In this document: positions 1-64,000 of the stretch, piece by piece | How the letters are laid out: the number at the start of each line of letters is the position of its first letter | How positions within the stretch are numbered: the first letter of the stretch is position 1 | Assembly (NCBI GenBank): GCA_964642015.1 | Contig: CAZXLF010000007.1 | Coordinates: forward strand, 11,964-75,963 | Direction of reading: 5' to 3' | Source of the DNA: an uncultured Planctomycetia bacterium | GTDB taxonomy: Bacteria > Omnitrophota > Gorgyraeia > 2-02-FULL-51-18 | DNA: 64,000 nucleotides | Translations under genes and position numbers: made by a program | Notes under the pieces: generated by a model | Told to the model about the DNA's origin: nothing | Seen by the model: the letters and a program-made list of their open reading frames with translations, nothing else | Databases searched by the model: none

Positions 1-527
1 TCTTTGAAGCCAACTCCGTAGCCAGCGAACGGGTAAAGGAATTTATCGCTCCTTTGGACGCCGCATAATTCGCCTGGCCAAAACCGCCTAGGTCCGCAAC
101 AACCGAGGAAATATTGATGATCCTTCCGCCGCCCTGCATGACCATCTGTCTGGCGACCGCCTTGCAAAATAAATAAACGCTTCCAAGATTGGTATCGATC
201 ACTTCCGACCAATCTTCATCCGGCATCGTCAAAAAAAGTCCGTCGGATATGATGCCGGCGTTATTCACCAGAATATCTAAAGAGCTTTCCTTCTCAAGGA
301 TCTGTTCGATCGTCTTCTCGACGTCTTCTTTCTTCCGGGCATCACAGGCTAAAAAAAAGACTTGGCCCGTCTTACCGGCCGATCGAGCGACTGCTTCAGC
401 ATCCGCTTTCGAGGAATGATAGGTAAAATAAACCTTCGCCCCTTCATTTGCAAAACGCCTGACGATCGCAGCACCTATTCCGCGCGAACCTCCGGTGACT
501 AAGACGACTTTACCCTGGAATTTCATA
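1..527 (-). CDS. 3-oxoacyl-ACP reductase-like short-chain dehydrogenase (FabG-like), 3' part truncated by the window edge
   Basis: The reverse-complement translation from the ATG at 527 reads MKFQGKVVLVTGGSRGIGAAIVRRFANEGAKVYFTYHSS... NNAG ... YAASKG. This gives a TGxxxGxG Rossmann motif, an NNAG motif and a YxxxK catalytic motif. The ORF runs off position 1 and is not in the supplied track. Confidence 0.8.
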
Positions 528-966
528 CTTGCGTCAAAGCCAACGTGGCCGTCAAAGTCTTTCCAAAAGGCGGAGCCATCAGATCGATACGACCGTCAAA
601 AAAATTCTTTGTAGCCTCGCGCCTTAATAAACGGACCGAAACCTTAAGCTGGGTACCCGGCTTCACGAACTGCCCGAAACGTGCTTCTTCAACGTCGGTC
701 AACCGGTATTTTTTGTCACCGGAACCGTCCGATAAGTGAAGAAGCGATACCGCCGCTTGTTTTACTGTCTCCAGGAGCAACACTCCCGGCATTACAGGAA
801 AATTTTTGAAATGGTCCTTTAAAAACTCTTCCTTGCCAGTCAGAGTGTAATAAGCCGTTAAACTATCGTCCTTTTTAAACTCTGCGACTTTATCAATAAA
901 GCCGAAAATGCTCAAAAAAAGGTACCCTCTATGCCATATAACGTGTTGGCAAATATAGTGTAACAA
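523..966 (-). CDS. FabZ/FabA-like hotdog 3-hydroxyacyl-ACP dehydratase; the true start is probably downstream of 966
   Basis: The translation contains HFKNFPVMPGVLLLETVKQA, which matches the FabZ active-site region HFPGxPVMPGVLxxEAxAQ. The stop overlaps the FabG-like start by 4 nt. Confidence 0.7.
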   Translation of the reverse strand: MLHYICQHVIWHRGYLFLSIFGFIDKVAEFKKDDSLTAYYTLTGKEEFLKDHFKNFPVMPGVLLLETVKQAAVSLLHLSDGSGDKKYRLTDVEEARFGQFVKPGTQLKVSVRLLRREATKNFFDGRIDLMAPPFGKTLTATLALTQV

Positions 967-1002
967 TATAGCAGAACCGGCCTAAAATGCCAAGCGCCCT
1001 TT

Positions 1003-1770
1003 TTAAGCACGACGCTCGGCTCTAAGGTCACGTACCGGATTACCTCCCCAGATGCCTTTTGGAGGGATCTTAGTACCTTTTGGCAGGAAACTGCATGGTG
1101 AGATCGAAGCTCCGTCTCCTATTTCACAATCCGGCATGATCACCGAGCCCAAACCGATAGAAACATTATTTCCTATCTTTGTAGGGGCAAGTCTTATGAA
1201 GCCTCTCTCCGAAGCATGGCAGATCAGAGCGACTCCTCCGCCGATCAAAACATTATTGCCTATCTCAAGCATGGATAAGTCGGCTAAACCGGCAGTGTTG
1301 ATATTAACTCCCTCACCGACTTTTGCACCCATTAGGCGATAGAAAAGCGTTTGGAAGGGTGAAAGTCTTAAAACATCCAGAAAAGCGCTGTTGGCCAATA
1401 AGATCAAACTGTTATAACCCATCCACCTGAGACATTCTTTGGAATGGATAGTATAGAGTCCCGGCGCTATCTTAAAACCGAAGAAATTTTTCGCTAAAAC
1501 GCAGAAAAATATAAGTGCCGTTCCAAAAATGAAGTAACCGAACGCGATCGAAAAAGATAAAGCCAGGATCTTCATCCACAGCGGATAAATAGCCATGACC
1601 TTCCATAGGCCGAAAAAGAAAAAAAGCATCGGGAAAAGACTGAATGCCAGCACCCCTATTGCCAAAAAATGCAAGAACCATATCCACAATCCGAAGCGTG
1701 TAGCTTCCCATTGGGCGCGTTTTGCCTTTTCTTCCTTGGTTTCCATGCGCCACATCTTAACATATTTCAC
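1003..1770 (-). CDS. membrane-anchored hexapeptide-repeat (left-handed beta-helix) acyltransferase
   Basis: The N-terminal 120 aa are hydrophobic with multiple TM segments. The C-terminal half carries imperfect [LIV]GxxxxI hexapeptide repeats (NVLIGGGVALI, NVSIGLGSVIM, CEIGDGASIS). Confidence 0.7.
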   Translation of the reverse strand: MKYVKMWRMETKEEKAKRAQWEATRFGLWIWFLHFLAIGVLAFSLFPMLFFFFGLWKVMAIYPLWMKILALSFSIAFGYFIFGTALIFFCVLAKNFFGFKIAPGLYTIHSKECLRWMGYNSLILLANSAFLDVLRLSPFQTLFYRLMGAKVGEGVNINTAGLADLSMLEIGNNVLIGGGVALICHASERGFIRLAPTKIGNNVSIGLGSVIMPDCEIGDGASISPCSFLPKGTKIPPKGIWGGNPVRDLRAERRA

Positions 1771-1810
1771 TGCTTGCTTCTATTTTCCAATGATGATAAA
1801 TTAACCATTT

Positions 1811-2560
1811 ATGAAAACTAAAGAAAGATGCATATTCATCAGCGGGGGTTCGCGGGGCATCGGCAAAGCGATCTCGCTTTCCCAGGCTGAAAAAGGCACA
1901 ACGCTCTTCGTGAACTATCTGCGCGATGACGAATCCGCTTCAAAATTCAAAAAAGAAGCCGAGAAAAAAGGCGCAAAAGTTCATCTTCTGCCGGGCAATA
2001 TTGGCGACCCGGATACCATTCTCTCGATATTCAAATCGATCCATGAAAAAACAAATCATCTGGACGTGCTGATCCACAATGCCGCATTAGGAGTATTCAA
2101 ACCCGTCTACCAACTGCGCGAAAAGGACTGGGATATTTCACTGGACGTGAACGCCAAAGCGCTTCTATTCTTAAGTCAATCCGCACTACCGCTGATGAAA
2201 AATCACGGCGGCAAGATCATCGCCATTTCAAGTCTGGGTTCCAATCATTTCACGCCCAACTACGGAGCGATCGGCATTTCAAAAGCGGCTTTGGAATCCT
2301 TAGTAAGATATCTGGCTGTGGAGTTCGCTCCTCACAAGATCCATGTCAATGCGGTAAGCGGAGGCCTTATCGAAACGGATTCTCTGAAAATGTTCCCTGA
2401 ATTCCATGAAATGAAAAAGGAGTTTTTGCGCCACACGCCTGGAGGCCGTCTGGGAACGCCCGAAGACATCGCGAAAGTAGTATCATTCCTGCTGAGCCCA
2501 AATTCCGACTGGGTGTACGGACAGACGCTGATCGCCGACGGTGGCTATTCTCTCTTTTAA
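1811..2560 (+). CDS. SDR-family oxidoreductase (enoyl/ketoacyl reductase-like)
   Basis: ISGGSRGIGKAI matches the TGxxxGIG motif, NAA is present, and YGAIGISKAALE gives the YxxxK motif. Length 249 aa. Confidence 0.8.
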   Translation: MKTKERCIFISGGSRGIGKAISLSQAEKGTTLFVNYLRDDESASKFKKEAEKKGAKVHLLPGNIGDPDTILSIFKSIHEKTNHLDVLIHNAALGVFKPVYQLREKDWDISLDVNAKALLFLSQSALPLMKNHGGKIIAISSLGSNHFTPNYGAIGISKAALESLVRYLAVEFAPHKIHVNAVSGGLIETDSLKMFPEFHEMKKEFLRHTPGGRLGTPEDIAKVVSFLLSPNSDWVYGQTLIADGGYSLF

Positions 2561-3716
2561 TTTCCTCGTAACCGCTTCATTGATCTTCATCTTTTTAACT
2601 TGGTTGAAACGGATCATCTGGATGGCTCTTTTCCGAAAAGCGCATCCTCCTCTCACACCGATCCAAAGATACGTTTCCGGCCTTCCGAAAGTCTCGGTGA
2701 TCATTCCCGCGAAGAACGAAGAAAAGAATATTTCAAATGTCCTGATCCATCTTTTCAGGCAGAATTACAAAAATTTTGAGATCATCGTCGTCGATGACCG
2801 GTCAAACGACAAAACGCCTCATCTGCTTGAAAATTTTAAAAAATTATCCCCGGTAGACTTTAAAATCATTAGAATCGAAAAACTTCCGGAGGGTTGGACA
2901 GGAAAAAATTACGCGATGTTCACCGGTTCAAAATCGGCTACCGGAGAATGGCTGCTTTTCACAGACGCAGACACCACCCACAAACCGGAAAGCATAACGA
3001 CAGCTTTGTCATGCGCCATGGAAAATAAGATCGATTTTCTGACCTTGGCACCTGAAGTGGAATCACGCACGTTCTGGGAAAAAACTGTACAACCTCTGGC
3101 GATCTCAAGTCTGGCACTTTGGTTCCAGTCCGACAAAGTGAATGATCCTAAAAGCGGTGTGACACTCGCGAACGGCCAGTTTCTCCTTATACGGAAGGAA
3201 ATTTATGAAAAAACCGGCGGCAACGAATCCGTAAAAAATGAAGTAGTTGAAGATGTGGAATTGGCGAAAAAAATCCGTGAAAATGGTTTTACGGTACAGT
3301 TTTTGAACGGGACAAGTATCTATTCAACGCGCATGTACAGCTCTCTGAAGGAGATCCGCATTGGTTGGACAAGGATATTCACGTATCTTTTTAATAAAAA
3401 CATCCCATCGATCGCTCACAAGATCACATTATTTTTATTTTTTTCGCTTTTACCTTTCGCCGTTTTACTGTCGGAAAAGATATTTTTTATACTCAAATCG
3501 CCCCACTTCAGCATGAAACTTCTTATTTTAAGCGGGATCGTATCCTTATGGATCGTTCTGATACGCTCTATCGGTAATAAAATATTAAAAACCAGCCCTT
3601 GGTATGCATTCCTCCATCCGCTGGGATCCTTGGTGATGATCTGGATCCTTTCAGCATGCATCGGAAGAATAATCTTCAACCAGCCCTCCGCTTGGCGCGG
3701 AGATCTTCATCAATAG
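2541..3716 (+). CDS. family 2 glycosyltransferase with flanking TM segments
   Basis: VSVIIPAKNEE...IIVVDDRSNDKT...FTDADT carry the GT2 DxD/DAD signature. The N- and C-termini are hydrophobic. The start may be the internal Met near 2622. Confidence 0.75.
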   Translation: MAILSFNFLVTASLIFIFLTWLKRIIWMALFRKAHPPLTPIQRYVSGLPKVSVIIPAKNEEKNISNVLIHLFRQNYKNFEIIVVDDRSNDKTPHLLENFKKLSPVDFKIIRIEKLPEGWTGKNYAMFTGSKSATGEWLLFTDADTTHKPESITTALSCAMENKIDFLTLAPEVESRTFWEKTVQPLAISSLALWFQSDKVNDPKSGVTLANGQFLLIRKEIYEKTGGNESVKNEVVEDVELAKKIRENGFTVQFLNGTSIYSTRMYSSLKEIRIGWTRIFTYLFNKNIPSIAHKITLFLFFSLLPFAVLLSEKIFFILKSPHFSMKLLILSGIVSLWIVLIRSIGNKILKTSPWYAFLHPLGSLVMIWILSACIGRIIFNQPSAWRGDLHQ

Positions 3717-3738
3717 AACAAACTTACTTTAATAAACG

Positions 3739-5658
3739 TTATTTCGTTGAACGCGTAGCCTGGTTGGATGACCGCGTTAATTCTTCGATCTTTCTGACAT
3801 TTTCCCGGATCTGGTCATCATGAGGATCTATCTTCAAAACTTCTTCCCATATAGCTTTTGCTTCCAGAAGCCTTCCCGAATTTCCATAAAGAGAACCGAG
3901 ATTTTTCATGACCGGTACTGAACCGGGATATTTCTTAAGATATTCCAGGAATGTTTTTTCGGCATGAGGAATATCTCCTGTTTCGGCGTAAGCAAGCCCC
4001 AGATTAGGCAATATGTAGTCAACAAGAGGGTTGCAAATCAGCCCTTGATTGTACATTTTAATGGCCTGTCCGAAATCTTGCTTCCTGAAATACCAGTTAC
4101 CTAAGGAGACCGCTGTTTCCCATAGACCAGGATCTAAACGCAAAGCCTTGATGTAAGCCTCATGAGCTTCATCAAGTTTACTTTCGTTCTCAAAGCAAAT
4201 GCCGAGATTATGCCAAGCTTTCGCGTAGTTTGGATTCAATGAGATCGCCTTTTTGAAATATCCCTCCGCTTTCGACCGTTCATTCAGCATATTATAGACA
4301 ATTCCCAGATTATTAAATGCTTCAAAGTCATCGGGTCTGATCAGCAAAGCGGCCCGGTAATCGGCGATGGCTTCGTTGAATCTTTTCTGAGCCTTGAATT
4401 CATTACCGCGGTTAAGATAAGCCGTTTCGGCCCTAGGATAATTTTTCAAAACATCCGTCCACAAGGCCAACGTGTTTTTCCAGACCTGACATCGCTGCCA
4501 GGTCAAATAAAAGCAGGCGCTCGAATAAGAGATGAGAAGTATAGAAACAACTAGGCTCAAAAAAGCGGATCTTTTTTGATAAAGATACCAAAGTAATTCT
4601 CCCATCAGATAAAAAATGCCGATGGAAGGAATGTAAGTATAACGATCAAAAACGACGCAGGGATTGATAGGGATCAATTCAATAGCCGGTATAACCGTGA
4701 ATAAAAAAAATAAACCTCCAAAAAGGACTTTTTTCGAATATTTAGACAATCGATGAACAACAATGATCAAAATCATGAGAAAGCTTGGCGAAGCAAGATA
4801 CAATGCGGGGAGCAAATTTCCTGTTTTTTTAGGAAAGGGATAAAAACAAGAGAGTTTCAACGGTATAAATATTTTATAAAGGTAAAAAAGAGGCGCATAG
4901 GCGGCATAGAAAAGATTATCCCAAGTAAAAAAGCCGGCATTATTCATGTGCAGGATATTTCCGCGCTGTCCCTCGATGCCCAACAAGCCGAAAAAAAGAG
5001 CGGTGATGAAAAATGGGCTTTTTTCAAATAGGTGTTTTTTAACAAAACGATCTTCTTCCAAAAAATCGAAAAGCAATAAAACCAAAGGTAAAGTGATCCC
5101 GCTCGGTTTCGTCATAAGTGACAAAATGAAAAAAATGAAGCAAATGCCGTAATATTTTTTCCCGCCTGTCCTTCGATAAGCAAGATAAGCGGCGATCGAT
5201 CCCAGAAAGAAAAAAGAACAAAGCACATCTTTTCTTTCTGTCACCCAAGCGACGGACTCCACATGCATCGGATGGATCCCGAACAATAAAGCGGTGAAAA
5301 CACAAACAAAGAGATTTTCCGTCAGAAAGGATACGATCCAAAAAACCAATAAACAGTTCAAAAGGTGAAAAATCAAATTAGTCGCGTGATAAGCAAGAGG
5401 GTTGAACCCAAAAAAATGATATTCAATGCTGTAGGAAAATAGAAAACACGGCTGATACATGTAACGGAAGAATGAACTGAAGATGTGCCACACATTACCA
5501 AAAGATAATGTTCGTATGAGCGGATTTTCTAGAAGATTAAAGCCGTCATCCCAACTGACAAAACCATTCTTTAATGAAGGGACGTAATTTAAAACTGTAA
5601 TGAAAAGAACTGTGAATAAAAAAAAGACATATTTAATATCTTTTTTTTGGCCGGTCAA
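3739..5658 (-). CDS. TMTC-like polytopic membrane protein (PMT_2/DUF1736-like N-terminal domain) with a C-terminal TPR array
   Basis: The N-terminal ~400 aa are rich in F/Y/L TM helices. The C-terminal ~230 aa carry repeated TPR signatures (AxxxxGxxYxxxxxYxxAxxxYxxAL). Confidence 0.7.
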   Translation of the reverse strand: MTGQKKDIKYVFFLFTVLFITVLNYVPSLKNGFVSWDDGFNLLENPLIRTLSFGNVWHIFSSFFRYMYQPCFLFSYSIEYHFFGFNPLAYHATNLIFHLLNCLLVFWIVSFLTENLFVCVFTALLFGIHPMHVESVAWVTERKDVLCSFFFLGSIAAYLAYRRTGGKKYYGICFIFFILSLMTKPSGITLPLVLLLFDFLEEDRFVKKHLFEKSPFFITALFFGLLGIEGQRGNILHMNNAGFFTWDNLFYAAYAPLFYLYKIFIPLKLSCFYPFPKKTGNLLPALYLASPSFLMILIIVVHRLSKYSKKVLFGGLFFLFTVIPAIELIPINPCVVFDRYTYIPSIGIFYLMGELLWYLYQKRSAFLSLVVSILLISYSSACFYLTWQRCQVWKNTLALWTDVLKNYPRAETAYLNRGNEFKAQKRFNEAIADYRAALLIRPDDFEAFNNLGIVYNMLNERSKAEGYFKKAISLNPNYAKAWHNLGICFENESKLDEAHEAYIKALRLDPGLWETAVSLGNWYFRKQDFGQAIKMYNQGLICNPLVDYILPNLGLAYAETGDIPHAEKTFLEYLKKYPGSVPVMKNLGSLYGNSGRLLEAKAIWEEVLKIDPHDDQIRENVRKIEELTRSSNQATRSTK

Positions 5659-5701
5659 ACAGATACTCTAAATCTTAAGATGCAAAACGCGTATAGACTC
5701 A

Positions 5702-6253
5702 TCACTTCGTCGTCCAACTCCCGTCCGCGTTTTGAACGGGTGTACCGCTCGAAAGACGCTCACGAAGCTTTTCAGCATAAATTTTTTGGACTTGATCGAC
5801 CGACGATTGACGTTTTGCGGCGATCGACCGGTAAATGATCATGCGATCATTATTCTCATCGTTCATCAATTGGCTCGCACGAGCGTCACCCGCACCGCGC
5901 ATCACGACAAGTGCTGCATTGCTTTCCCCTAAGATGCCTTTGGATTCCAAGGAAGACAATTCGGCACGGCGGTCACGGCGGCGGTAAGCCGCCTCTTTCG
6001 ATTCAGGGCTCCAGCTATCTTCGTCCGCATATGCGTTAGGAATAATAAGTGCGCTGAGATCTTTTTTTCCGCTGTCTTTTCCTGAAACGATATTTTCAAT
6101 ATCATCCGCGTCCTTTGCGACATGTTGATAAACATCGAGGCGCATGGAAATATCCATCTTGATGGGATCTTTCGGCGCTTCTACTTGTACGCGTGCGCAA
6201 CCGACCATAACAACAAACAAACCCGCAAGCATCCAACTGACTTTTCTTGTCAT
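5702..6253 (-). CDS. YdbL-like (DUF1318) periplasmic lipoprotein
   Basis: The lipobox is VVMVGC after an MTRK... signal. The C-terminal region GILGESNAALVV...IAAKRQSSVDQVQKIYAEKL...DGSWTTK matches the DUF1318/YdbL pattern. Start placed at the internal Met to avoid overlap with the upstream gene. Confidence 0.55.
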   Translation of the reverse strand: MTRKVSWMLAGLFVVMVGCARVQVEAPKDPIKMDISMRLDVYQHVAKDADDIENIVSGKDSGKKDLSALIIPNAYADEDSWSPESKEAAYRRRDRRAELSSLESKGILGESNAALVVMRGAGDARASQLMNDENNDRMIIYRSIAAKRQSSVDQVQKIYAEKLRERLSSGTPVQNADGSWTTK

Positions 6254-6266
6254 CCCATCCTCCATT

Positions 6267-7349
6267 TCAAAGCAGATCGTGCAGTTTGATCTCAAAATCA
6301 CGTTTGCCCTTTTGTCCGTTAAGGTTCACTAAAAAATTGATGTCATGTCCTTCCATTGCCAGCGATAAAGCTGCGGTATCAAAATGATATTCTTTAAAAC
6401 CCGCTTCAACAAGTTCGATAGGCTGATGGACATTCTGCGCCAGATAATTGAGGAAATCCTGATCTTGGATCACAAGATCTCCGCCTTTTTCCGAAGCGGA
6501 TAGATCGCCTGAAAGCGATTTAAGCCCCGAAAAATCGCCGCTTAGCTTTATTTTACCAGTTAAAAGTCCGTTCGCGGTCATTTTCTTTTGCAACTCGAAA
6601 TCCTTGGTGAATTTATCCATATCCAAGGATAAAAGGTCAAGCGAAGCCTGATAATTGAAGCCATGGGCGATCTCAATGTCGCATGAACCATTTAAATTTC
6701 CATTCACAAGAGAAGCGGATAATGGTTCTACACGCAAAGAGTCGTTTTGCGCCGTTATCCTGCCTTGAATATTGTCTATCTTCAATTTATTAAAAGTGAG
6801 CTTTTCGATCGACAGATGACCATCACTATTTTTTGGTATATTGATGATCACATTCTCCAAAGAAAGATCCCCCGTTTTTATAAAAGATGCCGAAATATCT
6901 ACCGAATGGATCTTTCTTTTCAATAGGTCTACATCAAGAGAGCCGTGCATTTTTAAAATGAAATCAAACGCCGTGCAATCAATATCCAAATTATGGATCT
7001 CGATAGCACGAAGAAAAGTATGATTCAAAAAATCGTTATTTGAAGTGCCGTTTTTTCGGGACCATGCTTTAGGTATTGCGTTTATTTTGATATGAGGATC
7101 TTCGAAAATAATTTTCAAGTCTGGATTAAGCATCGATCTTTTGACCGAGATCTCATAAGATGGATTTTTGATATCCACATTCGAGAAAATAAGCGCAGGA
7201 GGTAATGCGGTCGTGACCGATCCTATGGAAACATGAGCATCTTTGAAAAAATGCCGGAATCTGACTTGAGCATAGGATTTGATAGCTAACGGCACCGAAA
7301 ACGCAAAAAATAACAAGATAAGAAAAAATATAGCGATCTTTTTCAACAT
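6267..7349 (-). CDS. secreted/anchored protein of unknown function, possibly a short AsmA/YdbH-like protein
   Basis: It has an N-terminal signal/anchor (MLKKIAIFFLILLFFAFSVPLA) and a beta-rich Asn/Asp/Ser/Leu composition. It sits immediately upstream of a YdbL-like gene, as ydbH does in E. coli. Confidence 0.4.
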   Translation of the reverse strand: MLKKIAIFFLILLFFAFSVPLAIKSYAQVRFRHFFKDAHVSIGSVTTALPPALIFSNVDIKNPSYEISVKRSMLNPDLKIIFEDPHIKINAIPKAWSRKNGTSNNDFLNHTFLRAIEIHNLDIDCTAFDFILKMHGSLDVDLLKRKIHSVDISASFIKTGDLSLENVIINIPKNSDGHLSIEKLTFNKLKIDNIQGRITAQNDSLRVEPLSASLVNGNLNGSCDIEIAHGFNYQASLDLLSLDMDKFTKDFELQKKMTANGLLTGKIKLSGDFSGLKSLSGDLSASEKGGDLVIQDQDFLNYLAQNVHQPIELVEAGFKEYHFDTAALSLAMEGHDINFLVNLNGQKGKRDFEIKLHDLL

Positions 7350-7350
7350 A

Positions 7351-9594
7351 TCAATATCGCCTGGCTGTGTTTTTCTTCACAGGCCCGGAAGATTTCCTCA
7401 TGGATAAAGATATCCGGTTGCGTGCGGTATCGATCTCTAAAACCTTCACGCGGACCACTTGACCGGTCCGCACAACCGTATGCGGATCTTTGATAAACTC
7501 ATCCGCAAGCTCTGAAATATGCACTAAACCGTCCTGATGAACTCCGATGTCAACGAATGCGCCGAAATTGGCTACATTCGTGATCGTGCCCTCAAGCATC
7601 ATGCCGGGCTTTAGATCCGCCAAATTATTAACATCGTCTTTGAATGTGGCTGTTTTGAACTCCGGCCTTGGATCGCGGCTAGGTTTTTCCAACTCCTGAA
7701 GAATATCTTGGACTGTCGGCAAACCCACTGTTTCCGAAACAAATTCTTCCGGCTTTAAAGAAGATAAGAGATTTTCATTGCCCATTAATTCATTGATCTT
7801 CTTTTGCGTTTTTTCCAAGATGTGTTCCACCACCGCATAAGACTCCGGATGAACGGCTGAACAATCCAAAGGATTTTCACTGTTCCTTATCCTTAAAAAC
7901 CCGGCCGCTTGCTCAAAAGTTCTGGGCCCGAATTCAGGAGCGGTCAAAAATTCCATGCGGTTCTTAAAAAGGCCGTTTTTTTCGCGGTGGGCGATCAAAT
8001 TTTCAGCAGCAGAACGGCTAAGGCCTGACACATAAGACAAAAGAGATGCCGAAGCCGTATTCACGTCGACGCCGACAGCATTTACGCAGTCTTCGACGAC
8101 AGCGTGCAACATTTTTTCCAATCGGCGCTGGTTTACATCATGCTGGTACTGGCCAACACCGATCGACTTGGGCTCGATCTTGACCAACTCCGCGAGAGGA
8201 TCTTGCAGACGTCTGGCGATCGACACAGCGCCTCTCAATGTCACGTCAAGAGTAGGATGTTCTTTGGAAGCAAGTTCTGAAGCGGAATAAACCGACGCAC
8301 CGGCTTCAGAAACCACAACTTTAATGACTTTTAGATCCGGATTTTGTTTCAAGACATCGATCACCAGCTTGTCTGTTTCGCGAGAGGCCGTACCATTTCC
8401 AATGGCGATCAACTCAACGCCATATTTTTTAATAGTGGATTCGAGCGCTCTCATCGAGCGCTCACGGTCACCTTCGGGAGGATGCGGGAAAATCGTTCCG
8501 GTGGCTGTGACTTTACCGGCTTCATTCACAACCGCGACTTTTACGCCTGTTCGATAACCGGGATCAAGTCCCATCGTCACACGAGGCCCGGCCGGTGAAG
8601 CTAATAGTAGATTTCTCAAATTTTCAGCGAACACACGTATCGCTTCTTCGTCCGCTTTTTCCCGCAGTTCGCTCAAAATATCGATCTCAAATCGCAGCTT
8701 CAGACGGTATTTCCAAGTCTGTCTGGCTGTTTCAAAAAGCCACGTGTCAGCCGCGCGACGATTCAGCGATAAATTGAAATGTCTAAGGATGATCTGGATA
8801 TAATCATTGTCCGTATCGATCTTTTCGTCTCGGTAATCTGAATAACCGTCGGTGGTAAATGAAAGATCCAGCACATTTTCTTTTCGTCCGCGCAAAAGCG
8901 CCAATAAGCGATGAGAACGGATCTCTTTGACAGGTTCACGATGATTAAAATAATCCGAAAATTTTTCCGCTTCGGGATTTGACTCTTTGTCATCACGCCT
9001 TTTGGAAACGATCCACGCCTCGTTCCAATATTTGGCGCGAAGCCTACCGTTCAGAGACGCATCTTCTGAAAAACGCTCTTCCAAAATATCCCGGGCTCCG
9101 GAAAGCGCGCTTTTAGCGTCCATGACCGCTTTATCGGGATCCACGTATTCCTTCGCGACAACTTCAGGGTCCAAACTCTGATCGGCCAATAACCTTTCAG
9201 CCAAAGGCCCGAGCCCTTTATCGCGTGCTGCTTGCGCCCTGCTGTTTTTTTTCGGTTTAAAAGGAAGGTAGAGATCCTCAAGTTCTCTCTGAGTCGATGC
9301 TTTTTGTATAGCCGCATTCAAGCTCGGCGTGAGTTTACCTTGATCTTCAAGACTTTGAATTATCTCAATACGCCTCTGCTCAAGGTCCCGGTAAAATTCC
9401 ACACGTTCAGATAACATGCGCAGATGCGTATCTGTCATTCCTCCGGTCGCTTCTTTTCGGTACCTGGCTATGAACGGCACGGTCGCGCCGCTGTCCAATA
9501 ACCGGATAGCCGACCAAACCTGTTCACGCGTGACTGAAAGTTCTTTTGCTAAGATCTGCTCAATGCCTGATTCAGCTTGCTCAGTCTGGGTCAT
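7351..9594 (-). CDS. tex: Tex transcription accessory protein (YqgF/RuvC-like, HhH and C-terminal S1 domains)
   Basis: 747 aa. The C-terminal S1 domain is evident (GMMLEGTITNVANFGAFVDIGVHQDGLVHISELADEFIKDPHTVVRTGQVVRVKVLEID). The N-terminal HTH and YqgF regions have typical Tex length and order. Confidence 0.93.
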   Translation of the reverse strand: MTQTEQAESGIEQILAKELSVTREQVWSAIRLLDSGATVPFIARYRKEATGGMTDTHLRMLSERVEFYRDLEQRRIEIIQSLEDQGKLTPSLNAAIQKASTQRELEDLYLPFKPKKNSRAQAARDKGLGPLAERLLADQSLDPEVVAKEYVDPDKAVMDAKSALSGARDILEERFSEDASLNGRLRAKYWNEAWIVSKRRDDKESNPEAEKFSDYFNHREPVKEIRSHRLLALLRGRKENVLDLSFTTDGYSDYRDEKIDTDNDYIQIILRHFNLSLNRRAADTWLFETARQTWKYRLKLRFEIDILSELREKADEEAIRVFAENLRNLLLASPAGPRVTMGLDPGYRTGVKVAVVNEAGKVTATGTIFPHPPEGDRERSMRALESTIKKYGVELIAIGNGTASRETDKLVIDVLKQNPDLKVIKVVVSEAGASVYSASELASKEHPTLDVTLRGAVSIARRLQDPLAELVKIEPKSIGVGQYQHDVNQRRLEKMLHAVVEDCVNAVGVDVNTASASLLSYVSGLSRSAAENLIAHREKNGLFKNRMEFLTAPEFGPRTFEQAAGFLRIRNSENPLDCSAVHPESYAVVEHILEKTQKKINELMGNENLLSSLKPEEFVSETVGLPTVQDILQELEKPSRDPRPEFKTATFKDDVNNLADLKPGMMLEGTITNVANFGAFVDIGVHQDGLVHISELADEFIKDPHTVVRTGQVVRVKVLEIDTARNRISLSMRKSSGPVKKNTARRY

Positions 9595-9610
9595 TGCTTA
9601 AATAGGGAGG

Positions 9611-9832
9611 TCAAAGTTGGAATTCTTTTCTTTCGGGAAGCGGTTTTTTGACGGTGGTTATCAACTGCGAAATATCATCTATATATTCTCTGGCTTTCTC
9701 GTTGACTTGGTTCCAATAAAACTCAGTATAGCTCTGAATGTCCATCTGTCCTTCATGGACATGCAGATACCAGCCCCAAATATACGTACCAAGAAATATA
9801 CAGACAATAATGGTCAATAGAAAACGCAGCAT
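9611..9832 (-). CDS. small single-TM protein (FtsB/septum-initiator-like architecture of TM plus coiled coil), hypothetical
   Basis: 73 aa with an N-terminal TM segment (LLTIIVCIFLGTYIWGWYL) followed by a charged helical tail. Confidence 0.35.
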   Translation of the reverse strand: MLRFLLTIIVCIFLGTYIWGWYLHVHEGQMDIQSYTEFYWNQVNEKAREYIDDISQLITTVKKPLPERKEFQL

Positions 9833-9853
9833 AAAGCGCCTTTCTCTTGATGG

Positions 9854-10114
9854 TTACCAGTTGCTATTGCCGGATTTTGCGCTGTCATCGGCGGACTTTT
9901 TCATCATCACCTTCACCATGCCCGTTGAGTTAACATGTGAAAAATTTTTCACCGCGTCGAACTGTCGAGTTTCCGATCCTGGATAATATTTACTCTGCAC
10001 AAAATTGATGATCAAAGCTGTCACCACAAATGCCATCATCAAAAATAAAAAAACAGGGCCTATCTTCAGCAATGCTTCGTAGAATGGCCCTCTGGGATTC
10101 CGACCCATTAGCAT
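9854..10114 (-). CDS. small membrane protein, hypothetical
   Basis: 86 aa with one TM helix (IGPVFLFLMMAFVVTALIINFV) and a hydrophilic C-terminus. Confidence 0.35.
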   Translation of the reverse strand: MLMGRNPRGPFYEALLKIGPVFLFLMMAFVVTALIINFVQSKYYPGSETRQFDAVKNFSHVNSTGMVKVMMKKSADDSAKSGNSNW

Positions 10115-10133
10115 GATCTCGTCCGATCAAAAA

Positions 10134-10946
10134 TCATTCCTTATTGTAATAAATCTTAAGCAGATATCTATTGATCTGCTTTTTAAATTCAGGATCGTCC
10201 GAACCGATATTGAACTGCAAATCTTTATAAGTATAAATACCCATCGGCTGGTTTTGCCAATCGAAAAGTTCCATTTTCACGGGAAGATTCGTGTTTTCAT
10301 CAAAGAGGATCTGCACACGGTAAGCCAAATATCCCGAATCAGCTTTGCTGTCAACAAAAGTAACCTCAATCTGGTCACCGATCAAATCTTCGTCGGTTTT
10401 TTTCCCAAGATAATCCACCTTTAATTTATTTTCTCCGGATGCTTTGATGACTTCGGACGTAAAATCATACAAAAAACTGCCGATGCCGGCGTCTTCAATG
10501 TTGTAGGAAGCACTGCCTTCGCGTATCCACGGGCTATTCTGCTCAAGAAAAACAACCTGGGCCAGGCCAAATAAAAGCCCCGGCTTATGCACCGCCAATT
10601 TTCCCTGATTCCTGCCTCTTTCATAAACCACTTCTACGCCCTGTTTTTCTGTGTTCAGCCAACGCATATAGATCTTGAATGTTTTCTCAAATTTGATGTA
10701 AATCTGCTCAGTCGGACCTAATGTTCCCTTTGCTTTTTCAGTCTTGAAGAATTTCGTTTTGTAATCAGTCAATGATTGATAAAAACTCAGGGCTTTTTCC
10801 AAAGTGTTCGCCAGATGCAATTCATCCGGAGCTTTTATTTCAGAAAGTCCAACAGCAAGCTCATGTTCGGTCATGCCAAAACATGCCGTACTAAGGCCAA
10901 CAAACATCGTGATAAATAAAAATAATTTATGAAAATATTTTCTCAT
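10134..10946 (-). CDS. secreted protein of unknown function (LolA-like/DUF1571-like size and composition)
   Basis: Signal peptide MRKYFHKLFLFITMFVGLSTACFG is followed by a 245-aa soluble domain. Confidence 0.45.
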   Translation of the reverse strand: MRKYFHKLFLFITMFVGLSTACFGMTEHELAVGLSEIKAPDELHLANTLEKALSFYQSLTDYKTKFFKTEKAKGTLGPTEQIYIKFEKTFKIYMRWLNTEKQGVEVVYERGRNQGKLAVHKPGLLFGLAQVVFLEQNSPWIREGSASYNIEDAGIGSFLYDFTSEVIKASGENKLKVDYLGKKTDEDLIGDQIEVTFVDSKADSGYLAYRVQILFDENTNLPVKMELFDWQNQPMGIYTYKDLQFNIGSDDPEFKKQINRYLLKIYYNKE

Positions 10947-11875
10947 TTGCCAATTCCTGATAAACTCGTTACAAAATCGCTGATGCTTTTCCTGTAAATG
11001 TCGGCACCAAGCACAACGGCCTGGTTATGTTTGGCATTTGGAATGACCAAACGGCGCAAGGCATCATTTTCACCGTTCATTTTTTCCAGATATTTTTGAT
11101 GCGAGCCGGGCACATAATCGTCATTCTCGCCGTGGATCATCAAAAGCGGTTTGTGCTTCTTTTGCAAAAGCCCTTCGACCTCAACGAATTTTTTGCCTGT
11201 TTTTTTCTGGCAATACCAAAAACCTAGTTCCGTGAAAATATTCACGACCCAAGAAGGATAATTTTGGCCGAAAAGATTAGGTTTTACAAGGATCGGAGCC
11301 CATTTTCGGATATAGTCGCGAAAGATCTCCTTCATCGAAAAAAGACCGTCTGTAACGACACCAATGATGGACGCTTCTTCAAACGACGCAGCAAGCGCAA
11401 GATCGGCGCCGTTGGAAACACCAAAAAGCACGATCTGTACGTGAGCTCCAAAAGCCGTTTTGGTCCACCGTGCCGCTGTCAATAAACGCTGCACATTCTC
11501 CCAAAGCGGCCATTGGTTTAAAGCGTTGATTTCATCGCCCGTGTTTTTCCCAAAATCGATGCTTAAAACGTTGAAACCCGACTCAGGAAAAAAATAAGCG
11601 TACCTCTCCCAGGATTCTTTCGCCGCTCCGGATTCATGGCAGAAAATCACCACTTTATCCGAATTTTTGCTTTCAACCAAAAGCGCTTCTATCTCCTGAT
11701 CTGAAGAATCCAATATCGTGATCTTCTCGCCTCTTGAAGAGGGTGTGAATTCAAGCTCAGGATCATAGACCAGGCTTAAAAAAATATTGCTGATCATACG
11801 CGTATATTTGAAAGCAGAATGGACCACATAAAAAACTACCGGCGCTAAAATCAGAAATAAGAGTATCGTTAACAT
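10943..11875 (-). CDS. alpha/beta-hydrolase fold protein with an N-terminal membrane anchor
   Basis: GVSNGADLALAA is a GxSxG nucleophile elbow. Downstream Asp and His are present (MIHGENDDYVP...NAKHN). An N-terminal TM segment is present. Confidence 0.7.
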   Translation of the reverse strand: MLTILLFLILAPVVFYVVHSAFKYTRMISNIFLSLVYDPELEFTPSSRGEKITILDSSDQEIEALLVESKNSDKVVIFCHESGAAKESWERYAYFFPESGFNVLSIDFGKNTGDEINALNQWPLWENVQRLLTAARWTKTAFGAHVQIVLFGVSNGADLALAASFEEASIIGVVTDGLFSMKEIFRDYIRKWAPILVKPNLFGQNYPSWVVNIFTELGFWYCQKKTGKKFVEVEGLLQKKHKPLLMIHGENDDYVPGSHQKYLEKMNGENDALRRLVIPNAKHNQAVVLGADIYRKSISDFVTSLSGIGK

Positions 11876-11890
11876 AAGATCATTATATCA

Positions 11891-12628
11891 TTACCGTTTT
11901 TTTCTGTCTTTGTGCCTGATTGTCTCTATGAACCATGAACCTACGATACTTAATTCAAAAAGGACCGTAAGCGGTATCGCAAGCATCAGTTGACCCGAAA
12001 TATCGGGAGTAGGCGTCAACACAGCCGCTATGATGAAAATAACCACGATGATATGCCGCTGATAACGATTGAGGGTCTTGACCTTAAGCAATCCGGCAAA
12101 AACGAACGCCATGATGAATACCGGCATATTGAAGCTGATGCCGAAAGCTAAAAGCATACCGAATAAAAAATTCATATAGCTTTCGATCGATATCATCGGC
12201 TTTAAAAAATCTGTCTGCATTCCAACCAGAAACTTGAACGTAAAAGGGATAACGATATAGAAACAGAAAAGAACTCCCAAAATAAATAAAACGGAAGTCA
12301 CTACGATCAAAGGCACGATCACTCTTTTCTCTTTTGCTCGAAGACCTGGTGAAACAAAGAACCAAAGCTGGCTGATAATGATCGGAGAAGCTAGCAAGAA
12401 ACCGGCGATGAGCGCGACTTTAAATTTGATCAAAAACGCCACGGCCGGTGAGAAAAAATAGAACTCATGTATTTCCGAAGTCACCGGCTCAAGCAGTATT
12501 CGAAGCAAAGGATCCGAAAAAAAACATCCGATTATCGTTCCAACAAGCAATGCGATCAAAGAGATTACAATCCTTTTTCTTAGTTCATCCAAATGTTCAA
12601 AAAATGTAAGGTAAGCCGGATTTTTCAT
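11891..12628 (-). CDS. tatC: twin-arginine translocase subunit TatC
   Basis: 245 aa with 6 predicted TM helices. The N-terminal FFEHLDELRKRIVISLIALLVGTIIGCFF matches the TatC signature region. Confidence 0.9.
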   Translation of the reverse strand: MKNPAYLTFFEHLDELRKRIVISLIALLVGTIIGCFFSDPLLRILLEPVTSEIHEFYFFSPAVAFLIKFKVALIAGFLLASPIIISQLWFFVSPGLRAKEKRVIVPLIVVTSVLFILGVLFCFYIVIPFTFKFLVGMQTDFLKPMISIESYMNFLFGMLLAFGISFNMPVFIMAFVFAGLLKVKTLNRYQRHIIVVIFIIAAVLTPTPDISGQLMLAIPLTVLFELSIVGSWFIETIRHKDRKKR

Positions 12629-12670
12629 GAGAATACGAGGATTTATTTTGTTAGAAGCTGAAAAAATAGT

Positions 12671-12886
12671 TCATTTTTTTAATAGATAAAAAATCAAGGT
12701 TAAAACCACGCTGACTAAAATACAAGTTGTAACAGGAAAATAAAATGAAAAATTATCTTTCTTAATGTAAATATCTCCAGGCAATTTTCCAAACCAGGGT
12801 ATCTGAATGTTGGAACTCAAGATAACACCTACAATAACGAGAAAAAAGCCGATTATAATAAGAAACTTTCCGTAACTCGGTACCAT
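12671..12886 (-). CDS. DUF2905 family small membrane protein
   Basis: GKFLIIIGFFLVIVGVILS...GKLPGDIYIKKDNFSFYFPVTTCILVSVVLTLIFYLL matches the DUF2905 consensus (…LPGDI.I.r.nf.fyfPitt…). Start placed at the internal Met. Confidence 0.7.
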   Translation of the reverse strand: MVPSYGKFLIIIGFFLVIVGVILSSNIQIPWFGKLPGDIYIKKDNFSFYFPVTTCILVSVVLTLIFYLLKK

Positions 12887-12957
12887 ATTGAGAAGAATAT
12901 CAAAACCTATGCTAAAACACAAAGAATAAGGTAGATACACTTCGTTGACTTATTTTA

Positions 12958-14082
12958 GTGGTTCTGCTAGCATTAATTTCAATGCCGCGTATCAAATTCC
13001 TAACATTCGACTTTGGCTCAGCCAAAAGAACTGATCCTATTCTCCCTGAGGATAGGAATAGCCAAATCATTCAGAATATCAAGCAAAAATACAGACGGGA
13101 GATCCCGAACAGGGACCGTGTTGTAATCGTTCCGGTCGTTCTGCTCTTAGCCGCAGGTATTGCGGCATTTTCATTGATCCGATACGGGATACTCCAAAAA
13201 GAAAATTTTTCACTGAACGATGAAGTCAGAAAGCTTAACGTATCGATCGAAGCGCTTGAAGCCGAAAATAAAGATCTCGCTTCCAGAACAGCCAGAGCCG
13301 AAAAAGAAAGACAAAATCTCAAAGACGCCATCGATGGATACAAAAAAGAGAACGAGTCGATCAAATTCGAATCTAAAAAGAATGAGGACAAAATCAATTC
13401 CCTCACAGAGGAAAAATCTTATCTTGAGGAAATACTCATCAATAAGACCAAAGAAATTGAAAGGTTAAGTGCGGGAGGAGCTGTGTCATCTTCAGTAGCG
13501 GCTACTCCTATTTCCTCCGTTACGACCGGATCTGAAGATCTGGTGCAGCGTTTAAACCAAAAAGAAGAAGAGATCCGAAAACTTAACGAACAGAATAGAC
13601 TTTTGAATGAAAAGCTTCAGAAACTCTACCAAACCGCTGACAGCAAGATGAAAGAGATCAATATCGCAAAGATCGCCTTGGAAGATACGATCTCCGACGC
13701 CAAGAAAGTGATCGATAATGAATACGGTTCCGTGAATCTGGGATCGATCGCGGTTACTTCGCAAGCGGCTCAAAGTTCTCAAAACGCAGCGGTGCCGGCA
13801 GTTTCCCCAACTGAACAGAGGTCCGCTACGGAAACTCGCACCGCACCCAAAAAACAAGGCCGCGTTCTTGCCATCAATGAAGAACATGGATTTGTCGTCA
13901 TCGATATGGGAAAAGTGGACGGCATTAAGACCGGAATGAATCTCTATCTCAAAAAAGATGGCGAAACTGTCGCGACTCTTTCAGTGCTGGAAGTGCGTGA
14001 CGTGATGACCGCCTGTAATATCAGGAACCTCACCGGCGGTCAAAAGATCCAGATCAATGATCTGGTTTCAGTACAGAACTAA
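12958..14082 (+). CDS. membrane-anchored coiled-coil protein with a C-terminal beta-rich domain, hypothetical
   Basis: One TM segment (VVIVPVVLLLAAGIAAFSLI) is followed by about 200 aa of heptad-like E/K/L/N-rich sequence. The final ~75 aa (GRVLAINEEHGFVVIDMGKVDGIKTGMNLYL...) resemble a small beta-barrel (TOBE/SAF-like). It is one of only five plus-strand genes in the window. Confidence 0.6.
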   Translation: MVLLALISMPRIKFLTFDFGSAKRTDPILPEDRNSQIIQNIKQKYRREIPNRDRVVIVPVVLLLAAGIAAFSLIRYGILQKENFSLNDEVRKLNVSIEALEAENKDLASRTARAEKERQNLKDAIDGYKKENESIKFESKKNEDKINSLTEEKSYLEEILINKTKEIERLSAGGAVSSSVAATPISSVTTGSEDLVQRLNQKEEEIRKLNEQNRLLNEKLQKLYQTADSKMKEINIAKIALEDTISDAKKVIDNEYGSVNLGSIAVTSQAAQSSQNAAVPAVSPTEQRSATETRTAPKKQGRVLAINEEHGFVVIDMGKVDGIKTGMNLYLKKDGETVATLSVLEVRDVMTACNIRNLTGGQKIQINDLVSVQN

Positions 14083-16789
14083 GGTGATTTTTTCCTAACC
14101 GATAGGCTTGAATATTTATTTCAGCTGCTTTTGGTATGTTTTTGCGAATTACACTCTCTAGTGTTTCGTCCTTGAAAATCTCAAGCGCCTGATTCAATAC
14201 CCCTAAAAAGATCATATTCGCGCTGCGTTTTTCTTTTAATTGCGTCGTCGCCATGCTCATTGCCGGAATATTGATCAGTGCGTAATCAAATCCCTCATTC
14301 TTAATATCAATACCCTGGCTATCAACAATAACAAGGCCTCCTTTTTTAACAAAGTGTTTGCGCTCGAAATACATCTGAGGCGTCATGCAAACAAGCACAT
14401 CCACTTCACCTGCTTGAGGATTTGGATCCGCATAGGGACTATTTGATAAAGTCACAGCCGCGACAGTCCGGGCTTTTGTTACCTCCGGTTCATACCAGGG
14501 GGAGTTGAAAGCGTATTGCGTAACACCTGTCTTCATCAAAACATCCGCTAAGGATTGAACGCCCTGACCTCCTTCACCGCAAAGATAAAAACGGATATCC
14601 TTCACTTTTTTAGGTGTTTGATCGCTAGATCTCCTGAGAATTCCTATATCCTCTAAAGATCTAAAGAAAGATGTTAATCTTTTTTCCGCGCTTATTGAGG
14701 CCTCGAATCCATTCTGGCCGGTTCCATTATGGTGAAACATCGATTCAATATTTTCGATATCCTCTCCCCAACCCACCGCTGTAGGAAAGGCTTTTGTCAT
14801 GATCTTCGACGTATATTCTTTCGAAAGTGCTATCTGATGAAGTTTTTTGCCTTCGGTCTGGAAAGCGTCAATAATCTCTTTAGGCGCGCGCTGATGTTCT
14901 GTGCACGTCGCCACCACTTCGATCACGCTCATGCCATCACCCTTGATCTGGTGAAGAAGCGCCTGCATTAAAAAATGCGAAAACTGCTGGTTGAGCTCCG
15001 GGGTTCCCACAAGCGTGCGCCGATAATAACTCACTCCCTGGCGATGCAATAATTGTGAAATATCGATCGGAAAACCGTTCGAATTCGCGTCGCGGCCTTT
15101 CGGGGTCGTTTTTGAAAATTGGTTGACCGGTGTCGTGGCCGATAATTGACCGCCTGTCATTCCGTAGGTGCCGTTATTGATGAGGATCACAGTTATTTTC
15201 TCGCCTCGCGCGGACGCATGTAAAAGCTCACCCAATCCGATATCAAGCGCGTCACCATCGCCTTGATAGCAAATGACCAGAGATTCGGGCTTCGATCTTT
15301 TAGATGCCGATGCAGCCGCGGGACCGCGACCGTGAGGCACTTGAATATTATGGATACGGTCTTTCCTGAAGAAATCATAAAGGAATATCGAGCAGCCTAC
15401 CGGCGAATAAAGGGTGATTTCACGGTCTTTAAGCGTATCAAAAATCGCGCCTAATGCTTCCGTGGTGTGTTTATGATCACAGCCGGCGCAATAATAAACA
15501 TTTTTATCTGTCATGGATTCGATCTTACGGGGTTCAGGGCGCTTCCCCTCCATACCTGCTTGATATTCCGCATCATGCGTCGAGGCATTCAAAGCTATCC
15601 GGTTAAAATTTTGTCCCCGGTTCACGCGGAATGGATGAGACCGTGAAAGGAATTTTTTATATTCAGAAAATTTCTGTTGATATTCAGTGTCGCGAATCTC
15701 TTTGATCAACAATTCAAGCTCTGATACGACTTCTTTTTCTTCAGCAAGTGTGCCGCCCGGTCTTTGACACGTGCCTACGATCGCAAAATCACCGACTACC
15801 GTGCGCACTTTCTCACAAAGCTGGTCGATAGCACCTTCCATCGGATACAGAGGCCCGAATCTTTTTACGATCTCACGGAGCCTTTCTTCGGGAAAAGGAT
15901 TGAGCGACTTTAAACTTACCTGGCCTATCGGAATGCCTTTTTCGCGCGCTCGATCAACGATCCCGTAACCAATTCTCGAAAAAATACCATAATTCACGAG
16001 CACTATTTCCGCATCCCCGTCGGGATCTTCTAAACGGTAAGAAGAAACTTCCATATTTTTTAAAGCAGGGTCTTTCTTGAGTTCTTCGAATCTTCTAAAA
16101 AGTTTCCAGTTATGTTCTTCCAAAACACCTTCACGCACGTAGATAGAAGTCCTGACATCCTGAGAAATCGCCGTTTGAAATGGTTTGACGGTATCAGGGA
16201 TCTCGTACTCTTCCTTCAATTGGCCCACATAGCCATCGCTCAGGATAAACCCAGGGATCTTGTACTGGTAAGAAAGTCTGAACGCAAGTCTTACGAAATC
16301 GAACATTTCTTGAGCAGAAGCCGGCGCTAAAACGATGTTTTGATAATCTCCGTGTCCACCACCGAGAACGGCTTGATTAAAATCCGATTGAGCGCCCTGT
16401 ATATTTCCAAGACCAGGACCGCCTCTGACAACATCTACGTAAACCAGGCCGCGGCCTCCGAGCTCCATTCCAGCCGCATAAGAAATCGCTTCCTGCATCA
16501 AACTCATGCCGGGACTCGATGTCACTGTGAAAGCCGGCGTGCCGACGCTCGCCGCACCGAGAACCATGTTTCCGGCGGCTATCTCGCTTTCAGCTTGAAT
16601 AAACGTCGCATTAACTTCTTGAGCAATACGGCTTAAGTACTCGGTAACTTCATTCACAGGAGTGATCGGATAACCTGCCGCGAATAAAAGCTTCTGATTT
16701 TCTTTAGAAACAGGCCCTGCGGATTCAATGGCCCAAAAAATCGCTCCATTGACGAGAGCGAGGTTTCCGTTACTTAATGCTTTAGGCAT
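14054..16789 (-). CDS. single-chain 2-oxoacid:ferredoxin oxidoreductase with alpha, beta and gamma domains fused (KorA-KorB-KorC order)
   Basis: 911 aa. An N-terminal KorA-like domain is followed by a TPP-binding beta domain (CDHKHTTEALG...YQGDGDALDIGLGELLHA...INNGTYGMTGGQ) and a C-terminal gamma domain (IRFYLCGEGGQGVQSLADVL). No ferredoxin (delta) domain is present. Confidence 0.85.
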   Translation of the reverse strand: MPKALSNGNLALVNGAIFWAIESAGPVSKENQKLLFAAGYPITPVNEVTEYLSRIAQEVNATFIQAESEIAAGNMVLGAASVGTPAFTVTSSPGMSLMQEAISYAAGMELGGRGLVYVDVVRGGPGLGNIQGAQSDFNQAVLGGGHGDYQNIVLAPASAQEMFDFVRLAFRLSYQYKIPGFILSDGYVGQLKEEYEIPDTVKPFQTAISQDVRTSIYVREGVLEEHNWKLFRRFEELKKDPALKNMEVSSYRLEDPDGDAEIVLVNYGIFSRIGYGIVDRAREKGIPIGQVSLKSLNPFPEERLREIVKRFGPLYPMEGAIDQLCEKVRTVVGDFAIVGTCQRPGGTLAEEKEVVSELELLIKEIRDTEYQQKFSEYKKFLSRSHPFRVNRGQNFNRIALNASTHDAEYQAGMEGKRPEPRKIESMTDKNVYYCAGCDHKHTTEALGAIFDTLKDREITLYSPVGCSIFLYDFFRKDRIHNIQVPHGRGPAAASASKRSKPESLVICYQGDGDALDIGLGELLHASARGEKITVILINNGTYGMTGGQLSATTPVNQFSKTTPKGRDANSNGFPIDISQLLHRQGVSYYRRTLVGTPELNQQFSHFLMQALLHQIKGDGMSVIEVVATCTEHQRAPKEIIDAFQTEGKKLHQIALSKEYTSKIMTKAFPTAVGWGEDIENIESMFHHNGTGQNGFEASISAEKRLTSFFRSLEDIGILRRSSDQTPKKVKDIRFYLCGEGGQGVQSLADVLMKTGVTQYAFNSPWYEPEVTKARTVAAVTLSNSPYADPNPQAGEVDVLVCMTPQMYFERKHFVKKGGLVIVDSQGIDIKNEGFDYALINIPAMSMATTQLKEKRSANMIFLGVLNQALEIFKDETLESVIRKNIPKAAEINIQAYRLGKNHLSSVLKPDH

Positions 16790-18767
16790 ATTTTTCTACA
16801 GAATCTTTCGGTTTTTCTTTTTCAACTTGAATGCTGTGATTTCCGTTGCCATTTACAGAATACCCATTATTCTTTGAATCCAGACAATGATTGATCTCTT
16901 CTTTGATCTTTTCAGCGGAAAGTCCCAAAGAATCAAGCAATAGATCCCTTCTGCCATGTTCTATGAAGCGGTCCGGGATCCCTAAAGGTCTTATTTTCGG
17001 AAGCGAAATATCTTTGTGTTTCGAGAATAACTCAAAAACTGCACTACCGAAACCTCCTGACAACGCTCCTTCCTCGAGAGTGACAACAAGACGGGTCTTT
17101 TGAGCAAGCTTTAGAATAAGCTTTTCATCCAAGGGCTTCACAAAACGTGCATTGACGACTGTAGCTTCAATATTTTCCTTTTGAAGAAGTTCAGCCGCTT
17201 CATAAGCGGAATAAACCATGCTTCCCAATGCCAATATCAAAACATCTTTTCCTTCGCGCAACACTTCGGCTTTACCCTGTTCGATAGAAGAAGGGGCCAC
17301 TGAAACAAGCGGAGATGCTGTCTCCTCTGATACCGCACCTCTAGGATAACGCACGGCAATCGGCCCCAATGTGTAACGAACCGCATAATCTAACATCAGC
17401 TTAAGCTCACGCCCGTCCCGCGGCGCCATGACCGTAAATTCAGGCACTTTTCTCAAGTAAGCAATATCGAACACCCCATGATGGGTCGGCCCGTCTTCAC
17501 CCACGAGCCCTGCGCGATCCAAACAAAAAATGACCGGCAAATTCTGAAGAGCCACGTCATGAATGATCTGGTCGTGCGCTCTCTGCAAGAAAGTTGAATA
17601 GATCGCAACAAGCGGCCGGATACCTGCTTCGGCAAGCCCTGCCGCGAAAGATACACCGTGTTCTTCAGCGATCCCCACATCAAAAAAACGCGACGGGAAT
17701 TTTTTAGAAAATTCCACCAAGCCTGTTCCATCACACATTGCGGCGGTAATCGCGATAACTTTTTTATTTTTTTCGGCTAGCTCGATAGCAGTTTGACCGA
17801 AAACTTGAGTATACGTTTTCTGTTTGGAAACTTTTTTCGCCTCTCCCGTCTCGATATGGAATGGCGTGGAAGCGTGCCATTTCGCAGGATCCGCTTCCGC
17901 GATCTTGTAACCCTTGCCCTTCTTCGTGACCACATGAAGTAAAATCGGCCCTTTGATCTTCTGTATATTATGAAGAATCTGTACAAGCCCTTCGATATTA
18001 TGGCCGTCAAGAGGTCCGAAATAACGGAATCCCAGTTCTTCGAATAAAAGTCCGGGAACAAGAAGATTTTTCAAGCCTTCATCCACACGTTTAGCATAGG
18101 CGACCATGCGATCGCCGACTTTCGGCATTTTTCTTAAAAGCCCTTCGATATCTTTGCGGACGTGGTTATAAAACGGATTTGAAATGATCCTATTCAAATG
18201 TCTGGATAACGCCCCAACGGTGGGAGAAATACTCATTTCATTGTCGTTCAATATCACCACGAGATCATCTTTCAGATGTCCTGCGTGATTCAGCGCTTCA
18301 AAAGCCATTCCACTGACCAATGACGCGTCGCCGATCACTGCCACTACTTTGTGACCCTCATCGGAAAGAATGCGATGACCTACGGCAATGCCCAACGATG
18401 TGGAAATCGATGCGCCGCCATGACCGGTAGTGAAAACATCGTGTTCGCTCTCATCCTTATTTGAAAATCCGCTCAAACCACCATGAAGCCTGAAAGTTTT
18501 GAATGCCTCTTTTCGGCCGGTAATGATCTTATGCGCATGGGCCTGGTGTCCGACATCCCAAACAATAGCGTCTTTAGGCGTGGTAAAGCAATAATGCAGC
18601 GCCAAAGTCAGATCGACCGAACCAAGCGCGGCTCCTAAATGGCCTCCGTTATTAGAAACAACTTCGATAATGTAAGAGCGCAGTTCTTCGGCTAATTGGT
18701 TTAGTTCCGCCAAAGAAAGCTTTTTGACATCGGCAGGGCTATTTATTTTTTGAAGCAGTGGTCTCAT
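16782..18767 (-). CDS. dxs: 1-deoxy-D-xylulose-5-phosphate synthase
   Basis: VGHQAHAHKIITGR, the TPP motif VIGDASLVSGMAFEALNHAG, and transketolase-like pyrimidine-binding and C-terminal domains are present. There is a ~35-aa Asn/Gly-rich C-terminal extension. Confidence 0.95.
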   Translation of the reverse strand: MRPLLQKINSPADVKKLSLAELNQLAEELRSYIIEVVSNNGGHLGAALGSVDLTLALHYCFTTPKDAIVWDVGHQAHAHKIITGRKEAFKTFRLHGGLSGFSNKDESEHDVFTTGHGGASISTSLGIAVGHRILSDEGHKVVAVIGDASLVSGMAFEALNHAGHLKDDLVVILNDNEMSISPTVGALSRHLNRIISNPFYNHVRKDIEGLLRKMPKVGDRMVAYAKRVDEGLKNLLVPGLLFEELGFRYFGPLDGHNIEGLVQILHNIQKIKGPILLHVVTKKGKGYKIAEADPAKWHASTPFHIETGEAKKVSKQKTYTQVFGQTAIELAEKNKKVIAITAAMCDGTGLVEFSKKFPSRFFDVGIAEEHGVSFAAGLAEAGIRPLVAIYSTFLQRAHDQIIHDVALQNLPVIFCLDRAGLVGEDGPTHHGVFDIAYLRKVPEFTVMAPRDGRELKLMLDYAVRYTLGPIAVRYPRGAVSEETASPLVSVAPSSIEQGKAEVLREGKDVLILALGSMVYSAYEAAELLQKENIEATVVNARFVKPLDEKLILKLAQKTRLVVTLEEGALSGGFGSAVFELFSKHKDISLPKIRPLGIPDRFIEHGRRDLLLDSLGLSAEKIKEEINHCLDSKNNGYSVNGNGNHSIQVEKEKPKDSVEKYA

Positions 18768-18770
18768 GAA

Positions 18771-19607
18771 TCAATGTTTCCTGGTCAGGACAAATTCCGC
18801 AATTTGGTCTAAAACATGTGCCTTTTTACCAAAGCGCTTCAATTCTTTTTTAGCTTTAAACAGCGTATTTTCAGCCTGTTTTTGTGCCGCGGACACGCCA
18901 ATTGTCTTAGCATACCCCTCTCTATCCATAATGTCATCCACAATTTGAAACAAAAGCCCCACATACTTTCCATATCGGTAAAGCGCTTCCACTTCAGACT
19001 GGGTACCTCCGCCCAAATAGGCGCCCACTCTTAGGCAAACAGCGATCAAAGCTCCGGTCTTATGAGTATTAATGTATTCTATGGTCGGCAGGTCCATTTC
19101 TTTTTTTTGGTATTCGAGGTCGACCATCTGTCCGCCGACCATCCCGCGGCTTCCGGCAGCCTCAGCGATCCATGACGCCGAGACGAATTGACGCTCCAAG
19201 TCTTTGGAATTCTTAAAATGACCATTGGTGTTCAGGATCTGAAATGCCATCGTTAAAAGCGCGTCTCCTGCCAATAACGCAGTGTGTTCGTCGTATTTTT
19301 TGTGGCAAGTCTTTTGGCCCCGGCGAAGATCATCATTATCCATGCAAGGCAGATCATCATGGATCAATGAGTAATTATGTATCAGTTCTATCGCACACGC
19401 AGCCGGCATGGCTTTTGCCTCATCTCCGCCGACAGCTTCGCAAGCCGCCAATACAAGCACAGGCCGTATCCTTTTCCCGCCTGAAAACACGGAATAACGG
19501 ATCGCTTCATGCAAAACAGAAGGCCGCTGGTTTTCTTGAGGCAAAAAACCTTCGAGCGCTTTTTCTATTTTTTTAGCTTGGCTGTCTAAATAATCTTGGA
19601 TCTTCAT
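18771..19607 (-). CDS. ispA: (2E,6E)-farnesyl diphosphate synthase / geranyltranstransferase
   Basis: LIHDDLPCMDNDDLRRG is the first DDxxD motif and FQIVDDIMD the second. It sits in the conserved xseB-ispA-dxs context. Confidence 0.9.
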   Translation of the reverse strand: MKIQDYLDSQAKKIEKALEGFLPQENQRPSVLHEAIRYSVFSGGKRIRPVLVLAACEAVGGDEAKAMPAACAIELIHNYSLIHDDLPCMDNDDLRRGQKTCHKKYDEHTALLAGDALLTMAFQILNTNGHFKNSKDLERQFVSASWIAEAAGSRGMVGGQMVDLEYQKKEMDLPTIEYINTHKTGALIAVCLRVGAYLGGGTQSEVEALYRYGKYVGLLFQIVDDIMDREGYAKTIGVSAAQKQAENTLFKAKKELKRFGKKAHVLDQIAEFVLTRKH

Positions 19608-19621
19608 AAGATAAAATGTGA

Positions 19622-19888
19622 TTATTTCTTCTTTTTATTCTTTGTATCCGTCGATTTGTCATCAAAAGGAACTGTTTTAAATTTTGCCGGATTGGTTTTC
19701 ATGAGCACTTCCACTTTTTTCTCGGCTTCCGTCAATCTTTTCGTGCAAAGATCCGCCATGCGTACACCTTCTTCATACTGCTTCAAGGCATCTTCAAGAG
19801 ACAGATCTCCGTTTTCAAGATTTTCAACGATGTTTTCCAATTTTTTTAACGCTGATTCAAACGAAATCTCTTTGGTTTCCTGTGCCAT
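19622..19888 (-). CDS. xseB: exodeoxyribonuclease VII small subunit
   Basis: 88 aa helical protein (SFESALKKLENIVENLENGDLSLEDALKQYEEG) lying directly between xseA and ispA. Confidence 0.85.
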   Translation of the reverse strand: MAQETKEISFESALKKLENIVENLENGDLSLEDALKQYEEGVRMADLCTKRLTEAEKKVEVLMKTNPAKFKTVPFDDKSTDTKNKKKK

Positions 19889-19897
19889 AGCTCCTCC

Positions 19898-21145
19898 TTA
19901 AATATGACTTTCCTTTATTTGACTTATAAAATAACCTTTGCTCAGGATCGTTTTTACAAGATCTCCTTTTTTCAAAACACCTGATGACGTGATGAGTTTT
20001 TCTTCGGGCAATTTGAGCGACACGCTGAATCCTCTTTTTAGCACTGCAAGCGGCCCAAGCGCCTCGAGTTTTCCTGTTAAAGCGGAAAATCTTTCTGCTT
20101 GAAGATCTAAAAGTGTCTGCATAAATGTATCAAGATTTTTTCTGAATTCATCGAGCCTTTGTGACATGATCTCAAAAATTCCCAGAGGATCCCTGAGACC
20201 TTGGCTTTCAATGAGCTGTTTTAATTCCTGGCGAAGCATTTTTAACTTCGCAGTAAATGCCTGAAAGGAACGCATTTTAAGATCTGAAACTTTTAGAATC
20301 AATTCATCTTTAAGCGGCAGAACGATCTCAGCCGCAGCTGACGGTGTCGCAGCCCGAAGATCTGCTACAAAATCCGCTATCGTAAAATCAACCTCGTGGC
20401 CGACCGCAGAAATAACCGGGATCTTCGAATCATAGATCGCGCGCGCAACGATCTCTTCGTTGAACGCCCAAAGGTCTTCCAGACTTCCGCCTCCGCGTCC
20501 GACAATAAGGACGTCCGCGTTTTTTAGTTCATTAAAATCCGTTATCGCATCAGCGATGGATTCGGCGGCTCCGCTTCCCTGTACTTGCACCGGATAAATG
20601 ATCACATGAACACTTGAAAACCTGCGTTCCAGCACATGAAGAATATCCCGAAGCGCAGCTCCGTCGATCGAGGTAACTACTCCGATCTTTGAAGGAAGAT
20701 AAGGGATTTCTTTTTTATGAGCTTCATCAAATAATCCTTCCAGTTTCAGTTTTTCTTTCAATTTTTCAAATTTAAGCTGTAAAGCGCCGATACCTTTTGG
20801 CTCTATTCTTTCAATGTAAAGCTGATACTGTCCCCGGATCGGATAAACACTCACACGGCCAAAGCAAATTATGCTCAAACCTTCCTTCAGATCAAAATCC
20901 AATTTCTGATTATCCGTGCGGAACATCACGCATTGAATCTGTGACGTCTCGTCTTTCAGCGCAAAATACATGTGTCCGGAAGTATGGAACTTAAAATTGG
21001 AAACTTCACCTTCGACCCAGATGCTGGAAAAATTTTCTTCCAGCATGAACCGGATATTCCGTGTCAGATCCGACACGGAAAACACACGGCGGCTTGATTC
21101 TAATGGGACCGTCTTTAATTCTGACGAAACTTGCGAAGTTGTCAT
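19898..21145 (-). CDS. xseA: exodeoxyribonuclease VII large subunit
   Basis: 415 aa. The N-terminal OB-fold region (VWVEGEVSNFKFHTSGHMYFALKD) and the central catalytic region (VVTSIDGAALRDILHVLERR...LIVGRGGGSLEDLWAFNEE) are both present. Confidence 0.9.
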   Translation of the reverse strand: MTTSQVSSELKTVPLESSRRVFSVSDLTRNIRFMLEENFSSIWVEGEVSNFKFHTSGHMYFALKDETSQIQCVMFRTDNQKLDFDLKEGLSIICFGRVSVYPIRGQYQLYIERIEPKGIGALQLKFEKLKEKLKLEGLFDEAHKKEIPYLPSKIGVVTSIDGAALRDILHVLERRFSSVHVIIYPVQVQGSGAAESIADAITDFNELKNADVLIVGRGGGSLEDLWAFNEEIVARAIYDSKIPVISAVGHEVDFTIADFVADLRAATPSAAAEIVLPLKDELILKVSDLKMRSFQAFTAKLKMLRQELKQLIESQGLRDPLGIFEIMSQRLDEFRKNLDTFMQTLLDLQAERFSALTGKLEALGPLAVLKRGFSVSLKLPEEKLITSSGVLKKGDLVKTILSKGYFISQIKESHI

Positions 21146-21937
21146 TTAGATCAGCTTTTTATGAACACGTTCTATTTTCACCGCTTTTCCGGAATGCTCA
21201 TCAACCGTGATGATCGCTCCGGACAAACGGACATCGTTTTTCGCCACTTCTTTCTTTACATTAAGCTGTGTCAAAAATTTCTCAATGATAGGCCCTTTTT
21301 CGGCTCCGATCACCGAATCATAAGGTCCCGTCATTCCAAGATCCGTGATGCAGGCAGTGCCTTTTTCAGTGACACGCTCATCCGCAGTCTGAACATGCGT
21401 GTGAGTGCCGACGACTGCGGACACTCTCCCGTCCAAATACCAAGAAATAGCCGTTTTTTCACTTGTAGCTTCCGCGTGCATATCAACGATGATTACTTGA
21501 GCGTTTTGTTTTTTCAATTTTGCTATCTCTTCATCCGCGATCAGAAAGGGTGACGTAAAGTTATATCTCATAAAAACCTGCCCGGCGACATGGATCACCC
21601 CGATCTTGATCCCTTTATGTTCGACTACACAGGAACCGGCTCCGGGCAAACCTGCCGGAAAATTGGCCGGACGGATAAGCCGGGATTCTTTTTTTAAATA
21701 TTCCTCCACTTCCTTTTTCTTATCAAAAAAATGATCGCCGCCGGTCAAAACATCGCAGCCGTTGATAAAAAGCTCTTTTGCGACCGATTCGGTGATGCCT
21801 GCACCGCCCGCTGCATTTTCAGCATTGCAGATCACAAAATCAAATTCACCACTTGATCTCATCGGTCCGACAAAACGCTCGACTGCTTTTCTTCCAGGTT
21901 CTCCGTACGTATCACCGATGGCAAAGATCTTGATCAT
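21146..21937 (-). CDS. ymdB: YmdB-like metallophosphoesterase (2',3'-cyclic-nucleotide phosphodiesterase family, TIGR00282)
   Basis: MIKIFAIGDTYGEPGRKAV...NAENAAGGAGIT...GGDHFFDKK match YmdB motifs. It lies immediately downstream of rny, as in Bacillus. Confidence 0.85.
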   Translation of the reverse strand: MIKIFAIGDTYGEPGRKAVERFVGPMRSSGEFDFVICNAENAAGGAGITESVAKELFINGCDVLTGGDHFFDKKKEVEEYLKKESRLIRPANFPAGLPGAGSCVVEHKGIKIGVIHVAGQVFMRYNFTSPFLIADEEIAKLKKQNAQVIIVDMHAEATSEKTAISWYLDGRVSAVVGTHTHVQTADERVTEKGTACITDLGMTGPYDSVIGAEKGPIIEKFLTQLNVKKEVAKNDVRLSGAIITVDEHSGKAVKIERVHKKLI

Positions 21938-23508
21938 TTGGCTATTTCTTCGACGCGCGTCTCGCGTATCACGATCACTTTGACCTGCCCGGGAAATTTC
22001 AGATTGCTCTCGATCTTTTTCGATATCTCATGCGCGAGCGCAGGCAATGAATCTTCCGGAACGCGGTCGGGTTTCACCATCACACGTATCTCACGTCCTC
22101 CCTGGATTGCATAAGATTTTTCGACACCGGGATGTTTATCGGCGATGGATTCCAGATCATTCAGACGTTTCACGTAATTTTCCAGACTTTCACGGCGCGC
22201 CCCGGGCCTTGCGGCGCTTACAGCATCAGCAGCCTGCACCAGCATCGGCCAGACTGATTTCATTTCGATATCTTCATGATGTGCCTCGATCCCATGGATC
22301 ACATCCGGATGCTCGCCGTAGCGGCGCGCCAATTCGCCACCGATCAACGCATGCGGCCCTTCTACATCATGGCTGACAGCTTTTCCAAGATCATGCAAAA
22401 GACCCGCGCGGCGCGCAAGCACAGGGTCCAGCTTCATCTCGCCTGCGATCACATTCATTAAGTAAGCCACTTCAAGCGAATGCGCCAGAACATTCTGTCC
22501 GTAGCTTGAACGGAATTTGAGACGTCCTAAAAGCTTCACGACCTCCGGATGAACATTTGCAATGCCAACTTCTACAAGCGCTTTTTCACCTTCTTCTTTC
22601 AAAACATTTTCCATATTCCTTTTGACTTTTTGCACGACTTCTTCGATACGCGCCGGGTGGATGCGTGTATCCTTGATAAGCTCTTCCAAAGAAAGCCGCG
22701 CAACTTCGCGCCGAACTCCGTCAAACGCCGACAAGACCACTGTGCCCGGTGTATCATCGATGATCAAATCCACACCCGTCAAAGTTTCAAATGATTTGAT
22801 ATTACGCCCGTCTTTCCCGATGATTCGTCCTTTCATTTCCTCATTCGGAAGTGTAACAGTCGTGACCGTTGATTCCATGGAGTGCTCGGCTGCACACCGC
22901 TGAATTGCAAGACTCAAGATCTTCTTGGCTTTTTTATCCGCAAGCTCTTCCGCTTCGGCTTCGATTTGGCGGATCATGCGGCTTGCGTCATTACGCACAT
23001 CGATCTCAAGACGCTTAAGATACTGTGTTTTGGCCTCTTCGGGATCAAGACCTGAAATCCGTTGTAAAATCTGCCGCTCCTCGGAAAATAACTTTTGCAG
23101 CTCGCTTTCTTTTTCTCCGATCGTTTTTTCTTTATTTGTCGCTTCCTGAAGTTTAAAAAGCGCCTCGCGTTCTTTTTTTTCAACAATGTCCAATTTCTGA
23201 TCTATCGTTTGTTCTTTATGCTTGAAGATTTTCTCAGAATTTTCAAAGTCTCGCATCCTCTGGGAGACTTTATTGTCGAAATCCGTCTGGATCTTGGCGA
23301 AATATTGTTTGCTCTCCTTTTCGGATTTTTTCACAATATCTTCGGACTCGCGTTTGGCATTGACCAATATCTCACGTGCCTTCGATTCGGCCGTGCGGAT
23401 CAGACGCTCGGCATATCGTTTTCGAATGAAATACCCCAAAGCAAAGCAAATACCGGCTAAAAATATTCCGCCGATGACCAATAAAAAAATATCGTTTGTG
23501 TCCATCAT
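21934..23508 (-). CDS. rny: ribonuclease Y
   Basis: An N-terminal TM segment is followed by a coiled coil, a KH domain (GRIIGKDGRNIKSFETLTGVDLIIDDTPG) and an HD domain (AHSLEVAYL...LLHDLGKA). Confidence 0.92.
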   Translation of the reverse strand: MMDTNDIFLLVIGGIFLAGICFALGYFIRKRYAERLIRTAESKAREILVNAKRESEDIVKKSEKESKQYFAKIQTDFDNKVSQRMRDFENSEKIFKHKEQTIDQKLDIVEKKEREALFKLQEATNKEKTIGEKESELQKLFSEERQILQRISGLDPEEAKTQYLKRLEIDVRNDASRMIRQIEAEAEELADKKAKKILSLAIQRCAAEHSMESTVTTVTLPNEEMKGRIIGKDGRNIKSFETLTGVDLIIDDTPGTVVLSAFDGVRREVARLSLEELIKDTRIHPARIEEVVQKVKRNMENVLKEEGEKALVEVGIANVHPEVVKLLGRLKFRSSYGQNVLAHSLEVAYLMNVIAGEMKLDPVLARRAGLLHDLGKAVSHDVEGPHALIGGELARRYGEHPDVIHGIEAHHEDIEMKSVWPMLVQAADAVSAARPGARRESLENYVKRLNDLESIADKHPGVEKSYAIQGGREIRVMVKPDRVPEDSLPALAHEISKKIESNLKFPGQVKVIVIRETRVEEIAK

Positions 23509-23512
23509 AAGA

Positions 23513-24046
23513 TTAATCCGTCAAAACCATATCCAATTTTACGTCATGAGCCTCTGCCGGGACTGTTTGAATAACCTGGAACGAGAACGCAAGACCTATT
23601 TTTAAAACTGTCGGATCAAATTTTTTCAAAAAACGGTCGTAATAACCGATCCCATGTCCGATCCGGTAATTTTTTTTGTCGAACGCAACACCGGGAACAA
23701 TAATACAATTTACTTCTTCCAATTCCGCAAGCCGCGTCCTTTCAGGACGCGGTTCCATGACATCATAAGACCCTTTCTTAAGATCCTTCTTTGGATCTTT
23801 GATCTCATGGAGACTTAATTCTTTATTCATTTCGACACGCGGAACAAGCACATGTTTTTTCATGGCCAATGCCTCGTCAATCATCTCTCTTGTGTCGGGT
23901 TCCAATGGCAATGAAACATAAAAACAGACGCAACGGCTTTTTTTGAATTCATCCAGGGAGAAAAGCTTTTTTTTGATAATAAGACTTTTGGCTTTTAGCT
24001 CTTTTGGGGTAATAGCTCGAAGTTTTTTTAAAACTTCGGCTCTCAA
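23513..24046 (-). CDS. 5-formyltetrahydrofolate cyclo-ligase (MTHFS/YgfA family); TTG start implied by the track
   Basis: 177 aa. RIGHGIGYYDRFL matches the MTHFS C-terminal motif (G.G.GYYDR.L). Confidence 0.8.
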   Translation of the reverse strand: MRAEVLKKLRAITPKELKAKSLIIKKKLFSLDEFKKSRCVCFYVSLPLEPDTREMIDEALAMKKHVLVPRVEMNKELSLHEIKDPKKDLKKGSYDVMEPRPERTRLAELEEVNCIIVPGVAFDKKNYRIGHGIGYYDRFLKKFDPTVLKIGLAFSFQVIQTVPAEAHDVKLDMVLTD

Positions 24047-24049
24047 ATC

Positions 24050-24245
24050 CTTTTTCGTCCGCAGTGTGATACTCTAGTTTCCTTAAAAACAAAAAGCCCA
24101 AAACTATAGTCCTTTGCAAGACTATATGGTTATTGGACTTATGAGATTTTGCCTATTGAAATGATCCCTAACCCTTCTAAAGATTAGGGTTATTATAACA
24201 CGGCGTTTTTTAGGTAGCAAGAATACGTAAGAAGCTGTTTTACAA
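24050..24245 (-). ncRNA. ssrS: candidate 6S RNA (ssrS) locus, inferred mainly from position upstream of the MTHFS gene
   Basis: There is a 204-nt non-coding gap between the Rrf2 stop and the MTHFS start on the same strand. It contains hairpins (taaccct/agggtta; tatagtc/gactata) and a U-rich stretch. ssrS-ygfA linkage is widely conserved, but no 6S consensus bubble could be verified by eye. Confidence 0.2.
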
Positions 24246-24250
24246 GCGCT

Positions 24251-24706
24251 TTAGATGTGAAAAGCGTATTGGGAGGCCGGTTTACTCTTCTTGAATCGGC
24301 GCGCCTCATCGATCAGATCTTTTAAAGTGGCGCCGGCCAGACCTGTTTCAATAGAAGATTTGAATTTGTCCCAAAAGATAAAATTAGCGATCGCTACTTC
24401 GTCGGTTTCGGGCGTTAATTTTACTTTATTGTTTAATTCCAAGGTATTTTTATTGCTCAAAACATAAAAAAGAGAGTCTAGACGGATCTCGGAAGGTTTT
24501 TTCGTCAAAACATATCCGCCCTGAGGTCCGCGCACGCTTTTGACAAACCCTTTTTTCTTAAGCGCATTGAGAATCTGCTCAAGATACGCGACGGAAATGC
24601 CTTCTTTCTTCGCTATTTGAGTCACGGAAAGTGAACCCTCACCGTACCGGCTAGCTAGCACCAGGACGGCCTTTAAGCCATAAAGTGTACGGGTAGAAAA
24701 TTTCAT
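24251..24706 (-). CDS. Rrf2-family transcriptional regulator (CymR/IscR-like, no obvious Cys-cluster ligands)
   Basis: The N-terminal HTH (TRTLYGLKAVLVLASRYGEGSLSVTQIAKKEGISVAYLEQILNALKKKGFVKSVRGPQGGYVL) is typical Rrf2. It is the last gene of the sulfur cluster. Confidence 0.85.
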   Translation of the reverse strand: MKFSTRTLYGLKAVLVLASRYGEGSLSVTQIAKKEGISVAYLEQILNALKKKGFVKSVRGPQGGYVLTKKPSEIRLDSLFYVLSNKNTLELNNKVKLTPETDEVAIANFIFWDKFKSSIETGLAGATLKDLIDEARRFKKSKPASQYAFHI

Positions 24707-24714
24707 AAATTTTT

Positions 24715-24945
24715 TTATCTTTGACTAGCTCTGATCTTCACGATCTGAAGCTCGGCTTTCATTTCATCGAGCTGTTTGAGAATAAGATCCTGATTCGCCA
24801 GAATTTTATCAAGCTTGACAGAGACCATATCCGTATTGACAGGTGTCGGAGCGGGAGCTGTATTATTTTCATCCGCAAACGAATGATTGACCGCAAAAAA
24901 CAAAAGCGATCCAAAAAAAATTGCGAGTATAAGATTTTTTTTCAT
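24715..24945 (-). CDS. small secreted coiled-coil protein, hypothetical
   Basis: 76 aa with a signal peptide (MKKNLILAIFFGSLLFFAVNHSFA) followed by a helical segment. Confidence 0.45.
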   Translation of the reverse strand: MKKNLILAIFFGSLLFFAVNHSFADENNTAPAPTPVNTDMVSVKLDKILANQDLILKQLDEMKAELQIVKIRASQR

Positions 24946-24961
24946 TTTGCTCCTTTACAGA

Positions 24962-25252
24962 TTAATGGGACAAGATCTTTGCTTTATCGGATTTTATCTT
25001 TTCTTCTACGGAATAAGCCGAACCTGAAAAATGTTTGCTGAACTTATCGAAGATCCGCGAGATCAATAACACAAAAGCATGCACAAAACATGCGGTTCCC
25101 AATCCTGCGGCAATGCCAAAATGCTCAAAAGGATAAGGATATTTTTGTTTTTGAAAAAGTATGTCAGTATAACGGTAAACGAGATAAAAAGCGGCTGCAG
25201 GCGCAATGATCGACAAAATAACAAAAAAGATCGAGGGAAGTTTTTTCCTCAA
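24962..25252 (-). CDS. small two-TM membrane protein, hypothetical
   Basis: 96 aa with two hydrophobic helices ([19 protein letters not shown]; [19 protein letters not shown]). It overlaps the upstream gene's stop by 4 nt. Confidence 0.45.
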
Positions 25253-25767
25253 GAAGCACTGTCTCCGGTAACTGGCTCCACCTTAATGCCGAGTGACTCC
25301 AGAAATTTGATGCCTTTGACAAGATTTTCTTCGGTGCCTTCGAGCTCAAGCATCATTTCACCAACGGTTTCCGTGACACGCGCTTTGCGGATATTAGGCA
25401 TGATGTCGTATTTTTTCGCCATCGTGAATACCGCGGGCTTTTTGATCTGGTCAGGAGGAAAAACAAGCGTCACTCTTTTTTTAGACAGCTTTGCTCCACC
25501 GGCAATCGCGGGAATGATGGAAATATCATCCCCATCCTTTAAAGAGGTATCCTGACCCTGCAAAAAACGAATGTCTTCCTCATTCACGTAAATATTCACG
25601 AACCGCCGCAGTTTTCCATCGCCGTCGCAGAGACGTTCTTTGATACCGGGATGTTTTTTTTCAAGATCCGAAAGCATTTGATTAATGTTGGATGCATCGC
25701 AGCTGACTTCGCTCTGGTTGTTCGTCAATTTCTGCAAAGGGGTCGGGATCCTTACTTTGATTGCCAT
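25249..25767 (-). CDS. MoaD/CysO-like ubiquitin-fold sulfur-carrier domain fused to a C-terminal NIL domain
   Basis: Residues 1-90 match MoaD ([14 protein letters not shown] ... [12 protein letters not shown]...[16 protein letters not shown], with Gly-Gly at 89-90). Residues ~95-172 match a NIL domain ([46 protein letters not shown]). A strong SD (AAGGAGG) lies 4 nt upstream of the ATG. Confidence 0.75.
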
Positions 25768-25915
25768 ACTTCCTCCTTAAATGAGCGCAGGATTTACGCT
25801 ACAAAAGCGTAATTCTACATCGCGAATTCCCGCCACAGAACACTGGCGGGTCCGCGGGTCCGCCGCGCTTTTTGGCGGATATCCTGAGAAGATTCCTCAG
25901 AATCGACGAAGGATC
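25768..25915 (-). promoter_or_regulatory. structured GC-rich leader (candidate attenuator or riboswitch-like element) upstream of the MoaD-NIL gene
   Basis: The minus-strand RNA contains hairpins AUUCUGAG/CUCAGGAU and UUACGCU/AGCGUAA. A central GC-rich segment (CCGCC-N9-GGCGG-ACCCGCGGAC-CCGCC-N9-GGCGGG) has mutually exclusive pairings. It stands out in a 45%-GC genome. Confidence 0.4.
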
Positions 25916-27178
25916 TCACTTTGAGACCCAAACATCTTCTTTTATCTTTGTTTCATTTCTCAGTGAACGTTCGAACGACTCTAAACTCGGCTTGATGCGG
26001 TAAGGTTTTCCGATATGATCGGAAACCGCTTCTTGTGTTTTTAATCCATTCCCGGTGATGCAAATAACACATGATTCATTTTTCGGAATAACACCGTTCT
26101 CGATCAACTTTTTAGTCGACGCAACCGTGACACCGCCGGCTGTTTCGGTAAAAATGCCTTCCGTACTTGCCAAAAGTTTTATTCCGTCGATGATCTCTTG
26201 ATCCGTCACTGTTTCTCCGTTGCCACCGCTTTCTTTCATCGCGTCAAGTGCATAAGGGCCATCAGCGGGATTACCGATCGCCAAAGATTTTGCGATCGTC
26301 TTGGGCTTCACGGGTTTTATAATTTCGCTTTTCTGTCTCAAAGCCGTTACGACCGGTGAACAGCCTTCGGCTTGCGCCGCATAAATTTTCGAATTTAATG
26401 AATCGATCAATCCCAATTTTTTAAATTCATTGAACGCTTTCCAAATTTTTACCAAAAGCGAACCGCTCGCAACGGGCACGACAACGTGTTGAGGGACACG
26501 CCAACCCAATTGTTCCATGATCTCGTATCCATAGGTCTTTGAACCTTCGGCATAATAAGGGCGAATATTGATATTTACGAAAGCCCAGCGATAACGTGCT
26601 GCGATCTCGGCACAGAGTCGGTTGACGTCATCATAATTGCCTTCGACGGCAACAAGATTGGGCGCATACGTCAATGATCCGATCACTTTTCCAAGCTCAA
26701 GATCCGCCGGAATAAAAATAAAGCGGTTAAGCCCAGCCCATGCGGCTTGCGCACTTACTGAACCGGCAAGATTTCCCGTGGAAGCGCAAGCGACAGTTTT
26801 AAAACCAAGTTCTTTTGCTTTCGTCAGAGCGACCGCAACCACGCGGTCTTTAAAGGAAAGTGTAGGATGACATACTGAATCGTCTTTAATGTAAAGTTCT
26901 TTCATTCCCAACTCTCGCGCGAGATTGTCTGCACGGAATAAAGGAGTAAAGCCCGCATGAAAACCTACAGTCGGATGCTTGTCGATCGGAAGCAGATCGC
27001 GGTAGCGCCAAATACTTTTCGGACCTTTTTCGATCTTTTCTCGGGAGATAACTTCTTTGATCTTGTTATAGTCGTAATCAACTTCAAGTGAACCGAAGCA
27101 AAATTCGCAGACATAGATCGACTCGATCGGATAAAGCCGATGGCATTCTCTGCATTTTAAACCTTTGACGTAACCCAT
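25916..27178 (-). CDS. threonine-synthase-family PLP enzyme with an N-terminal zinc ribbon (ThrC / cysteate synthase / MetM-like)
   Basis: The N-terminus (C-R-E-C ... C-E-F-C) forms a zinc ribbon. The PLP lysine motif is HPTLSFKDR. The Gly-rich loop is TGNLAGS. Length 420 aa. Confidence 0.8.
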   Translation of the reverse strand: MGYVKGLKCRECHRLYPIESIYVCEFCFGSLEVDYDYNKIKEVISREKIEKGPKSIWRYRDLLPIDKHPTVGFHAGFTPLFRADNLARELGMKELYIKDDSVCHPTLSFKDRVVAVALTKAKELGFKTVACASTGNLAGSVSAQAAWAGLNRFIFIPADLELGKVIGSLTYAPNLVAVEGNYDDVNRLCAEIAARYRWAFVNINIRPYYAEGSKTYGYEIMEQLGWRVPQHVVVPVASGSLLVKIWKAFNEFKKLGLIDSLNSKIYAAQAEGCSPVVTALRQKSEIIKPVKPKTIAKSLAIGNPADGPYALDAMKESGGNGETVTDQEIIDGIKLLASTEGIFTETAGGVTVASTKKLIENGVIPKNESCVICITGNGLKTQEAVSDHIGKPYRIKPSLESFERSLRNETKIKEDVWVSK

Positions 27179-27210
27179 TGAATTTCCTTAACTAATAATT
27201 ATTCAATTTT

Positions 27211-27226
27211 GATGAATGAATTCATC
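27211..27226. promoter_or_regulatory. inverted repeat GATGAAT-ga-ATTCATC in the promoter region of the ThrC-like gene; candidate operator
   Basis: A perfect 7-bp inverted repeat with a 2-nt spacer lies ~30 nt upstream of the ThrC-like start, in an AT-rich gap. Confidence 0.35.
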
Positions 27227-27252
27227 TATTTGATGAGAATTTTCCAAGTCTA

Positions 27253-28275
27253 TCACTTCTTCTCAGTTGTTTCAACTTTCGTCTCCGAAATCTCTTTCAA
27301 GAACCGCGTATCATAAAGGAACTTCAAATCCGGATCTTTTTTAAGAAAACCGGCATGGTAAGCGGCGAGCGCCTGCGCTCTCACAGTGGACGGAAGAGGA
27401 TCCGTGGTAAATTCCACGCGATTCCATGCCCGGTCCAGCAGTTCTTGAGACAGAGGCTTACCTGTTTCTTTCTCGATCTCCTTTTTAAAAACGACTTTGG
27501 CTTCTTCAGGATTCGAACGGATCCAATTCGTGATCTTTACGTGCGTCTCGAGGAAACGCTTCACCAGGGCGGGATGTTCTTCAAGAAACTTCGCACGAAC
27601 AAGTACGACCGTCGTCGCATACCGGCCATCTTTCCAAAGAGAGGCTTCATCCAAAAATACTTTTCCTCCCGCCGTTTGTTCCAAGATAGAAACCCACGGC
27701 TCGACGGTCCACGAAGCGTCGATTTCTTTTTTAAGGAACAACGTCACATGATCTGCATTTGAAACAGGGATCACCTGAACATCGCCACCCACTTCTTTTA
27801 ACTTCAACCCTTGTTTGTCAAGCCACGAACGAAGCGAAACGTCCTGTGTATTTCCAAGCTGCGGAGAAGCTACTTTCCTTCCGTGAAAATCTTCGGGCTT
27901 TGTAATACCGCTATCCGAGCGGATCACCAGCGCCGCACCGCCTGAACTTGAACCCGACACAATGCGCACCGCTTCGCCTTCCGATTTCACATAGGCATTG
28001 ATCGCCGGACTAGGACCAATATAGGCGATATCCAGCTTTCCTGCGAATAATGCCTCAATGGCCGAAGGACCGGCGTTGAATATTTTCCAGTCTACTTCCG
28101 CGTTCGGCGACAAATTATCTTCAAACCAGTGATTCGCGTGACCGATCACTCCTTGAGCGTGCGTGATGTTTGAAAAATGTCCAACGCGGACTTTTGTCTG
28201 CGTTGGATCCGCCGAAGCTTTAGTGGCGGATCCAAAAAGGCTGATTGCAACCAACAGTAAGATTAACTGCTTCAT
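27253..28275 (-). CDS. ABC transporter substrate-binding protein, NMT1/SsuA/TauA family (sulfonate/nitrate/taurine type)
   Basis: Signal peptide MKQLILLLVAISLFGSATKASA (start placed at this internal Met, 28275) is followed by an SsuA-like fold (KVRVGHFSNITHAQ...LDIAYIGPSPAINAYVK). Confidence 0.8.
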   Translation of the reverse strand: MKQLILLLVAISLFGSATKASADPTQTKVRVGHFSNITHAQGVIGHANHWFEDNLSPNAEVDWKIFNAGPSAIEALFAGKLDIAYIGPSPAINAYVKSEGEAVRIVSGSSSGGAALVIRSDSGITKPEDFHGRKVASPQLGNTQDVSLRSWLDKQGLKLKEVGGDVQVIPVSNADHVTLFLKKEIDASWTVEPWVSILEQTAGGKVFLDEASLWKDGRYATTVVLVRAKFLEEHPALVKRFLETHVKITNWIRSNPEEAKVVFKKEIEKETGKPLSQELLDRAWNRVEFTTDPLPSTVRAQALAAYHAGFLKKDPDLKFLYDTRFLKEISETKVETTEKK

Positions 28276-28298
28276 TTTCTTTCCAACTCCAAAATTTT

Positions 28299-29129
28299 TT
28301 AACTTTTTTTTCCGGATAGCCAAAACCACCCTGCCCATGTTGATTCTGATCTATCTAATCCCCAAATTCTTCTGACACGCTTTTCCAATAATCCAAAAAC
28401 CAACATGTCCATGAATACTCCGATGGATATGATCACGATCATCACCGCGATCACCTGACTCATGTCGTTTAATTCTCTGCCCATGTTCAAGAGATGCCCG
28501 AGTCCGAGACTCACAAAAAGGATTTCGCCGGCCATCAGCGAGCGCCACGCGAATGACCAACCCTGTTTTAAACCCGACAGGATAGAAGGCAGCGCCGCCG
28601 GCAAAACCACGTCGGTGAACATACACATGCCTGAGGCACCCATGTTGCGGCCTGCGCGCAGATAAATAGGTTGAATATTTTTTACACCAGAATCCGTCGC
28701 AATAGTCACCGATAAAAGTGAACCCATCACGACCACGAACGTGATCGCCGATTCATTGAGACCAAACCAAAGTATCGCAAGCGGCAGCCAGCAAATACTG
28801 GGCAGCGTTTGAAGTCCGGAGAAAAAACCACCCAGCGTTTCATCTAAAAGTTTTGACTTTCCGATAACCAAGCCCAAAGCAATGCCGAAAAAAACGGAGA
28901 TCGAATAACCGATCAGAATTCTTTTCAAACTCACACCGATCGCGATGAAAAACGTTTTATTTTTAAAACCGTCCGCCAGCGTCTCTAAAACCTGTCCGGG
29001 CGAAGGGAAAAGATACTGCGGCCAAAGTTTGAGACTGAATAAAAATTGCCACAACATTAAAAGAAGTAGATAAAAAACAATCTGTCTCAAAATTTTAAAG
29101 AATAAGTTGTTAAAATTCAGCTCAAACAT
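28299..29129 (-). CDS. ABC transporter permease (NitT/TauT family, SsuC-like)
   Basis: 276 aa with 6 TM helices and an EAA-like loop region (LKQGWSFAWRSLMAGEI). Confidence 0.8.
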   Translation of the reverse strand: MFELNFNNLFFKILRQIVFYLLLLMLWQFLFSLKLWPQYLFPSPGQVLETLADGFKNKTFFIAIGVSLKRILIGYSISVFFGIALGLVIGKSKLLDETLGGFFSGLQTLPSICWLPLAILWFGLNESAITFVVVMGSLLSVTIATDSGVKNIQPIYLRAGRNMGASGMCMFTDVVLPAALPSILSGLKQGWSFAWRSLMAGEILFVSLGLGHLLNMGRELNDMSQVIAVMIVIISIGVFMDMLVFGLLEKRVRRIWGLDRSESTWAGWFWLSGKKS

Positions 29130-29139
29130 TGATTTGATA

Positions 29140-30069
29140 TCAAACGTTGAAATAAGGTTCCATACTCAAGTAGCGCTCTCCCGAATCCGGGAAAACGGTC
29201 ACTACCGTTTTATTGGATCCTAATGCTTTGGCAATTTTGAGCGCGCCGATACAAGCCGCACCGCATGAAATTCCGGCGAATATTCCTTCTTCACGCGACA
29301 AGCGCTTGGCTATTTGATAAGCTTCATGGTCATCAACCGTGATGATCTCATCAATAATGTCACGATTCAGCACTTCTGGAATAAATCCTGCGCCGATACC
29401 CTGGATCATGTGAGGACCAGGTCTGCCTCCGGATAGTACGTTCGAACTTTTAGGTTCGACTGCGATGATCTTTATTTTTGGATTGTGTTTCTTCAATACT
29501 TCACCCACACCGGTGATCGTCCCGCCTGTTCCGACTCCGGCGACGAACGCATCGAGTTCTCCGTCCGTATCCTTTAATATTTCTTTGGCTGTTGTTTTAC
29601 GGTGCATTGCCGGATTGTCGGGATTCATGAACTGCTGCGGCATAAACGCGTCTTTTCTTGTGGCAATGATCTCGCGCGCTTTTTCGACAGCGCCTATCAT
29701 ACCTTCTTTGGCAGAGGTCAGAACAATTTCCGCGCCGAAACTTTGGAGAATTTGAATGCGCTCCTGGCTCATTGATTCGGGCATCGTCAGGATCACTTTG
29801 TATCCTTTGACGGCGCCTACGATCGCAAGACCGATACCCGTGTTTCCACTTGTAGGCTCGACGATCACCGATCCGGACTTCAAGATCCCTTTTTTCTCGG
29901 CTTGCTCGATCATATTGAGCGCAATCCTGTCTTTTACACTTCCGCCCGGATTGAACATCTCGAGTTTTGCATAAACAGTCGCCGAATTTTTTTCAACCAC
30001 CTTTGCAAGCTTTACCATAGGTGTGTTGCCGATCAAATCCAAAATACTAGCGCTTATCTTATTATTCAT
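29140..30069 (-). CDS. cysK: cysteine synthase (O-acetylserine or O-phosphoserine sulfhydrylase, CysK/CysM family)
   Basis: The PLP lysine motif is NPGGSVKDRIALNMI. Also present are TSGNTGIGLA and GVGTGGTITG. Length 309 aa. Confidence 0.9.
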   Translation of the reverse strand: MNNKISASILDLIGNTPMVKLAKVVEKNSATVYAKLEMFNPGGSVKDRIALNMIEQAEKKGILKSGSVIVEPTSGNTGIGLAIVGAVKGYKVILTMPESMSQERIQILQSFGAEIVLTSAKEGMIGAVEKAREIIATRKDAFMPQQFMNPDNPAMHRKTTAKEILKDTDGELDAFVAGVGTGGTITGVGEVLKKHNPKIKIIAVEPKSSNVLSGGRPGPHMIQGIGAGFIPEVLNRDIIDEIITVDDHEAYQIAKRLSREEGIFAGISCGAACIGALKIAKALGSNKTVVTVFPDSGERYLSMEPYFNV

Positions 30070-30281
30070 GAATGCAGGTCTCCTCCGCCCATATAAAAAA
30101 TGAATTCCACTTTGTCTCCTTCTTTGATCTGTGTCGTTTCATAATCAAGCTTCTGTAAAATATTCTCATTGATCTCTACGGTCACAAGCTCCGGTCTCAT
30201 GCGCCACTTCGTCAAAAGGTCCGTGACGGACATTCCTGTTTTGATCTCGCTGGGTTTTCCATTCAACGTAATATTGATCAT
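30066..30281 (-). CDS. ThiS/CysO-like sulfur-carrier protein with a 4-residue extension (DLHS) after the Gly-Gly motif
   Basis: MINITLNGKPSEIKTGMSVTDLL...EINENILQKLDYETTQIKEGDKVEFIFYMGGG-DLHS is ThiS-like throughout. The stop overlaps the cysK start by 4 nt. An upstream in-frame ATG at 30326 is less likely because it would overlap the JAMM gene. Confidence 0.75.
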   Translation of the reverse strand: MINITLNGKPSEIKTGMSVTDLLTKWRMRPELVTVEINENILQKLDYETTQIKEGDKVEFIFYMGGGDLHS

Positions 30282-30288
30282 CTCAGTG

Positions 30289-30675
30289 CTAGGCAATTTG
30301 GATCTCCTCTTCAGTGACTTTTTCATCCTGGATCTTAAAAGAACGCAGCACAGGTTTTTTCATGTCGGAAAGTGACACGATCAGGTAACTGACTTCCGGA
30401 TAGAACGCAAGCCGTATGTCTTTTTGCGAAGGATACGCTTCACTGGCTACGTGCGAATGAAAAATACCGGACATCTCGATACCGAGTTTTCTCATTTCCT
30501 TAAATACAACAAGCTGTTCCTTCGGGTCCATAAAATAGCTGATGCTCGCGTTATCAAGATTGGTCATTGGAAAAAATTTGTCAGGCCCCGCCAAAATCCC
30601 GCACGCCTCATTCGGAAAGCCTTTTTTCGCGTGACCGATCATCTGCTCGTAAATATCTTTGGAAATTTTAATCAT
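30289..30675 (-). CDS. JAMM/MPN+ zinc metalloprotease (Mec+/CysLO/HcyD/QbsD-like)
   Basis: The catalytic Glu is in PNEACGILAG. The JAMM motif is HSHVASEAYPSQKD (HxHx7Sx2D). About 130 aa. Confidence 0.85.
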   Translation of the reverse strand: MIKISKDIYEQMIGHAKKGFPNEACGILAGPDKFFPMTNLDNASISYFMDPKEQLVVFKEMRKLGIEMSGIFHSHVASEAYPSQKDIRLAFYPEVSYLIVSLSDMKKPVLRSFKIQDEKVTEEEIQIA

Positions 30676-30676
30676 G

Positions 30677-31516
30677 TCAAATATTACTTCCGACATTTCT
30701 ATCGACCGGCGTCAAAACCCCGGCCTTTGAAACTTGGTAATCCGTATCCAGTTCCTGACGCGCTACTTTTTCAATTTCATCTTTCAATGAGCTCATGATC
30801 TTTGTCTGGATCGTTAAAAGATGCGGATCCTGTTCTCTTCTAGGCCTTGGGAGCTGAATCGCATATTCTTTTTTGATCGTTCCGGGCCGGGCCGTAATTT
30901 CAAACACACGGTCCGATAAAAATGTTGCTTCACGCACATTATGCGTCACAAAAAGCACCGTGCATTTTGTCTTCTGCCAGATATCCTGCAATTCCTCCTG
31001 AAGCATCTGGCGTGTCTGTGCGTCCAATGCCGCAAAAGGCTCATCCATCAAAAGGATCTTCGGATTCATTACAAGCGCCCGGGCGATAGCAGCACGCTGT
31101 TTCATGCCTCCGGAAAGCTGATGCGGGTGCGCGTTCACAAACCGCGCTAAGTGCACGGCTTTGATCGCTTCAAGCGCGCGCACTCTTCTTTCCTGCTCCG
31201 GAACACCGGCGACCTTCAAGCCGAATTCCACATTATTCAGCACAGTCAGCCACGGAAAAAGGGCGGCTTCCTGAAAAACCACAAGACGGTCCTTTGAAGG
31301 GCCTTCAACTATCTTGTTATCAACGAACACCTGCCCTGAATCCGGAAATTCAAGCCCGGCGATCAAAGAAATGAGCGTGGATTTTCCGCATCCTGATGGG
31401 CCGATCACACAAATGAACTCACCTTCTTCGATCGTGAAATTAATGTCGTGAAGCGCCTGCACACGCTGGTCTTTTTGCTTAAAACTTTTATGAACGCGTT
31501 TGAAAACAACTCTCAT
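30677..31516 (-). CDS. ABC transporter ATP-binding protein (SsuB/TauB-like)
   Basis: Walker A is GPSGCGKST, the signature motif is LSGGMKQR, and Walker B is ILLMDEP. Confidence 0.88.
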   Translation of the reverse strand: MRVVFKRVHKSFKQKDQRVQALHDINFTIEEGEFICVIGPSGCGKSTLISLIAGLEFPDSGQVFVDNKIVEGPSKDRLVVFQEAALFPWLTVLNNVEFGLKVAGVPEQERRVRALEAIKAVHLARFVNAHPHQLSGGMKQRAAIARALVMNPKILLMDEPFAALDAQTRQMLQEELQDIWQKTKCTVLFVTHNVREATFLSDRVFEITARPGTIKKEYAIQLPRPRREQDPHLLTIQTKIMSSLKDEIEKVARQELDTDYQVSKAGVLTPVDRNVGSNI

Positions 31517-31565
31517 TTACACCTCTAATAACTGTGCTCAGATAACAGACGACAGAAAACAGACT

Positions 31566-32306
31566 TTATTTACCTTCTGACTTCTGTCCTCTGATTTCTG
31601 ACTTCTGAATATGTAAACCGCATTCTTTGTGTTCCGGATTTTCCCACCACCAACGGCCGGCACGAATGTCTTCTCCAGGTTTAATGGCTCTCGTGCAAGG
31701 CGCGCAACCGATCGATGGATAACCCAGATCGTGCAGTTTGTTATACGGAACATTGTTCTTCCGGATATAATTCCAAACATCCTCATTCGTCCAAGCCGCC
31801 AGCGGATTTATCTTAAAAATATTTCCATGCGCATTGTCGACCTCTATTTTCTGAACGTCTGCTCTTGTCACCGATTGATCGCGGCGAAGGCCCGTAATCC
31901 AGGCATTTAGATCTTTGAGAGCCCGATTTAACGGCTCGACTTTACGTATTCCGCAGCATTCTTTTCTATTGTCGATTGATTCTCTGAACGAATAAAAACC
32001 CTTCGCGCGTTCCAATGCTTCGACTTTTTCAAAATTAGGAAAGTAGGATTCGATATTAATCTTATACCTAGAACGAATTCGATCCATCAATTCATATGTT
32101 TCTTCATTGAGCCGTCCTGTATCCAAAGTAAAAATTTTTACTTTCGGCTCAAGTTTCGAAACCATGTCAATCAATACTACATCCTCTGCGCCAAAGGATG
32201 AAGCCAACGCAATCTTCGGATGAAAATCCGTAAGAGCCCATTGGAGCAGCTCCTCGGGAGATTTTTTTTCAACGTCTGAATTGATCTTTTTGATGTCAAA
32301 TGGCAC
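31566..32306 (-). CDS. cysH: adenylylsulfate (APS) / PAPS reductase, thioredoxin-dependent CysH family with Fe-S cysteine pairs
   Basis: A Cys pair (ECCGIRKV) and CAPC suggest a [4Fe-4S] APS-reductase type. The C-terminal ECGLH motif is present. A 14-aa low-complexity tail ([14 protein letters not shown]) is encoded by short tandem DNA repeats. Confidence 0.85.
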
Positions 32307-33585
32307 TGAAATATTCCACGCTTTTCAAAATAATCCCTCCCCCGCGGACATCATGGTCGCTAACCAAAACAAAACGTCCCGTTTCGGGGATCAGATCATA
32401 GGTATCGAAAGCAATCGGCTTTTTGGTTGAGATAATGATCTCCGCTACTTCGTTTTTGGCAACTTCATGTGCGTTCTTGGAAATTTCCTCGAGCGTCGAA
32501 GAATTGATCACTCTGATGATCGATTCGATCACGCATTCCATTTCCTGTGTGGCGATCTTTAGAAGATATTTGCCGCCTTTTTCGAGGTGTTTGTTACCCA
32601 TCCAGAAAATATTGGCCTGAAAACGGTCAGACACGATCGGTTTCTGCTTGGGAATGCAGCCGATATCGCCGCGTTCCACGAAAATCTGTTCTTCCATCGT
32701 AAAACCCGTTGATTCACCCGCATAAACAGCTGTAGGTGTTTTGTCATCCGCAGGATGCCATTTCTCGATCGTTTTTATCTTCGTAGACTTTCCGGACGGC
32801 AAAAAAAGGATCTCATCACCCGCAGAAATCGTTCCTGCTTCGACACGGCCTGCGATGATACGCCGTTTGTCGAATTTGTAAACGTCCTGCACCGGGAAAC
32901 GAAAATACGCTTTTGAACGGTCATCATTGGAAGAGAAATTATCAAGGATCTCCAAAATACTCTCGCCTTTATACCACGGCATTTTATCGCTGCGTTTGGT
33001 CACATTTTCCCCGTGATAAGCGGAGATAGGGATAAAAGTCCTAGGTTTAATGTTGATCGTCGCAAGATACTTGCTGTAAATCTCTCTGGTCGTATTGAAA
33101 ACTTCTTCGGAATAATTCACAAGGTCCATTTTGTTGACGACGATCGCGATCTGCTTGATCCCCAAAAGCGATAAAATATACGCGTGGCGTTTGGTTTGTT
33201 CCTGAATGCCTTCTTCCGCATCGATCATCAAGAACGCCACATCGGCATTCGAAGCGCCGGAGATCATATTTTTCAAAAACTCCTTATGACCCGGAGCATC
33301 GATTACCACATAATTTCTTTTCTTGGTCTTAAAAAACATCTGCGACACGTCGATCGTAATGCCTTGATCGCGCTCTTCCTCAAGCGCATCCAATAAAAAC
33401 GCAAACTCAAATCCTTTTCCTTGGTCTTCGCAAACTTTTTGCACATGGCTGATCTTAGATTCGGGAATGAACCCTGTTTCGTGCAATAAACGCCCGACAA
33501 GCGTCGACTTTCCGTGATCGACGTGACCGACCATGACGAATTTCAAAGTTTCGGTGGATGTAGGTGATTCCAAAGTCGTTTGCAT
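32296..33585 (-). CDS. cysN: sulfate adenylyltransferase subunit 1 (GTPase)
   Basis: G1 is [11 protein letters not shown]3 is DAPGH and G4 is NKMD. Length 429 aa. It lies downstream of cysD. Confidence 0.9.
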
Positions 33586-33586
33586 G

Positions 33587-34396
33587 TTACATGTATCCCT
33601 TCGTTCTCAATTTCTGCATAGCATATGTGTCTTCCTGGTCCTGTGCGCGGCCGGCGCGTTCGGAAGTCTTTCCCTGCTTGAGCTCAGCGATGATTTCATC
33701 AACATTGCTTGCCGGCGAATCGATCGGAAATGTGCACGGTGCACAGCCAAGACTCCGATAGCGCTTGCCGTTCTTTGAAAAATAAAGGCTCACAACGGGA
33801 ATATTCTCGCGTTTGATGTATTCCCACACATTTACTTCGGTCCAATGAAGCAAAGGATGGATGCGAATATGCGTATTTTCATCAAAATTCGTTTTAAATT
33901 GATCCCAAAGTTCAGGCGGCTGGTCTTTAAAGTCCCATTCAAAATTTTTATCGCGCGGAGAAAAATAGCGCTCTTTGGCGCGCGTGCTTTCTTCGTCGCG
34001 GCGAATCCCTAGGATCAATCCTTTATAATCATACTGCTCCATGATCTGCTGAAGACCGATGGTTTTGAGTGCCGTGCAGCAATTGATGCGGCCTTTCGTG
34101 TAATTCATTCCTTCTTCCAGCGCTTTTTTATTCTGACCGACGATCAGATTGAGATTCCATTCTTTCGCATAGCGGTCGCGGAATTCGATCATCTCAGGAA
34201 TTTTGTAGCTGGTATCGATATGCACCAGCGGAATAGGGACATGACCCAAAAAAGCTTTTCTGGCCAGCCAAAGAAGCACATTTGAGTCTTTGCCGATCGA
34301 CCAGAGCATAGCCAGCTTTTTAAATTTTTTGTACGCCTCGCGCAAAATGAATATTGATTGATTCTCTAATTTGTCTAAGTGATCCACTTGGTCCAT
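33587..34396 (-). CDS. cysD: sulfate adenylyltransferase subunit 2
   Basis: The PAPS-reductase-like fold motif is [19 protein letters not shown]. Length 269 aa. It is separated from cysN by 1 nt. Confidence 0.9.
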
Positions 34397-34509
34397 TGCA
34401 AAAAATCCTTTCGGTCAACCCGTATTAATATAACTAATTTAGTATTATATATGTTAAAAATAATATACAGTACATAATCTAAATAGTCAAATATAATTTC
34501 AAAAAAATT

Positions 34510-35361
34510 TCAGCCGAAAAGGATCGTCTTGTGGCCGCTCACAAATATGCGATCTTCGAAGGCAAGCTTCAAAGCCCTGGCAAGTACTATCTTCTCCACA
34601 TCCCTGCCGGCTTGTGCCATGTCAGTGACGCTATGGGAATGGTCCACGGGAATCACATCCTGTGCAATGATCGGCCCTTTGTCGAGTTCTTCAGTCACAA
34701 AATGAGCAGTCGCGCCGATGATCTTGACCCCACGGTCGGCGGCTTGCTGATAAGGATTGGCGCCCACGAAAGCCGGTAGAAAGGAATGATGGATATTGAT
34801 GATGTGATTTTGAAATTTTGCAACAAATGCTTTGGAAAGCACCCTCATATATTTGGCCAACACCAGATATTCGGGTTTTAGATCTGCAAGTGCCTTCAAA
34901 ATGGTCGATTCATGGGCCTCGCGGGTTTTATTCTCATGAGAGATATGAAAAAACGGGACTTTAAATGAATTCACAAGCTTAGACAGGTGATCATAATTAC
35001 TGATAACACCCAAAACGTTCGCATGGAGCTCTCCATAAGCATGTCTTACCAAAAGATCTCCCAAACAATGAGCTTCTTTGGTAGCAAAAATAACAGCGTC
35101 TTTTTTTCTATCTTTTGTAAGTTCAACAACAGAATCTTTCGGAAGCTCCGACTTTAACTCTTTTGAGATGTCTTTCAAATCTGCGTGGCCTGAAAACTCG
35201 GTACGCATGAAAAAACGGTCGCTTTCATGGTCGACGAATTCGGCATTTTGCACGATATTCAGACCGTTTTTAAAAAGAACTCCTGTGATCTTGTGGATCA
35301 GGCCTTTGGCGTCCTTGCATTCGACACGGAGTATATGGCTATCTCTAAACATAGGGGTCAT
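34510..35361 (-). CDS. purU: formyltetrahydrofolate deformylase
   Basis: An N-terminal ACT domain is followed by a formyltransferase core (VLAKYMRVLS...IINIHHSFLPAF). Confidence 0.9.
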   Translation of the reverse strand: MTPMFRDSHILRVECKDAKGLIHKITGVLFKNGLNIVQNAEFVDHESDRFFMRTEFSGHADLKDISKELKSELPKDSVVELTKDRKKDAVIFATKEAHCLGDLLVRHAYGELHANVLGVISNYDHLSKLVNSFKVPFFHISHENKTREAHESTILKALADLKPEYLVLAKYMRVLSKAFVAKFQNHIINIHHSFLPAFVGANPYQQAADRGVKIIGATAHFVTEELDKGPIIAQDVIPVDHSHSVTDMAQAGRDVEKIVLARALKLAFEDRIFVSGHKTILFG

Positions 35362-35417
35362 TGTGTATCAAATTAACACGATATAGATTACCTATCAATC
35401 GCTTTTTAATTTCATAA

Positions 35418-36317
35418 TTAATCTGTGCAATTAACGGGTTGATCGACATAGTGAGGCCACGCGTCGACCCAGCCTGAATTATGACTTGCATTAGGCACTT
35501 CGACGATTTTTGCACATAGTGGATGGTTCATTTTCTGTAAAAATTGATGAGCAATAAATGATGGGATCACTTTATCTTCTTTTCCTATAAAGTGCTCTTG
35601 CGGAATGGATGATACTTTATAAGCAACATCGATCGGATTCAAAGATCCATGCAAATTACTGACGCCATGATAATGATTCACGGATTCATGGTCCAAATTG
35701 CCAGCGATCGTTCTCAAAGAAACAACATCATTTCTCCTTGCCGCAAGCAATACAGCGACCGCGCCGCCGCCCGAATAGCCGATCAAATGGATCGATTTGG
35801 CCTGCGCTTTTTCTTTAAGCAGATCAATCGCCTGATCCATAGAGGAGATCACCTCCTCAGAGAACCGTTTGGATGACCAATAATCAGAATTGCACCGCGA
35901 ATCTTTTTCGGACATACCATATTGGCAAGGTCTTGATAAATATGCCACATTGTCGGAACCGTCTTTCGAAGCCAGAGTCAATACCAAAGGGTTCCGAGGC
36001 GTTGGGTCATCGGATAAATTATTTCTTGAAAGCCAAGCCGAACCATCCCCTTCAATATATATCTTCAAAGATGTTCTAGGTTTATTGATCTTGTCATAGG
36101 ACAGGAGATGAAAGTGAGAAGTGGGTAAAATTGATTTCTCAAAACCTACGCTTTGGGCAATACGATCAGCTTTATTCGTGGAATCTACTGAAGAGGAAAC
36201 AGTCGCACAACCTACATGAGCCAAGACAAATACGAAAAGCAAAGACCAAAAAAGGAATGACCGCCATAAAAACCGCAGTGTCTGTTCGGTAAAGATCATT
36301 AGAAGCTTTGCGATCAA
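35418..36317 (-). CDS. alpha/beta-hydrolase lipoprotein
   Basis: The lipobox is LAHVGC, the nucleophile elbow is GYSGGG, and a downstream His lies in PNASHNSGW. Confidence 0.65.
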   Translation of the reverse strand: MIAKLLMIFTEQTLRFLWRSFLFWSLLFVFVLAHVGCATVSSSVDSTNKADRIAQSVGFEKSILPTSHFHLLSYDKINKPRTSLKIYIEGDGSAWLSRNNLSDDPTPRNPLVLTLASKDGSDNVAYLSRPCQYGMSEKDSRCNSDYWSSKRFSEEVISSMDQAIDLLKEKAQAKSIHLIGYSGGGAVAVLLAARRNDVVSLRTIAGNLDHESVNHYHGVSNLHGSLNPIDVAYKVSSIPQEHFIGKEDKVIPSFIAHQFLQKMNHPLCAKIVEVPNASHNSGWVDAWPHYVDQPVNCTD

Positions 36318-39300
36318 AAGTTATAATTCAAAGCTACATTACCTGAATGACTGACATAACCTGATTTAAGGTCCAAATTATAGACGCCTTCTAACGAGAC
36401 GTTATTTTTCGATAAAAAAGTAACACCAGTTCCTAAATCAAAGCTGTTCTGAGCAGGCCTGAAACCGCTCGTCTTAAACGATGCGCCGCCGCCGGTAAAT
36501 GTCGAAGTAACCTCTTCTTTATCTCCGATAAAGTCATAAAGCCACTCGCCGTGCACTTCAGGAATATAAGTGCCATTGTGATCCGTAATAGGATAAGCGA
36601 TCTTCATGCCAAGCCCAGATTGTAAGAAATCAAAACCTTCGGCATTCACGTGAAGGTCGAGATCTCCCGCGCCCGTTTCGGTATAACTATCAAGATTGAG
36701 ATGAATGTATTCCAGCGACACAAGCGGAGTGACCCTGAAACCGCGATCTTCTATGTCGTAACGTACGCTCATTTTCCAGTCACATTCCTGACCATCGTAG
36801 CCGGCATCAGCTGTACGATCAAGGCCTGAAAAAGCGATCCTTCGAGAATTATCATAGTTATTCCAAGCAAAAGTAAAAGAAGTATCCATCGACCAACGAT
36901 CTACTCCATAAATTGCATAGAACGTGGCTAAATAATTATGGATATCCGCATCAGCTTCCACATTCTTTGAATTCATAACAGTCCTCGCATATCCTCCGGC
37001 AAGACCAAGCCTAACTTGATCAGAAACAAGGCCATCCGCTCCCCAAACCGTTCCCCAAAGACCTGAATCGTAACCATTAATACCCTGGTGGTCATGCTGA
37101 TCCGAAAAATTGGTGAACCCTTTAAACCAAATCCCACTATCCTTGAACACAGTCTTCATAGATTCATCGCCGGTAGAAATGCCTGTCCTGCGAGAATTTG
37201 CTTCTCCGTATTGACTGGATACTCCGGTATCGCGAATCTGGTCAAAATGCATCCCCAGAGCACGCGTGTAATTAGTGACCGCGGAAAAGCTTCCTTGGGT
37301 GACACCGCCATTCACGTTTGGGATCAACTGCTGAAGAGCTTTGTCATAATCAGAAGGGGATAATGTGAACAGCAAATTCTCGACAGTACCCATATCTCCT
37401 GTTGCCGTGGAAGAAATTGAATCCAACACAGCGCCTACAGCAGCGCGATTGCTGGTGCTCGCAATACTCGAGGAAGGAATAAGCGTCGGGGTGATCATAA
37501 TATCACCCGCCGTATTAGCAGCGGTGAATGTATAACGATTGCTGTTAGAAGTGACCGTGATGGACTGCCCATTGCTGCCGCCCGCCGAACCGTCCAATAT
37601 CTTTAACGCTGTCCCTGAAGCCAACGCACCTGTGACAGTAGCATTGACCGTGGTACCGGACGAAATAGATGCATTCCCTGTTGATGCGATATTACCAAAA
37701 ACCGAAGAGCTGTTAAGTGTGGTTTTGATCACATTGGTTGCAGATGTCGTAACTACACCTCCACCTGCTCCATTGACCGTCAAGGTATTAGCTTGCAAAT
37801 TCAGCACTCCTGTGCCTGCAAGCGTCAAATTGCCTTCATCCGTTCCGTTTCCACCTACGGTCAAAGTGCCTCCGCTATTCACTGTGGTAGTAGTCGCAAA
37901 AATATTCGCGTTATTAATGACTTCCCCACCGTTCACATTGACCGCCGTGAGCCTGTTGGCAACACCCGTAGCGCCTATGGCACTCGATACAGTAGAAGCA
38001 CCTAGAAAAGTCAAAGTGCCTTGGTTTACGCCACCTGTAGATACGGAGCCGCTGATGCTTTTACCATCTGAAATATTCACCGTTCCGGCCGCGCCAAAAG
38101 CCAACGTGGTGGCAGTGGTGTTTCCCTGTAAGTTGACCGTATTGGCTCCGGCCACATTGACCGTGGTAGCTGCGATATCTCCCGTGAACGTCGTAGTGGC
38201 ATTTTCACCGGCATTAATCGTACCTAAAGAAGATCCAGACGAGATAGACCCTGTAACCGTACCACCCTTTACAGTCAAAGTACCTTGACCTGCGGTGGTC
38301 GCTGAAATAGTGGGAGAAGTAAGGTTTGATCCATTGGCCATGACCACTGTGCCGTTACCCCCGAAATTCAATGTGCCTGCCACACCTGTGTCCACGTTGC
38401 CATTAAATGTCAACGTGCCCGTACCAGTCGTTGTCGCGCCATTACTGCCAGCATTGATCGCCTTCGCGAACACATTAGCGGTGAATATGTCCGCTGCGCC
38501 TGTCGCACCCGCGTTTAAAACCGAGATCCTGTGCGTGTTATCTGAGCCGACCTGACCTGTAACCGTTTGGCTTCCCCCTACAAGGGTCAAAGTTCCGTCA
38601 TTGTCAGCAGAAGCGGTTACTGCGGCAGTCAAATTTTTTCCACTGCCCACCTTTACTATGGAACTAGCGTTGAAAAGTATCAATGAATTGGCGCTCACAT
38701 TCCCGTTGAATGTCGTCGTGTTATCGACCGCATATATCGCGGACAACTTGTGGGTCGCTCCGATATCACTGTCAAAAATCGCATTGGCATAATAACCCGG
38801 CTTAAGTACTCCTTCTCCGTCAGAAGCACCGTTGATCGTCCCGGTAACAGTCTGAATGGAAGATCCTGACAAGATCAAATAGGAGACCCCAACGTTGTCA
38901 TCTAATACAAAACCGCCTGTGCTCGTAACCGTTGAGCCGTTGGCATACAACGCAGAAGCAGCCCCAGCACCGCCTGAATTCGCCGTAATGGTCGTGAGCC
39001 CGGCGATCTGCAAGTTGTCGCCCACACTCATCGTAATAGACTTGGTATTCGTGGCCTCATTGTTCGTAAGATTCAAATTCCCACCGACCGTGAGAGCATG
39101 GGTCACAGCGACTGTAGTATTCAAATTATCATTATTCGCATTTTGTACCGTAAAGTTCGAGCCGACATTGCCTGAATCAATATACACCGTAAGATCGCCC
39201 GTTCCGGCGACGCCATTAGGATGAACATTTACCAAACCAGTACTGGCCGTATCTGAAAGAGCGCCGATCACGAATGTATTTTTACCGTTACCATCATCAG

Positions 39301-39523
39301 CTATGTTATCGTTCGTGACCGTCAGTGTATGTCCATTAATATCAATGGACTGGCCGCTAAACGCATCTGAGGCATTTCCGACATCAGTGCCGAGATGCGT
39401 GCCGGCCGAAGCCCATTGGCCATTACCTGTCAAATTCTGATTTGCTGCAAAACCCGTAGAAATCCACAAGGAAGGAATAAATATTGGGACGAACACAAGC
39501 GCGAATATTGTCTTTTTAATCAT
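36314..39523 (-). CDS. type Va autotransporter (Gly/Thr/Asn-rich beta-helical passenger plus C-terminal 12-strand beta-barrel translocator)
   Basis: A signal peptide runs from the internal Met (MIKKTIFALVFVPIFIPSLWISTGFA). The passenger (~750 aa) is degenerate and repetitive. The C-terminal ~280 aa alternate hydrophobic residues and end in the aromatic terminal motif ...ALNYNF. Confidence 0.85.
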   Translation of the reverse strand: MIKKTIFALVFVPIFIPSLWISTGFAANQNLTGNGQWASAGTHLGTDVGNASDAFSGQSIDINGHTLTVTNDNIADDGNGKNTFVIGALSDTASTGLVNVHPNGVAGTGDLTVYIDSGNVGSNFTVQNANNDNLNTTVAVTHALTVGGNLNLTNNEATNTKSITMSVGDNLQIAGLTTITANSGGAGAASALYANGSTVTSTGGFVLDDNVGVSYLILSGSSIQTVTGTINGASDGEGVLKPGYYANAIFDSDIGATHKLSAIYAVDNTTTFNGNVSANSLILFNASSIVKVGSGKNLTAAVTASADNDGTLTLVGGSQTVTGQVGSDNTHRISVLNAGATGAADIFTANVFAKAINAGSNGATTTGTGTLTFNGNVDTGVAGTLNFGGNGTVVMANGSNLTSPTISATTAGQGTLTVKGGTVTGSISSGSSLGTINAGENATTTFTGDIAATTVNVAGANTVNLQGNTTATTLAFGAAGTVNISDGKSISGSVSTGGVNQGTLTFLGASTVSSAIGATGVANRLTAVNVNGGEVINNANIFATTTTVNSGGTLTVGGNGTDEGNLTLAGTGVLNLQANTLTVNGAGGGVVTTSATNVIKTTLNSSSVFGNIASTGNASISSGTTVNATVTGALASGTALKILDGSAGGSNGQSITVTSNSNRYTFTAANTAGDIMITPTLIPSSSIASTSNRAAVGAVLDSISSTATGDMGTVENLLFTLSPSDYDKALQQLIPNVNGGVTQGSFSAVTNYTRALGMHFDQIRDTGVSSQYGEANSRRTGISTGDESMKTVFKDSGIWFKGFTNFSDQHDHQGINGYDSGLWGTVWGADGLVSDQVRLGLAGGYARTVMNSKNVEADADIHNYLATFYAIYGVDRWSMDTSFTFAWNNYDNSRRIAFSGLDRTADAGYDGQECDWKMSVRYDIEDRGFRVTPLVSLEYIHLNLDSYTETGAGDLDLHVNAEGFDFLQSGLGMKIAYPITDHNGTYIPEVHGEWLYDFIGDKEEVTSTFTGGGASFKTSGFRPAQNSFDLGTGVTFLSKNNVSLEGVYNLDLKSGYVSHSGNVALNYNF

Positions 39524-39651
39524 TATCCGTCTCGTTTCATATACCGATAATTTTAGATCGGGTAAAAGACACAAATAATGAAACTACACTTCCACAAATT
39601 TTTAGTTTATGAAAGTAATGAACGTGTTTTTATAGATTTACAGTATTATAT

Positions 39652-39675
39652 ATAAATATAATACTACAAATAAAT
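39652..39675. promoter_or_regulatory. perfect 10-bp inverted repeat AGTATTATAT-ataa-ATATAATACT between msrB and the autotransporter gene
   Basis: Read directly from the sequence. It lies 26 nt downstream of the msrB stop and about 130 nt upstream of the autotransporter start. Confidence 0.4.
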
Positions 39676-39700
39676 TAAAATAGTTTTTATAAATAAAGAT

Positions 39701-40222
39701 TCAGGTTGAGGAGCTCATTTTGAGCGCTACGGTGTTGATACAATAGCGTTTTCCGGTCGGAGGAGGGCCGTCATCAAATACATGCCCAAGGTGCGCCCCA
39801 CATCGGGAGCACAGAACTTCCGTGCGATGCATGCCAAAATCATTGTCATCTTCCAGCTTCACGTTCAGCGGTGAAATCGGTTCCCAAAAACTCGGCCAGC
39901 CGGTGCCGGATTCAAATTTATTGCCGTAGGCGAAAAGGTCCGTTCCGCAGCCGACACATTGATAAACGCCTTTTCCGGATTTCGGGATCGCGCATTGTTT
40001 GCTGAAAGGCCGTTCGGTGCCTTTTTGCCGTGTCACTTCGTATTGCTCACGTGTCAGGATTTTTTTCCATTCGGCGTCTGACTTCACCACCGGATCAACC
40101 TTCTCAACTTTTCCGGTCGACGCATTATAGATCTCGATCTTTTGTTGTGTCTTCATGTCGGCTCCTAAAATAAAAGGGCTTAACGCGAAAATGAATAATA
40201 TAAGTTTGAGATTTATTTTCAT
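39701..40222 (-). CDS. msrB: peptide-methionine (R)-S-oxide reductase with signal peptide
   Basis: The zinc-binding and catalytic cysteines are evident (YQCVGCGTDLF...GWPSF...CSRCGAHLGHVFDDGP). Confidence 0.9.
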   Translation of the reverse strand: MKINLKLILFIFALSPFILGADMKTQQKIEIYNASTGKVEKVDPVVKSDAEWKKILTREQYEVTRQKGTERPFSKQCAIPKSGKGVYQCVGCGTDLFAYGNKFESGTGWPSFWEPISPLNVKLEDDNDFGMHRTEVLCSRCGAHLGHVFDDGPPPTGKRYCINTVALKMSSST

Positions 40223-40238
40223 TTTGACTCTTTATACT

Positions 40239-40514
40239 TTACCACACCAACGACATTTTTTCGTTTCGAGAAAGTTTTTTGATTTGAATCTCACGTTTTA
40301 ACGCAGAAGATCGATCAGAATGCGTTTCTTGATAAACCAATTTTACCGGAAGTTTTCCGCGCAGGATACGGCTTCCTTTTCCGCTGGAATGTTGTTTGAT
40401 ACGACGAGCAATATTTTTCGTGATGCCAGCATACAATGAGCCGTCGCTGCATTCAAGGATGTATAAAAACCATACATTTTTTTTGATCTTTTTTAGGCTC
40501 TTTTTAACCGCCAT
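40239..40514 (-). CDS. stand-alone GIY-YIG nuclease-family protein (UPF0213/YhbQ-like)
   Basis: FLYILECSDGSLYAGITKNIARRIKQH...GKLPVKLVYQE match the GIY-YIG, Arg and Glu motifs. Confidence 0.7.
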   Translation of the reverse strand: MAVKKSLKKIKKNVWFLYILECSDGSLYAGITKNIARRIKQHSSGKGSRILRGKLPVKLVYQETHSDRSSALKREIQIKKLSRNEKMSLVW

Positions 40515-41733
40515 TTTTTTTCGCGAACTCATAACGGCAATAAAACGACCCGAGCACGCAGGCCGCTCCACCGATGAACATTGTCCAAGGCGCTCCGATT
40601 TTGTGCGCTAAACTCCCGGCAAATAAACTACCGAACGGCATCATTCCCATGAAAGCCATCGTAAAAAAGCTCATTACGCGTCCTCTTTTGTCGTCATCGA
40701 TCCTGGTTTGCAATAAGGTGTTACTCGACGCCATCTGCACGATCATCCCGAAACCGGTCATGATCATCAGCACTACTGAAAACCATAAAATCCTTGAGAA
40801 AGCAAAAATGATCAGACCCGTTCCAAAAAGCGTCACGCTGTTGATGATGATCTTTTCGAATCCTTCCGTACTTTTTCGGGATGCTAAAAAAATACTTCCG
40901 CACAATGCACCGATGCCTGACGCTCCCAATAGAAAACCATACGTATGCGGTCCGCCGCGAAGGACGTCGCTGGCAAAAACAGGCAATAAGACGCTGAAGG
41001 GCATTCCCATGAAACTGATAAAAGCTACGAGAAGCAACAGATACCGTATTGATTTAATACCCAATGCATAACGGATGCCTTCTCTCAACTGATGCAAGAC
41101 ATGCTTTTGATCCGCTTTTTCCGGTCTCTCGGTCACATGCATCGCAAGCAACGCGAAGATCACTCCAAGATAACTGAAGCCGTCAATCAAAAAACACATG
41201 CCTTCGCCGACCATTGCGATCAAAATCCCGGCGATCGAAGGGCCGATAAGCCGCGCGCTGTTAAACATGAAAGAATTCAAGGCGATCGCGTTGCTCAGAT
41301 CTTTTTTGTCTTCGACCATATCGACGACGAACGATTGGCGCGCAGGAATGTCGAACGCATTGATCAATCCCTGCATACTGCTCAAAACAAGTACTTGCCA
41401 AGCTGTGATAACGCCCGACAAAGCCAATCCCGCCAAAAGAAAAGATTGCACCATACCAAGGATCTGAGTGATCACTAGGATACGATGTCGATTCCAGCGG
41501 TCAGCCAGCACACCTGTGAATGGTGAAAGAATAAAAGTCAGGATCTGGCTCGAAAAACCGACAAGCCCTAGCCAAAGGGTCGAATGCGTCAAGCGGTAAA
41601 CGAGCCACGTTGTGGCCACCTGCGTCATCCACGTTCCGATCAGCGAAAAACTTTGTCCGCCGAAAAATAATTTGTAGTTCCGCGAGCGCAGCGCCCGGAA
41701 CATCGAAGGCAAACGCCTTAATCGTTGAGCCAT
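40504..41733 (-). CDS. MFS transporter
   Basis: About 410 aa with 12 TM segments. A GxLaDrxGrR-like loop (GVLADRWNRHR) is present. Confidence 0.8.
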   Translation of the reverse strand: MAQRLRRLPSMFRALRSRNYKLFFGGQSFSLIGTWMTQVATTWLVYRLTHSTLWLGLVGFSSQILTFILSPFTGVLADRWNRHRILVITQILGMVQSFLLAGLALSGVITAWQVLVLSSMQGLINAFDIPARQSFVVDMVEDKKDLSNAIALNSFMFNSARLIGPSIAGILIAMVGEGMCFLIDGFSYLGVIFALLAMHVTERPEKADQKHVLHQLREGIRYALGIKSIRYLLLLVAFISFMGMPFSVLLPVFASDVLRGGPHTYGFLLGASGIGALCGSIFLASRKSTEGFEKIIINSVTLFGTGLIIFAFSRILWFSVVLMIMTGFGMIVQMASSNTLLQTRIDDDKRGRVMSFFTMAFMGMMPFGSLFAGSLAHKIGAPWTMFIGGAACVLGSFYCRYEFAKKNGG

Positions 41734-41735
41734 TT

Positions 41736-43703
41736 CTATTCGTAACGAAGCGCTTGGATAGGATTCAAATTGGCAGCCTGTCTTGCCGGCCACATGCCGA
41801 ACACAATGCCGACAATAACAGAAAAAACTGTCGCTAAAATGACGGATGAAATGGTAATTTTCGTCGCCCAGCCGGCGATCATTGAAAAAGAAACGGCGAT
41901 CCCTACTCCTAGGATCACTCCGATAATACCTCCGCTAAAAGTCATGACAACAGATTCGATCAAAAACTGGCTGATGATATCTGCTTTTCTTGCGCCGATC
42001 GCTTTGCGAAGACCTATTTCTTTCGTGCGTTCGGTCACGGATACCAGCATGATGTTCATGATGCCTATTCCTCCGACCAAAAGCGAGATCGCCGCGATCG
42101 AACCCAAAAGCCAGGTCATCGTTTTGGTCGTGCTTTCCAATGTTTCCTGGATCTGAGCCATATTCCTGATTTGGAACGAATCTTCATTTTCTTTCGATAA
42201 ATGGTGACGTTTAATCACAATCTTTTTAATCGAATCTTGGGCTTGGTCCATCAAGGTAGAATCTTTGACTTCCGCATCGATCGAGTCCACATATTGCTTC
42301 CCCATCAACCGAAACATCGCAGTCGTCAGAGGTATCACGATTACATCATCTTGATCGTTCCAGCCCGTAGCGCCTTTTTCAGGTAAAACACCGATCACGT
42401 CAAAATTGATTCGATTTATTTTAACCGTTGTTCCGACAGGATTGGAATCACCGAAAAGATTTTTAACGACTGTTGTTCCTAAAAGCGCTACTTTTTCGCG
42501 TGTTCTAAATTCCGCTTCCGTAAAAAAACGGCCTATTTTCGGAGTGGCTGCGCGCATCGTTTCGTAGTCCACACCCACACCCTGGACCTGAGTATTCCAG
42601 TTTTTATCGGCATATACGACCTGTCCTCGGGCCTGCACGTTCGGAGAAGTTCTTCTGATTTCAGGCGCTTTAGCCAATGCTTCGGCATCCTGAATAGTGA
42701 ATCTAGTGGAAGCACCCGCTTCGAGAGCAACGCCTCCTACTTTCGGAGAGCCGGGACGAATCATGAGAAGATTCGACCCTAAAGAAGCGAGCCGCTGCGC
42801 GATCGATTCCTTAGCACCTTGTCCTAAAGCCAGCATCGCGATCACAGCGCCGACGCCGATCAAAATTCCCAACATCGAAAGGATCGAGCGCAGTTTGTTC
42901 GAAAGAATAGAATGTACGGCCTCACGCAAATGATCCATCCATTCCGCGCGGCCGACTTTCAGATCTTTCTTAGATAAAATATCATCCACCAAAGGTGCTC
43001 CTGCAGCATTCACCGAAGCATCAGCCCGGGATGTTTTCTCATCTGACAACACTTTGCCGTCACGCATGAAAATGATGCGTTTGGCGTGATCGGCAACCTC
43101 TCTTTCATGAGTGACCATGATAATGGTCTTGCCGGTTTGATTGAGCGCTTTCAAAATCTTGATGATCTCTTCTTCGCTTTTGGTATCGAGATTTCCGGTA
43201 GGTTCGTCAGCAAAAATGATCGGAGGTTCGTTCACTAAAGAACGTGCGATCGCGATGCGCTGCTGCTCACCGCCTGAAAGTTTGTTCGGCTGATGCGAGG
43301 CGCGCGCGGCAAGGCCGACGCTTTTGATCTTTTCCAAAGCCGTTGGCTTAAGATCTCGTTTGCCCGCATAGATCAGAGGAAGCTCGACATTTTCAAGCGC
43401 AGTGTTTCTTTGAAGCAGATAAAATTGCTGGAAAACAAATCCCGCGACATGATTTCTTATGATAGAGAGCTCATCATCGCTGAGCTTGCTGATATCTTTT
43501 TTTCCTAAAAAATAAGATCCGGAATCGGGTCTGTCCAAAAATCCGAGAATATGAAGGAGTGTCGATTTACCGGATCCGGAAGGTCCCATGATCGCGACAA
43601 ACTCGCCCGGATCGATCTTAATAGATACATCATCAAGCGCATGGACTTCATGACCACCCATAGTATAAGTTTTTTTGATACTCTTGAGCTCGATGATTGC
43701 CAT
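41736..43703 (-). CDS. macB: MacB-type fused ABC ATPase-permease (FtsX-like TM domain)
   Basis: Walker A is GPSGSGKST, the signature is LSGGEQQR, and a C-terminal FtsX 4-TM domain with a large periplasmic loop is present. Confidence 0.88.
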
Positions 43704-43711
43704 GTTTCAAA

Positions 43712-44752
43712 CTACTTTCTTCCGCCACCGCCGCCTGGCATGAATGGATTTGTTTTAGCTTGAGATCCTTTGGATGGTGCGCCGGGTTTTTTAGCACGGA
43801 TGACCAATGTATCGTTCTGATCGATTCCTGAGACCACTTCAATATTCGTGTCATCAGAAATTCCAAGTTCTATTTTACGTTTTTCCGGCTTCTGGCCTTT
43901 GCCCTGACTGACGAATACAAAACTGCCTTCTTTGTCCTTTCCGCGCTTGACCGCATCGAGCGGTATCGTCAGAACATTATCCTTGCTCTCCTGGATAATA
44001 TTAACGTTCGCGCTCATGCCCGAACGGAACACATCCGGGACTTTATCCGGAAGAATATCGACGTTATAGATCGTGACGTTATTCACAACTTTGGATTCAT
44101 AATAAATGTGCCCCACCTTCGCATCCACTTTGATATCCGGATACGCATCCAGACTTATGACAGCTTTCTGTCCTTCTTTGACCTTTCCAATATCAGTCTC
44201 ATCAACTTGCGCTTCGACGATTAAACGATCCGATAACACCACAATATCATCGCTGGTCGTAACTGTCTGTCCCGGTTGGACCGATTTGACGATCACTTCA
44301 CCATCTATTGAAGCAATGATCGGCGTTGGTTTATAAACATCCTCCCAATAATGAACAGCTTCTTCTCCCTGCGGCTTTGCCGCATCCAGCAGCGCAGCCC
44401 GATCGGTAGAACTCAATAAAGCCAGAACGTCTCCTTTTTTGACCGTTTCTCCTTCTTCCACTAAAATTTTATCCACACGGCCCGGTATCGGGGATTTCAT
44501 CTCAAGGCGATTTTGCGGTTGCACGTTTCCTGTCGAGCTAACCAATTTTTGTATCGTCCCATACGTGGGTTGGACAAACCTGATGGTTTCCTGAGCATTT
44601 TTACCCTGTTTGGTCTTTGTCCAAATAAAAAATGCGGCCCCTAACAAAATCAAGATTATAAAAAGTCCCTTCCATTTCTTAAGCTGTATCAAGAGTTTCT
44701 CCTTTAACTTGGACCCATCCGGCTTCGGCCAAAAGCGCGGTAGCCTCCGCAC
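43712..44752 (-). CDS. macA: periplasmic adaptor subunit (HlyD/MacA family)
   Basis: An N-terminal anchor is followed by lipoyl/beta-barrel motifs (GDVLALLSSTD...LSDRLIVEAQVDETDI). The C-terminus is Gly-rich. Confidence 0.8.
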   Translation of the reverse strand: MRRLPRFWPKPDGSKLKEKLLIQLKKWKGLFIILILLGAAFFIWTKTKQGKNAQETIRFVQPTYGTIQKLVSSTGNVQPQNRLEMKSPIPGRVDKILVEEGETVKKGDVLALLSSTDRAALLDAAKPQGEEAVHYWEDVYKPTPIIASIDGEVIVKSVQPGQTVTTSDDIVVLSDRLIVEAQVDETDIGKVKEGQKAVISLDAYPDIKVDAKVGHIYYESKVVNNVTIYNVDILPDKVPDVFRSGMSANVNIIQESKDNVLTIPLDAVKRGKDKEGSFVFVSQGKGQKPEKRKIELGISDDTNIEVVSGIDQNDTLVIRAKKPGAPSKGSQAKTNPFMPGGGGGRK

Positions 44753-45968
44753 TCAAATACGTTTTTTGTGTTGAAACAAGATTATCTTCGATGATGATCC
44801 AGTCATTGAAAGTGATCAAACCGGTCGAATACTGCGCTTCAGCGATCTTTGCCCGTTCTTCGTCGGCATCTAAGAATTTTTTCTGAACATCCACTTCCTC
44901 GATCCCATCTTCAAATTGGGTCCAAGCCGCTTCCAAAGACACGATGATCCCGTCCCGCCCGCTTTCTTCATCCGCTTTTGCTTGGTGGAATGCAGATTCG
45001 GCTTTAAAAAGACCGCTTCCCAGACTCGTTCCCTCGAATATAGGCACGCTCACCGCGATTCCTGCTGACCATTCGTCATTTCTTGGTGGCCATACAGCCA
45101 AATCCTTATCCATTGAAGCTGTGGCCGAAATTTCAGGGAAAAAACTCGCTTCCGCAGAGCTGACACTAAAACGAGCTGATTCTTTTTGAACAACGAGCTG
45201 ACGAAATGAAGGCGTCAGATCCGCCAGTTTTTCAAGATCGGGCTCGGCCGTTTCTTTGTCCGGAACGTTGAATTCACCGTTGGCGCGGATCGAAGTGAAT
45301 TTCCTTCTCCCTAATTCTTTTGAAAGAGTGCGCTCCGCCAGGTCCAAATTCCTTGTAGCTTGAGCGACTTCAAAATTAGCCTGAGCCAGGTTTGCTTCAG
45401 CGGTCAATAGAGAACCTCTATTCTCACTTCCTGAATTGTAGCGCAGTTGTACTAGATCACGGCTTTGCTTTCGCCGTTTGACGATATCTTCAGTAATATG
45501 GATCAATTCTTGCGCTTTTAAAAGCCCGATGAACGCCGTCCGCAAACGCAAGCGCACATTCGAAGAAGTAATATCATAATTACGCTCGGATGATTCAATG
45601 TCTTTTGATGCCGCGGCTGTGTCAAAATAGGTTTTGAATCCATCAAATAAAAGTTGTTTTCCGCTTATCCCATATGAATAATCATCGCTACGCGTTGTGA
45701 TCGAACCTGAAGATCCGGTACCTCGCGTCTTTTCCCCCGAAGCTTTGGCAGACACGCTTCCAGTGATCTGAGGAAGCAAATTGCTTGATGTAATTCCATA
45801 CTGAGCTTTTACCTGGTTTAACTTTTCTTGAGCAGAAACCAGGTCGGGATGGTTTTTTTTGGCTTCCGCGACACAATCCTTCCAAGTGAGTAATTCCTCC
45901 GCTCGGACATCGTGACAAAAAAATATTGTCCAACAGCAAAAAAGGGCTGGGATCAGAATTTTATTCAT
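44679..45968 (-). CDS. TolC-family outer-membrane efflux channel
   Basis: A signal peptide is followed by two repeats of the alpha-helical/beta-barrel TolC architecture (LTWKDCVAEAKKNHPDLVSAQEKLNQ...). Confidence 0.8.
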   Translation of the reverse strand: MNKILIPALFCCWTIFFCHDVRAEELLTWKDCVAEAKKNHPDLVSAQEKLNQVKAQYGITSSNLLPQITGSVSAKASGEKTRGTGSSGSITTRSDDYSYGISGKQLLFDGFKTYFDTAAASKDIESSERNYDITSSNVRLRLRTAFIGLLKAQELIHITEDIVKRRKQSRDLVQLRYNSGSENRGSLLTAEANLAQANFEVAQATRNLDLAERTLSKELGRRKFTSIRANGEFNVPDKETAEPDLEKLADLTPSFRQLVVQKESARFSVSSAEASFFPEISATASMDKDLAVWPPRNDEWSAGIAVSVPIFEGTSLGSGLFKAESAFHQAKADEESGRDGIIVSLEAAWTQFEDGIEEVDVQKKFLDADEERAKIAEAQYSTGLITFNDWIIIEDNLVSTQKTYLSAEATALLAEAGWVQVKGETLDTA

Positions 45969-46039
45969 AGGTTTTACCGAATATTGTAACAGAAAAACTG
46001 AAGGATCTTTGCGAACTTTCGGATTCGAAACTAAAAACC

Positions 46040-46444
46040 TTAGATCGTTCCAGGGCCAGTTTCTTTCTGGCGATGTTCTTTGAAACGGGCATCCATTTTT
46101 TCGCTTATGACATCGAACTTTTTCTGCTGTTCGGGAGTCAAAATTTCGCGGATCTGAGCTCTCGTGGAATTACGTATCGCTTCGAACTTCGGATGAACCT
46201 CTTCACGGAGCGTGGTGATCTTCTTTCCTGTATCATCCAAAATAGCCGATACTTTTTGCTGCTGGTCAGGTGTCAAATTAAGTTTGGAAGTGAATTCTTT
46301 CAGCATTCGCTGATGCATTTTTTCGGGGTTTTTCCAGCTTCCTCGCAAACCACACTGAAAACCTTTTATCGTTCCGACCGCACCGATCGCAATACCCAAT
46401 ACCAACGCGACAACGATATATTTCCAATTTGAGTTCATGGTCAT
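46040..46444 (-). CDS. LTXXQ-motif periplasmic protein (Spy/CpxP family)
   Basis: An N-terminal TM/signal segment is followed by LNLTPDQQQKV and LTPEQQKKF motifs. Confidence 0.7.
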   Translation of the reverse strand: MTMNSNWKYIVVALVLGIAIGAVGTIKGFQCGLRGSWKNPEKMHQRMLKEFTSKLNLTPDQQQKVSAILDDTGKKITTLREEVHPKFEAIRNSTRAQIREILTPEQQKKFDVISEKMDARFKEHRQKETGPGTI

Positions 46445-46878
46445 CCCTCCATCACGAACTGCAAGGTGTCATCAGCGCTTGGTGCCGTATGGGAAAGTGC
46501 CCATGATAGATGTCCGCTGGTTTGCTGCATCAAAAAAGCGTCCATCGTCATTGCTTCCGGCGCCACCGGCATGATCGTCAAGATCATCAATAAAAGTCCA
46601 GCCGCTGGGATAAGCCAAGGTATTGTGATATTCCATCTAAAGGCCGGTTTGGGAGTTTCTAATTCATGGATTCGGTTCATCACGCTTCTGACAAAAAACT
46701 CTGAGGAAGCCGGTTTTGAGGCTTTGAACAAAATCTTGGATGTCTGGGTCCAGCGCTGATGAAGCTCCCGGCACTCCTGGCACCCCTCCATATGCGCCTC
46801 CACTTCCCAGCGCGAAGCCTGATCGAGCTCCCCATCGTACAAAGCGAAAAGTTTGTCTTTCATGTTCCTGTGGTCCAT
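46441..46878 (-). CDS. zf-HC2 anti-sigma factor with one TM segment
   Basis: EAHMEGCQECRE gives the HxxxCxxC zinc-finger motif. A TM helix is present (WLIPAAGLLLMILTIMPVA). It overlaps the upstream gene by 4 nt. Confidence 0.75.
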   Translation of the reverse strand: MDHRNMKDKLFALYDGELDQASRWEVEAHMEGCQECRELHQRWTQTSKILFKASKPASSEFFVRSVMNRIHELETPKPAFRWNITIPWLIPAAGLLLMILTIMPVAPEAMTMDAFLMQQTSGHLSWALSHTAPSADDTLQFVMEG

Positions 46879-46896
46879 TTTCTTTCTCCTGCCTGT

Positions 46897-47400
46897 TTAG
46901 ACGTCTCTGCTCATTGAAAAGTGTCGTGTTTTTTCCTCTATGGTTTCTCTTGCCCGGCGAAGACGCGATTTTACCGCATCTAACGAGCACTTAAGAGTTT
47001 CCGCTATTTCCTGATAGCTCAATCCTTGGACTTCCCTAAGGGTCAAAATAAGCCTCTCATCAGGAGATAAACTGGAAAGTAACTTTTCCACCAGATCTGA
47101 GGCGCCGGACGCATTCCGGGGATCCACGGAAGGTTCCCATAGATTTTGCACCTCATCGCCCGATTTTTCTATCAATGCGTCCAAAGACTCCGTTTTCTGA
47201 CGGGACCGCTTTCTCAAAAGATCCTTGCAATGATTGGACGCAATACGATAAAGCCATGTTGAAAATTTTGAATTACCCTGAAAAGAGCTAAGCGCCTGGT
47301 AGGCCTTGATAAAGATCTCTTGGGCCGCATCTTCAGCTTGCGTGGCATCGCTTAAAAGAGACGTGCAGAGCCCGAGCACTTTCGCCTGGTAACTCCGCAC
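46897..47400 (-). CDS. ECF (sigma-70 region 2/4) RNA polymerase sigma factor
   Basis: Region 2 includes IFIKAYQALSSFQGNSKFSTWLYRIASN. Region 4 is LTLREVQGLSYQEIAETLKCSLDAVKSRL. Confidence 0.88.
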   Translation of the reverse strand: MRSYQAKVLGLCTSLLSDATQAEDAAQEIFIKAYQALSSFQGNSKFSTWLYRIASNHCKDLLRKRSRQKTESLDALIEKSGDEVQNLWEPSVDPRNASGASDLVEKLLSSLSPDERLILTLREVQGLSYQEIAETLKCSLDAVKSRLRRARETIEEKTRHFSMSRDV

Positions 47401-47476
47401 GATCCCCGCATAAGCGTCCGTATTTCCGGATAGTACTTGTTGAATAAGAGCTTGGTCTTCGATGGAACGCTCCCGC

Positions 47477-47983
47477 TTATTTTTGCTTATTCTTCCACTG
47501 CTCCATCTTGGTCTTCATCAATTCTTTGACCTTATTGAGCTGATCCGGCGTCAAAGTGCTTTTCAACTTCGCATACGCAGCGACATTCGACTTAGCTGCT
47601 GCCGTCATAGAAGCCGAGGCCTTGTCTATCATGGCGTTGACCCCATCCACATCTATCTTATCTTCTTCTAATTTAGACCTTAAATCCAGCATAAAAACTT
47701 TCGTTTCAGCTGTCTGACGGATATTGTCTTTTTCGACCTGAAGATTCAGATCTTTGATCGATGCGACTTGCTCCTCCGAAAGTCCTATGTCCGATTTATG
47801 CTCGAGCAAAAAATGAGCTTTCCGCATGAACTTAAAAGTCACAGGAGATTGGTCGCCATCATGATGACCATATCCACCGTAACCGGACTCTCCTCCGTAA
47901 ACAGCATGCGCATATAAAGGTGCGCTAAAAACCAACAACGCTCCGATTCCCAAAAAACCTACCAACATTTTATTGATCTTCAT
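47477..47983 (-). CDS. second LTXXQ-motif periplasmic protein (Spy/CpxP family)
   Basis: A signal peptide is followed by the LTPDQLNKVKEL motif and a helical body. Confidence 0.65.
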   Translation of the reverse strand: MKINKMLVGFLGIGALLVFSAPLYAHAVYGGESGYGGYGHHDGDQSPVTFKFMRKAHFLLEHKSDIGLSEEQVASIKDLNLQVEKDNIRQTAETKVFMLDLRSKLEEDKIDVDGVNAMIDKASASMTAAAKSNVAAYAKLKSTLTPDQLNKVKELMKTKMEQWKNKQK

Positions 47984-48010
47984 CTGAGTTCTCCTTTGTT
48001 ATTATTCCGT

Positions 48011-48718
48011 TTATTGCAAAACTTCTTCTTCGGAAACAATATTTCCGCTAGCATCATATTTGCGGATGATGTGTTTCTGAAGCGTCGGGTTCACAGTCGT
48101 GGGACTATAAACAGGCTGGCCATAAGTTTGTTGGGATCCATAATAAACTGGCGCTGATTGCTGTGCTGAGGGTCCTGTTAATACATCAAGCAATGCTCCG
48201 CCGATAATATTGGTACCCGCCCCGATCAAGGCACCTTTTCCTGCGTTGCCACCTGAAGCGCTGGCGGCAATGGCTCCTGTGCCGGCGCCCAAAATCCCTT
48301 GTTTGATGAGCTGTTTATTGGAATCCATTTGCGGTTGGTTATAGCTATACACAGGCGCTGGTTGCGCATAAACAGGCTGAGGCTGATAGACCGACTGTTG
48401 AACGACCACCGGCTGAACAACCGGTTCCTGATAATAAGGCTGTACATAAGAGACTTGCTGGCTTGGACCGGAACCAGAATCAGTCAAAAAGCCAAGAAGC
48501 GCACCTCCGATCACATTGGTGCCTGCACCGATCAAAGCGCCTTTTCCAGCATTGCCTCCCGATGCTCCCGCAGACAAAGCTCCCGTACCTGCGCCTAAAA
48601 GGCCTTGCCTTAAAATATCCAACGAACCGCTGCTTGCTGCAAATGCTTGCGAGTTAAAAAACGAAAAACCCATAGCGGAAATTACCGCTATCATTCCGAT
48701 ACGACTTGAAGTTTTCAT
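48011..48718 (-). CDS. secreted glycine-zipper (YMGG-like) protein with two tandem copies of a ~40-aa Gly-zipper unit and Q/P/Y-rich linkers
   Basis: A signal peptide is present (MKTSSRIGMIAVISAMGFSFFNSQAFA). The unit GLLGAGTGALSAGASGGNAGKGALIGAGTNVIGGALL occurs twice, the second time as GILGAGTGAIAASASGGNAGKGALIGAGTNIIGGALL. Confidence 0.7.
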   Translation of the reverse strand: MKTSSRIGMIAVISAMGFSFFNSQAFAASSGSLDILRQGLLGAGTGALSAGASGGNAGKGALIGAGTNVIGGALLGFLTDSGSGPSQQVSYVQPYYQEPVVQPVVVQQSVYQPQPVYAQPAPVYSYNQPQMDSNKQLIKQGILGAGTGAIAASASGGNAGKGALIGAGTNIIGGALLDVLTGPSAQQSAPVYYGSQQTYGQPVYSPTTVNPTLQKHIIRKYDASGNIVSEEEVLQ

Positions 48719-48817
48719 CTTGATTTCCCCCTGTTTTAATTTTTGGTGGTTCCGATTTCTTTTTCCTTTGCCATTTAGACGCCTCCGATCACATAAAAGT
48801 GTCATAACAGACACGGT

Positions 48818-49318
48818 ATGCGGCTGAAAAACTCCATAACCCTTTCTGTGTTAATATATAAAGAAATGACAGATACCAAACGCCGCGATACGATCATTAC
48901 GATATTCGTCATTCTCTGGATCGGTCTCTTTTATTACGAATCCGTGCGCTATAATTATTTGAATCCTATTTGTCACCGAGAACTTCCGAAATGTAAATTC
49001 CTTTTTCCTCCAGCAGGCTGGATCATGTTCTTTCAGGTTGGCCAAACAGAAGTGCATTGCGAAGTTTATGGGCAAAAAGATGGAAAACTCGAGTTGATCG
49101 ATCCTCATAAAATTTTCCCGAATCATTGGCTAGGTTATGACAACATCCGGCGTAACGTATTAATAACAGCTCTTGATCCTGATTATTCCGCATCATTTTG
49201 TGAATACCTGAAGCGAAAATTTCCGGAATACGAGACATTTGCAGTCACTGAAGCGATCTATCCTTCGGTCACACAGTATAGGGACAAAAAAATCTTAAAG
49301 CTGGCTTACAAATGTTAG
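48818..49318 (+). CDS. hypothetical protein translationally coupled to the HTTM-DCC gene
   Basis: 166-aa ORF with one TM segment (IITIFVILWIGLFYY) and conserved-looking Cys/His/Trp residues. Its stop overlaps the downstream start by 7 nt. Confidence 0.5.
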   Translation: MRLKNSITLSVLIYKEMTDTKRRDTIITIFVILWIGLFYYESVRYNYLNPICHRELPKCKFLFPPAGWIMFFQVGQTEVHCEVYGQKDGKLELIDPHKIFPNHWLGYDNIRRNVLITALDPDYSASFCEYLKRKFPEYETFAVTEAIYPSVTQYRDKKILKLAYKC

Positions 49319-50604
49319 AAAAAATAAAGATCCTTTGGAATAAAGCTTTTCTGGAAGAGCGTCCGTCGATCAGTCTTTCATTATTCAGACCGTTCGTGGC
49401 TTTCACGGTGGGTGCGCATGTTATTCCCACGCTTCTGCATATGCAGGACAATTATCTTGCCGGAAGTTTCCGAGAGAAAAACCCCTCTTTTTTTACAATC
49501 GGCGCGCTCGTCCTTGTCGATAAAAGTCCTGATTGGCTAGTATATTTCTTCACGGTCCTTTTCTATGTGTCTCTTTCTTTCTTTTTCGTGGGATTTTTTT
49601 CTCAAATTTCGTGTATCCTTCTGATGCTGTGCCTTTACTTTTTTTATGCGCTGAATTCGCTTCACATCGGCACATTATCATTCGATATCTTGCTCGTGAC
49701 CATGTTTCTCATGTGCATTACCGATTATCCCGGAGATCATTTTTCAGTCGATGCATTGCTAAGCGCAGGTTCTTTAACCTACAAAAAGAAAAAGCCTTTT
49801 TTTGTACAGCGGCTTTTGCAACTCCAAATTGCATCTACTTATTTTTTCACAGCGCTCTGTAAATTCACCGCCAGAGGCAATTGGCTCCTAGATAACCCAA
49901 TCTACTATCTTTTGAACTCACCGCCCGACAGCGTCGTGAAACACTTCCCTCTGCGCGAATTTTTCGCGGGGCAGCCGACCTTATGCTATTTCATTGGAAT
50001 CTCGATAATCTTGTCTGAAATCTCGATGCCGTTCCTGCTTTTCGCTAAACGTACGAGAATATTTGGAATCATCATGGGATTCTTTTTTCACATCATGCTG
50101 ATCATCACGCTCCATGTGCCGACGATATTCTTTTTCCTTTTTCCTCCGCAGCTTCTTTTATTCATCGAACCTGAAAAGATCGTTGCTTTCATTGATAAAA
50201 AAAGAGAGCGGAACATATCGGAAAAGCAAGATACCGTGATCTTTGATGGTCACTGCCAATTCTGCGTGGGCAGTGTTCAAAAATTACAGTCGCTGGATCT
50301 TTTCGGAAAAACAAAGCTATTAGATTACCAGACTTATGAAGATATTTCTTCCTTTGATAATCGGCTCACGAAGGAAAAATGCCACAGTCAAATGCAGGTT
50401 GTGACGGCCGACGGCAGGCTTTTCGGAGGGTTTTATGCGTTCAGATATTTATCGCTAAGGCTTGTGCTTCTTTGGATACTAGTGCCTTTGTTCTATTCTC
50501 CCGGCTTCCAGTGGATCGGGAACACGGCTTATGATTTTATCGCCAAAAACCGTTATCTTTTTCACCGAAAAGGATCCTGCAATAACAACCACTGCTTCAG
50601 ATAA
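49312..50604 (+). CDS. HTTM (vitamin K-dependent gamma-carboxylase-like) domain fused to a DCC-family thiol-disulfide oxidoreductase domain (DUF393)
   Basis: The N-terminal ~300 aa form a polytopic HTTM-like domain. The C-terminal region TVIFDGHCQFCVGSVQKL carries the FDGxCxxC motif of DCC proteins. Confidence 0.75.
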   Translation: MLEKIKILWNKAFLEERPSISLSLFRPFVAFTVGAHVIPTLLHMQDNYLAGSFREKNPSFFTIGALVLVDKSPDWLVYFFTVLFYVSLSFFFVGFFSQISCILLMLCLYFFYALNSLHIGTLSFDILLVTMFLMCITDYPGDHFSVDALLSAGSLTYKKKKPFFVQRLLQLQIASTYFFTALCKFTARGNWLLDNPIYYLLNSPPDSVVKHFPLREFFAGQPTLCYFIGISIILSEISMPFLLFAKRTRIFGIIMGFFFHIMLIITLHVPTIFFFLFPPQLLLFIEPEKIVAFIDKKRERNISEKQDTVIFDGHCQFCVGSVQKLQSLDLFGKTKLLDYQTYEDISSFDNRLTKEKCHSQMQVVTADGRLFGGFYAFRYLSLRLVLLWILVPLFYSPGFQWIGNTAYDFIAKNRYLFHRKGSCNNNHCFR

Positions 50605-50610
50605 ACTAAT

Positions 50611-51786
50611 TTACCTTTTATCTGAGGTTGAGAGTAAAACACCGGCAAGCTGCTCGCTTTTTTCTAAGCTTCCATAATGCAGGACAACGCAAGAGCGAGG
50701 ATCGGAATCTTCACAGATCTTGAATTGATCTTGAAAGATCTCCGGTGAACGCGACAACGCGTAAGCTCCGACTGCGATATTCACCTTTTTCAGATCCCCC
50801 GTCTTGATCTTGGCGTTCTCTATGTACTTTTCAAAATCCGGAACATTTTTGGCATAACACATCAGCGTCACAAAATCCACGAGCCCTTTCTCAAGCCAGA
50901 ATTTCCAATCCTGAAAAGCCTCAAGAGACGCGCGTGAATACGGCATAAGTCCTGTCGTGGAAATCTGAACATCCGGCTGGATCGTGTGGATCTTTTTAGT
51001 CAGCGCCCGTAAAAGACCTGTGACCTGTTCATATTTCCACCTTTTCCATTCGGGACTATTTTCCTTGATGGTTCTTCGGCCGGTCGCTTGTTTAAAACGT
51101 TCCATGTTGATCTTGGTATATCCGTAAGCCGGATGCATGTCAGGATAGCGGATATAATCGAACTGCATCCCATCGAGATTTGGATAGGTTTGAACGATCT
51201 CCGCGACAATATTGGAAAGCTCCTCTCTAACACGCGGGTCTCCGGGCTCAAGGAAATACTGGTCATCGATCTTATAGTCCTTGAGAGATCTTTTTTTCTT
51301 CGTGTTCCTTGTAAGGATCTCAGGCCCGTATTTTTTTAATATCGGGGCGTTCGCATTGGCGCTCAGACTTAGCAGGTTCAGCCAAGCATGCACTTCAATG
51401 CCGGAAGCGTGGGCTTTTTTGATCAGCAGACGAAACGGGTCTTCTGAAATATCGTTAAAACATTCTTCATAAGGGCTCGGATCCGCGAATTTAGAAGGGA
51501 ACCACGCTTTGTTGGCGCGATACACCTGCACGAATAGCGTATCCACATGACTTTTTTTCGAGAAATCGATCAGGCGGTCCATTTCTTCGCGGCTTGAAAA
51601 AATGACCGGATCTTGGACTACGGAAACAAAAAGCGCTCGGCGAGAACGCACTTCAGGCTGAGCGAAAGCGGGCAAAACAAATATGAGAGAAAAAAAACAG
51701 ACAGAAGTAATAAAACAAATTAAAAATTTCGAAGAGCCGGAATTTTTCTTACGTTTAAGATCGGTTTGTCTTAAACAAATTCCCAC
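50611..51786 (-). CDS. GHL10 (glycoside-hydrolase-like family 10, YngK/DUF4015-like) secreted protein
   Basis: A signal peptide is present. A TIM-barrel-like stretch (VDTLFVQVYRANKAWFPS...GIEVHAWLNL...LDGMQFDYIRYP) matches GHL10. Confidence 0.65.
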   Translation of the reverse strand: MGICLRQTDLKRKKNSGSSKFLICFITSVCFFSLIFVLPAFAQPEVRSRRALFVSVVQDPVIFSSREEMDRLIDFSKKSHVDTLFVQVYRANKAWFPSKFADPSPYEECFNDISEDPFRLLIKKAHASGIEVHAWLNLLSLSANANAPILKKYGPEILTRNTKKKRSLKDYKIDDQYFLEPGDPRVREELSNIVAEIVQTYPNLDGMQFDYIRYPDMHPAYGYTKINMERFKQATGRRTIKENSPEWKRWKYEQVTGLLRALTKKIHTIQPDVQISTTGLMPYSRASLEAFQDWKFWLEKGLVDFVTLMCYAKNVPDFEKYIENAKIKTGDLKKVNIAVGAYALSRSPEIFQDQFKICEDSDPRSCVVLHYGSLEKSEQLAGVLLSTSDKR

Positions 51787-51792
51787 GTCGGA

Positions 51793-54564
51793 TCAGCCCG
51801 TACTTTTCATTCCAAAAGCGATACCGTTAACGGTCAAAAGCAGGATCTCACGAATAAGTCTTTGATCAGCTTCTTTTTCAGAAACAAAACTATCTTTCCT
51901 GACTTCATCCAGAAATCTAAGCTGAATATAATTAAGAGGATCGACGTAAGGGTTCCTGACCCGGATGGATTCCTTCAGGACAGGATTAAAATCAATCAAT
52001 TCTTTATGCGAAGAGATCTTAAGCACTTGATCCAACGTGCGTTCATACTCCATCGAAATTTGCCCATGGATCCTATCACGCAGCTGTTGATCTTTGACCA
52101 AGTTTCCATATTGCGCAGCAATGTAGAGATCTGTCTTGGCCAGTGAGATCTGCGCATTATTGATCACCGAACGGAAAAATGGCCATTCGTTGTACATTTC
52201 CTGAAGTTCGGCGAGCGCAGAATCGCCTCTTTCCTTAAGATAATTCTCCAATGCGTAACCGATACCATACCATGCGGAGATAATGTACCTGGATTGTATC
52301 CAACTAAAAACCCACGGGATCGCCCGTAAATCCTCAAATGCTTTTTTTTCACCTCGTCGCGCAGGCCGTGAACCGATCCGAGCGAACTCAAGGACCTGGA
52401 TTGGCGTGGCTTGATTGTAAAAATCAAGAAAGCCCTCTGTCCGAAATATAAGTTTTCGGTAAAAATCGAACGAATAACCCGAAATGAGTTCCATTTGTGT
52501 TTCCCAAACAGGGATCTTCGAATTTTTTTGCACTTCCTGTTTACTGACGAGATTTGTCCAAAGCACCGCCGAGATCAACTGTTCCAGATTCCGCTCAGCG
52601 ATCACGGCATTGGAATATTTTTGAGCGACCACTTCACCTTGTTCGGTGACTTTGATATAACCATTTGCGGCAGCGAAAGGTTGAGCCAAAATAGCCTTAT
52701 GTGATTCCCCGCCTCCGCGGTCGATCGTCCCACCTTTGCCGTGAAATATTTGAAGTTTAATCTTGTGCTTTTCGGCTACCTCAACAAGTTTTTTCTCAGC
52801 GGAATATAATTTCCAATTCGCCGCCAAATAGCCACCGTCCTTGCTGCTATCAGAATAACCAAGCATCACTTGCTGGCAATGATCTCTGCCGGCAAGATAA
52901 GAACGGTAAACAGGTATCGAAAAAAGATGATCTATCACCTGATGACACTTTTCAAGCGCATCGATCGATTCGAAAAGAGGCACGATACCGATATGGGCGT
53001 CTTTTACTTTTGATTTTTCGATGCGTATCAGTCCCGTTGTTTTTGCCAAATAAAAAAGTGAAAGCACATCGTTTGGGCCTTCGGTCATGCTGATGATGTA
53101 ATCATCTACAATATGTTCATCTTCATATTCATGAAGGTCATACATCGTCGAAAGCTGATCCAAAATGTCCTTGGATTCCGGCGATAGATTGGAACGCCGA
53201 ACACGCTTGGATTTTTTTAAAATCTTTCCTACGATCGATTGTTCATCCAGATCTTCTCCTGGGAAAATTTCCGATATGGTCTTACGAATCTTTTTGCTGT
53301 GGTCACGAAAATCCAGTTTTGCCAAATAAAAACCAAATGTGCGTATCTGCCTGATCAGATGGTCTAAATTGCTCGCGGTTGAAAAATAGCCTTTATGCGC
53401 TTCAAGACTATGCTTTATCAGCAAAATTTCTTTCAAAAAATCCTCTTCAGAGGAATAACGCGGTTTTTTCCTTAAAAAAGTATTTTCAAGTTTCTGATAG
53501 ATAAAAGAAAATTTTTTCCGATAAACTTCGCCGGGTTCGAATCTCTCCAATTTCTTGGCTAGAAGACGCATTTGTTTTGCATCGCGCTCAAGGGAACTCA
53601 AAAGCTCAGGGCTGACTTTGACAAGAAGGACAGATTGGCTGAAAGTAAGCATCAGTTTTTCAACCGCCGCCTGATAAATCTTAAAAATAAGACGCCTTTG
53701 TGTTAAAGCAGTCTGGCGCGTCACCTTGCAGGTCACGCTTGGATTTCCATCCCTGTCCGCCCCTACCCAAGACCCGAAGCGGACAAATGGCATTATCTTT
53801 TCGTGGTCAGAACCATAAAATCTGCCGTATTCATCCAGCGCCTTCTTATGAAGTGTGGGAATAAGATCTAAAATGGTCCTTTGAAAATAAAAAAGTGTCT
53901 GGTCCACTTCATCGATAACCTCCACTTTCCTTTGACGGATCTCAGTAGTCTGCCAAAGAATTTCAAGAGTTCCCTTGATATTCCTAGTCAAAGCTTCGCT
54001 TTCCGAGACGGTGATGTCCGATTGATCATGCTGTGCCAAATTCGATCCAATGGTCAAGAGATGATCCAATACCGTTCGGCGCTTGGTTTCTGTCGGATGC
54101 GCGGTCAGAACCAGATTAATCTCCGATTGAGACATCAGCTTCAATATTCTGTCGCCGGATACTCCCTTTTCATGCAGGTCATGGAACAGTTTTCTCAAAG
54201 ACATGTCCTGAAAAAGAGAAGTGTCTTTTTCATACTGGCGGATCCGTCTGACGCGTTGTCTTTCTTCCGCAATATTGACGAGCTGAAAGTAGATCGTGAA
54301 AGCCCTGGCAATTTTGTAGGCCTCTTCGGTTTCCAGAGAATGGATGATCTTTTGGACTTCCGCGATGAGTTCCGATTTAGAATTTTCTCTGATTTCCTTG
54401 GCAATCTTCCGTATCTTTTCTACTTTCAGAAAAAGCGCTTCGCCCTCCTGCTCACGGATCACATCTCCCAGTAGAGTCGTAAGAAATCGGACATCCTTTT
54501 TTAGATCCGAAAAAGTGTTTTCTTTTTGAGTTTTTTCCTTCATGACAAGCTCACTTGATTTCAC
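51793..54564 (-). CDS. ppc: phosphoenolpyruvate carboxylase
   Basis: VLTAHPTE, GYSDSSKDGG and FHGRGGTIDRGGG motifs are present. Length 923 aa with a C-terminal ...MKSTG. Confidence 0.95.
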   Translation of the reverse strand: MKSSELVMKEKTQKENTFSDLKKDVRFLTTLLGDVIREQEGEALFLKVEKIRKIAKEIRENSKSELIAEVQKIIHSLETEEAYKIARAFTIYFQLVNIAEERQRVRRIRQYEKDTSLFQDMSLRKLFHDLHEKGVSGDRILKLMSQSEINLVLTAHPTETKRRTVLDHLLTIGSNLAQHDQSDITVSESEALTRNIKGTLEILWQTTEIRQRKVEVIDEVDQTLFYFQRTILDLIPTLHKKALDEYGRFYGSDHEKIMPFVRFGSWVGADRDGNPSVTCKVTRQTALTQRRLIFKIYQAAVEKLMLTFSQSVLLVKVSPELLSSLERDAKQMRLLAKKLERFEPGEVYRKKFSFIYQKLENTFLRKKPRYSSEEDFLKEILLIKHSLEAHKGYFSTASNLDHLIRQIRTFGFYLAKLDFRDHSKKIRKTISEIFPGEDLDEQSIVGKILKKSKRVRRSNLSPESKDILDQLSTMYDLHEYEDEHIVDDYIISMTEGPNDVLSLFYLAKTTGLIRIEKSKVKDAHIGIVPLFESIDALEKCHQVIDHLFSIPVYRSYLAGRDHCQQVMLGYSDSSKDGGYLAANWKLYSAEKKLVEVAEKHKIKLQIFHGKGGTIDRGGGESHKAILAQPFAAANGYIKVTEQGEVVAQKYSNAVIAERNLEQLISAVLWTNLVSKQEVQKNSKIPVWETQMELISGYSFDFYRKLIFRTEGFLDFYNQATPIQVLEFARIGSRPARRGEKKAFEDLRAIPWVFSWIQSRYIISAWYGIGYALENYLKERGDSALAELQEMYNEWPFFRSVINNAQISLAKTDLYIAAQYGNLVKDQQLRDRIHGQISMEYERTLDQVLKISSHKELIDFNPVLKESIRVRNPYVDPLNYIQLRFLDEVRKDSFVSEKEADQRLIREILLLTVNGIAFGMKSTG

Positions 54565-54658
54565 GTCATCCTCAAGGATTACATGTATCGTATATTTATT
54601 GGCACAACAATAGCATTGTTAATCTAAAATGCCAAATAAATACCGATATAGACAGTTA

Positions 54659-55771
54659 CTAGCGGCGGGCTTCGAAAATTCGGTTGAAAGGTGTTTGTGT
54701 CGCGCGGCGAAAATGTCTGAAGCCTCCCGCCAACACGACCTTTTTGATCACCTCTTCGGTCGCTACAGCACCGAGTGCCGGACCGTTTTGAGCCATAGAA
54801 TTCGAGGTGCAGCAGAGTGTCGAGGCTGCCGAAAAAGTCCGGCCTATCGGATTAAAATTTTCCTCTACTGTATTTCCCGCCATCGGCTCGACGATCAACA
54901 CACTGCCATCTTTTGCCAAGGTCTTGCAGGCGCGTTTGGCAGCGCTTAGCGGATCACCCATGTCGTGTAAACAATCAAAAAACGCGATCATGTCATATTG
55001 ATTATCAGGAAAATTTTTTGCGTCAGCCGCTTTAAATGTGACGCGGTTCGCTACCCCAGCCTTGGCTGCTGAGCGGCGCGCATGCTGAATGGAAGCATCA
55101 TGGTTATCGAATCCAAAAAAATGCGATTTGGGATACGCTTTCGCCATCAGTATCGTCGAAGCGCCGTGACCGCATCCAATATCAGCAACTTTTGCTCCTT
55201 TTTTTAATTTGTCTTCGATCCCGCTAAGCGCAGGGATCCATTCTTTAACCAAATGAGTCGCATACCCGGGGCGAAAGAATCTCTCGGTGCCTATAAAAAG
55301 ATCTGGATCATGCTCACCCCAAAGAATACCGCCGCCTTTTTGAAAATGAGACGCAATACGTTCTTGGGCACGAAGCATCGCTTTGATCACATAAAAACCG
55401 CCGGCAACATAAAACGGACTATTTTCATCGGTCAACGCAACCGCTTGTTCATCAGGAAGACGGTATTTGCCAATTTGAGCATCATACTCGACATAACCGC
55501 TTGCGGCCTGATTGATCAGCCACTCCCGTACATAACGTTCCACTGTTTTGGTGCGTTTTGCCAACTCCGCAGGAGTGAGAAATCCCGCACCGGCCATAGC
55601 TTTGTACAAACCCTGCTTAATCCCTATATACACAAGGCCCGAGCTTAAAGCCGCTCCAAAATCCCCTATGACTTTTCCCAAAAAGGCGTGTAATTTTTCT
55701 TGATTTACCGATTGAGCGGAGTTTGCGCGGATTTTTTTGTTCGTTTTAGGCGCTGCAACGACTGTAGCCAT
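54659..55771 (-). CDS. class I SAM-dependent methyltransferase with an N-terminal winged-helix dimerisation domain (O-methyltransferase-like)
   Basis: Motif I is VADIGCGHGAST. The acidic motif II is MIAFFDCLHDMGDP. The N-terminal ~100 aa are helical. Confidence 0.8.
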   Translation of the reverse strand: MATVVAAPKTNKKIRANSAQSVNQEKLHAFLGKVIGDFGAALSSGLVYIGIKQGLYKAMAGAGFLTPAELAKRTKTVERYVREWLINQAASGYVEYDAQIGKYRLPDEQAVALTDENSPFYVAGGFYVIKAMLRAQERIASHFQKGGGILWGEHDPDLFIGTERFFRPGYATHLVKEWIPALSGIEDKLKKGAKVADIGCGHGASTILMAKAYPKSHFFGFDNHDASIQHARRSAAKAGVANRVTFKAADAKNFPDNQYDMIAFFDCLHDMGDPLSAAKRACKTLAKDGSVLIVEPMAGNTVEENFNPIGRTFSAASTLCCTSNSMAQNGPALGAVATEEVIKKVVLAGGFRHFRRATQTPFNRIFEARR

Positions 55772-56991
55772 GGAAATCTCCTCGTTTGATCGCTTTGATC
55801 TTGCATTTGTTTTTTGGCCATTTGACTTAAAAAAGGATCGTGTTTTTGTGGTTCGATAAAATCACATATATATTTCGAGAAACGGTTTATGAATTTATTG
55901 CGAAATTTAACATAAATACTTAATGGGACAAACTCGAAACCGAGTCTTTTCTTCGGATCATAATTCGTGCAGCCCATTTCATATGTCTTCATACCGTTGT
56001 CAAGACACCATTTCATCATATCTCTAAACCGTACAAAGTAAAGATGATAATTATAAGCGACCGCGTAATCTAACCCCAGGTAATAATCTAAAAAATGATC
56101 GCCTGAGATCAGGCAAAAAGCGAACGCAACGAGTTTTTGATCTATTCTCCACAAGAAAAATTTGGTCTCCGAAGGCATGTTTTCAGAGATCTTCGAGAAA
56201 AATTCCTTGGACATGACCTCAAATCCCATCTCGTGCCTTGAGATCATTTGACAATAAAGATCATAAGCTTCATCAAGTACGCCGTTCAAATGATCGCGCA
56301 CTTCAAGCTTAATAGGCACTCGCCCATCTACTTTCTTGAATTTCCTTTTCAGATCATAACGGGTCGGGTAACTCAATGACATCAGATATTCGTCAAAGTC
56401 CTTAAAACCAAGCGCTCTCATGGTATTCGGCAGGCTTTCAAACCGGTAATACCCATTGGTTTCAAGATCATGCAGTGCATCCGCATATTCTTTTCCGAAT
56501 TCTTTATACGCAACGATAAAAGTTTTCTCTTTTTCGGCGATGTTTTCAACGCATTTCCGAATGGCTTTCATTACCTTATCCGTGTCACCGGAAAAACCGA
56601 TTCTTCCCTGTCCGGTAGGCTGACCGCACATGAGAACCTTAAGATTCAAAAGCTTTGGAAACTTATTTTTTACGGCAACAAAAGCTGACTTCAAAAACCC
56701 CCGAAGAGTCGTATCGACCGGATATTCCATCAAAAAGCATGTCGCCGCGCCGGCCGGAATCCCCTCTTGATAAACCATGATGTAATAAAATGAAAATTGT
56801 TCAAGGTTTGATTCATCCAATGATTTGAAAAAACGGTAACCTTCCAACACATTAGGGTAAACGGCATTCCAATGCGCCGGATCGATATCTTCTATTTTCC
56901 TAAAAACTTTAGTAATGAAGCCGGATGAAGGACTTTGCGTTTCCAAAGGATCTGCATTGATTCTATTGATTGTACTTTCTAAGATAGGCAA
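55705..56991 (-). CDS. FemAB/BioF2-like GNAT-fold acyltransferase (DUF482/Acetyltransf_6-like)
   Basis: 428 aa. The C-terminal region YYLGLDYAVAYNYHLYFVRFRDMMKWCLDNGMKTYEMG resembles the FemAB-like GNAT core. This is an inferred family assignment. Confidence 0.5.
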   Translation of the reverse strand: MPILESTINRINADPLETQSPSSGFITKVFRKIEDIDPAHWNAVYPNVLEGYRFFKSLDESNLEQFSFYYIMVYQEGIPAGAATCFLMEYPVDTTLRGFLKSAFVAVKNKFPKLLNLKVLMCGQPTGQGRIGFSGDTDKVMKAIRKCVENIAEKEKTFIVAYKEFGKEYADALHDLETNGYYRFESLPNTMRALGFKDFDEYLMSLSYPTRYDLKRKFKKVDGRVPIKLEVRDHLNGVLDEAYDLYCQMISRHEMGFEVMSKEFFSKISENMPSETKFFLWRIDQKLVAFAFCLISGDHFLDYYLGLDYAVAYNYHLYFVRFRDMMKWCLDNGMKTYEMGCTNYDPKKRLGFEFVPLSIYVKFRNKFINRFSKYICDFIEPQKHDPFLSQMAKKQMQDQSDQTRRFPWLQSLQRLKRTKKSAQTPLNR

Positions 56992-57938
56992 GAATAACCT
57001 CTAGATACAGAATTTTCCGACTCAATGGACGCAGGAATGTGCTTCGAAAATAGTGCGGGGCCGTTTCGCCCAAGCTTTCCAAAAAACTCATTCATTTTTC
57101 TCGCCACTTTCGTTCTTTCCTGGTCGGCAGTAATAATGTGGTACGAATTTTCCAGAAGGACTATTTCTTTCGACAAAGATGAAACCCTGTCATAAATGAA
57201 CCGGGCATTTTTGATGCTGGTCATATCATCATCTTTGGCTTGAATGATCTGTACGGGGACTTGGACCAAATCCAATTTTGCGGTCAAATGCTTGACCAAA
57301 AACCGCAGCTCACAAAGCAGAGTTACCGGGAAATAAGCATATCCGAATTGAGAAACCGATCCCATGTCATGCAACGAAGCATTGCTGAAATATTTATGGA
57401 CGCGCTCCCTGACCGCTTCATTCTTTATCCCATAAGGAGATTCTTCCTTGAAATAGAAAAAATGTTTAAGCGGGGTGAAATAAGCCAGCGGTAAAAGGTG
57501 CCTTGACCATGGCGTATTCCATCCATCATAAAAGAGCGTCGGTGAAAGACAACTCACAGCAGCGATCTGATCCTGAAATTCCTCCGCAAGAAGCAAAGCT
57601 AAAAGCGCTCCCATTGAAAGGCCCGCGACAAAAACCATGTCGTTTGGACTGGATTTCTTGACTCTCAAAAAATCCTGCCTGACCGATTCATAACATTCTT
57701 GCCATCTAGTTTTCTTGAGTATATGCAGCGGCTTTCCGTGATTGGCTAATCGGGGACAAGAAACGTTGTAACCTTTCTTGTGGAAAAATCCGGCTAAATA
57801 TTTCATTTCATTCGGAGTGCCGGTGAGACCATGGATCAAAATAATACTGGCGCCTTTACAGCCATTCAGATAAAGACCATTCTCCGAGGAAGGATTAAAA
57901 ATGGATTTTTTTATCGAAAGAGCGAATTTAACGGACAT
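56979..57938 (-). CDS. alpha/beta-hydrolase (esterase/lipase, monoacylglycerol-lipase-like)
   Basis: HGLTG is present, the nucleophile elbow is GLSMGALLA, and a downstream Asp/His lies in ENSYHI. Confidence 0.75.
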   Translation of the reverse strand: MSVKFALSIKKSIFNPSSENGLYLNGCKGASIILIHGLTGTPNEMKYLAGFFHKKGYNVSCPRLANHGKPLHILKKTRWQECYESVRQDFLRVKKSSPNDMVFVAGLSMGALLALLLAEEFQDQIAAVSCLSPTLFYDGWNTPWSRHLLPLAYFTPLKHFFYFKEESPYGIKNEAVRERVHKYFSNASLHDMGSVSQFGYAYFPVTLLCELRFLVKHLTAKLDLVQVPVQIIQAKDDDMTSIKNARFIYDRVSSLSKEIVLLENSYHIITADQERTKVARKMNEFFGKLGRNGPALFSKHIPASIESENSVSRGYSCLS

Positions 57939-57944
57939 GGCTGA

Positions 57945-58793
57945 TCAAAAAGTGTGTGTGACTTGCGCGCCGACCATATCTCCATCCGCGATCACGGAAA
58001 CCTGGTACCGCTTGTCATGATTGAAATGTACGATCTCTCTCCCAACAAATGTTCCGATCAGGGCCCCCGCCAGCACATCCGAAGCCCAGTGGGCTTGTCT
58101 CTCCATGCGAGCATAGCCTACCATGGACGCAACACCATAGGAACCTATTTTGATAAGAGGTGAATCATAGTGTTCGGCGATGACCGAAGCGACCGCAAAA
58201 GCCTGTGTTGTGTGACCTGAAGGGAAAGAGCCATTGTTGCTGAACGGAGAAAATTTATGCGGATTCGAATCCTGGCTTGGGCGCTTCCTCCCAACGATCA
58301 ATTTCAATGAAGGAGTAATTATCCCGGCTGCCACAGCGCTCGAAGCAAGTCCATCCTGAGCAATGGCACGGTCGTTATCATCTTTAAAAATAAGACCGCC
58401 GGCCTCAAAAGCGCCTAAAACAGCGAAAGAATACTCAGAGCCAAAAGGCTGAATATCTTTTGAAAAATCATCATTGGTCTTGGTCCTGTGTTTTTTAAAT
58501 TCTTTCTCTATAGGTTTATCGGCCCAAGCACCCACAGCGACCACCGTGCCGGATTCCACACCGGCTAAAATCCAATCTTTTTGGTCCCATCTGGCGGGAG
58601 AACTTAAAATATGCCATGAGTCGTCCAAAAGTAATTTTCCATACTCTGGCGAAATAAGATTTTCGACTTTAGATCCGCCTTCGGATGTTTTGGAGGCAGA
58701 GGGTGCTGCGGAATCGGCGTGAACTACTAATGACGCCAGGCAAAAATTGAAAAGAAACAGAAGTGTTACGGACTTTTTTAAATTGACTGTCAT
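57945..58793 (-). CDS. PAP2-family phosphatase, secreted or membrane-associated
   Basis: A signal peptide is present. The PAP2 motifs are KRPS..., PSGHT and RQAHWASDV. Confidence 0.75.
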   Translation of the reverse strand: MTVNLKKSVTLLFLFNFCLASLVVHADSAAPSASKTSEGGSKVENLISPEYGKLLLDDSWHILSSPARWDQKDWILAGVESGTVVAVGAWADKPIEKEFKKHRTKTNDDFSKDIQPFGSEYSFAVLGAFEAGGLIFKDDNDRAIAQDGLASSAVAAGIITPSLKLIVGRKRPSQDSNPHKFSPFSNNGSFPSGHTTQAFAVASVIAEHYDSPLIKIGSYGVASMVGYARMERQAHWASDVLAGALIGTFVGREIVHFNHDKRYQVSVIADGDMVGAQVTHTF

Positions 58794-58865
58794 GGGAAAA
58801 TAGTAGCAAAAACCACATGACAGAAACCTTACCGGATAATTACATTTTTGTTATCTGCGAAAATA

Positions 58866-60281
58866 CTATGCGGGGAACTTTAAAGTGATCGTCGTGCCCT
58901 TGGCCAGAGCACTATCGATCGTGACATCGCCATTATGAAGTTTCATGATCGACTTCACGATCGCTAAACCCAATCCCATACCTTGAGAGTATTCTGATCT
59001 TGAAGAATCGGCCCTGTAAAAGCGGTTAAAAATTTTAGGCAGATGCTCCGCACTGATCCCGCTGCCATAATCACGAACCTTTAGTTCTACAAAATCTTTC
59101 TTTCCATTTTCAATAAGAATATCGATCTTCGATCCTGGAGAGGAATTCTGAATAGCATTGGACAATAAATTACTCAAAGCGCGGCGGAAAAGACCGAAAT
59201 CCGCCGATAAAGTAGCATTGCCGCTGCATACGAAATGAATGCCTTTTTCCCTTGCGACCGCATCATAATATTCCATGACGACTTCCGTTTCCCTGCGAAT
59301 CTCAGAAATGGTTTTTTCGATGACTGTTTCAGGATTTTCAGCTCTCGCCAAAAACAGCAAACTATCGATCATACGGGAAAGGATCGCGTATTCTTCCAGA
59401 TTAGATTCCAAGACCTCCTGGTAATCCTCGGCGGTCCGCGTTTTTGAAAGAGCCACTTCTGTTTCACCCATAAGCCGGTTGATCGGCGTGCGCAATTCGT
59501 GCGCCAGATCGGCTGAGAACTGGGACAGACGGCCAAATGAATCTTCAAGCCGGCTCAACATCAGATCGAATTCATGCGCCAGACTCGAAAGTTCCCTAGG
59601 CCATTTTTCACGGCCTATCCTTTCATGAAGTTGAGTAGCGGATATCCGTTGAACAGACTGGGTTATTTCTTTCAATGGTTTCAAACCTCCGCGCGCGATC
59701 ACGGCACTGATTATCGACGCCACCAATACTCCCCCGCAGAGAACAAGAAATAGACGTTTCCGGTAATCCGCCAAAAGTATTTCGTCATCAGTAATATCTG
59801 AAGCGAGTTGAAGAAGTCTCTTATCTTTTCCGTCCGTGCCGACATCTGCCCAAGCAGACATCAGAAGATAGGTCGTGCCATTGGGCGCTTTCCATTTGAT
59901 GCCATCGAACGGATATTCGTTCACGCCGAAAGGTTCTGGAAAAGGGACCTGACGATTGATGCCGCTTTTGGCAAGACTTGCCGTTTGGTTCAGGATTTTT
60001 CCATCTTGGTCCAAAACATAAACATAATATTTCAGGAGTTTACTGGCATTGCCTTCCCAGTTGATCTCTTCTTCAAGCGCTCTCGGATCATCAGCGTTTT
60101 CTTTCAGGATCGATCGTAAACCCTGAACTTCGTCAGCTAAGAATTTGTCATCTTGCCTCTCAACATCGGTAGTCAATAAAGCATACAAAGAGATGCCGGA
60201 CATAAAAAGCATCGCGGAAGTTGACAGCGTATAAAAAAGAGTGAGCTTTGAGGTGATGGATAAGGAACGCTTAAAAAACAC
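58866..60281 (-). CDS. sensor histidine kinase (2 TM, HAMP, HisKA, HATPase_c; CusS/QseC-like)
   Basis: The H-box is ADLAHELRTPINRL. N, G1 and G2 boxes are present (LLSNAIQNS; DYGSGI; GMGLGLAI). Confidence 0.88.
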   Translation of the reverse strand: MFFKRSLSITSKLTLFYTLSTSAMLFMSGISLYALLTTDVERQDDKFLADEVQGLRSILKENADDPRALEEEINWEGNASKLLKYYVYVLDQDGKILNQTASLAKSGINRQVPFPEPFGVNEYPFDGIKWKAPNGTTYLLMSAWADVGTDGKDKRLLQLASDITDDEILLADYRKRLFLVLCGGVLVASIISAVIARGGLKPLKEITQSVQRISATQLHERIGREKWPRELSSLAHEFDLMLSRLEDSFGRLSQFSADLAHELRTPINRLMGETEVALSKTRTAEDYQEVLESNLEEYAILSRMIDSLLFLARAENPETVIEKTISEIRRETEVVMEYYDAVAREKGIHFVCSGNATLSADFGLFRRALSNLLSNAIQNSSPGSKIDILIENGKKDFVELKVRDYGSGISAEHLPKIFNRFYRADSSRSEYSQGMGLGLAIVKSIMKLHNGDVTIDSALAKGTTITLKFPA

Positions 60282-60293
60282 AGAATGACTCCG

Positions 60294-60968
60294 TCAATCT
60301 TTATCTTCTAGAACATAACCAATGCCACGCACGGTGTGGATCAGTTTTTTTGTAAAAGGATCATCGACTTTGGAACGGAGCCTGCGCACTGCAACTTCAA
60401 CGACATTGGAATCGCTGTCGAAATTTATATCCCAGACCTGTTCGGCAATCAAAGTTCTCGATAAGATCTCACCTTTACGTCTGGCCAACAAAGAAAGTAA
60501 AAGAAGCTCCTTCTGTGTCAGATCCAGAGGTTTTCCCATGCGCATCGCTTTATGTCTGGAAAAATCTATCGTTAGATCAGCTACTGAAATAGTTTCCAAC
60601 TGTCTCACAGGACCGCGTCTTAAAACAGAACGGATTCTGGCTAAAAACTCAGAAAAAGCGAAAGGTTTTACTAAATAATCATCTGCGCCTAGTTCCAAAC
60701 CTTTGACACGATCCTGAACCGAATCCTTAGCTGTTAAAAACAAAACTGGCGTACTTTTATTTTTACGTTTAATTTCTAAAATGATCGACCAGCCATCTTT
60801 TTCGGGAAGCATCACATCCAGAATGATCAAATCATAATCATTGGTCAACGCCAAATGCAGACCGTCAGTCCCATTATCAGCCACATCGACGGCAAAACCG
60901 TTCTCCGAAAGGCCTTTTTTCAGATACGAAGAGGTTTTTTTATCATCTTCTATGATCAAAATGTGCAT
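60294..60968 (-). CDS. OmpR-family response regulator
   Basis: The receiver domain is MHILIIEDD...ILDVMLP. The C-terminal winged helix includes [17 protein letters not shown]...TVRGIGY. Confidence 0.9.
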
Positions 60969-61114
60969 AAAAATCCCTTTAAATGCTTAAAACGAAACCG
61001 CTCTTTGAGAGGTTAGCTCTTAGAAGACTAATTGTCAAATCGGGGTCGAAATAGGAATAACGCTGGAAATAGAAACTTTAAATTATCGATAATGCAGAAT
61101 ATTGATATTACCTG

Positions 61115-63256
61115 CTATTGATTTTCAGTAAGTTTTATCGAATTTAATGCTGCCGTACCTTTAGCCGATTTTTGTTCCGTCTTAGGAGTTGTATCGATGG
61201 CGTCGGAAGATAAACTGCCTATGCTTTTCGAAAAAGAATCTTCGGACGCTTGGCCAGATCCCGTTGACACAGCGGTCATTCCCGCAGGTTTCGCAACAGT
61301 AGCCAATGATGCGGTACTTGTAACAGATGCTGAATGTTCTTCCCGCGTATATTCAAATCTTGTCCTGGAAGATTTGATATCAGATGTTTTGCCATTTTTA
61401 CCGATCGCTCTAAATTTAATATCGTAATCCTGATTCGGCACCGGATTGAAATTAAAAGACCACTTTGGAGCAGTTTCTATTTTCTGCCAGGTCGAACCGC
61501 CATCTAAACTCACCTCTAAATGATCCACAGAGGCCGCATCTTTTAAGTTCCCTGTCAACACAATCGGCTTACCCTTGAGATCCTCGAACGACATGCGATG
61601 GGAGACATCTTCAAGATTTTCTCCATCCAGTTTGACCTCTGAAAGCTCGGCAGTGACAGGTTCTTCTGCATGAGGCTGAATACTTTCACTTTGAATACCA
61701 ACAGGCTTCACAGAATCATTTTGTCCGCTCAAATTACCTTGTGGTAATAGATTTTGATTTAACTTACCTTTTAAATCTGAATTAGCCTGAACGGCATTAT
61801 TCTGCATTTGTCCATTATCTTGGATCTGCGGTTTGATCATCTGCGGACCTTGGGGTCCACCACCCTGACCGTTTTGAACCGTGACCAATACGCTGTCTTT
61901 TTCGATAAGCCCCTGCCCATTAAACATTAGCACTTCAAGGAACACGGGGCCGTCTTGCCATTCTGTGGTATCCCAATCTATTTCATAAGGACTGCCTTTT
62001 TGGACATTCTGGCCTATGGCCTTGTTCCCGGCTTGAAATGAAAGATAGGAAAAATCGGCATCGTCCGAAACACTTGCCTTAACTTTCCATGTACTATTAA
62101 CCGGCTGGCCTTTCTGAGGATCGGTGATCGTGACATACTTATTTCCTGGATTATTTGGGATCGTCATCTGAGAAAGTTTGGAACTAGCCTTATCGATCGT
62201 AAATCTAACTTGATCCGGCGGACCAAACATGCCACCGCCATCGTGAAGACCTTGCATTTGCAAAGCATAAGTCCCATCGGGGATATCTTTAGTATTTAAT
62301 TGAGTTGAGATCTTGTTCGAATTTCCTATTACGTTGACTATTTGCACTAGATTGGTCCTAGGAATCGAAACAAATACGCTTTTTATATCACTAAGAAGGA
62401 TCTCTCCGGTCACCGTGAACTTTTCGCCTACAACATCATCTTTCAGCGGACTCGTGATCTTTACAAAAGGACTAGTATTAGGTATTTGCTGATGATTAAC
62501 AATCGTATAAACAATGAAAGCATTTTGATCAATGCCAAAGACATTCGTAGAAATATTACCGGCTCGATCCGTGGCTCTGATCAGCAATGCTTGATCACCA
62601 TCCGGTGCTCGAGTCGTATCGAATATGAGCGGTTCCGGGTGATTTGTATAAACGGTCGCTATTGGAGTATCTTTGTTTGGCATAAGATAAAGTTGCACCG
62701 AATCGATCCCGCTTTCATTGTCCTCGGCAATGTATTTGATCTCTACCTGACCTTTAATAACAGTCCCTGGAGCAGGCCAAGTGACATGAACAGTCGGCGG
62801 CGTATGGTCATTCGGGAACTGATGATTTCTAATGAACACAGCTCCTAAGTGCACATTATCAATTTGCTCGATCACCGGGTTTTGAGGATCTATCGTATCA
62901 TCGCCTATCACTTGAACAGAGATATTGTATTGACCGTCGGGTAATTTTTTAGCGTCCGTGTCCCATTTAAAAACAACAGGATTTGGGACTTGTCCTTGAG
63001 GAATACTTAAAATATCCACGTTGTACCGATTGCCGTTCGCGTCATAGCCCTCGATCGTGCAATGCATGTCCTTGATCCGGGCAAATAACTGATCATCTAG
63101 GACCTTCACAGTAATATCCACAGTACCAGAAACGGTATCTCCATCATGCGGTGAATATTCGTAGAGCGGATCGGCCATCGCAATCTGTGACCCGAAAAAT
63201 AAACTTAAAACTAAAATTGTTAGGCTCGCAATTACGACAACCCGGTTTTTTTTCAT
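61115..63256 (-). CDS. large secreted protein with repeated Ig-like/beta-sandwich segments and a low-complexity Gln/Asn/Gly/Ser-rich C-terminal half
   Basis: A signal peptide is present (MKKNRVVVIASLTILVLSLFFGSQIAMA). Repeated ...DG..Y.... motifs are typical of Big/cadherin-like folds. Residues ~450-700 are low complexity. Confidence 0.6.
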   Translation of the reverse strand: MKKNRVVVIASLTILVLSLFFGSQIAMADPLYEYSPHDGDTVSGTVDITVKVLDDQLFARIKDMHCTIEGYDANGNRYNVDILSIPQGQVPNPVVFKWDTDAKKLPDGQYNISVQVIGDDTIDPQNPVIEQIDNVHLGAVFIRNHQFPNDHTPPTVHVTWPAPGTVIKGQVEIKYIAEDNESGIDSVQLYLMPNKDTPIATVYTNHPEPLIFDTTRAPDGDQALLIRATDRAGNISTNVFGIDQNAFIVYTIVNHQQIPNTSPFVKITSPLKDDVVGEKFTVTGEILLSDIKSVFVSIPRTNLVQIVNVIGNSNKISTQLNTKDIPDGTYALQMQGLHDGGGMFGPPDQVRFTIDKASSKLSQMTIPNNPGNKYVTITDPQKGQPVNSTWKVKASVSDDADFSYLSFQAGNKAIGQNVQKGSPYEIDWDTTEWQDGPVFLEVLMFNGQGLIEKDSVLVTVQNGQGGGPQGPQMIKPQIQDNGQMQNNAVQANSDLKGKLNQNLLPQGNLSGQNDSVKPVGIQSESIQPHAEEPVTAELSEVKLDGENLEDVSHRMSFEDLKGKPIVLTGNLKDAASVDHLEVSLDGGSTWQKIETAPKWSFNFNPVPNQDYDIKFRAIGKNGKTSDIKSSRTRFEYTREEHSASVTSTASLATVAKPAGMTAVSTGSGQASEDSFSKSIGSLSSDAIDTTPKTEQKSAKGTAALNSIKLTENQ

Positions 63257-63399
63257 AGCAAATGCCCTCCAAACTTTTCAAAAATATCTTATGATAAAGC
63301 ATACATTATTTTTTAATAAAATCAATTTAAATATAAAAATGCTTAATTTTGATTAAATAAAAGGCTGTAGGGATAAACCAAAATAATGGCCAAATCTAA

Positions 63400-63858
63400 C
63401 TAAAAAGGAGAGTTTTGTTTGATATCAACAAGCTTGGCTTTTTGTTTGACCTTAAAGATAAATTGAGCATTTCCTTCGCTGGTCTGAAGCTTGCCTGTAC
63501 GCTGATTTAACATTCTTTTCTGCCAATGCGTATTAATGAGGATCTTATCATGGCTTGGTAATGTATTATCCGTCACAATATTAAGATCGATCGTATCAAA
63601 ATTGTTAAATTGGCTCGATATATTCGATTTAAGCTCAAGAGAATTAAAATAAGGTTTATCACTGACCTGCTGAAAAAATCCTTCAATGTCCCTTTCGGTA
63701 TAAGCATACCTCAAAGATTCAAGCGCTTGCCGGGCCCTTTCTTCCATGATAGATGCGGAAGATGACCCATGATCTAAAGCAAAAAGCGGATTGATTGAAT
63801 AAATTAGCAAGAGTAAAAAAACTACGACGGAACTTATCGCGATATATTTTTTATTCAT
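63400..63858 (-). CDS. secreted hypothetical protein
   Basis: A signal peptide runs from the internal Met (MNKKYIAISSVVVFLLLIYSINPLFA). About 150 aa. Confidence 0.5.
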   Translation of the reverse strand: MNKKYIAISSVVVFLLLLIYSINPLFALDHGSSSASIMEERARQALESLRYAYTERDIEGFFQQVSDKPYFNSLELKSNISSQFNNFDTIDLNIVTDNTLPSHDKILINTHWQKRMLNQRTGKLQTSEGNAQFIFKVKQKAKLVDIKQNSPF

Positions 63859-63860
63859 AT

Positions 63861-64000
63861 TTAAAATTTCCATAGTAATTGTGCCTGTAAATTATTCTCC
63901 GAAAAACGCTCAGTATCCAGATCATGTCTTAGGTCCACCATTTGATAGTTAAGTTTCAGCGTCAAATCTTCTTTGACCGGTATTTTATAATCCATCCCGA
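63861..64000 (-). CDS. outer-membrane beta-barrel protein, C-terminal fragment (continues beyond the window)
   Basis: The minus-strand frame reads ...KIPVKEDLTLKLNYQMVDLRHDLDTERFSENNLQAQLLWKF then stop. It alternates hydrophobic residues and ends in a terminal Phe, as OMP C-termini do. Confidence 0.55.
   Translation of the reverse strand, partial: GMDYKIPVKEDLTLKLNYQMVDLRHDLDTERFSENNLQAQLLWKF

Follow-up and report, generated by a model that had tools for sequence, protein, structure and literature searches.

According to the accounts in the GapMind preprint (10.1101/2024.10.14.618325) and in PMC12172450, the MetM/MetO pathway makes homocysteine from O-phosphohomoserine and the thiocarboxylate of the carrier protein MetO, with Mec and MoeZ as helpers. 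Both attribute its description in Streptomyces albulus to Hasebe et al. 2024, so the actinobacterial precedent invoked in an earlier reading of the DNA studied here, made without database searches (hereafter the sequence-only reading), is a real one. A JAMM peptidase is reported to cut a linear MoaD-MoaE fusion (Yang 2018, as cited in PMC11237513), and the C2 domain of MetN is described as methionine-binding and regulatory (PMC12068725).

Here we describe a locus in a 64,000-nucleotide stretch of DNA (the window) in which a gene of the threonine synthase (ThrC) family is followed by a gene for a carrier fused to a NIL domain. We believe that the enzyme is probably a MetM orthologue that makes homocysteine by way of a carrier thiocarboxylate, and that the carrier comes from a NIL-fused precursor cut by a JAMM peptidase. 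Judged by sequence, the enzyme is of a type already known, if recently described, and the NIL-fused pro-carrier is a variant.

A ThrC-family gene in a sulfur assimilation operon

An ATG-started ORF occupies exactly the interval in which the sequence-only reading had placed a ThrC-family PLP gene (Table 1), and the features it had pointed out in the protein are there: the SFKDR motif is at residues 108-112, its PLP lysine K110 aligning with K61 of T. thermophilus ThrC, and the N-terminal Cys4 ribbon has the form C9-x2-C12-x11-C24-x2-C27. The gene belongs to a single minus-strand operon with the order cysD, cysN, cysH, ABC ATPase, JAMM, ThiS, cysK, permease, SsuA-like binding protein, ThrC-like gene, in agreement with the proposed sulfur assimilation setting, in which cysDN-cysH and cysK lie 5' of the ThrC-like gene. 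On the 3' side, a 148-nt spacer is followed by the ThiS/MoaD+NIL gene and then by an Rrf2/CymR-like regulator; an Rrf2-family regulator also adjoins MetM-like genes in L002, L011, L016, and L070 of the survey described below.

Together, the products of cysD, cysN, and cysH (31566..34396) are predicted to activate sulfate and reduce it to sulfite. The CysK-type enzyme probably works with the ThiS-type carrier, and a ThiS-CysK-ThiF module is recurrent in Nitrospirota loci. No E1 enzyme (ThiF/MoeZ) was found among all ORFs of the 64-kb window, and neither Rfam nor a purpose-built SAM model detected a SAM riboswitch in the window.

Table 1. Features of the sulfur operon in the window, listed in the direction of transcription
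Feature	Position	Strand	Remarks
cysD	33587-34396	(-)	sulfate activation/reduction set
cysN	32296-33585	(-)	sulfate activation/reduction set
cysH/APS reductase	31566-32306	(-)	sulfate activation/reduction set
ABC importer ATPase	30677-31516	(-)	JAMM-ThiS-cysK genes lie between ATPase and permease
JAMM/MPN+ metallopeptidase, Mec-like	30289..30696	(-)	motif E...HSHVASEAYPSQKD, read from the translation
Second carrier, ThiS type	30066..30326	(-)	ends ...YMGGG-DLHS; 4-nt overlap with cysK start
CysK-type cysteine synthase	29140..30069	(-)	TIGR01139, 454 bits
ABC importer permease	28299-29129	(-)	profile matches
SsuA-family binding protein, same ABC importer	27253-28338	(-)	profile matches
MetM-like ThrC-family PLP enzyme	25916..27178	(-)	420 aa; Zn ribbon, PLP lysine K110, clade signature
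Carrier domain, residues 1-91 of the 172-aa protein	25495..25767	(-)	CysO/MetO-type beta-grasp; ends ...SIIPAIAGG
AKLS four-residue linker, NIL domain, and stop, residues 92-172	25249..25494	(-)	Pfam NIL
Rrf2-family (CymR-like) regulator	24251..24706	(-)	3' end of cluster

Separation from canonical threonine synthases

Databases annotate the enzyme as a threonine synthase, and its sulfur-related neighbours could be an accident of gene order. The protein matches Pfam PALP (E = 7e-66) and the NCBIfam model TIGR00260 thrC (305.8 bits, cut-off 167.1), its closest solved structures are ThrCs, and alignment shows that it retains the STGN motif as well as the PLP lysine. In addition, no other thrC, and likewise no sulfite reductase, thrB, hom, or metE/H, is found among all ORFs of the 64-kb window. 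However, TIGR00260 also scores above its cut-off for orthologues that are linked to riboswitches, so it cannot discriminate the MetM-like group from ThrC, and none of the NCBIfam models tells MetM and ThrC apart.

A neighbor-joining tree of 64 ThrC-like proteins does separate them. The window enzyme groups, with 87/100 bootstrap support, in a clade that excludes the solved ThrCs; it thus falls outside the bona fide threonine synthases, and the tree test put forward in the sequence-only reading comes out in its favour. Six positions in the active-site region split the two groups (81/81 clade members versus 9/9 canonical ThrCs); given as window/T. thermophilus, they are V113/G64, L137/T88, N204/S155, R206/N157, Y209/R160, and S213/Q164. 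We take these six residues of T. thermophilus ThrC to have roles in phosphate binding and catalysis, and their replacement in the window enzyme, including that of G64, T88, S155, and R160, argues against an ordinary threonine synthase.

The zinc ribbon, which the sequence-only reading had noted, is rejected as a marker of MetM. Its cysteines (C9, C12, C24, and C27) are conserved in 67-81 of the 81 orthologues, but the ribbon is also present on proteins with canonical ThrC motifs, such as P0224 and P0245. The long ThrC-like representatives, which we considered as candidate enzyme-carrier fusions, are ThrC+LeuA_dimer or ThrC+PadR proteins and have no bearing on MetM.

In three Nitrospirota loci (L005-L007), the orthologue is 68-69% identical to the window enzyme, and each cluster also holds a canonical thrC, an aspartokinase gene, and a phosphoglycerate-mutase-like gene that is HomK-like by its Pfam domains only. 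This pairing with a canonical thrC in the same cluster suggests that the window gene is unlikely to be the housekeeping thrC, as had been proposed. Given also the carrier linkage and the SAM riboswitches of the orthologues, both described below, we consider an ordinary threonine synthase extremely unlikely.

Conservation of carrier linkage and SAM riboswitches

Our survey covered 80 loci with an orthologue, spread over at least 13 phyla, and 76 of them were testable for carrier and NIL neighbours. In 70 of the 76 testable loci, a CysO-like carrier with the C-terminal motif [VI]SI[VI]PA[IV]AGG is encoded on the same strand no more than 2.5 kb downstream, so the linkage to a carrier gene on which the sequence-only reading depended is widely conserved. 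A SAM-I riboswitch is located directly upstream of the orthologue in 21/80 genome loci, and in Nonomuraea as well. Twelve of the upstream SAM riboswitches were confirmed with Rfam, and there were no matches elsewhere in the surveyed 1.1 Mb. The riboswitch loci include three in which the carrier is fused (L022, L059, and L080). E1 enzymes (ThiF, ThiF-rhodanese, or a carrier-ThiF fusion) are present in many of the clusters, and in Nitrospirota the module order is ThiS-CysK-ThiF, then MetM-carrier-NIL-ThiF-JAMM. The separate clade, the carrier linkage, and the riboswitch-linked orthologues all favour the MetM/MetO reading first suggested for this gene, as an assignment by orthology.

The sequence-only reading had also mentioned cysteate synthase, and a further alternative is some other ThrC derivative with O-phosphoserine as its substrate. 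Cysteate synthase is itself derived from ThrC, likewise with an N-terminal ribbon, and its co-substrate sulfite would be produced by the operon. The window enzyme scores 82.5 bits with the cysteate synthase model TIGR03844, against a cut-off of 324.9, and on this score we exclude that option; the homoserine branch is favoured instead by the SAM riboswitches and by the HomK-like, aspartokinase, and thrC genes that accompany orthologues. We give enzymes of this kind a negligible probability.

The tie between the window enzyme and the characterised S. albulus MetM runs through proxies. The Nonomuraea orthologue, which shows the published hallmarks (an upstream SAM riboswitch and, downstream, a GG-ended carrier of 91 aa), is 51% identical to the window enzyme. 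The Microcystis orthologue (L071) is 57% identical and corresponds to a protein that is reported to be 51.6% identical to S. albulus MetM (PMC12172450). That same 57% identity brings in another reading, proposed for the Microcystis orthologue: a bifunctional or moonlighting enzyme that serves both as threonine synthase and as threonine deaminase, with homocysteine synthesis absent or a side activity. The M. aeruginosa protein is reported to deaminate threonine and to be a weak threonine synthase in vitro, and its gene adjoins a metO-like gene, yet methionine did not rise in vivo (PMC12172450). However, the assays in that paper used Na2S and no thiocarboxylated carrier, and the GapMind 2026 preprint (10.1101/2024.10.14.618325) accepts MetM as a homocysteine synthase. 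SAM-riboswitch control, taken with the general linkage to a carrier, suggests that selection has acted on methionine synthesis. On balance, we regard a bifunctional enzyme as unlikely and prefer the MetM reading.

A carrier with a fused NIL domain

The sequence-only reading had predicted a MoaD-like carrier just downstream of the enzyme gene. The ThiS/MoaD fold is indeed present, but the product is not a plain carrier: it is a 172-aa protein of two domains, the first matching Pfam ThiS (1.1e-17) and the second matching Pfam NIL (3.4e-15). The closest solved relative of the carrier domain is M. tuberculosis CysO (3dwg_C, 49% identity). The NIL part matches the fold of the MetN C2/NIL domains 3dhx, 2qsw, and 3ced and shares 65% identity with the NIL protein that stands alone in L005. 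The joint between the domains sits exactly at the carrier GG, which is internal in the 172-aa protein, and in the predicted structure residues 88-91 have pLDDT < 50 and are flanked by two confident domains. Among fused carriers, the linker that follows the GG varies greatly in length and sequence, and in each fused locus the fused protein is the sole CysO-type carrier. No MoaD-NIL fusion covering >= 80% of the protein was found in plasmid records, and our literature search found no paper linking NIL to MetM/MetO.

A NIL gene, separate or fused, is present in 35/76 loci, and 12 of these 35 also have the riboswitch. This co-occurrence indicates that NIL is not simply a stand-in for riboswitch control, and we ruled out the idea that it is a mere substitute.

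The JAMM protein of the operon matches Pfam Prok-JAB (7e-23) and scores 70.8 bits with the desampylase model, which is below its cut-off. From its sequence and position, it is a candidate for the enzyme that would uncover the GG termini of the two carriers. A JAMM gene is found in 7/7 complete fused loci versus 9/69 unfused loci (Fisher p = 5e-6, with kinship among the loci ignored). As a counterpoint, the operon JAMM could serve the ThiS-DLHS carrier only.

The internal GG would be blocked unless cleaved, and one could suppose that the protein is never cut and that free sulfide is the sulfur source for homocysteine or another thiol amino acid, with MoaD-NIL acting as an uncleaved regulator or as a CysO partner of CysK. 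The carrier domain is equally near the Nonomuraea CysO and MetO-like paralogues (51.6% vs 49% identity), and CysO, to which it is closest among solved proteins, is the partner of CysM. However, the Nitrospirota module order pairs the CysO-like carrier with MetM, and in cyanobacteria and Nonomuraea the carrier gene follows MetM even without a nearby cysK. An AGG end and a variable linker are what one would expect of a processed carrier. For these reasons we consider free sulfide as the sulfur source very unlikely, and we return to MetM with a processed carrier.

Proposed mechanism

In the MetM reading, the enzyme would swap the phosphate of O-phospho-L-homoserine for the sulfur of the carrier's C-terminal thiocarboxylate, giving L-homocysteine, and the MetO-like carrier would be the first 91 residues of the 172-aa protein. 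Because a thiocarboxylate requires a free Gly-Gly carboxylate, the 172-aa protein would have to be cut after G91, most likely by the operon JAMM. Cutting would free the CysO-like carrier and an 80-residue NIL domain, the counterpart of the NIL proteins that occur on their own in other phyla. Adenylation and sulfuration of the carrier would fall to a ThiF/MoeZ-type E1 with its gene outside the window, with sulfur supplied by the CysDN/CysH branch of the operon, and the parallel ThiS-CysK pair probably makes cysteine likewise.

As for the NIL domain, we speculate that it is most likely a methionine-responsive accessory or regulatory subunit. A more specific version, which is possible but which we hold as doubtful, is that NIL is a sensor of methionine (or homocysteine/SAM) and a third, hitherto undescribed component of MetM/MetO in many phyla, that the fused carrier is a ubiquitin-like pro-protein, and that release of the carrier by JAMM, or its later use by E1/MetM, is gated by the end product. 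If this is true, gating by NIL would be a post-translational feedback on methionine sulfur flux, acting at carrier maturation.

Implications for annotation

With carrier-linked orthologues in at least 13 phyla, MetM/MetO, which was described only in 2024, does not appear to be confined to actinobacteria. All of the orthologues are labelled "threonine synthase", and the six-residue signature combined with carrier linkage provides a simple rule for re-annotating them. Re-annotation would fill gaps in the methionine pathway in reconstructions of uncultured lineages, among them Omnitrophota, Nitrospirota, and Verrucomicrobiota. Through the recurrent NIL partner, separate or fused, a domain known from methionine transport and from the archaeal route to homocysteine is linked with a third system of sulfur amino acid metabolism, and the fused carrier would offer a convenient setting in which to study how a bacterial ubiquitin-like pro-protein is processed, putatively by JAMM.

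Comparison with known systems

Like the MetM/MetO genes of S. albulus, the window has a gene for a ThrC-homologous enzyme followed by one for a CysO-like carrier, a Mec-type JAMM is encoded, the genes belong to a methionine regulon (here by way of the SAM riboswitches of orthologues), and both enzymes go under a mistaken threonine synthase label. In contrast to S. albulus, the window carrier is fused to NIL after its GG, so a whole domain must come off, and the genes are inside an operon with cysDNH, cysK, and an ABC importer. The window also has an Rrf2/CymR-like regulator instead of a riboswitch and no E1 nearby, and its host is a candidate-phylum (Omnitrophota-like) bacterium.

In the CysO-CysM-Mec+ system of M. 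tuberculosis (3DWG), the carrier is 49% identical to the window carrier domain, and both systems would rely on a JAMM, on a PLP enzyme whose substrate is an O-phospho amino acid, and on the chemistry of a thiocarboxylate. In the window, however, the PLP partner is derived from ThrC rather than being CysM, and the inferred product is homocysteine, not cysteine; M. tuberculosis CysO has no fused domain.

The window NIL has the same fold and Pfam family, and the same ties to methionine or homocysteine, as the NIL (C2) domain of the MetNI importer and the NIL-ferredoxin subunit MA1822 of L-aspartate-semialdehyde sulfurtransferase, but it is joined to a ubiquitin-like sulfur carrier (fused here, beside it in other loci) and not to an ABC ATPase or a ferredoxin. 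The "MoaD related protein" of T. thermophilus (1V8C) also has two domains and an internal ...PPVAGG, and it aligns over the full model length (174 columns), although its identity to the window fusion is only 20%. MoaD-MoaE, cleaved by JAMM, is another linear carrier fusion and the precedent for JAMM cutting, but MoaE is a catalytic partner, whereas NIL appears to be a ligand-binding type of domain.

The HcyS-HcyD-HcyF-MetY pathway of Wolinella is a carrier-based pathway of the same general layout. The class 4e operons (Iyer et al. 2006) resemble the window in two ways: PAPS/APS reductase, ATP sulfurylase, and a transporter are encoded along with a JAB peptidase and a ThiS/MoaD carrier, and the carriers have C-terminal extensions that need trimming. 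Both of these use the O-acetylhomoserine sulfhydrylase MetY, whereas the window would use a ThrC-derived enzyme acting on O-phosphohomoserine, together with NIL.

The ThrC-like gene falls in a MetM-like clade

The ThrC-like gene encodes a full-length PALP domain (E = 7e-66) in which K110 of the motif SFKDR (residues 108-112) aligns with the PLP lysine K61 of Thermus thermophilus ThrC, preceded by a ribbon, C9-x2-C12-x11-C24-x2-C27, that the solved ThrCs lack, their alignment to the enzyme starting only at about residue 53. The sequence-only reading had described the PLP lysine, the ribbon and the gene's place in a sulfur cluster, 3' of cysD-cysN-cysH and cysK and 5' of a carrier gene in minus-strand order (see the table), and we found all of them, except that the supposed MoaD-like carrier, which does have a ThiS/MoaD domain, is not a plain carrier and has a NIL domain fused to it. 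The enzyme scores 305.8 bits against the NCBIfam thrC model (cut-off 167) and 299 bits against PRK08197 (cut-off 303); cysteate synthase was rejected (82.5 bits, cut-off 325). Because riboswitch-linked orthologues score 270-354 bits, the thrC model is unable to separate MetM-like enzymes from ThrC, and no MetM-specific model turned up in the NCBIfam profile search. Judged by the names given to proteins 85-90% identical, the window comes from Candidatus Omnitrophota or a close relative.

The MetM/MetO pathway, which forms homocysteine from O-phosphohomoserine and the MetO thiocarboxylate, is known from Streptomyces albulus (Hasebe et al. 2024, as summarised in the GapMind 2026 preprint, 10.1101/2024.10.14.618325), where metM has a SAM riboswitch upstream (PMC12172450). 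On the Nonomuraea gerenzanensis chromosome, tblastn found a gene 51% identical to the window enzyme and with the same ribbon, lying directly after a SAM riboswitch (RF00162, 68.7 bits) and followed by a 91-residue carrier that ends in ...IIPAVAGG and is 49% identical, ungapped, to residues 1-91 of the window's 172-residue protein. In an alignment of 100 ThrC-like proteins, the window enzyme, the Nonomuraea gene and the proteins closest to them have common motifs that are absent from canonical ThrCs; the ribbon also occurs on proteins with canonical motifs, so it is not diagnostic of MetM. Outside the MetM-like clade we observed ribbon-bearing ThrC-like proteins (P0214, P0221, P0249, P0255, P0263 and P0201, P0220, P0238, P0268) fused to a LeuA_dimer (LeuA allosteric) or PadR-type HTH domain.

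Six positions are fixed differently in 81/81 orthologues versus 9/9 canonical ThrCs: V113, L137, N204, R206, Y209 and S213 of the window enzyme correspond to G64, T88, S155, N157, R160 and Q164 of T. thermophilus ThrC. We take T88, S155 and R160 to be contacts to the substrate phosphate. In ThrC this phosphate helps the final addition of water, a step that would be needless for a gamma-replacing enzyme. In a neighbour-joining tree the enzyme falls outside the solved ThrCs, in a clade with 87/100 bootstrap support.

Features of the sulfur operon and its surroundings, operon genes in transcription order
Feature	Position	Strand	Details
cysD, cysN, cysH	first in cluster	-	cysH of APS-reductase type
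ABC ATPase	after cysH	-	
JAMM/MPN+ peptidase	after ABC ATPase	-	translation reads E...HSHVASEAYPSQKD
ThiS-type carrier	after JAMM	-	ends GGG-DLHS; 4-nt overlap with cysK
cysK	after ThiS-type carrier	-	
JAMM-ThiS-cysK block	29140-30696	-	translationally coupled
ABC permease, then SsuA-family binding protein	after cysK	-	
MetM-like ThrC-family enzyme	25916-27178	-	after binding protein; ATG start, 420 residues; 148-nt spacer follows
GC-rich hairpin	25844-25867		GGCGGACCCGCGGACCCGCC; inside the 148-nt spacer
172-residue carrier-NIL protein	after spacer	-	ThiS/MoaD domain 1-91, NIL about 97-164
Two small ORFs, then Rrf2/CymR-like regulator	after carrier-NIL gene	-	
Autotransporter	36314-39574	-	1086 residues; just upstream of purU gene and operon
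MsrB (SelR) methionine-sulfoxide reductase	39701-40222	-	just upstream of purU gene and operon
HTTM + DCC1-like thiol-disulfide oxidoreductase domain protein	49312-50604	+	430 residues; no relation to the MetM finding

Orthologous loci and the housekeeping alternative

Scanning one genome from each species gave at least 600 matching stretches, of which we analysed the best 80 loci (numbered with an L prefix; 58-86% identical to the window enzyme), from Omnitrophota, Nitrospirota, Thermodesulfobacteriota, Verrucomicrobiota, Planctomycetota, Cyanobacteria, Chloroflexota, Nitrospinota, Methylomirabilota, Actinomycetota, Aquificota, Acidobacteriota, Elusimicrobia and Poribacteria. At least 600 nt of downstream sequence is available for 76 of these loci, and in 70 of the 76 a CysO-like carrier gene follows on the same strand no more than 2.5 kb away, mostly within 160 nt. 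The carriers have a near-invariant end, [VI]SI[VI]PA[IV]AGG, usually followed directly by the stop codon; the carrier linkage is thus conserved in related genomes. A SAM-I covariance model built from five riboswitches and searched against 1.1 Mb placed a riboswitch immediately 5' of the enzyme gene in 21 of the best 80 loci (of at least 600) and in Nonomuraea, and nowhere else in the 1.1 Mb, and Rfam agreed in all twelve loci tested. Rfam found no RNA families in the window.

In three loci of Thermodesulfovibrio and other Nitrospirota (L005, positions 1-6032, L006 and L007; 68-69% identical, among the closest outside Omnitrophota), the MetM-like gene is followed in one cluster by carrier, NIL, canonical thrC, phosphoglycerate-mutase-like and aspartokinase genes, in this order. 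The mutase-like gene is assigned as HomK-like from its Pfam domains; HomK, which forms O-phosphohomoserine, belongs to the phosphoglycerate-mutase-like family in the GapMind preprint (10.1101/2024.10.14.618325). The MetM-like clade therefore co-exists with true thrC and is linked to O-phosphohomoserine supply in these three clusters, which bring together the threonine branch and the homocysteine branch of this common intermediate.

The alternative that the gene is the housekeeping threonine synthase is contradicted by the six-position signature, the tree, the riboswitches upstream of orthologues and the canonical thrC beside orthologues in L005-L007. The sequence-only doubt about a housekeeping role is supported on these grounds. 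The 64-kb window itself has no second thrC among its other ORFs, nor an E1 (ThiF/MoeB) enzyme, sulfite reductase, hom, thrB or metE/H. The chief counter-evidence in the literature to a purely MetM role comes from Microcystis, where a 'ThrC' encoded beside a metO-like gene (51.6% identity to MetM) reportedly had deaminase and weak threonine synthase activity and did not raise methionine; the assay supplied Na2S, not a thiocarboxylated carrier (PMC12172450).

Nitrospiraceae loci have the order ThiS-CysK-ThiF-enzyme-carrier-NIL-ThiF-JAMM, in effect a pair of parallel carrier modules, and L015 has a ThiF-rhodanese (MoeZ-like) gene. At L009 (9235-10302) a CysO-like carrier is fused after GG to a ThiF E1 domain (355 residues), with a separate NIL gene next; this is a further type of carrier fusion, besides carrier-NIL, in these MetM/MetO-type clusters, and it too would need cleavage. 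For the MetM-like genes of L025 (Aquificaceae), L019, L027, L060 and L065, no carrier gene lies within 2.5 kb, and L025 stands out because Price et al. 2018 listed Aquifex among organisms without a known homocysteine route (PMC5764234).

The carrier-NIL protein and JAMM peptidases

The closest solved relatives of the carrier domain are Mycobacterium tuberculosis CysO (3DWG chain C; 49% identity, aligned up to the last CysO residue) and an Amycolatopsis CysO. It is equally close to the CysO and MetO-like paralogues of Nonomuraea, so its pairing with the enzyme is based on gene order. The AlphaFold model (mean pLDDT 84.5) predicts two domains, one a beta-grasp fold and the other of beta-alpha-beta-beta-alpha-beta topology, joined flexibly at GG (residues 88-91 below 50), and in Foldseek the former matches CysO and the latter the C2/NIL domains of MetN (3DHX, 2QSW, 3CED). 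Both domains are kept in 24 Omnitrophota homologues, with 0 to about 20 extra residues just after the invariant IIPAIAGG, and the NIL part, from four residues past GG onward, shares 65% identity with the stand-alone 78-residue NIL protein of L005. A NIL gene occurs in 35 of the 76 loci (best 80 of at least 600), mostly as a separate gene right next to the carrier gene. Carrier and NIL are joined in one protein in L002, L003, L011, L016, L022, L059, L070, L080 and the window, where this protein is each locus's sole CysO-type carrier; the cyanobacterial loci and that of Nonomuraea lack NIL.

Within 6 kb, a JAMM gene was found in 16/35 NIL loci versus 0/41 others (best 80 of at least 600; Fisher p = 3.7e-7), and in 7/7 complete fused loci versus 9/69 unfused (p = 5e-6), both tests ignoring shared ancestry. 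The ThiS carriers, with their one to four additional residues, may need JAMM as well. A linear MoaD-MoaE fusion is known to be cleaved by a JAMM peptidase (Yang 2018, as cited in PMC11237513).

The window's JAMM-ThiS-cysK block, which splits one Ssu/Sao-like ABC importer into its ATPase gene and its permease and binding-protein genes, resembles a thiocarboxylate-dependent cysteine module in the style of CysO/CysM, in which the carrier is of ThiS type and the synthase of CysK type. The hairpin in the 148-nt spacer is not clearly a terminator, because on the transcribed strand an A-run precedes it and no T-run follows, and it is not conserved, since the spacer of the 86% identical locus L002 is just 11 nt.

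Proposed pathway and comparison with known systems

We propose that CysDN and CysH would feed sulfur to the carrier, that the 172-residue protein would be cut after G91, probably by the operon JAMM, and loaded by an E1 enzyme encoded elsewhere, and that the MetM-like enzyme would make homocysteine from O-phosphohomoserine and the carrier thiocarboxylate, with the ThiS-CysK pair making cysteine likewise. The clade apart from ThrC, the carrier linkage and the orthologue riboswitches favor the MetM/MetO-type function first suggested from the sequence, with homocysteine formation as its predicted step. More speculatively, the NIL domain could be a methionine sensor regulating the system; methionine binding and regulation of activity have been described for the NIL domain of MetN and for that of the NIL-ferredoxin subunit of an archaeal homocysteine enzyme (PMC12068725; PMC5764234). 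NIL is not a mere riboswitch substitute, because both co-occur in 12 of the 35 NIL loci (best 80 of at least 600).

The window enzyme is a probable further member of the MetM kind first described in 2024 (Hasebe et al., via 10.1101/2024.10.14.618325). Full-text searches, which covered literature other than the original MetM paper, found no paper linking NIL to MetM/MetO or ThiS/MoaD carriers. The full-length model matches the solved T. thermophilus 'MoaD related protein' 1V8C, which like the carrier-NIL protein has two domains, with an internal ...PPVAGG before the second. Iyer et al. 2006 catalogued the operon type uniting carrier, JAB peptidase and sulfate-assimilation genes; their operons have O-acetylhomoserine sulfhydrylase, with ThrC and NIL unmentioned, whereas the window operon has a ThrC-like enzyme and NIL.

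Follow-up and report, generated by a model that had tools for sequence, protein, structure and literature searches.

The locus lies on the minus strand of the 64,000-nt stretch of DNA analysed here (the window), from an uncultured Omnitrophota bacterium, and reads as a sulfate-assimilation operon that appears to encode two ubiquitin-like sulfur carriers made with blocked ends. Its 14 genes run in the order cysD-cysN-cysH-ABC-JAMM-ThiS-cysK-ABC-ThrC-like-MoaD~NIL-Rrf2, together with two small ORFs; this synteny is kept in 27 Omnitrophota loci, with the full 14-gene order present in those long enough to display it. The first gene, cysD (33587–34396; PAPS_reduct E 1.7e-44; NCBIfam CysD subfamily 376 bits, cut-off 195), encodes the small subunit of sulfate adenylyltransferase and is syntenic in relatives. 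It is followed by cysN, encoding the GTPase subunit (32296–33585; GTP_EFTU E 1.6e-48; TIGR02034 CysN 375 bits, cut-off 336), the product of which carries no APS-kinase domain, and by cysH, encoding a sulfonucleotide reductase of the APS-reductase type (31566–32306; PAPS_reduct E 4.3e-55; TIGR02055 APS_reductase 286 bits, cut-off 235) whose translation displays CC...CxxC and ECGLH motifs. At the level of sequence, these genes specify the conversion of sulfate to sulfite by CysDN and an APS-type CysH.

An ABC transporter set of the sulfonate/taurine type comprises an ATPase (30677–31516; ABC_tran E 2.1e-34), the gene for which overlaps the start of the JAMM gene by 20 nt, a permease (28299–29129; BPD_transp_1 E 7.7e-21) and an SsuA-family periplasmic binding protein (27253–28338; NMT1_2 E 2.5e-33; TIGR01728 SsuA_fam 225 bits, cut-off 163.5), the true start of which is probably Met22, at about 28275. 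Towards the end of the operon lie two small conserved ORFs, one of 96 aa that is hydrophobic and likely membrane-located (24962–25252) and one of 76 aa with a signal-like N-terminus (24715–24945), both with homologous ORFs at the matching position in most long related loci. The last gene of the conserved block encodes a syntenic Rrf2-family, CymR-like regulator (24251–24706; Rrf2 E 5e-27; CymR model E 3.4e-26, under its cut-off), which probably controls the operon. Scans for promoters and terminators returned promoter-like counts at the level expected by chance and do not define the ends of the operon, and no riboswitch, SAM or other, was matched in Rfam anywhere in the window. Clustering of flanking ORFs from 28 loci in search of an extra conserved partner recovered only housekeeping synteny (5-FTHF cyclo-ligase, RNase Y, YmdB and XseA).

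The centre of the operon had been described in a first-pass annotation as a translationally coupled block of a JAMM protease, a ThiS-like carrier and a sulfhydrylase, which agrees with overlaps of 8 nt between the JAMM and carrier genes and of 4 nt between carrier and cysK. The protease (30289–30696; 135 aa, start possibly Met8 at 30675) is a JAMM/MPN+ metalloprotease by its matches to Prok-JAB PF14464 (E 7e-23), PDB 2KKS (E 3.7e-32) and PfJAMM1 5LDA (E 5.6e-9). It bears the residues of the zinc site, as read earlier from EACG and HSHx7Sx2D, in the form of NEACG and HSHVASEAYPSQKD (HxHx7Sx2D), and E30, H80, H82, S90 and D93 are invariant across 27 orthologues. This motif occurs only once in the six frames of the window, and each related locus has a single JAMM gene, always adjoining the carrier gene.

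The carrier ORF (30326–30066) ends in ...EFIFYMGGGDLHS*. It had been given a length of 71 aa, counted from an internal ATG at 30281. We place the start instead at a TTG at 30296, since three lines of evidence agree: GAGGAG lies 7 nt upstream, the homologues begin MPSTE.I.ITLNG, and the public call of an identical protein (P0002) is 76 aa. The gene is therefore 30296–30066 and its product a 76-aa ThiS-family pro-carrier (Pfam ThiS PF02597 E 1.7e-11; NCBIfam thiS TIGR01683 65.8 bits, cut-off 37.45; PDB 2K5P E 1.5e-14), which combines the ThiS/MoaD fold and conserved C-terminal Gly-Gly of β-grasp sulfur carriers. The claim of a C-terminal tail past Gly-Gly was correct: the protein ends YMGGG-DLHS, four residues beyond GGG, whereas a canonical thiamine ThiS ends at Gly-Gly. 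The DLHS codons (30069–30080) follow the invariant glycines (30081–30089), G70, G71 and G72 being unchanged in 42 sequences, and at least one residue extends past GGG in 117 of 120 carrier homologues, the tail varying in both length and sequence. A sequencing or frameshift artefact is ruled out by its recurrence in hundreds of independent assemblies. In the wider clade, members with [FY]MGGG mostly bear a tail or a CysK fusion and canonical HFVGGG ThiS proteins stop at Gly; the carrier falls in the [FY]MGGG-plus-tail clade, as do the 'ThiS' of Geobacter (2K5P) and carriers whose partners are MetY and ThiF. We take 2K5P and 2KKS to be structural-genomics targets of Geobacter metallireducens and Desulfitobacterium hafniense.

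The PLP-dependent cysteine synthase (29140–30069; PALP E 4e-81), whose start overlaps the carrier stop in an ATGA, had been called a CysK/CysM-type sulfhydrylase. Only the first half of that label holds, as the protein passes the cysK equivalog model (TIGR01139, 454 bits, cut-off 351) but fails the cysM model (311 bits against 394), and its best PDB matches are CysK/OASS-A structures, including M. tuberculosis CysK1 2Q3B. Of 28 related loci, 12 have CysK itself in place of the 'tail', joined in frame to the carrier, and 32 database clusters encode such ThiS~CysK fusions (...YMGGG-A(V)A..-ILELIGxTPMV...); fused and separate forms are interspersed in the CysK tree. These natural fusions provide strong genomic evidence that the CysK-type enzyme is the partner of the ThiS-type carrier.

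A second carrier gene (25249–25767) encodes a MoaD/CysO-like protein (residues 1–91; ThiS PF02597 E 1.1e-17) fused to a NIL domain (residues 92–172; PF09383 E 3.4e-15). Its top PDB match is M. tuberculosis CysO (3DWG_C, E 4.4e-22), and the NIL domain matches MetN2 (2QSW, E 0.0012). The MoaD part ends IIPAIAGG at 25495–25500, all 120 sequences compared share the junction SIIPAIAGG, and the P1' residue after AGG is Ala or Ser, as in the CysK fusions. In AlphaFold2 models pLDDT falls below 50 at residues 88–91 of MoaD~NIL and exactly at the junction of a ThiS~CysK fusion, so that both junctions are probably flexible. Fusion at the C-terminus bars a carrier from activation until it is cleaved, and the CysK fusions and the NIL block would make this cleavage obligatory. 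The earlier idea that one JAMM may serve two distinct carriers is strengthened, as the second carrier appears NIL-blocked after an invariant AGG and each locus has one JAMM. A literature search combining NIL and MoaD found nothing. The neighbouring gene (25916–27178), which always lies next to that of the MoaD-like carrier, encodes a PLP enzyme resembling threonine synthase, with a CxxC...CxxC zinc ribbon at its N-terminus (PALP E 7.4e-66; thrC TIGR00260 306 bits).

The statement that the window lacks a ThiF/MoeB-type E1 stands: a six-frame scan for GxGGxG...DxDx4-6N[LMIV]xR[QH] found none there, and Pfam found no ThiF among candidate-sized window ORFs. The same scan of the related loci matched only in the distant relative L029. 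Distant relatives carry the missing functions nearby: L029 and L033 contain clusters of JAMM, ThiS and CysK (fused or separate), sulfite reductase, TusA and ThiF, L031 has the order ThiS~CysK-Sir-TusA-ThrC-like-MoaD, and L034 a ThiS-MetY-ThiF block in which ThiS has a tail. The E1 lies inside the cluster in L029 and L034.

Comparable gene sets are known from several organisms. As in the Mec+ (Rv1334)/CysO (Rv1335)/CysM (Rv1336)/MoeZR (Rv3206c) system of M. tuberculosis, a JAMM protease, a β-grasp carrier and a PLP cysteine synthase occupy one block here, and both pathways are fed by APS-type sulfate reduction; the mycobacterial E1, MoeZR, is unlinked and common to several carriers. By this analogy the JAMM would be expected to release cysteine from a carrier adduct. 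The parallel to mec+-cysO-cysM drawn in the first-pass annotation applies to the adjacency of JAMM, carrier and synthase, found in all related loci, but not to the components themselves. The carrier beside CysK belongs to the ThiS family, and its PDB matches at E up to 10 do not include CysO 3DWG_C; the protein homologous to CysO is MoaD~NIL, encoded beside the ThrC-like gene; and profile models and PDB matches place the synthase with CysK rather than CysM. Both Omnitrophota carriers are blocked precursors, whereas M. tuberculosis CysO, of a type listed earlier among tail-bearing carriers, itself terminates at GG.

The HcyS/HcyD/HcyF/MetY system of Wolinella succinogenes is similar by description, with a tailed ThiS-like carrier and a metalloprotease among sulfate-assimilation genes. 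Its carrier reportedly has one or more extra C-terminal residues (HcyS-Ala) which are removed by the metalloprotease HcyD, a result that is said to be that of Krishnamoorthy and Begley in 2011. The corresponding features here are GGG-DLHS and a JAMM gene immediately upstream. In Wolinella MetY takes its sulfur from the carrier thiocarboxylate; in contrast, the partner here is CysK, hence cysteine, and the operon has neither E1 nor sulfite reductase. The tailed ThiS/MetY/ThiF block of L034 is the Wolinella-like feature among the relatives. A ThrC-like PLP enzyme adjoining a MoaD/CysO-like carrier, here in the order 27178–25916 then 25767–25249 and kept in relatives, is likewise described for MetM/MetO (with Mec and MoeZ) of Streptomyces albulus. 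That system is reported to be an O-phosphohomoserine route that needs JAMM maturation (Hasebe et al. 2024); the carrier here differs in its fused NIL domain, and the window has no SAM riboswitch by Rfam.

In Deinococcus, DRJAMM cleaves a MoaD-MoaE fusion, and in this system and Haloferax SAMP1-MoaE/HvJAMM1 the carrier precedes the enzyme that it serves in the fusion and is cut after Gly-Gly for activity, as would be the case here, although in the present loci the fused partner is CysK or a NIL domain and the pathway would yield amino acids, not molybdopterin. Neighbourhoods with the same set of components were predicted by comparative genomics and classed as ThiS/MoaD with JAB and E1, with or without cysteine synthase or sulfate assimilation, in classes that include G. 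metallireducens and D. hafniense (Iyer, Burroughs and Aravind 2006, Table 1 rows 4c–4e). Unlike the present loci, that survey is without ThiS~CysK or MoaD~NIL fusions, a ThrC-like partner or an E1-less operon form.

We propose, with a probability of roughly 70%, that the operon supports protein-thiocarboxylate-dependent synthesis of cysteine and homocysteine with JAMM-matured pro-carriers, two carriers feeding two PLP enzymes. The JAMM would cut after the glycines of both pro-carriers, removing DLHS (or the fused CysK of relatives) and NIL to leave a free C-terminal Gly. An unlinked E1 of the MoeB/ThiF/MoeZ type would adenylate this Gly, and sulfur from sulfite reduction would convert it to the thiocarboxylate. 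The aminoacrylate formed by CysK from O-acetyl- or O-phosphoserine would be attacked by ThiS-COSH, and the ThrC-like protein, a proposed MetM-like homocysteine synthase by analogy, would use O-phosphohomoserine and MoaD-COSH likewise. An S-to-N acyl shift would follow, and hydrolysis of carrier-Cys and carrier-Hcy, again by the JAMM, would set the amino acid free and return the carrier for another cycle. We infer that a thiocarboxylate forms and that CysK uses it; fusion and adjacency suggest that a carrier thiocarboxylate donates sulfur to either PLP enzyme, and also which carrier serves which enzyme. Several observations count against this proposal: E1, sulfite reductase and TusA are absent from the window and from the 10 kb around any Omnitrophota locus, the carrier passes the thiamine thiS model, and by its scores the synthase is an ordinary CysK equivalog, unrelated to the CysM type that depends on CysO. 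CysK equivalogs normally use free sulfide.

The organisms for which protein-thiocarboxylate routes to cysteine or methionine have been demonstrated are to our knowledge few (M. tuberculosis, W. succinogenes and Streptomyces), and such routes are poorly captured by annotation, which labels the genes 'ThiS', 'cysteine synthase A', 'threonine synthase' or 'MoaD family protein'. The Omnitrophota operon would combine the cysteine and homocysteine routes, with a single protease for two carriers that are blocked in different ways. If this is correct, metabolic reconstructions of these bacteria need correction, the known set of enzymes accepting protein thiocarboxylates is wider, and bacterial JAMM proteases have simple linear substrates.

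The passing scores against the thiS and cysK equivalog models would also be expected if the ThiS-like protein consumed cysteine sulfur as a cofactor carrier, for example in thiamine synthesis, with CysK using free sulfide and the JAMM only maturing the carrier, and some ThiS-cysteine synthase neighbourhoods have been read in this way (Iyer et al. 2006). We consider this improbable, as no thiG, thiF, thiH or thiC occurs in the window or in any of the 28 related loci, and canonical ThiS ends at GG where the clade of this carrier does not. It also leaves aside the repeated fusion to CysK, the relatives in which sulfite reductase, TusA and ThiF, or MetY and ThiF, lie alongside, and the parallel ThrC-like/MoaD pair, which fits a carrier-to-amino-acid pathway reported as demonstrated in Streptomyces. 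It is very unlikely that the ThiS-like protein is instead a SAMP/TtuB-like modifier, conjugated to CysK or other proteins as regulation, with the JAMM as deconjugase and the fusions mimicking a conjugate. The JAMM does resemble the archaeal desampylases PfJAMM1 and HvJAMM1, and HvJAMM1/SAMP1 is described as regulating MoaE via covalent linkage; however E2- and E3-like genes are absent, the context consists wholly of sulfate assimilation and two sulfhydrylase-type PLP enzymes, and the fusions are linear, place the carrier at the N-terminal side of CysK and have a short flexible linker, as is typical of precursors and not of lysine conjugates.

Thiocarboxylate-dependent synthesis could be extended to make maturation a regulated step, in which the blocking group is functional (the partner enzyme CysK in the fused relatives, or a NIL domain of methionine-binding type) and the JAMM gates sulfur flow to cysteine and homocysteine by amino-acid status, a bona fide CysK (OASS-A) having been recruited to a ThiS-type thiocarboxylate over free sulfide; we regard this as tentative and on balance doubtful. 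At the other extreme, the tail may be functionless, a by-product of the ATGA junction and a ribosome-binding site, with the carrier untrimmed or inactive and the JAMM serving something else. Its sequence is indeed unconstrained, and the codons GGA-GGA-GAC (Gly-Gly-Asp) place GGAGGA where a cysK ribosome-binding site would be. Yet β-grasp sulfur carriers (ThiS, MoaD, CysO) need the carboxylate of their C-terminal Gly to be free, neither the glycines nor the adjacent position of the JAMM gene ever varies, and in the CysK fusions and the NIL-blocked carrier cleavage would be needed in any case, so that we give absence of function very little credence. An origin of the tail as a by-product of the junction is itself compatible with carrier-dependent cysteine and homocysteine synthesis.

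The JAMM, carrier and cysK genes are enclosed by an operon of ~10 kb on the minus strand, which reads cysD, cysN, cysH (APS-reductase type), ABC ATPase, JAMM, ThiS-like carrier, cysK, ABC permease, SsuA-family binding protein, a ThrC-like gene with an N-terminal zinc ribbon, MoaD~NIL (an in-frame fusion), two small ORFs and an Rrf2 regulator. A pattern search limited to one genome per species recovered 28 related loci, nearly all from Candidatus Omnitrophota MAGs or MAGs labelled 'uncultured Planctomycetia', and the gene order, including the downstream housekeeping genes, is kept in all loci long enough to judge; the source names of MoaD~NIL and CysK homologues also include Omnitrophica, and the window is accordingly assigned to an Omnitrophota bacterium. 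CysH (window 31566-33585, minus strand, together with CysN) has the CC...CxxC iron-sulfur motif and scores above the cut-off of the APS-reductase subfamily model, and CysN lacks an APS-kinase domain, thus the route is APS-based rather than PAPS-based. Judged from their sequences, CysDN and the APS-type CysH are predicted to convert sulfate to sulfite.

The AT-rich cysD leader (window 34397-34509) contains a promoter-like TTGACT-17-TATATT at 34490-34462 (minus strand), promoter-like counts around this leader being at chance level, and also a near-palindromic TATATAATACTAAATTAGTTATATTA, a possible operator for Rrf2. The two small ORFs between MoaD~NIL and Rrf2 (24715-25252, minus strand) recur at this place in most related loci. 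The longer encodes a hydrophobic 96-aa product, likely a membrane protein, and the other 76 aa with a signal-like N-terminus. Their counterparts in the related locus L036 gave no Pfam match. The start of the binding protein (28275-28338) is probably Met22, at about 28275, immediately before a signal-like hydrophobic stretch.

The ORF ending at 30066 (minus strand) matches Pfam ThiS (E 1.7e-11), has the C-terminus ...EFIFYMGGGDLHS directly before its stop, and shares ATGA between that stop and the ATG of the downstream PLP gene. The coordinates of the first-pass annotation cover two minus-strand genes, and its ThiS-like carrier with a tail is confirmed, but not the length of 71 aa: the carrier has 76 aa and an 8-nt overlap with the JAMM stop, because homologues, and also the public call of the same protein (P0002, identical), have the N-terminus MPSTE.I.ITLNG, and a TTG at 30296 lies 7 nt from an upstream GAGGAG. 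The closest solved relative in a PDB search is 2K5P/3CWI ('ThiS', E 1.5e-14), which we take to be from Geobacter metallireducens and which likewise has one residue beyond FMGGG; Mtb CysO was not found among the PDB matches of this carrier.

In the best 120 homologues (74–100% identical over the core) YMGGG is unvarying, and only three proteins end there; the others go on with an unconserved stretch of 1–7 residues or, occasionally, a longer one. In 12 of the 28 loci (L004, L005, L006, L009, L011, L012, L014, L015, L018, L019, L023 and L029; e.g. L005 9992-11131) the carrier has no stop and reads in frame into CysK, so that ThiS~CysK fusions of 377–396 aa, with the junction ...EFVFYMGGG-AVAEN-ILELIGQTPMV..., take the place of the two genes that are separate in the window. 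The post-Gly-Gly extension noted in the first-pass annotation is thus general among close relatives. A database search with one fusion returned 32 clusters having both Pfam domains (NCBI, JGI, ENA and Logan assemblies), those that are named being called just 'cysteine synthase (A)'. A neighbour-joining tree built from the CysK domains (no bootstrap) intermixes fused and separate forms, and the junction has therefore switched on several occasions from ATGA overlap to fusion or back. The short tails resemble a remnant left once the carrier and CysK frames part; in the window, the Gly-Gly-Asp codons supply GGAGGA where the cysK ribosome-binding site would be. Activation of β-grasp sulfur carriers such as ThiS, MoaD and CysO needs a free C-terminal glycine, so tails and fusions both need cutting after the glycines.

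A candidate for this cutting lies directly upstream. The gene at 30696-30289 (minus strand) encodes a Prok-JAB protein (E 7e-23) with NEACG and HSHVASEAYPSQKD, whose catalytic residues are unvarying in 27 orthologues, as expected from the catalytic JAMM originally proposed beside the carrier; its nearest solved relatives are 2KKS (E 3.7e-32) and Pyrococcus JAMM1. The suggestion that one JAMM serves two carriers also fits, since there is one JAMM per related locus and the motif occurs once in the window, and a single protease acting on both would be the simplest reading. The JAMM start is uncertain (30675-30696), Met8 at 30675 being possible; the 2KKS alignment begins there.

The second carrier, likewise anticipated, is the MoaD~NIL gene at 25767-25249 (minus strand; ThiS E 1.1e-17, NIL E 3.4e-15), which has 4807 database matches, with both domains in all of the best 120. 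The MoaD domain terminates in SIIPAIAGG in 120/120 of these; the next residue is Ala in 102 and Ser in 16, with NIL behind it. Ala likewise directly follows GGG in the CysK fusions listed. By its sequence this carrier appears to follow the same logic as the ThiS-like one. When modelled with AlphaFold, MoaD~NIL of the window and one ThiS~CysK fusion both have confident domains, and confidence is very low exactly at the junction (residues 88-91 in MoaD~NIL, 68-83 in ThiS~CysK), which fits exposed linkers; the models are uninformative on interfaces. The MoaD domain scores best against Mtb CysO (3DWG_C, E 4.4e-22) and 4N6E_B (E 9.4e-21), whose annotation goes no further than ThiS/MoaD family; the NIL part is similar to the C-terminal domain of MetN, a methionine importer (2QSW, E 0.0012), and could be a methionine sensor. 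The 148-nt gap between the ThrC-like and MoaD~NIL genes contains a GC-rich hairpin with a 9-bp stem, GGCGGACCCGCGGACCCGCC (coding strand, 25844-25865), with a T-run after the stem on the non-coding strand only; the two genes overlap in several relatives and the gap is therefore not conserved.

The gene downstream of the ThiS-like carrier encodes a PLP enzyme (PALP, E 4e-81) that scores above the NCBI cysK equivalog cut-off (454 bits vs 351) and below that for cysM (311 vs 394), and its top PDB matches are CysK/OASS-A enzymes, Mtb CysK1 among them. We know of no CysK-equivalog enzyme shown to use a protein thiocarboxylate, and this is the chief uncertainty of the model given below. The parallel drawn earlier with mec-cysO-cysM of Mtb is functionally apt, but gene-for-gene the homology is crossed: the CysO homologue is MoaD~NIL and adjoins the ThrC-like gene, whereas the ThiS-type carrier adjoins a CysK-type enzyme.

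Searched exhaustively, 1.84 billion representative proteins yielded 2715 carrier relatives (E up to 0.001). Representatives with [FY][FY]MGGG are mostly tailed or fused to CysK, at least seven of the fusions (or fragments of them) being about 45% identical to the query, whereas in canonical HFVGGG ThiS the glycines are the protein end; one relative has ThiG-like sequence beyond VGGG and by eye looks like a fusion of ThiS to ThiG. More distant loci read Rrf2 - CysH - JAMM - ThiS~CysK - sulfite reductase - TusA - ThiF (L029, Zixibacteria MAG), Rrf2 - CysH - DUF2061 - JAMM - ThiS(tail) - CysK - sulfite reductase - TusA - ThrC-like (L033, Logan assembly), ThiS~CysK - sulfite reductase - TusA - ThrC-like - MoaD (L031, ENA metagenome) and ThiS(tail) - MetY-type sulfhydrylase - ThiF (L034, JGI metagenome). 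A small sulfite reductase (NIR_SIR) and TusA directly follow ThiS/CysK in L029 (11168-14310), L031 (2817-4184) and L033 (8080-9197), with Fer4 (ferredoxin-type) matches accompanying NIR_SIR in the latter two and the ThiF E1 coming after both genes in L029. These contexts consistently tie the tailed ThiS clade to assimilatory sulfite reduction, an E1 and PLP enzymes forming cysteine or homocysteine. Sulfite reductase, TusA and ThiF are all absent from the Omnitrophota operon and the window, and this operon would be a version in which the genes for these three have been relocated. In L030 (260-6129) and L035 (3140-7994), from JGI and Logan, tetrapyrrole genes (GlutR, porphobilinogen deaminase, TP_methylase/HEM4, ALAD and GSA aminotransferase) lie directly upstream of ThiS(~)CysK; they probably serve siroheme synthesis, which would fit cofactor supply for sulfite reductase.

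The operon thus encodes two carriers that are both blocked, a single intact JAMM and a pair of PLP enzymes, and by analogy with characterised systems we favour a protein-thiocarboxylate model as a whole (probability about 0.7). JAMM would expose the terminal glycine and an unlinked E1 would adenylate the carrier, giving the thiocarboxylate; CysK would then form cysteine from ThiS-COSH, and the ThrC-like enzyme homocysteine from O-phosphohomoserine and MoaD-COSH, with JAMM also hydrolysing the carrier-amino-acid adduct in each cycle. As noted at first pass, the window lacks an E1, with no signature in a six-frame scan and no ThiF among all candidate-sized ORFs by Pfam. The characterised systems behind these steps are CysO/CysM/Mec+/MoeZR of Mtb, MetM/MetO/Mec/MoeZ of Streptomyces, Wolinella MetY working with a carrier thiocarboxylate, and the cleavage of MoaD-MoaE by DRJAMM. 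An E1 outside the operon has precedent in Mtb, where moeZR (Rv3206c), which acts on several carriers, is distant from cysO/cysM (Rv1335/1336).

That the ThiS-like carrier instead consumes cysteine sulfur, for example for thiamine, seems improbable, as thi genes are absent from the window and the related loci, its C-terminus is non-canonical and its fusion partners point elsewhere. Ubiquitin-like conjugation regulating CysK would call for an E2 or E3, of which there is none, and the fusion geometry is linear and precursor-like; we consider this very unlikely. The tail likely arose as a by-product of the junction, but that it has no function is the least credible proposal, being in conflict with both carrier chemistry and the fusions.

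The thiocarboxylate reading describes a kind of system that is already known, experimentally and from a survey by comparative genomics (Iyer, Burroughs and Aravind 2006; Table 1, rows 4c-4e). Neither that survey nor the literature searched includes the ThiS~CysK fusion (not searched by name), a CysK-type enzyme partnered with a ThiS-type carrier, or an operon that unites the two amino-acid routes with a single JAMM; MoaD~NIL is likewise not in the survey, and no paper in the literature searched links NIL with MoaD, although these may have been described elsewhere. The finding is solid and helps to annotate the metabolism of uncultured bacteria, but will not surprise sulfur-carrier specialists.

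Elsewhere in the window, and unconnected to the carrier operon, 49312-50604 (plus strand) encodes a 430-aa protein with an HTTM domain, the family of vitamin K-dependent carboxylase, and a C-terminal DCC1-like thiol-disulfide oxidoreductase domain. A 1086-aa protein at 36314-39574 (minus strand) is rich in Gly/Thr/Ser/Asn repeats, and its C-terminal region appears by eye to be autotransporter β-barrel-like.
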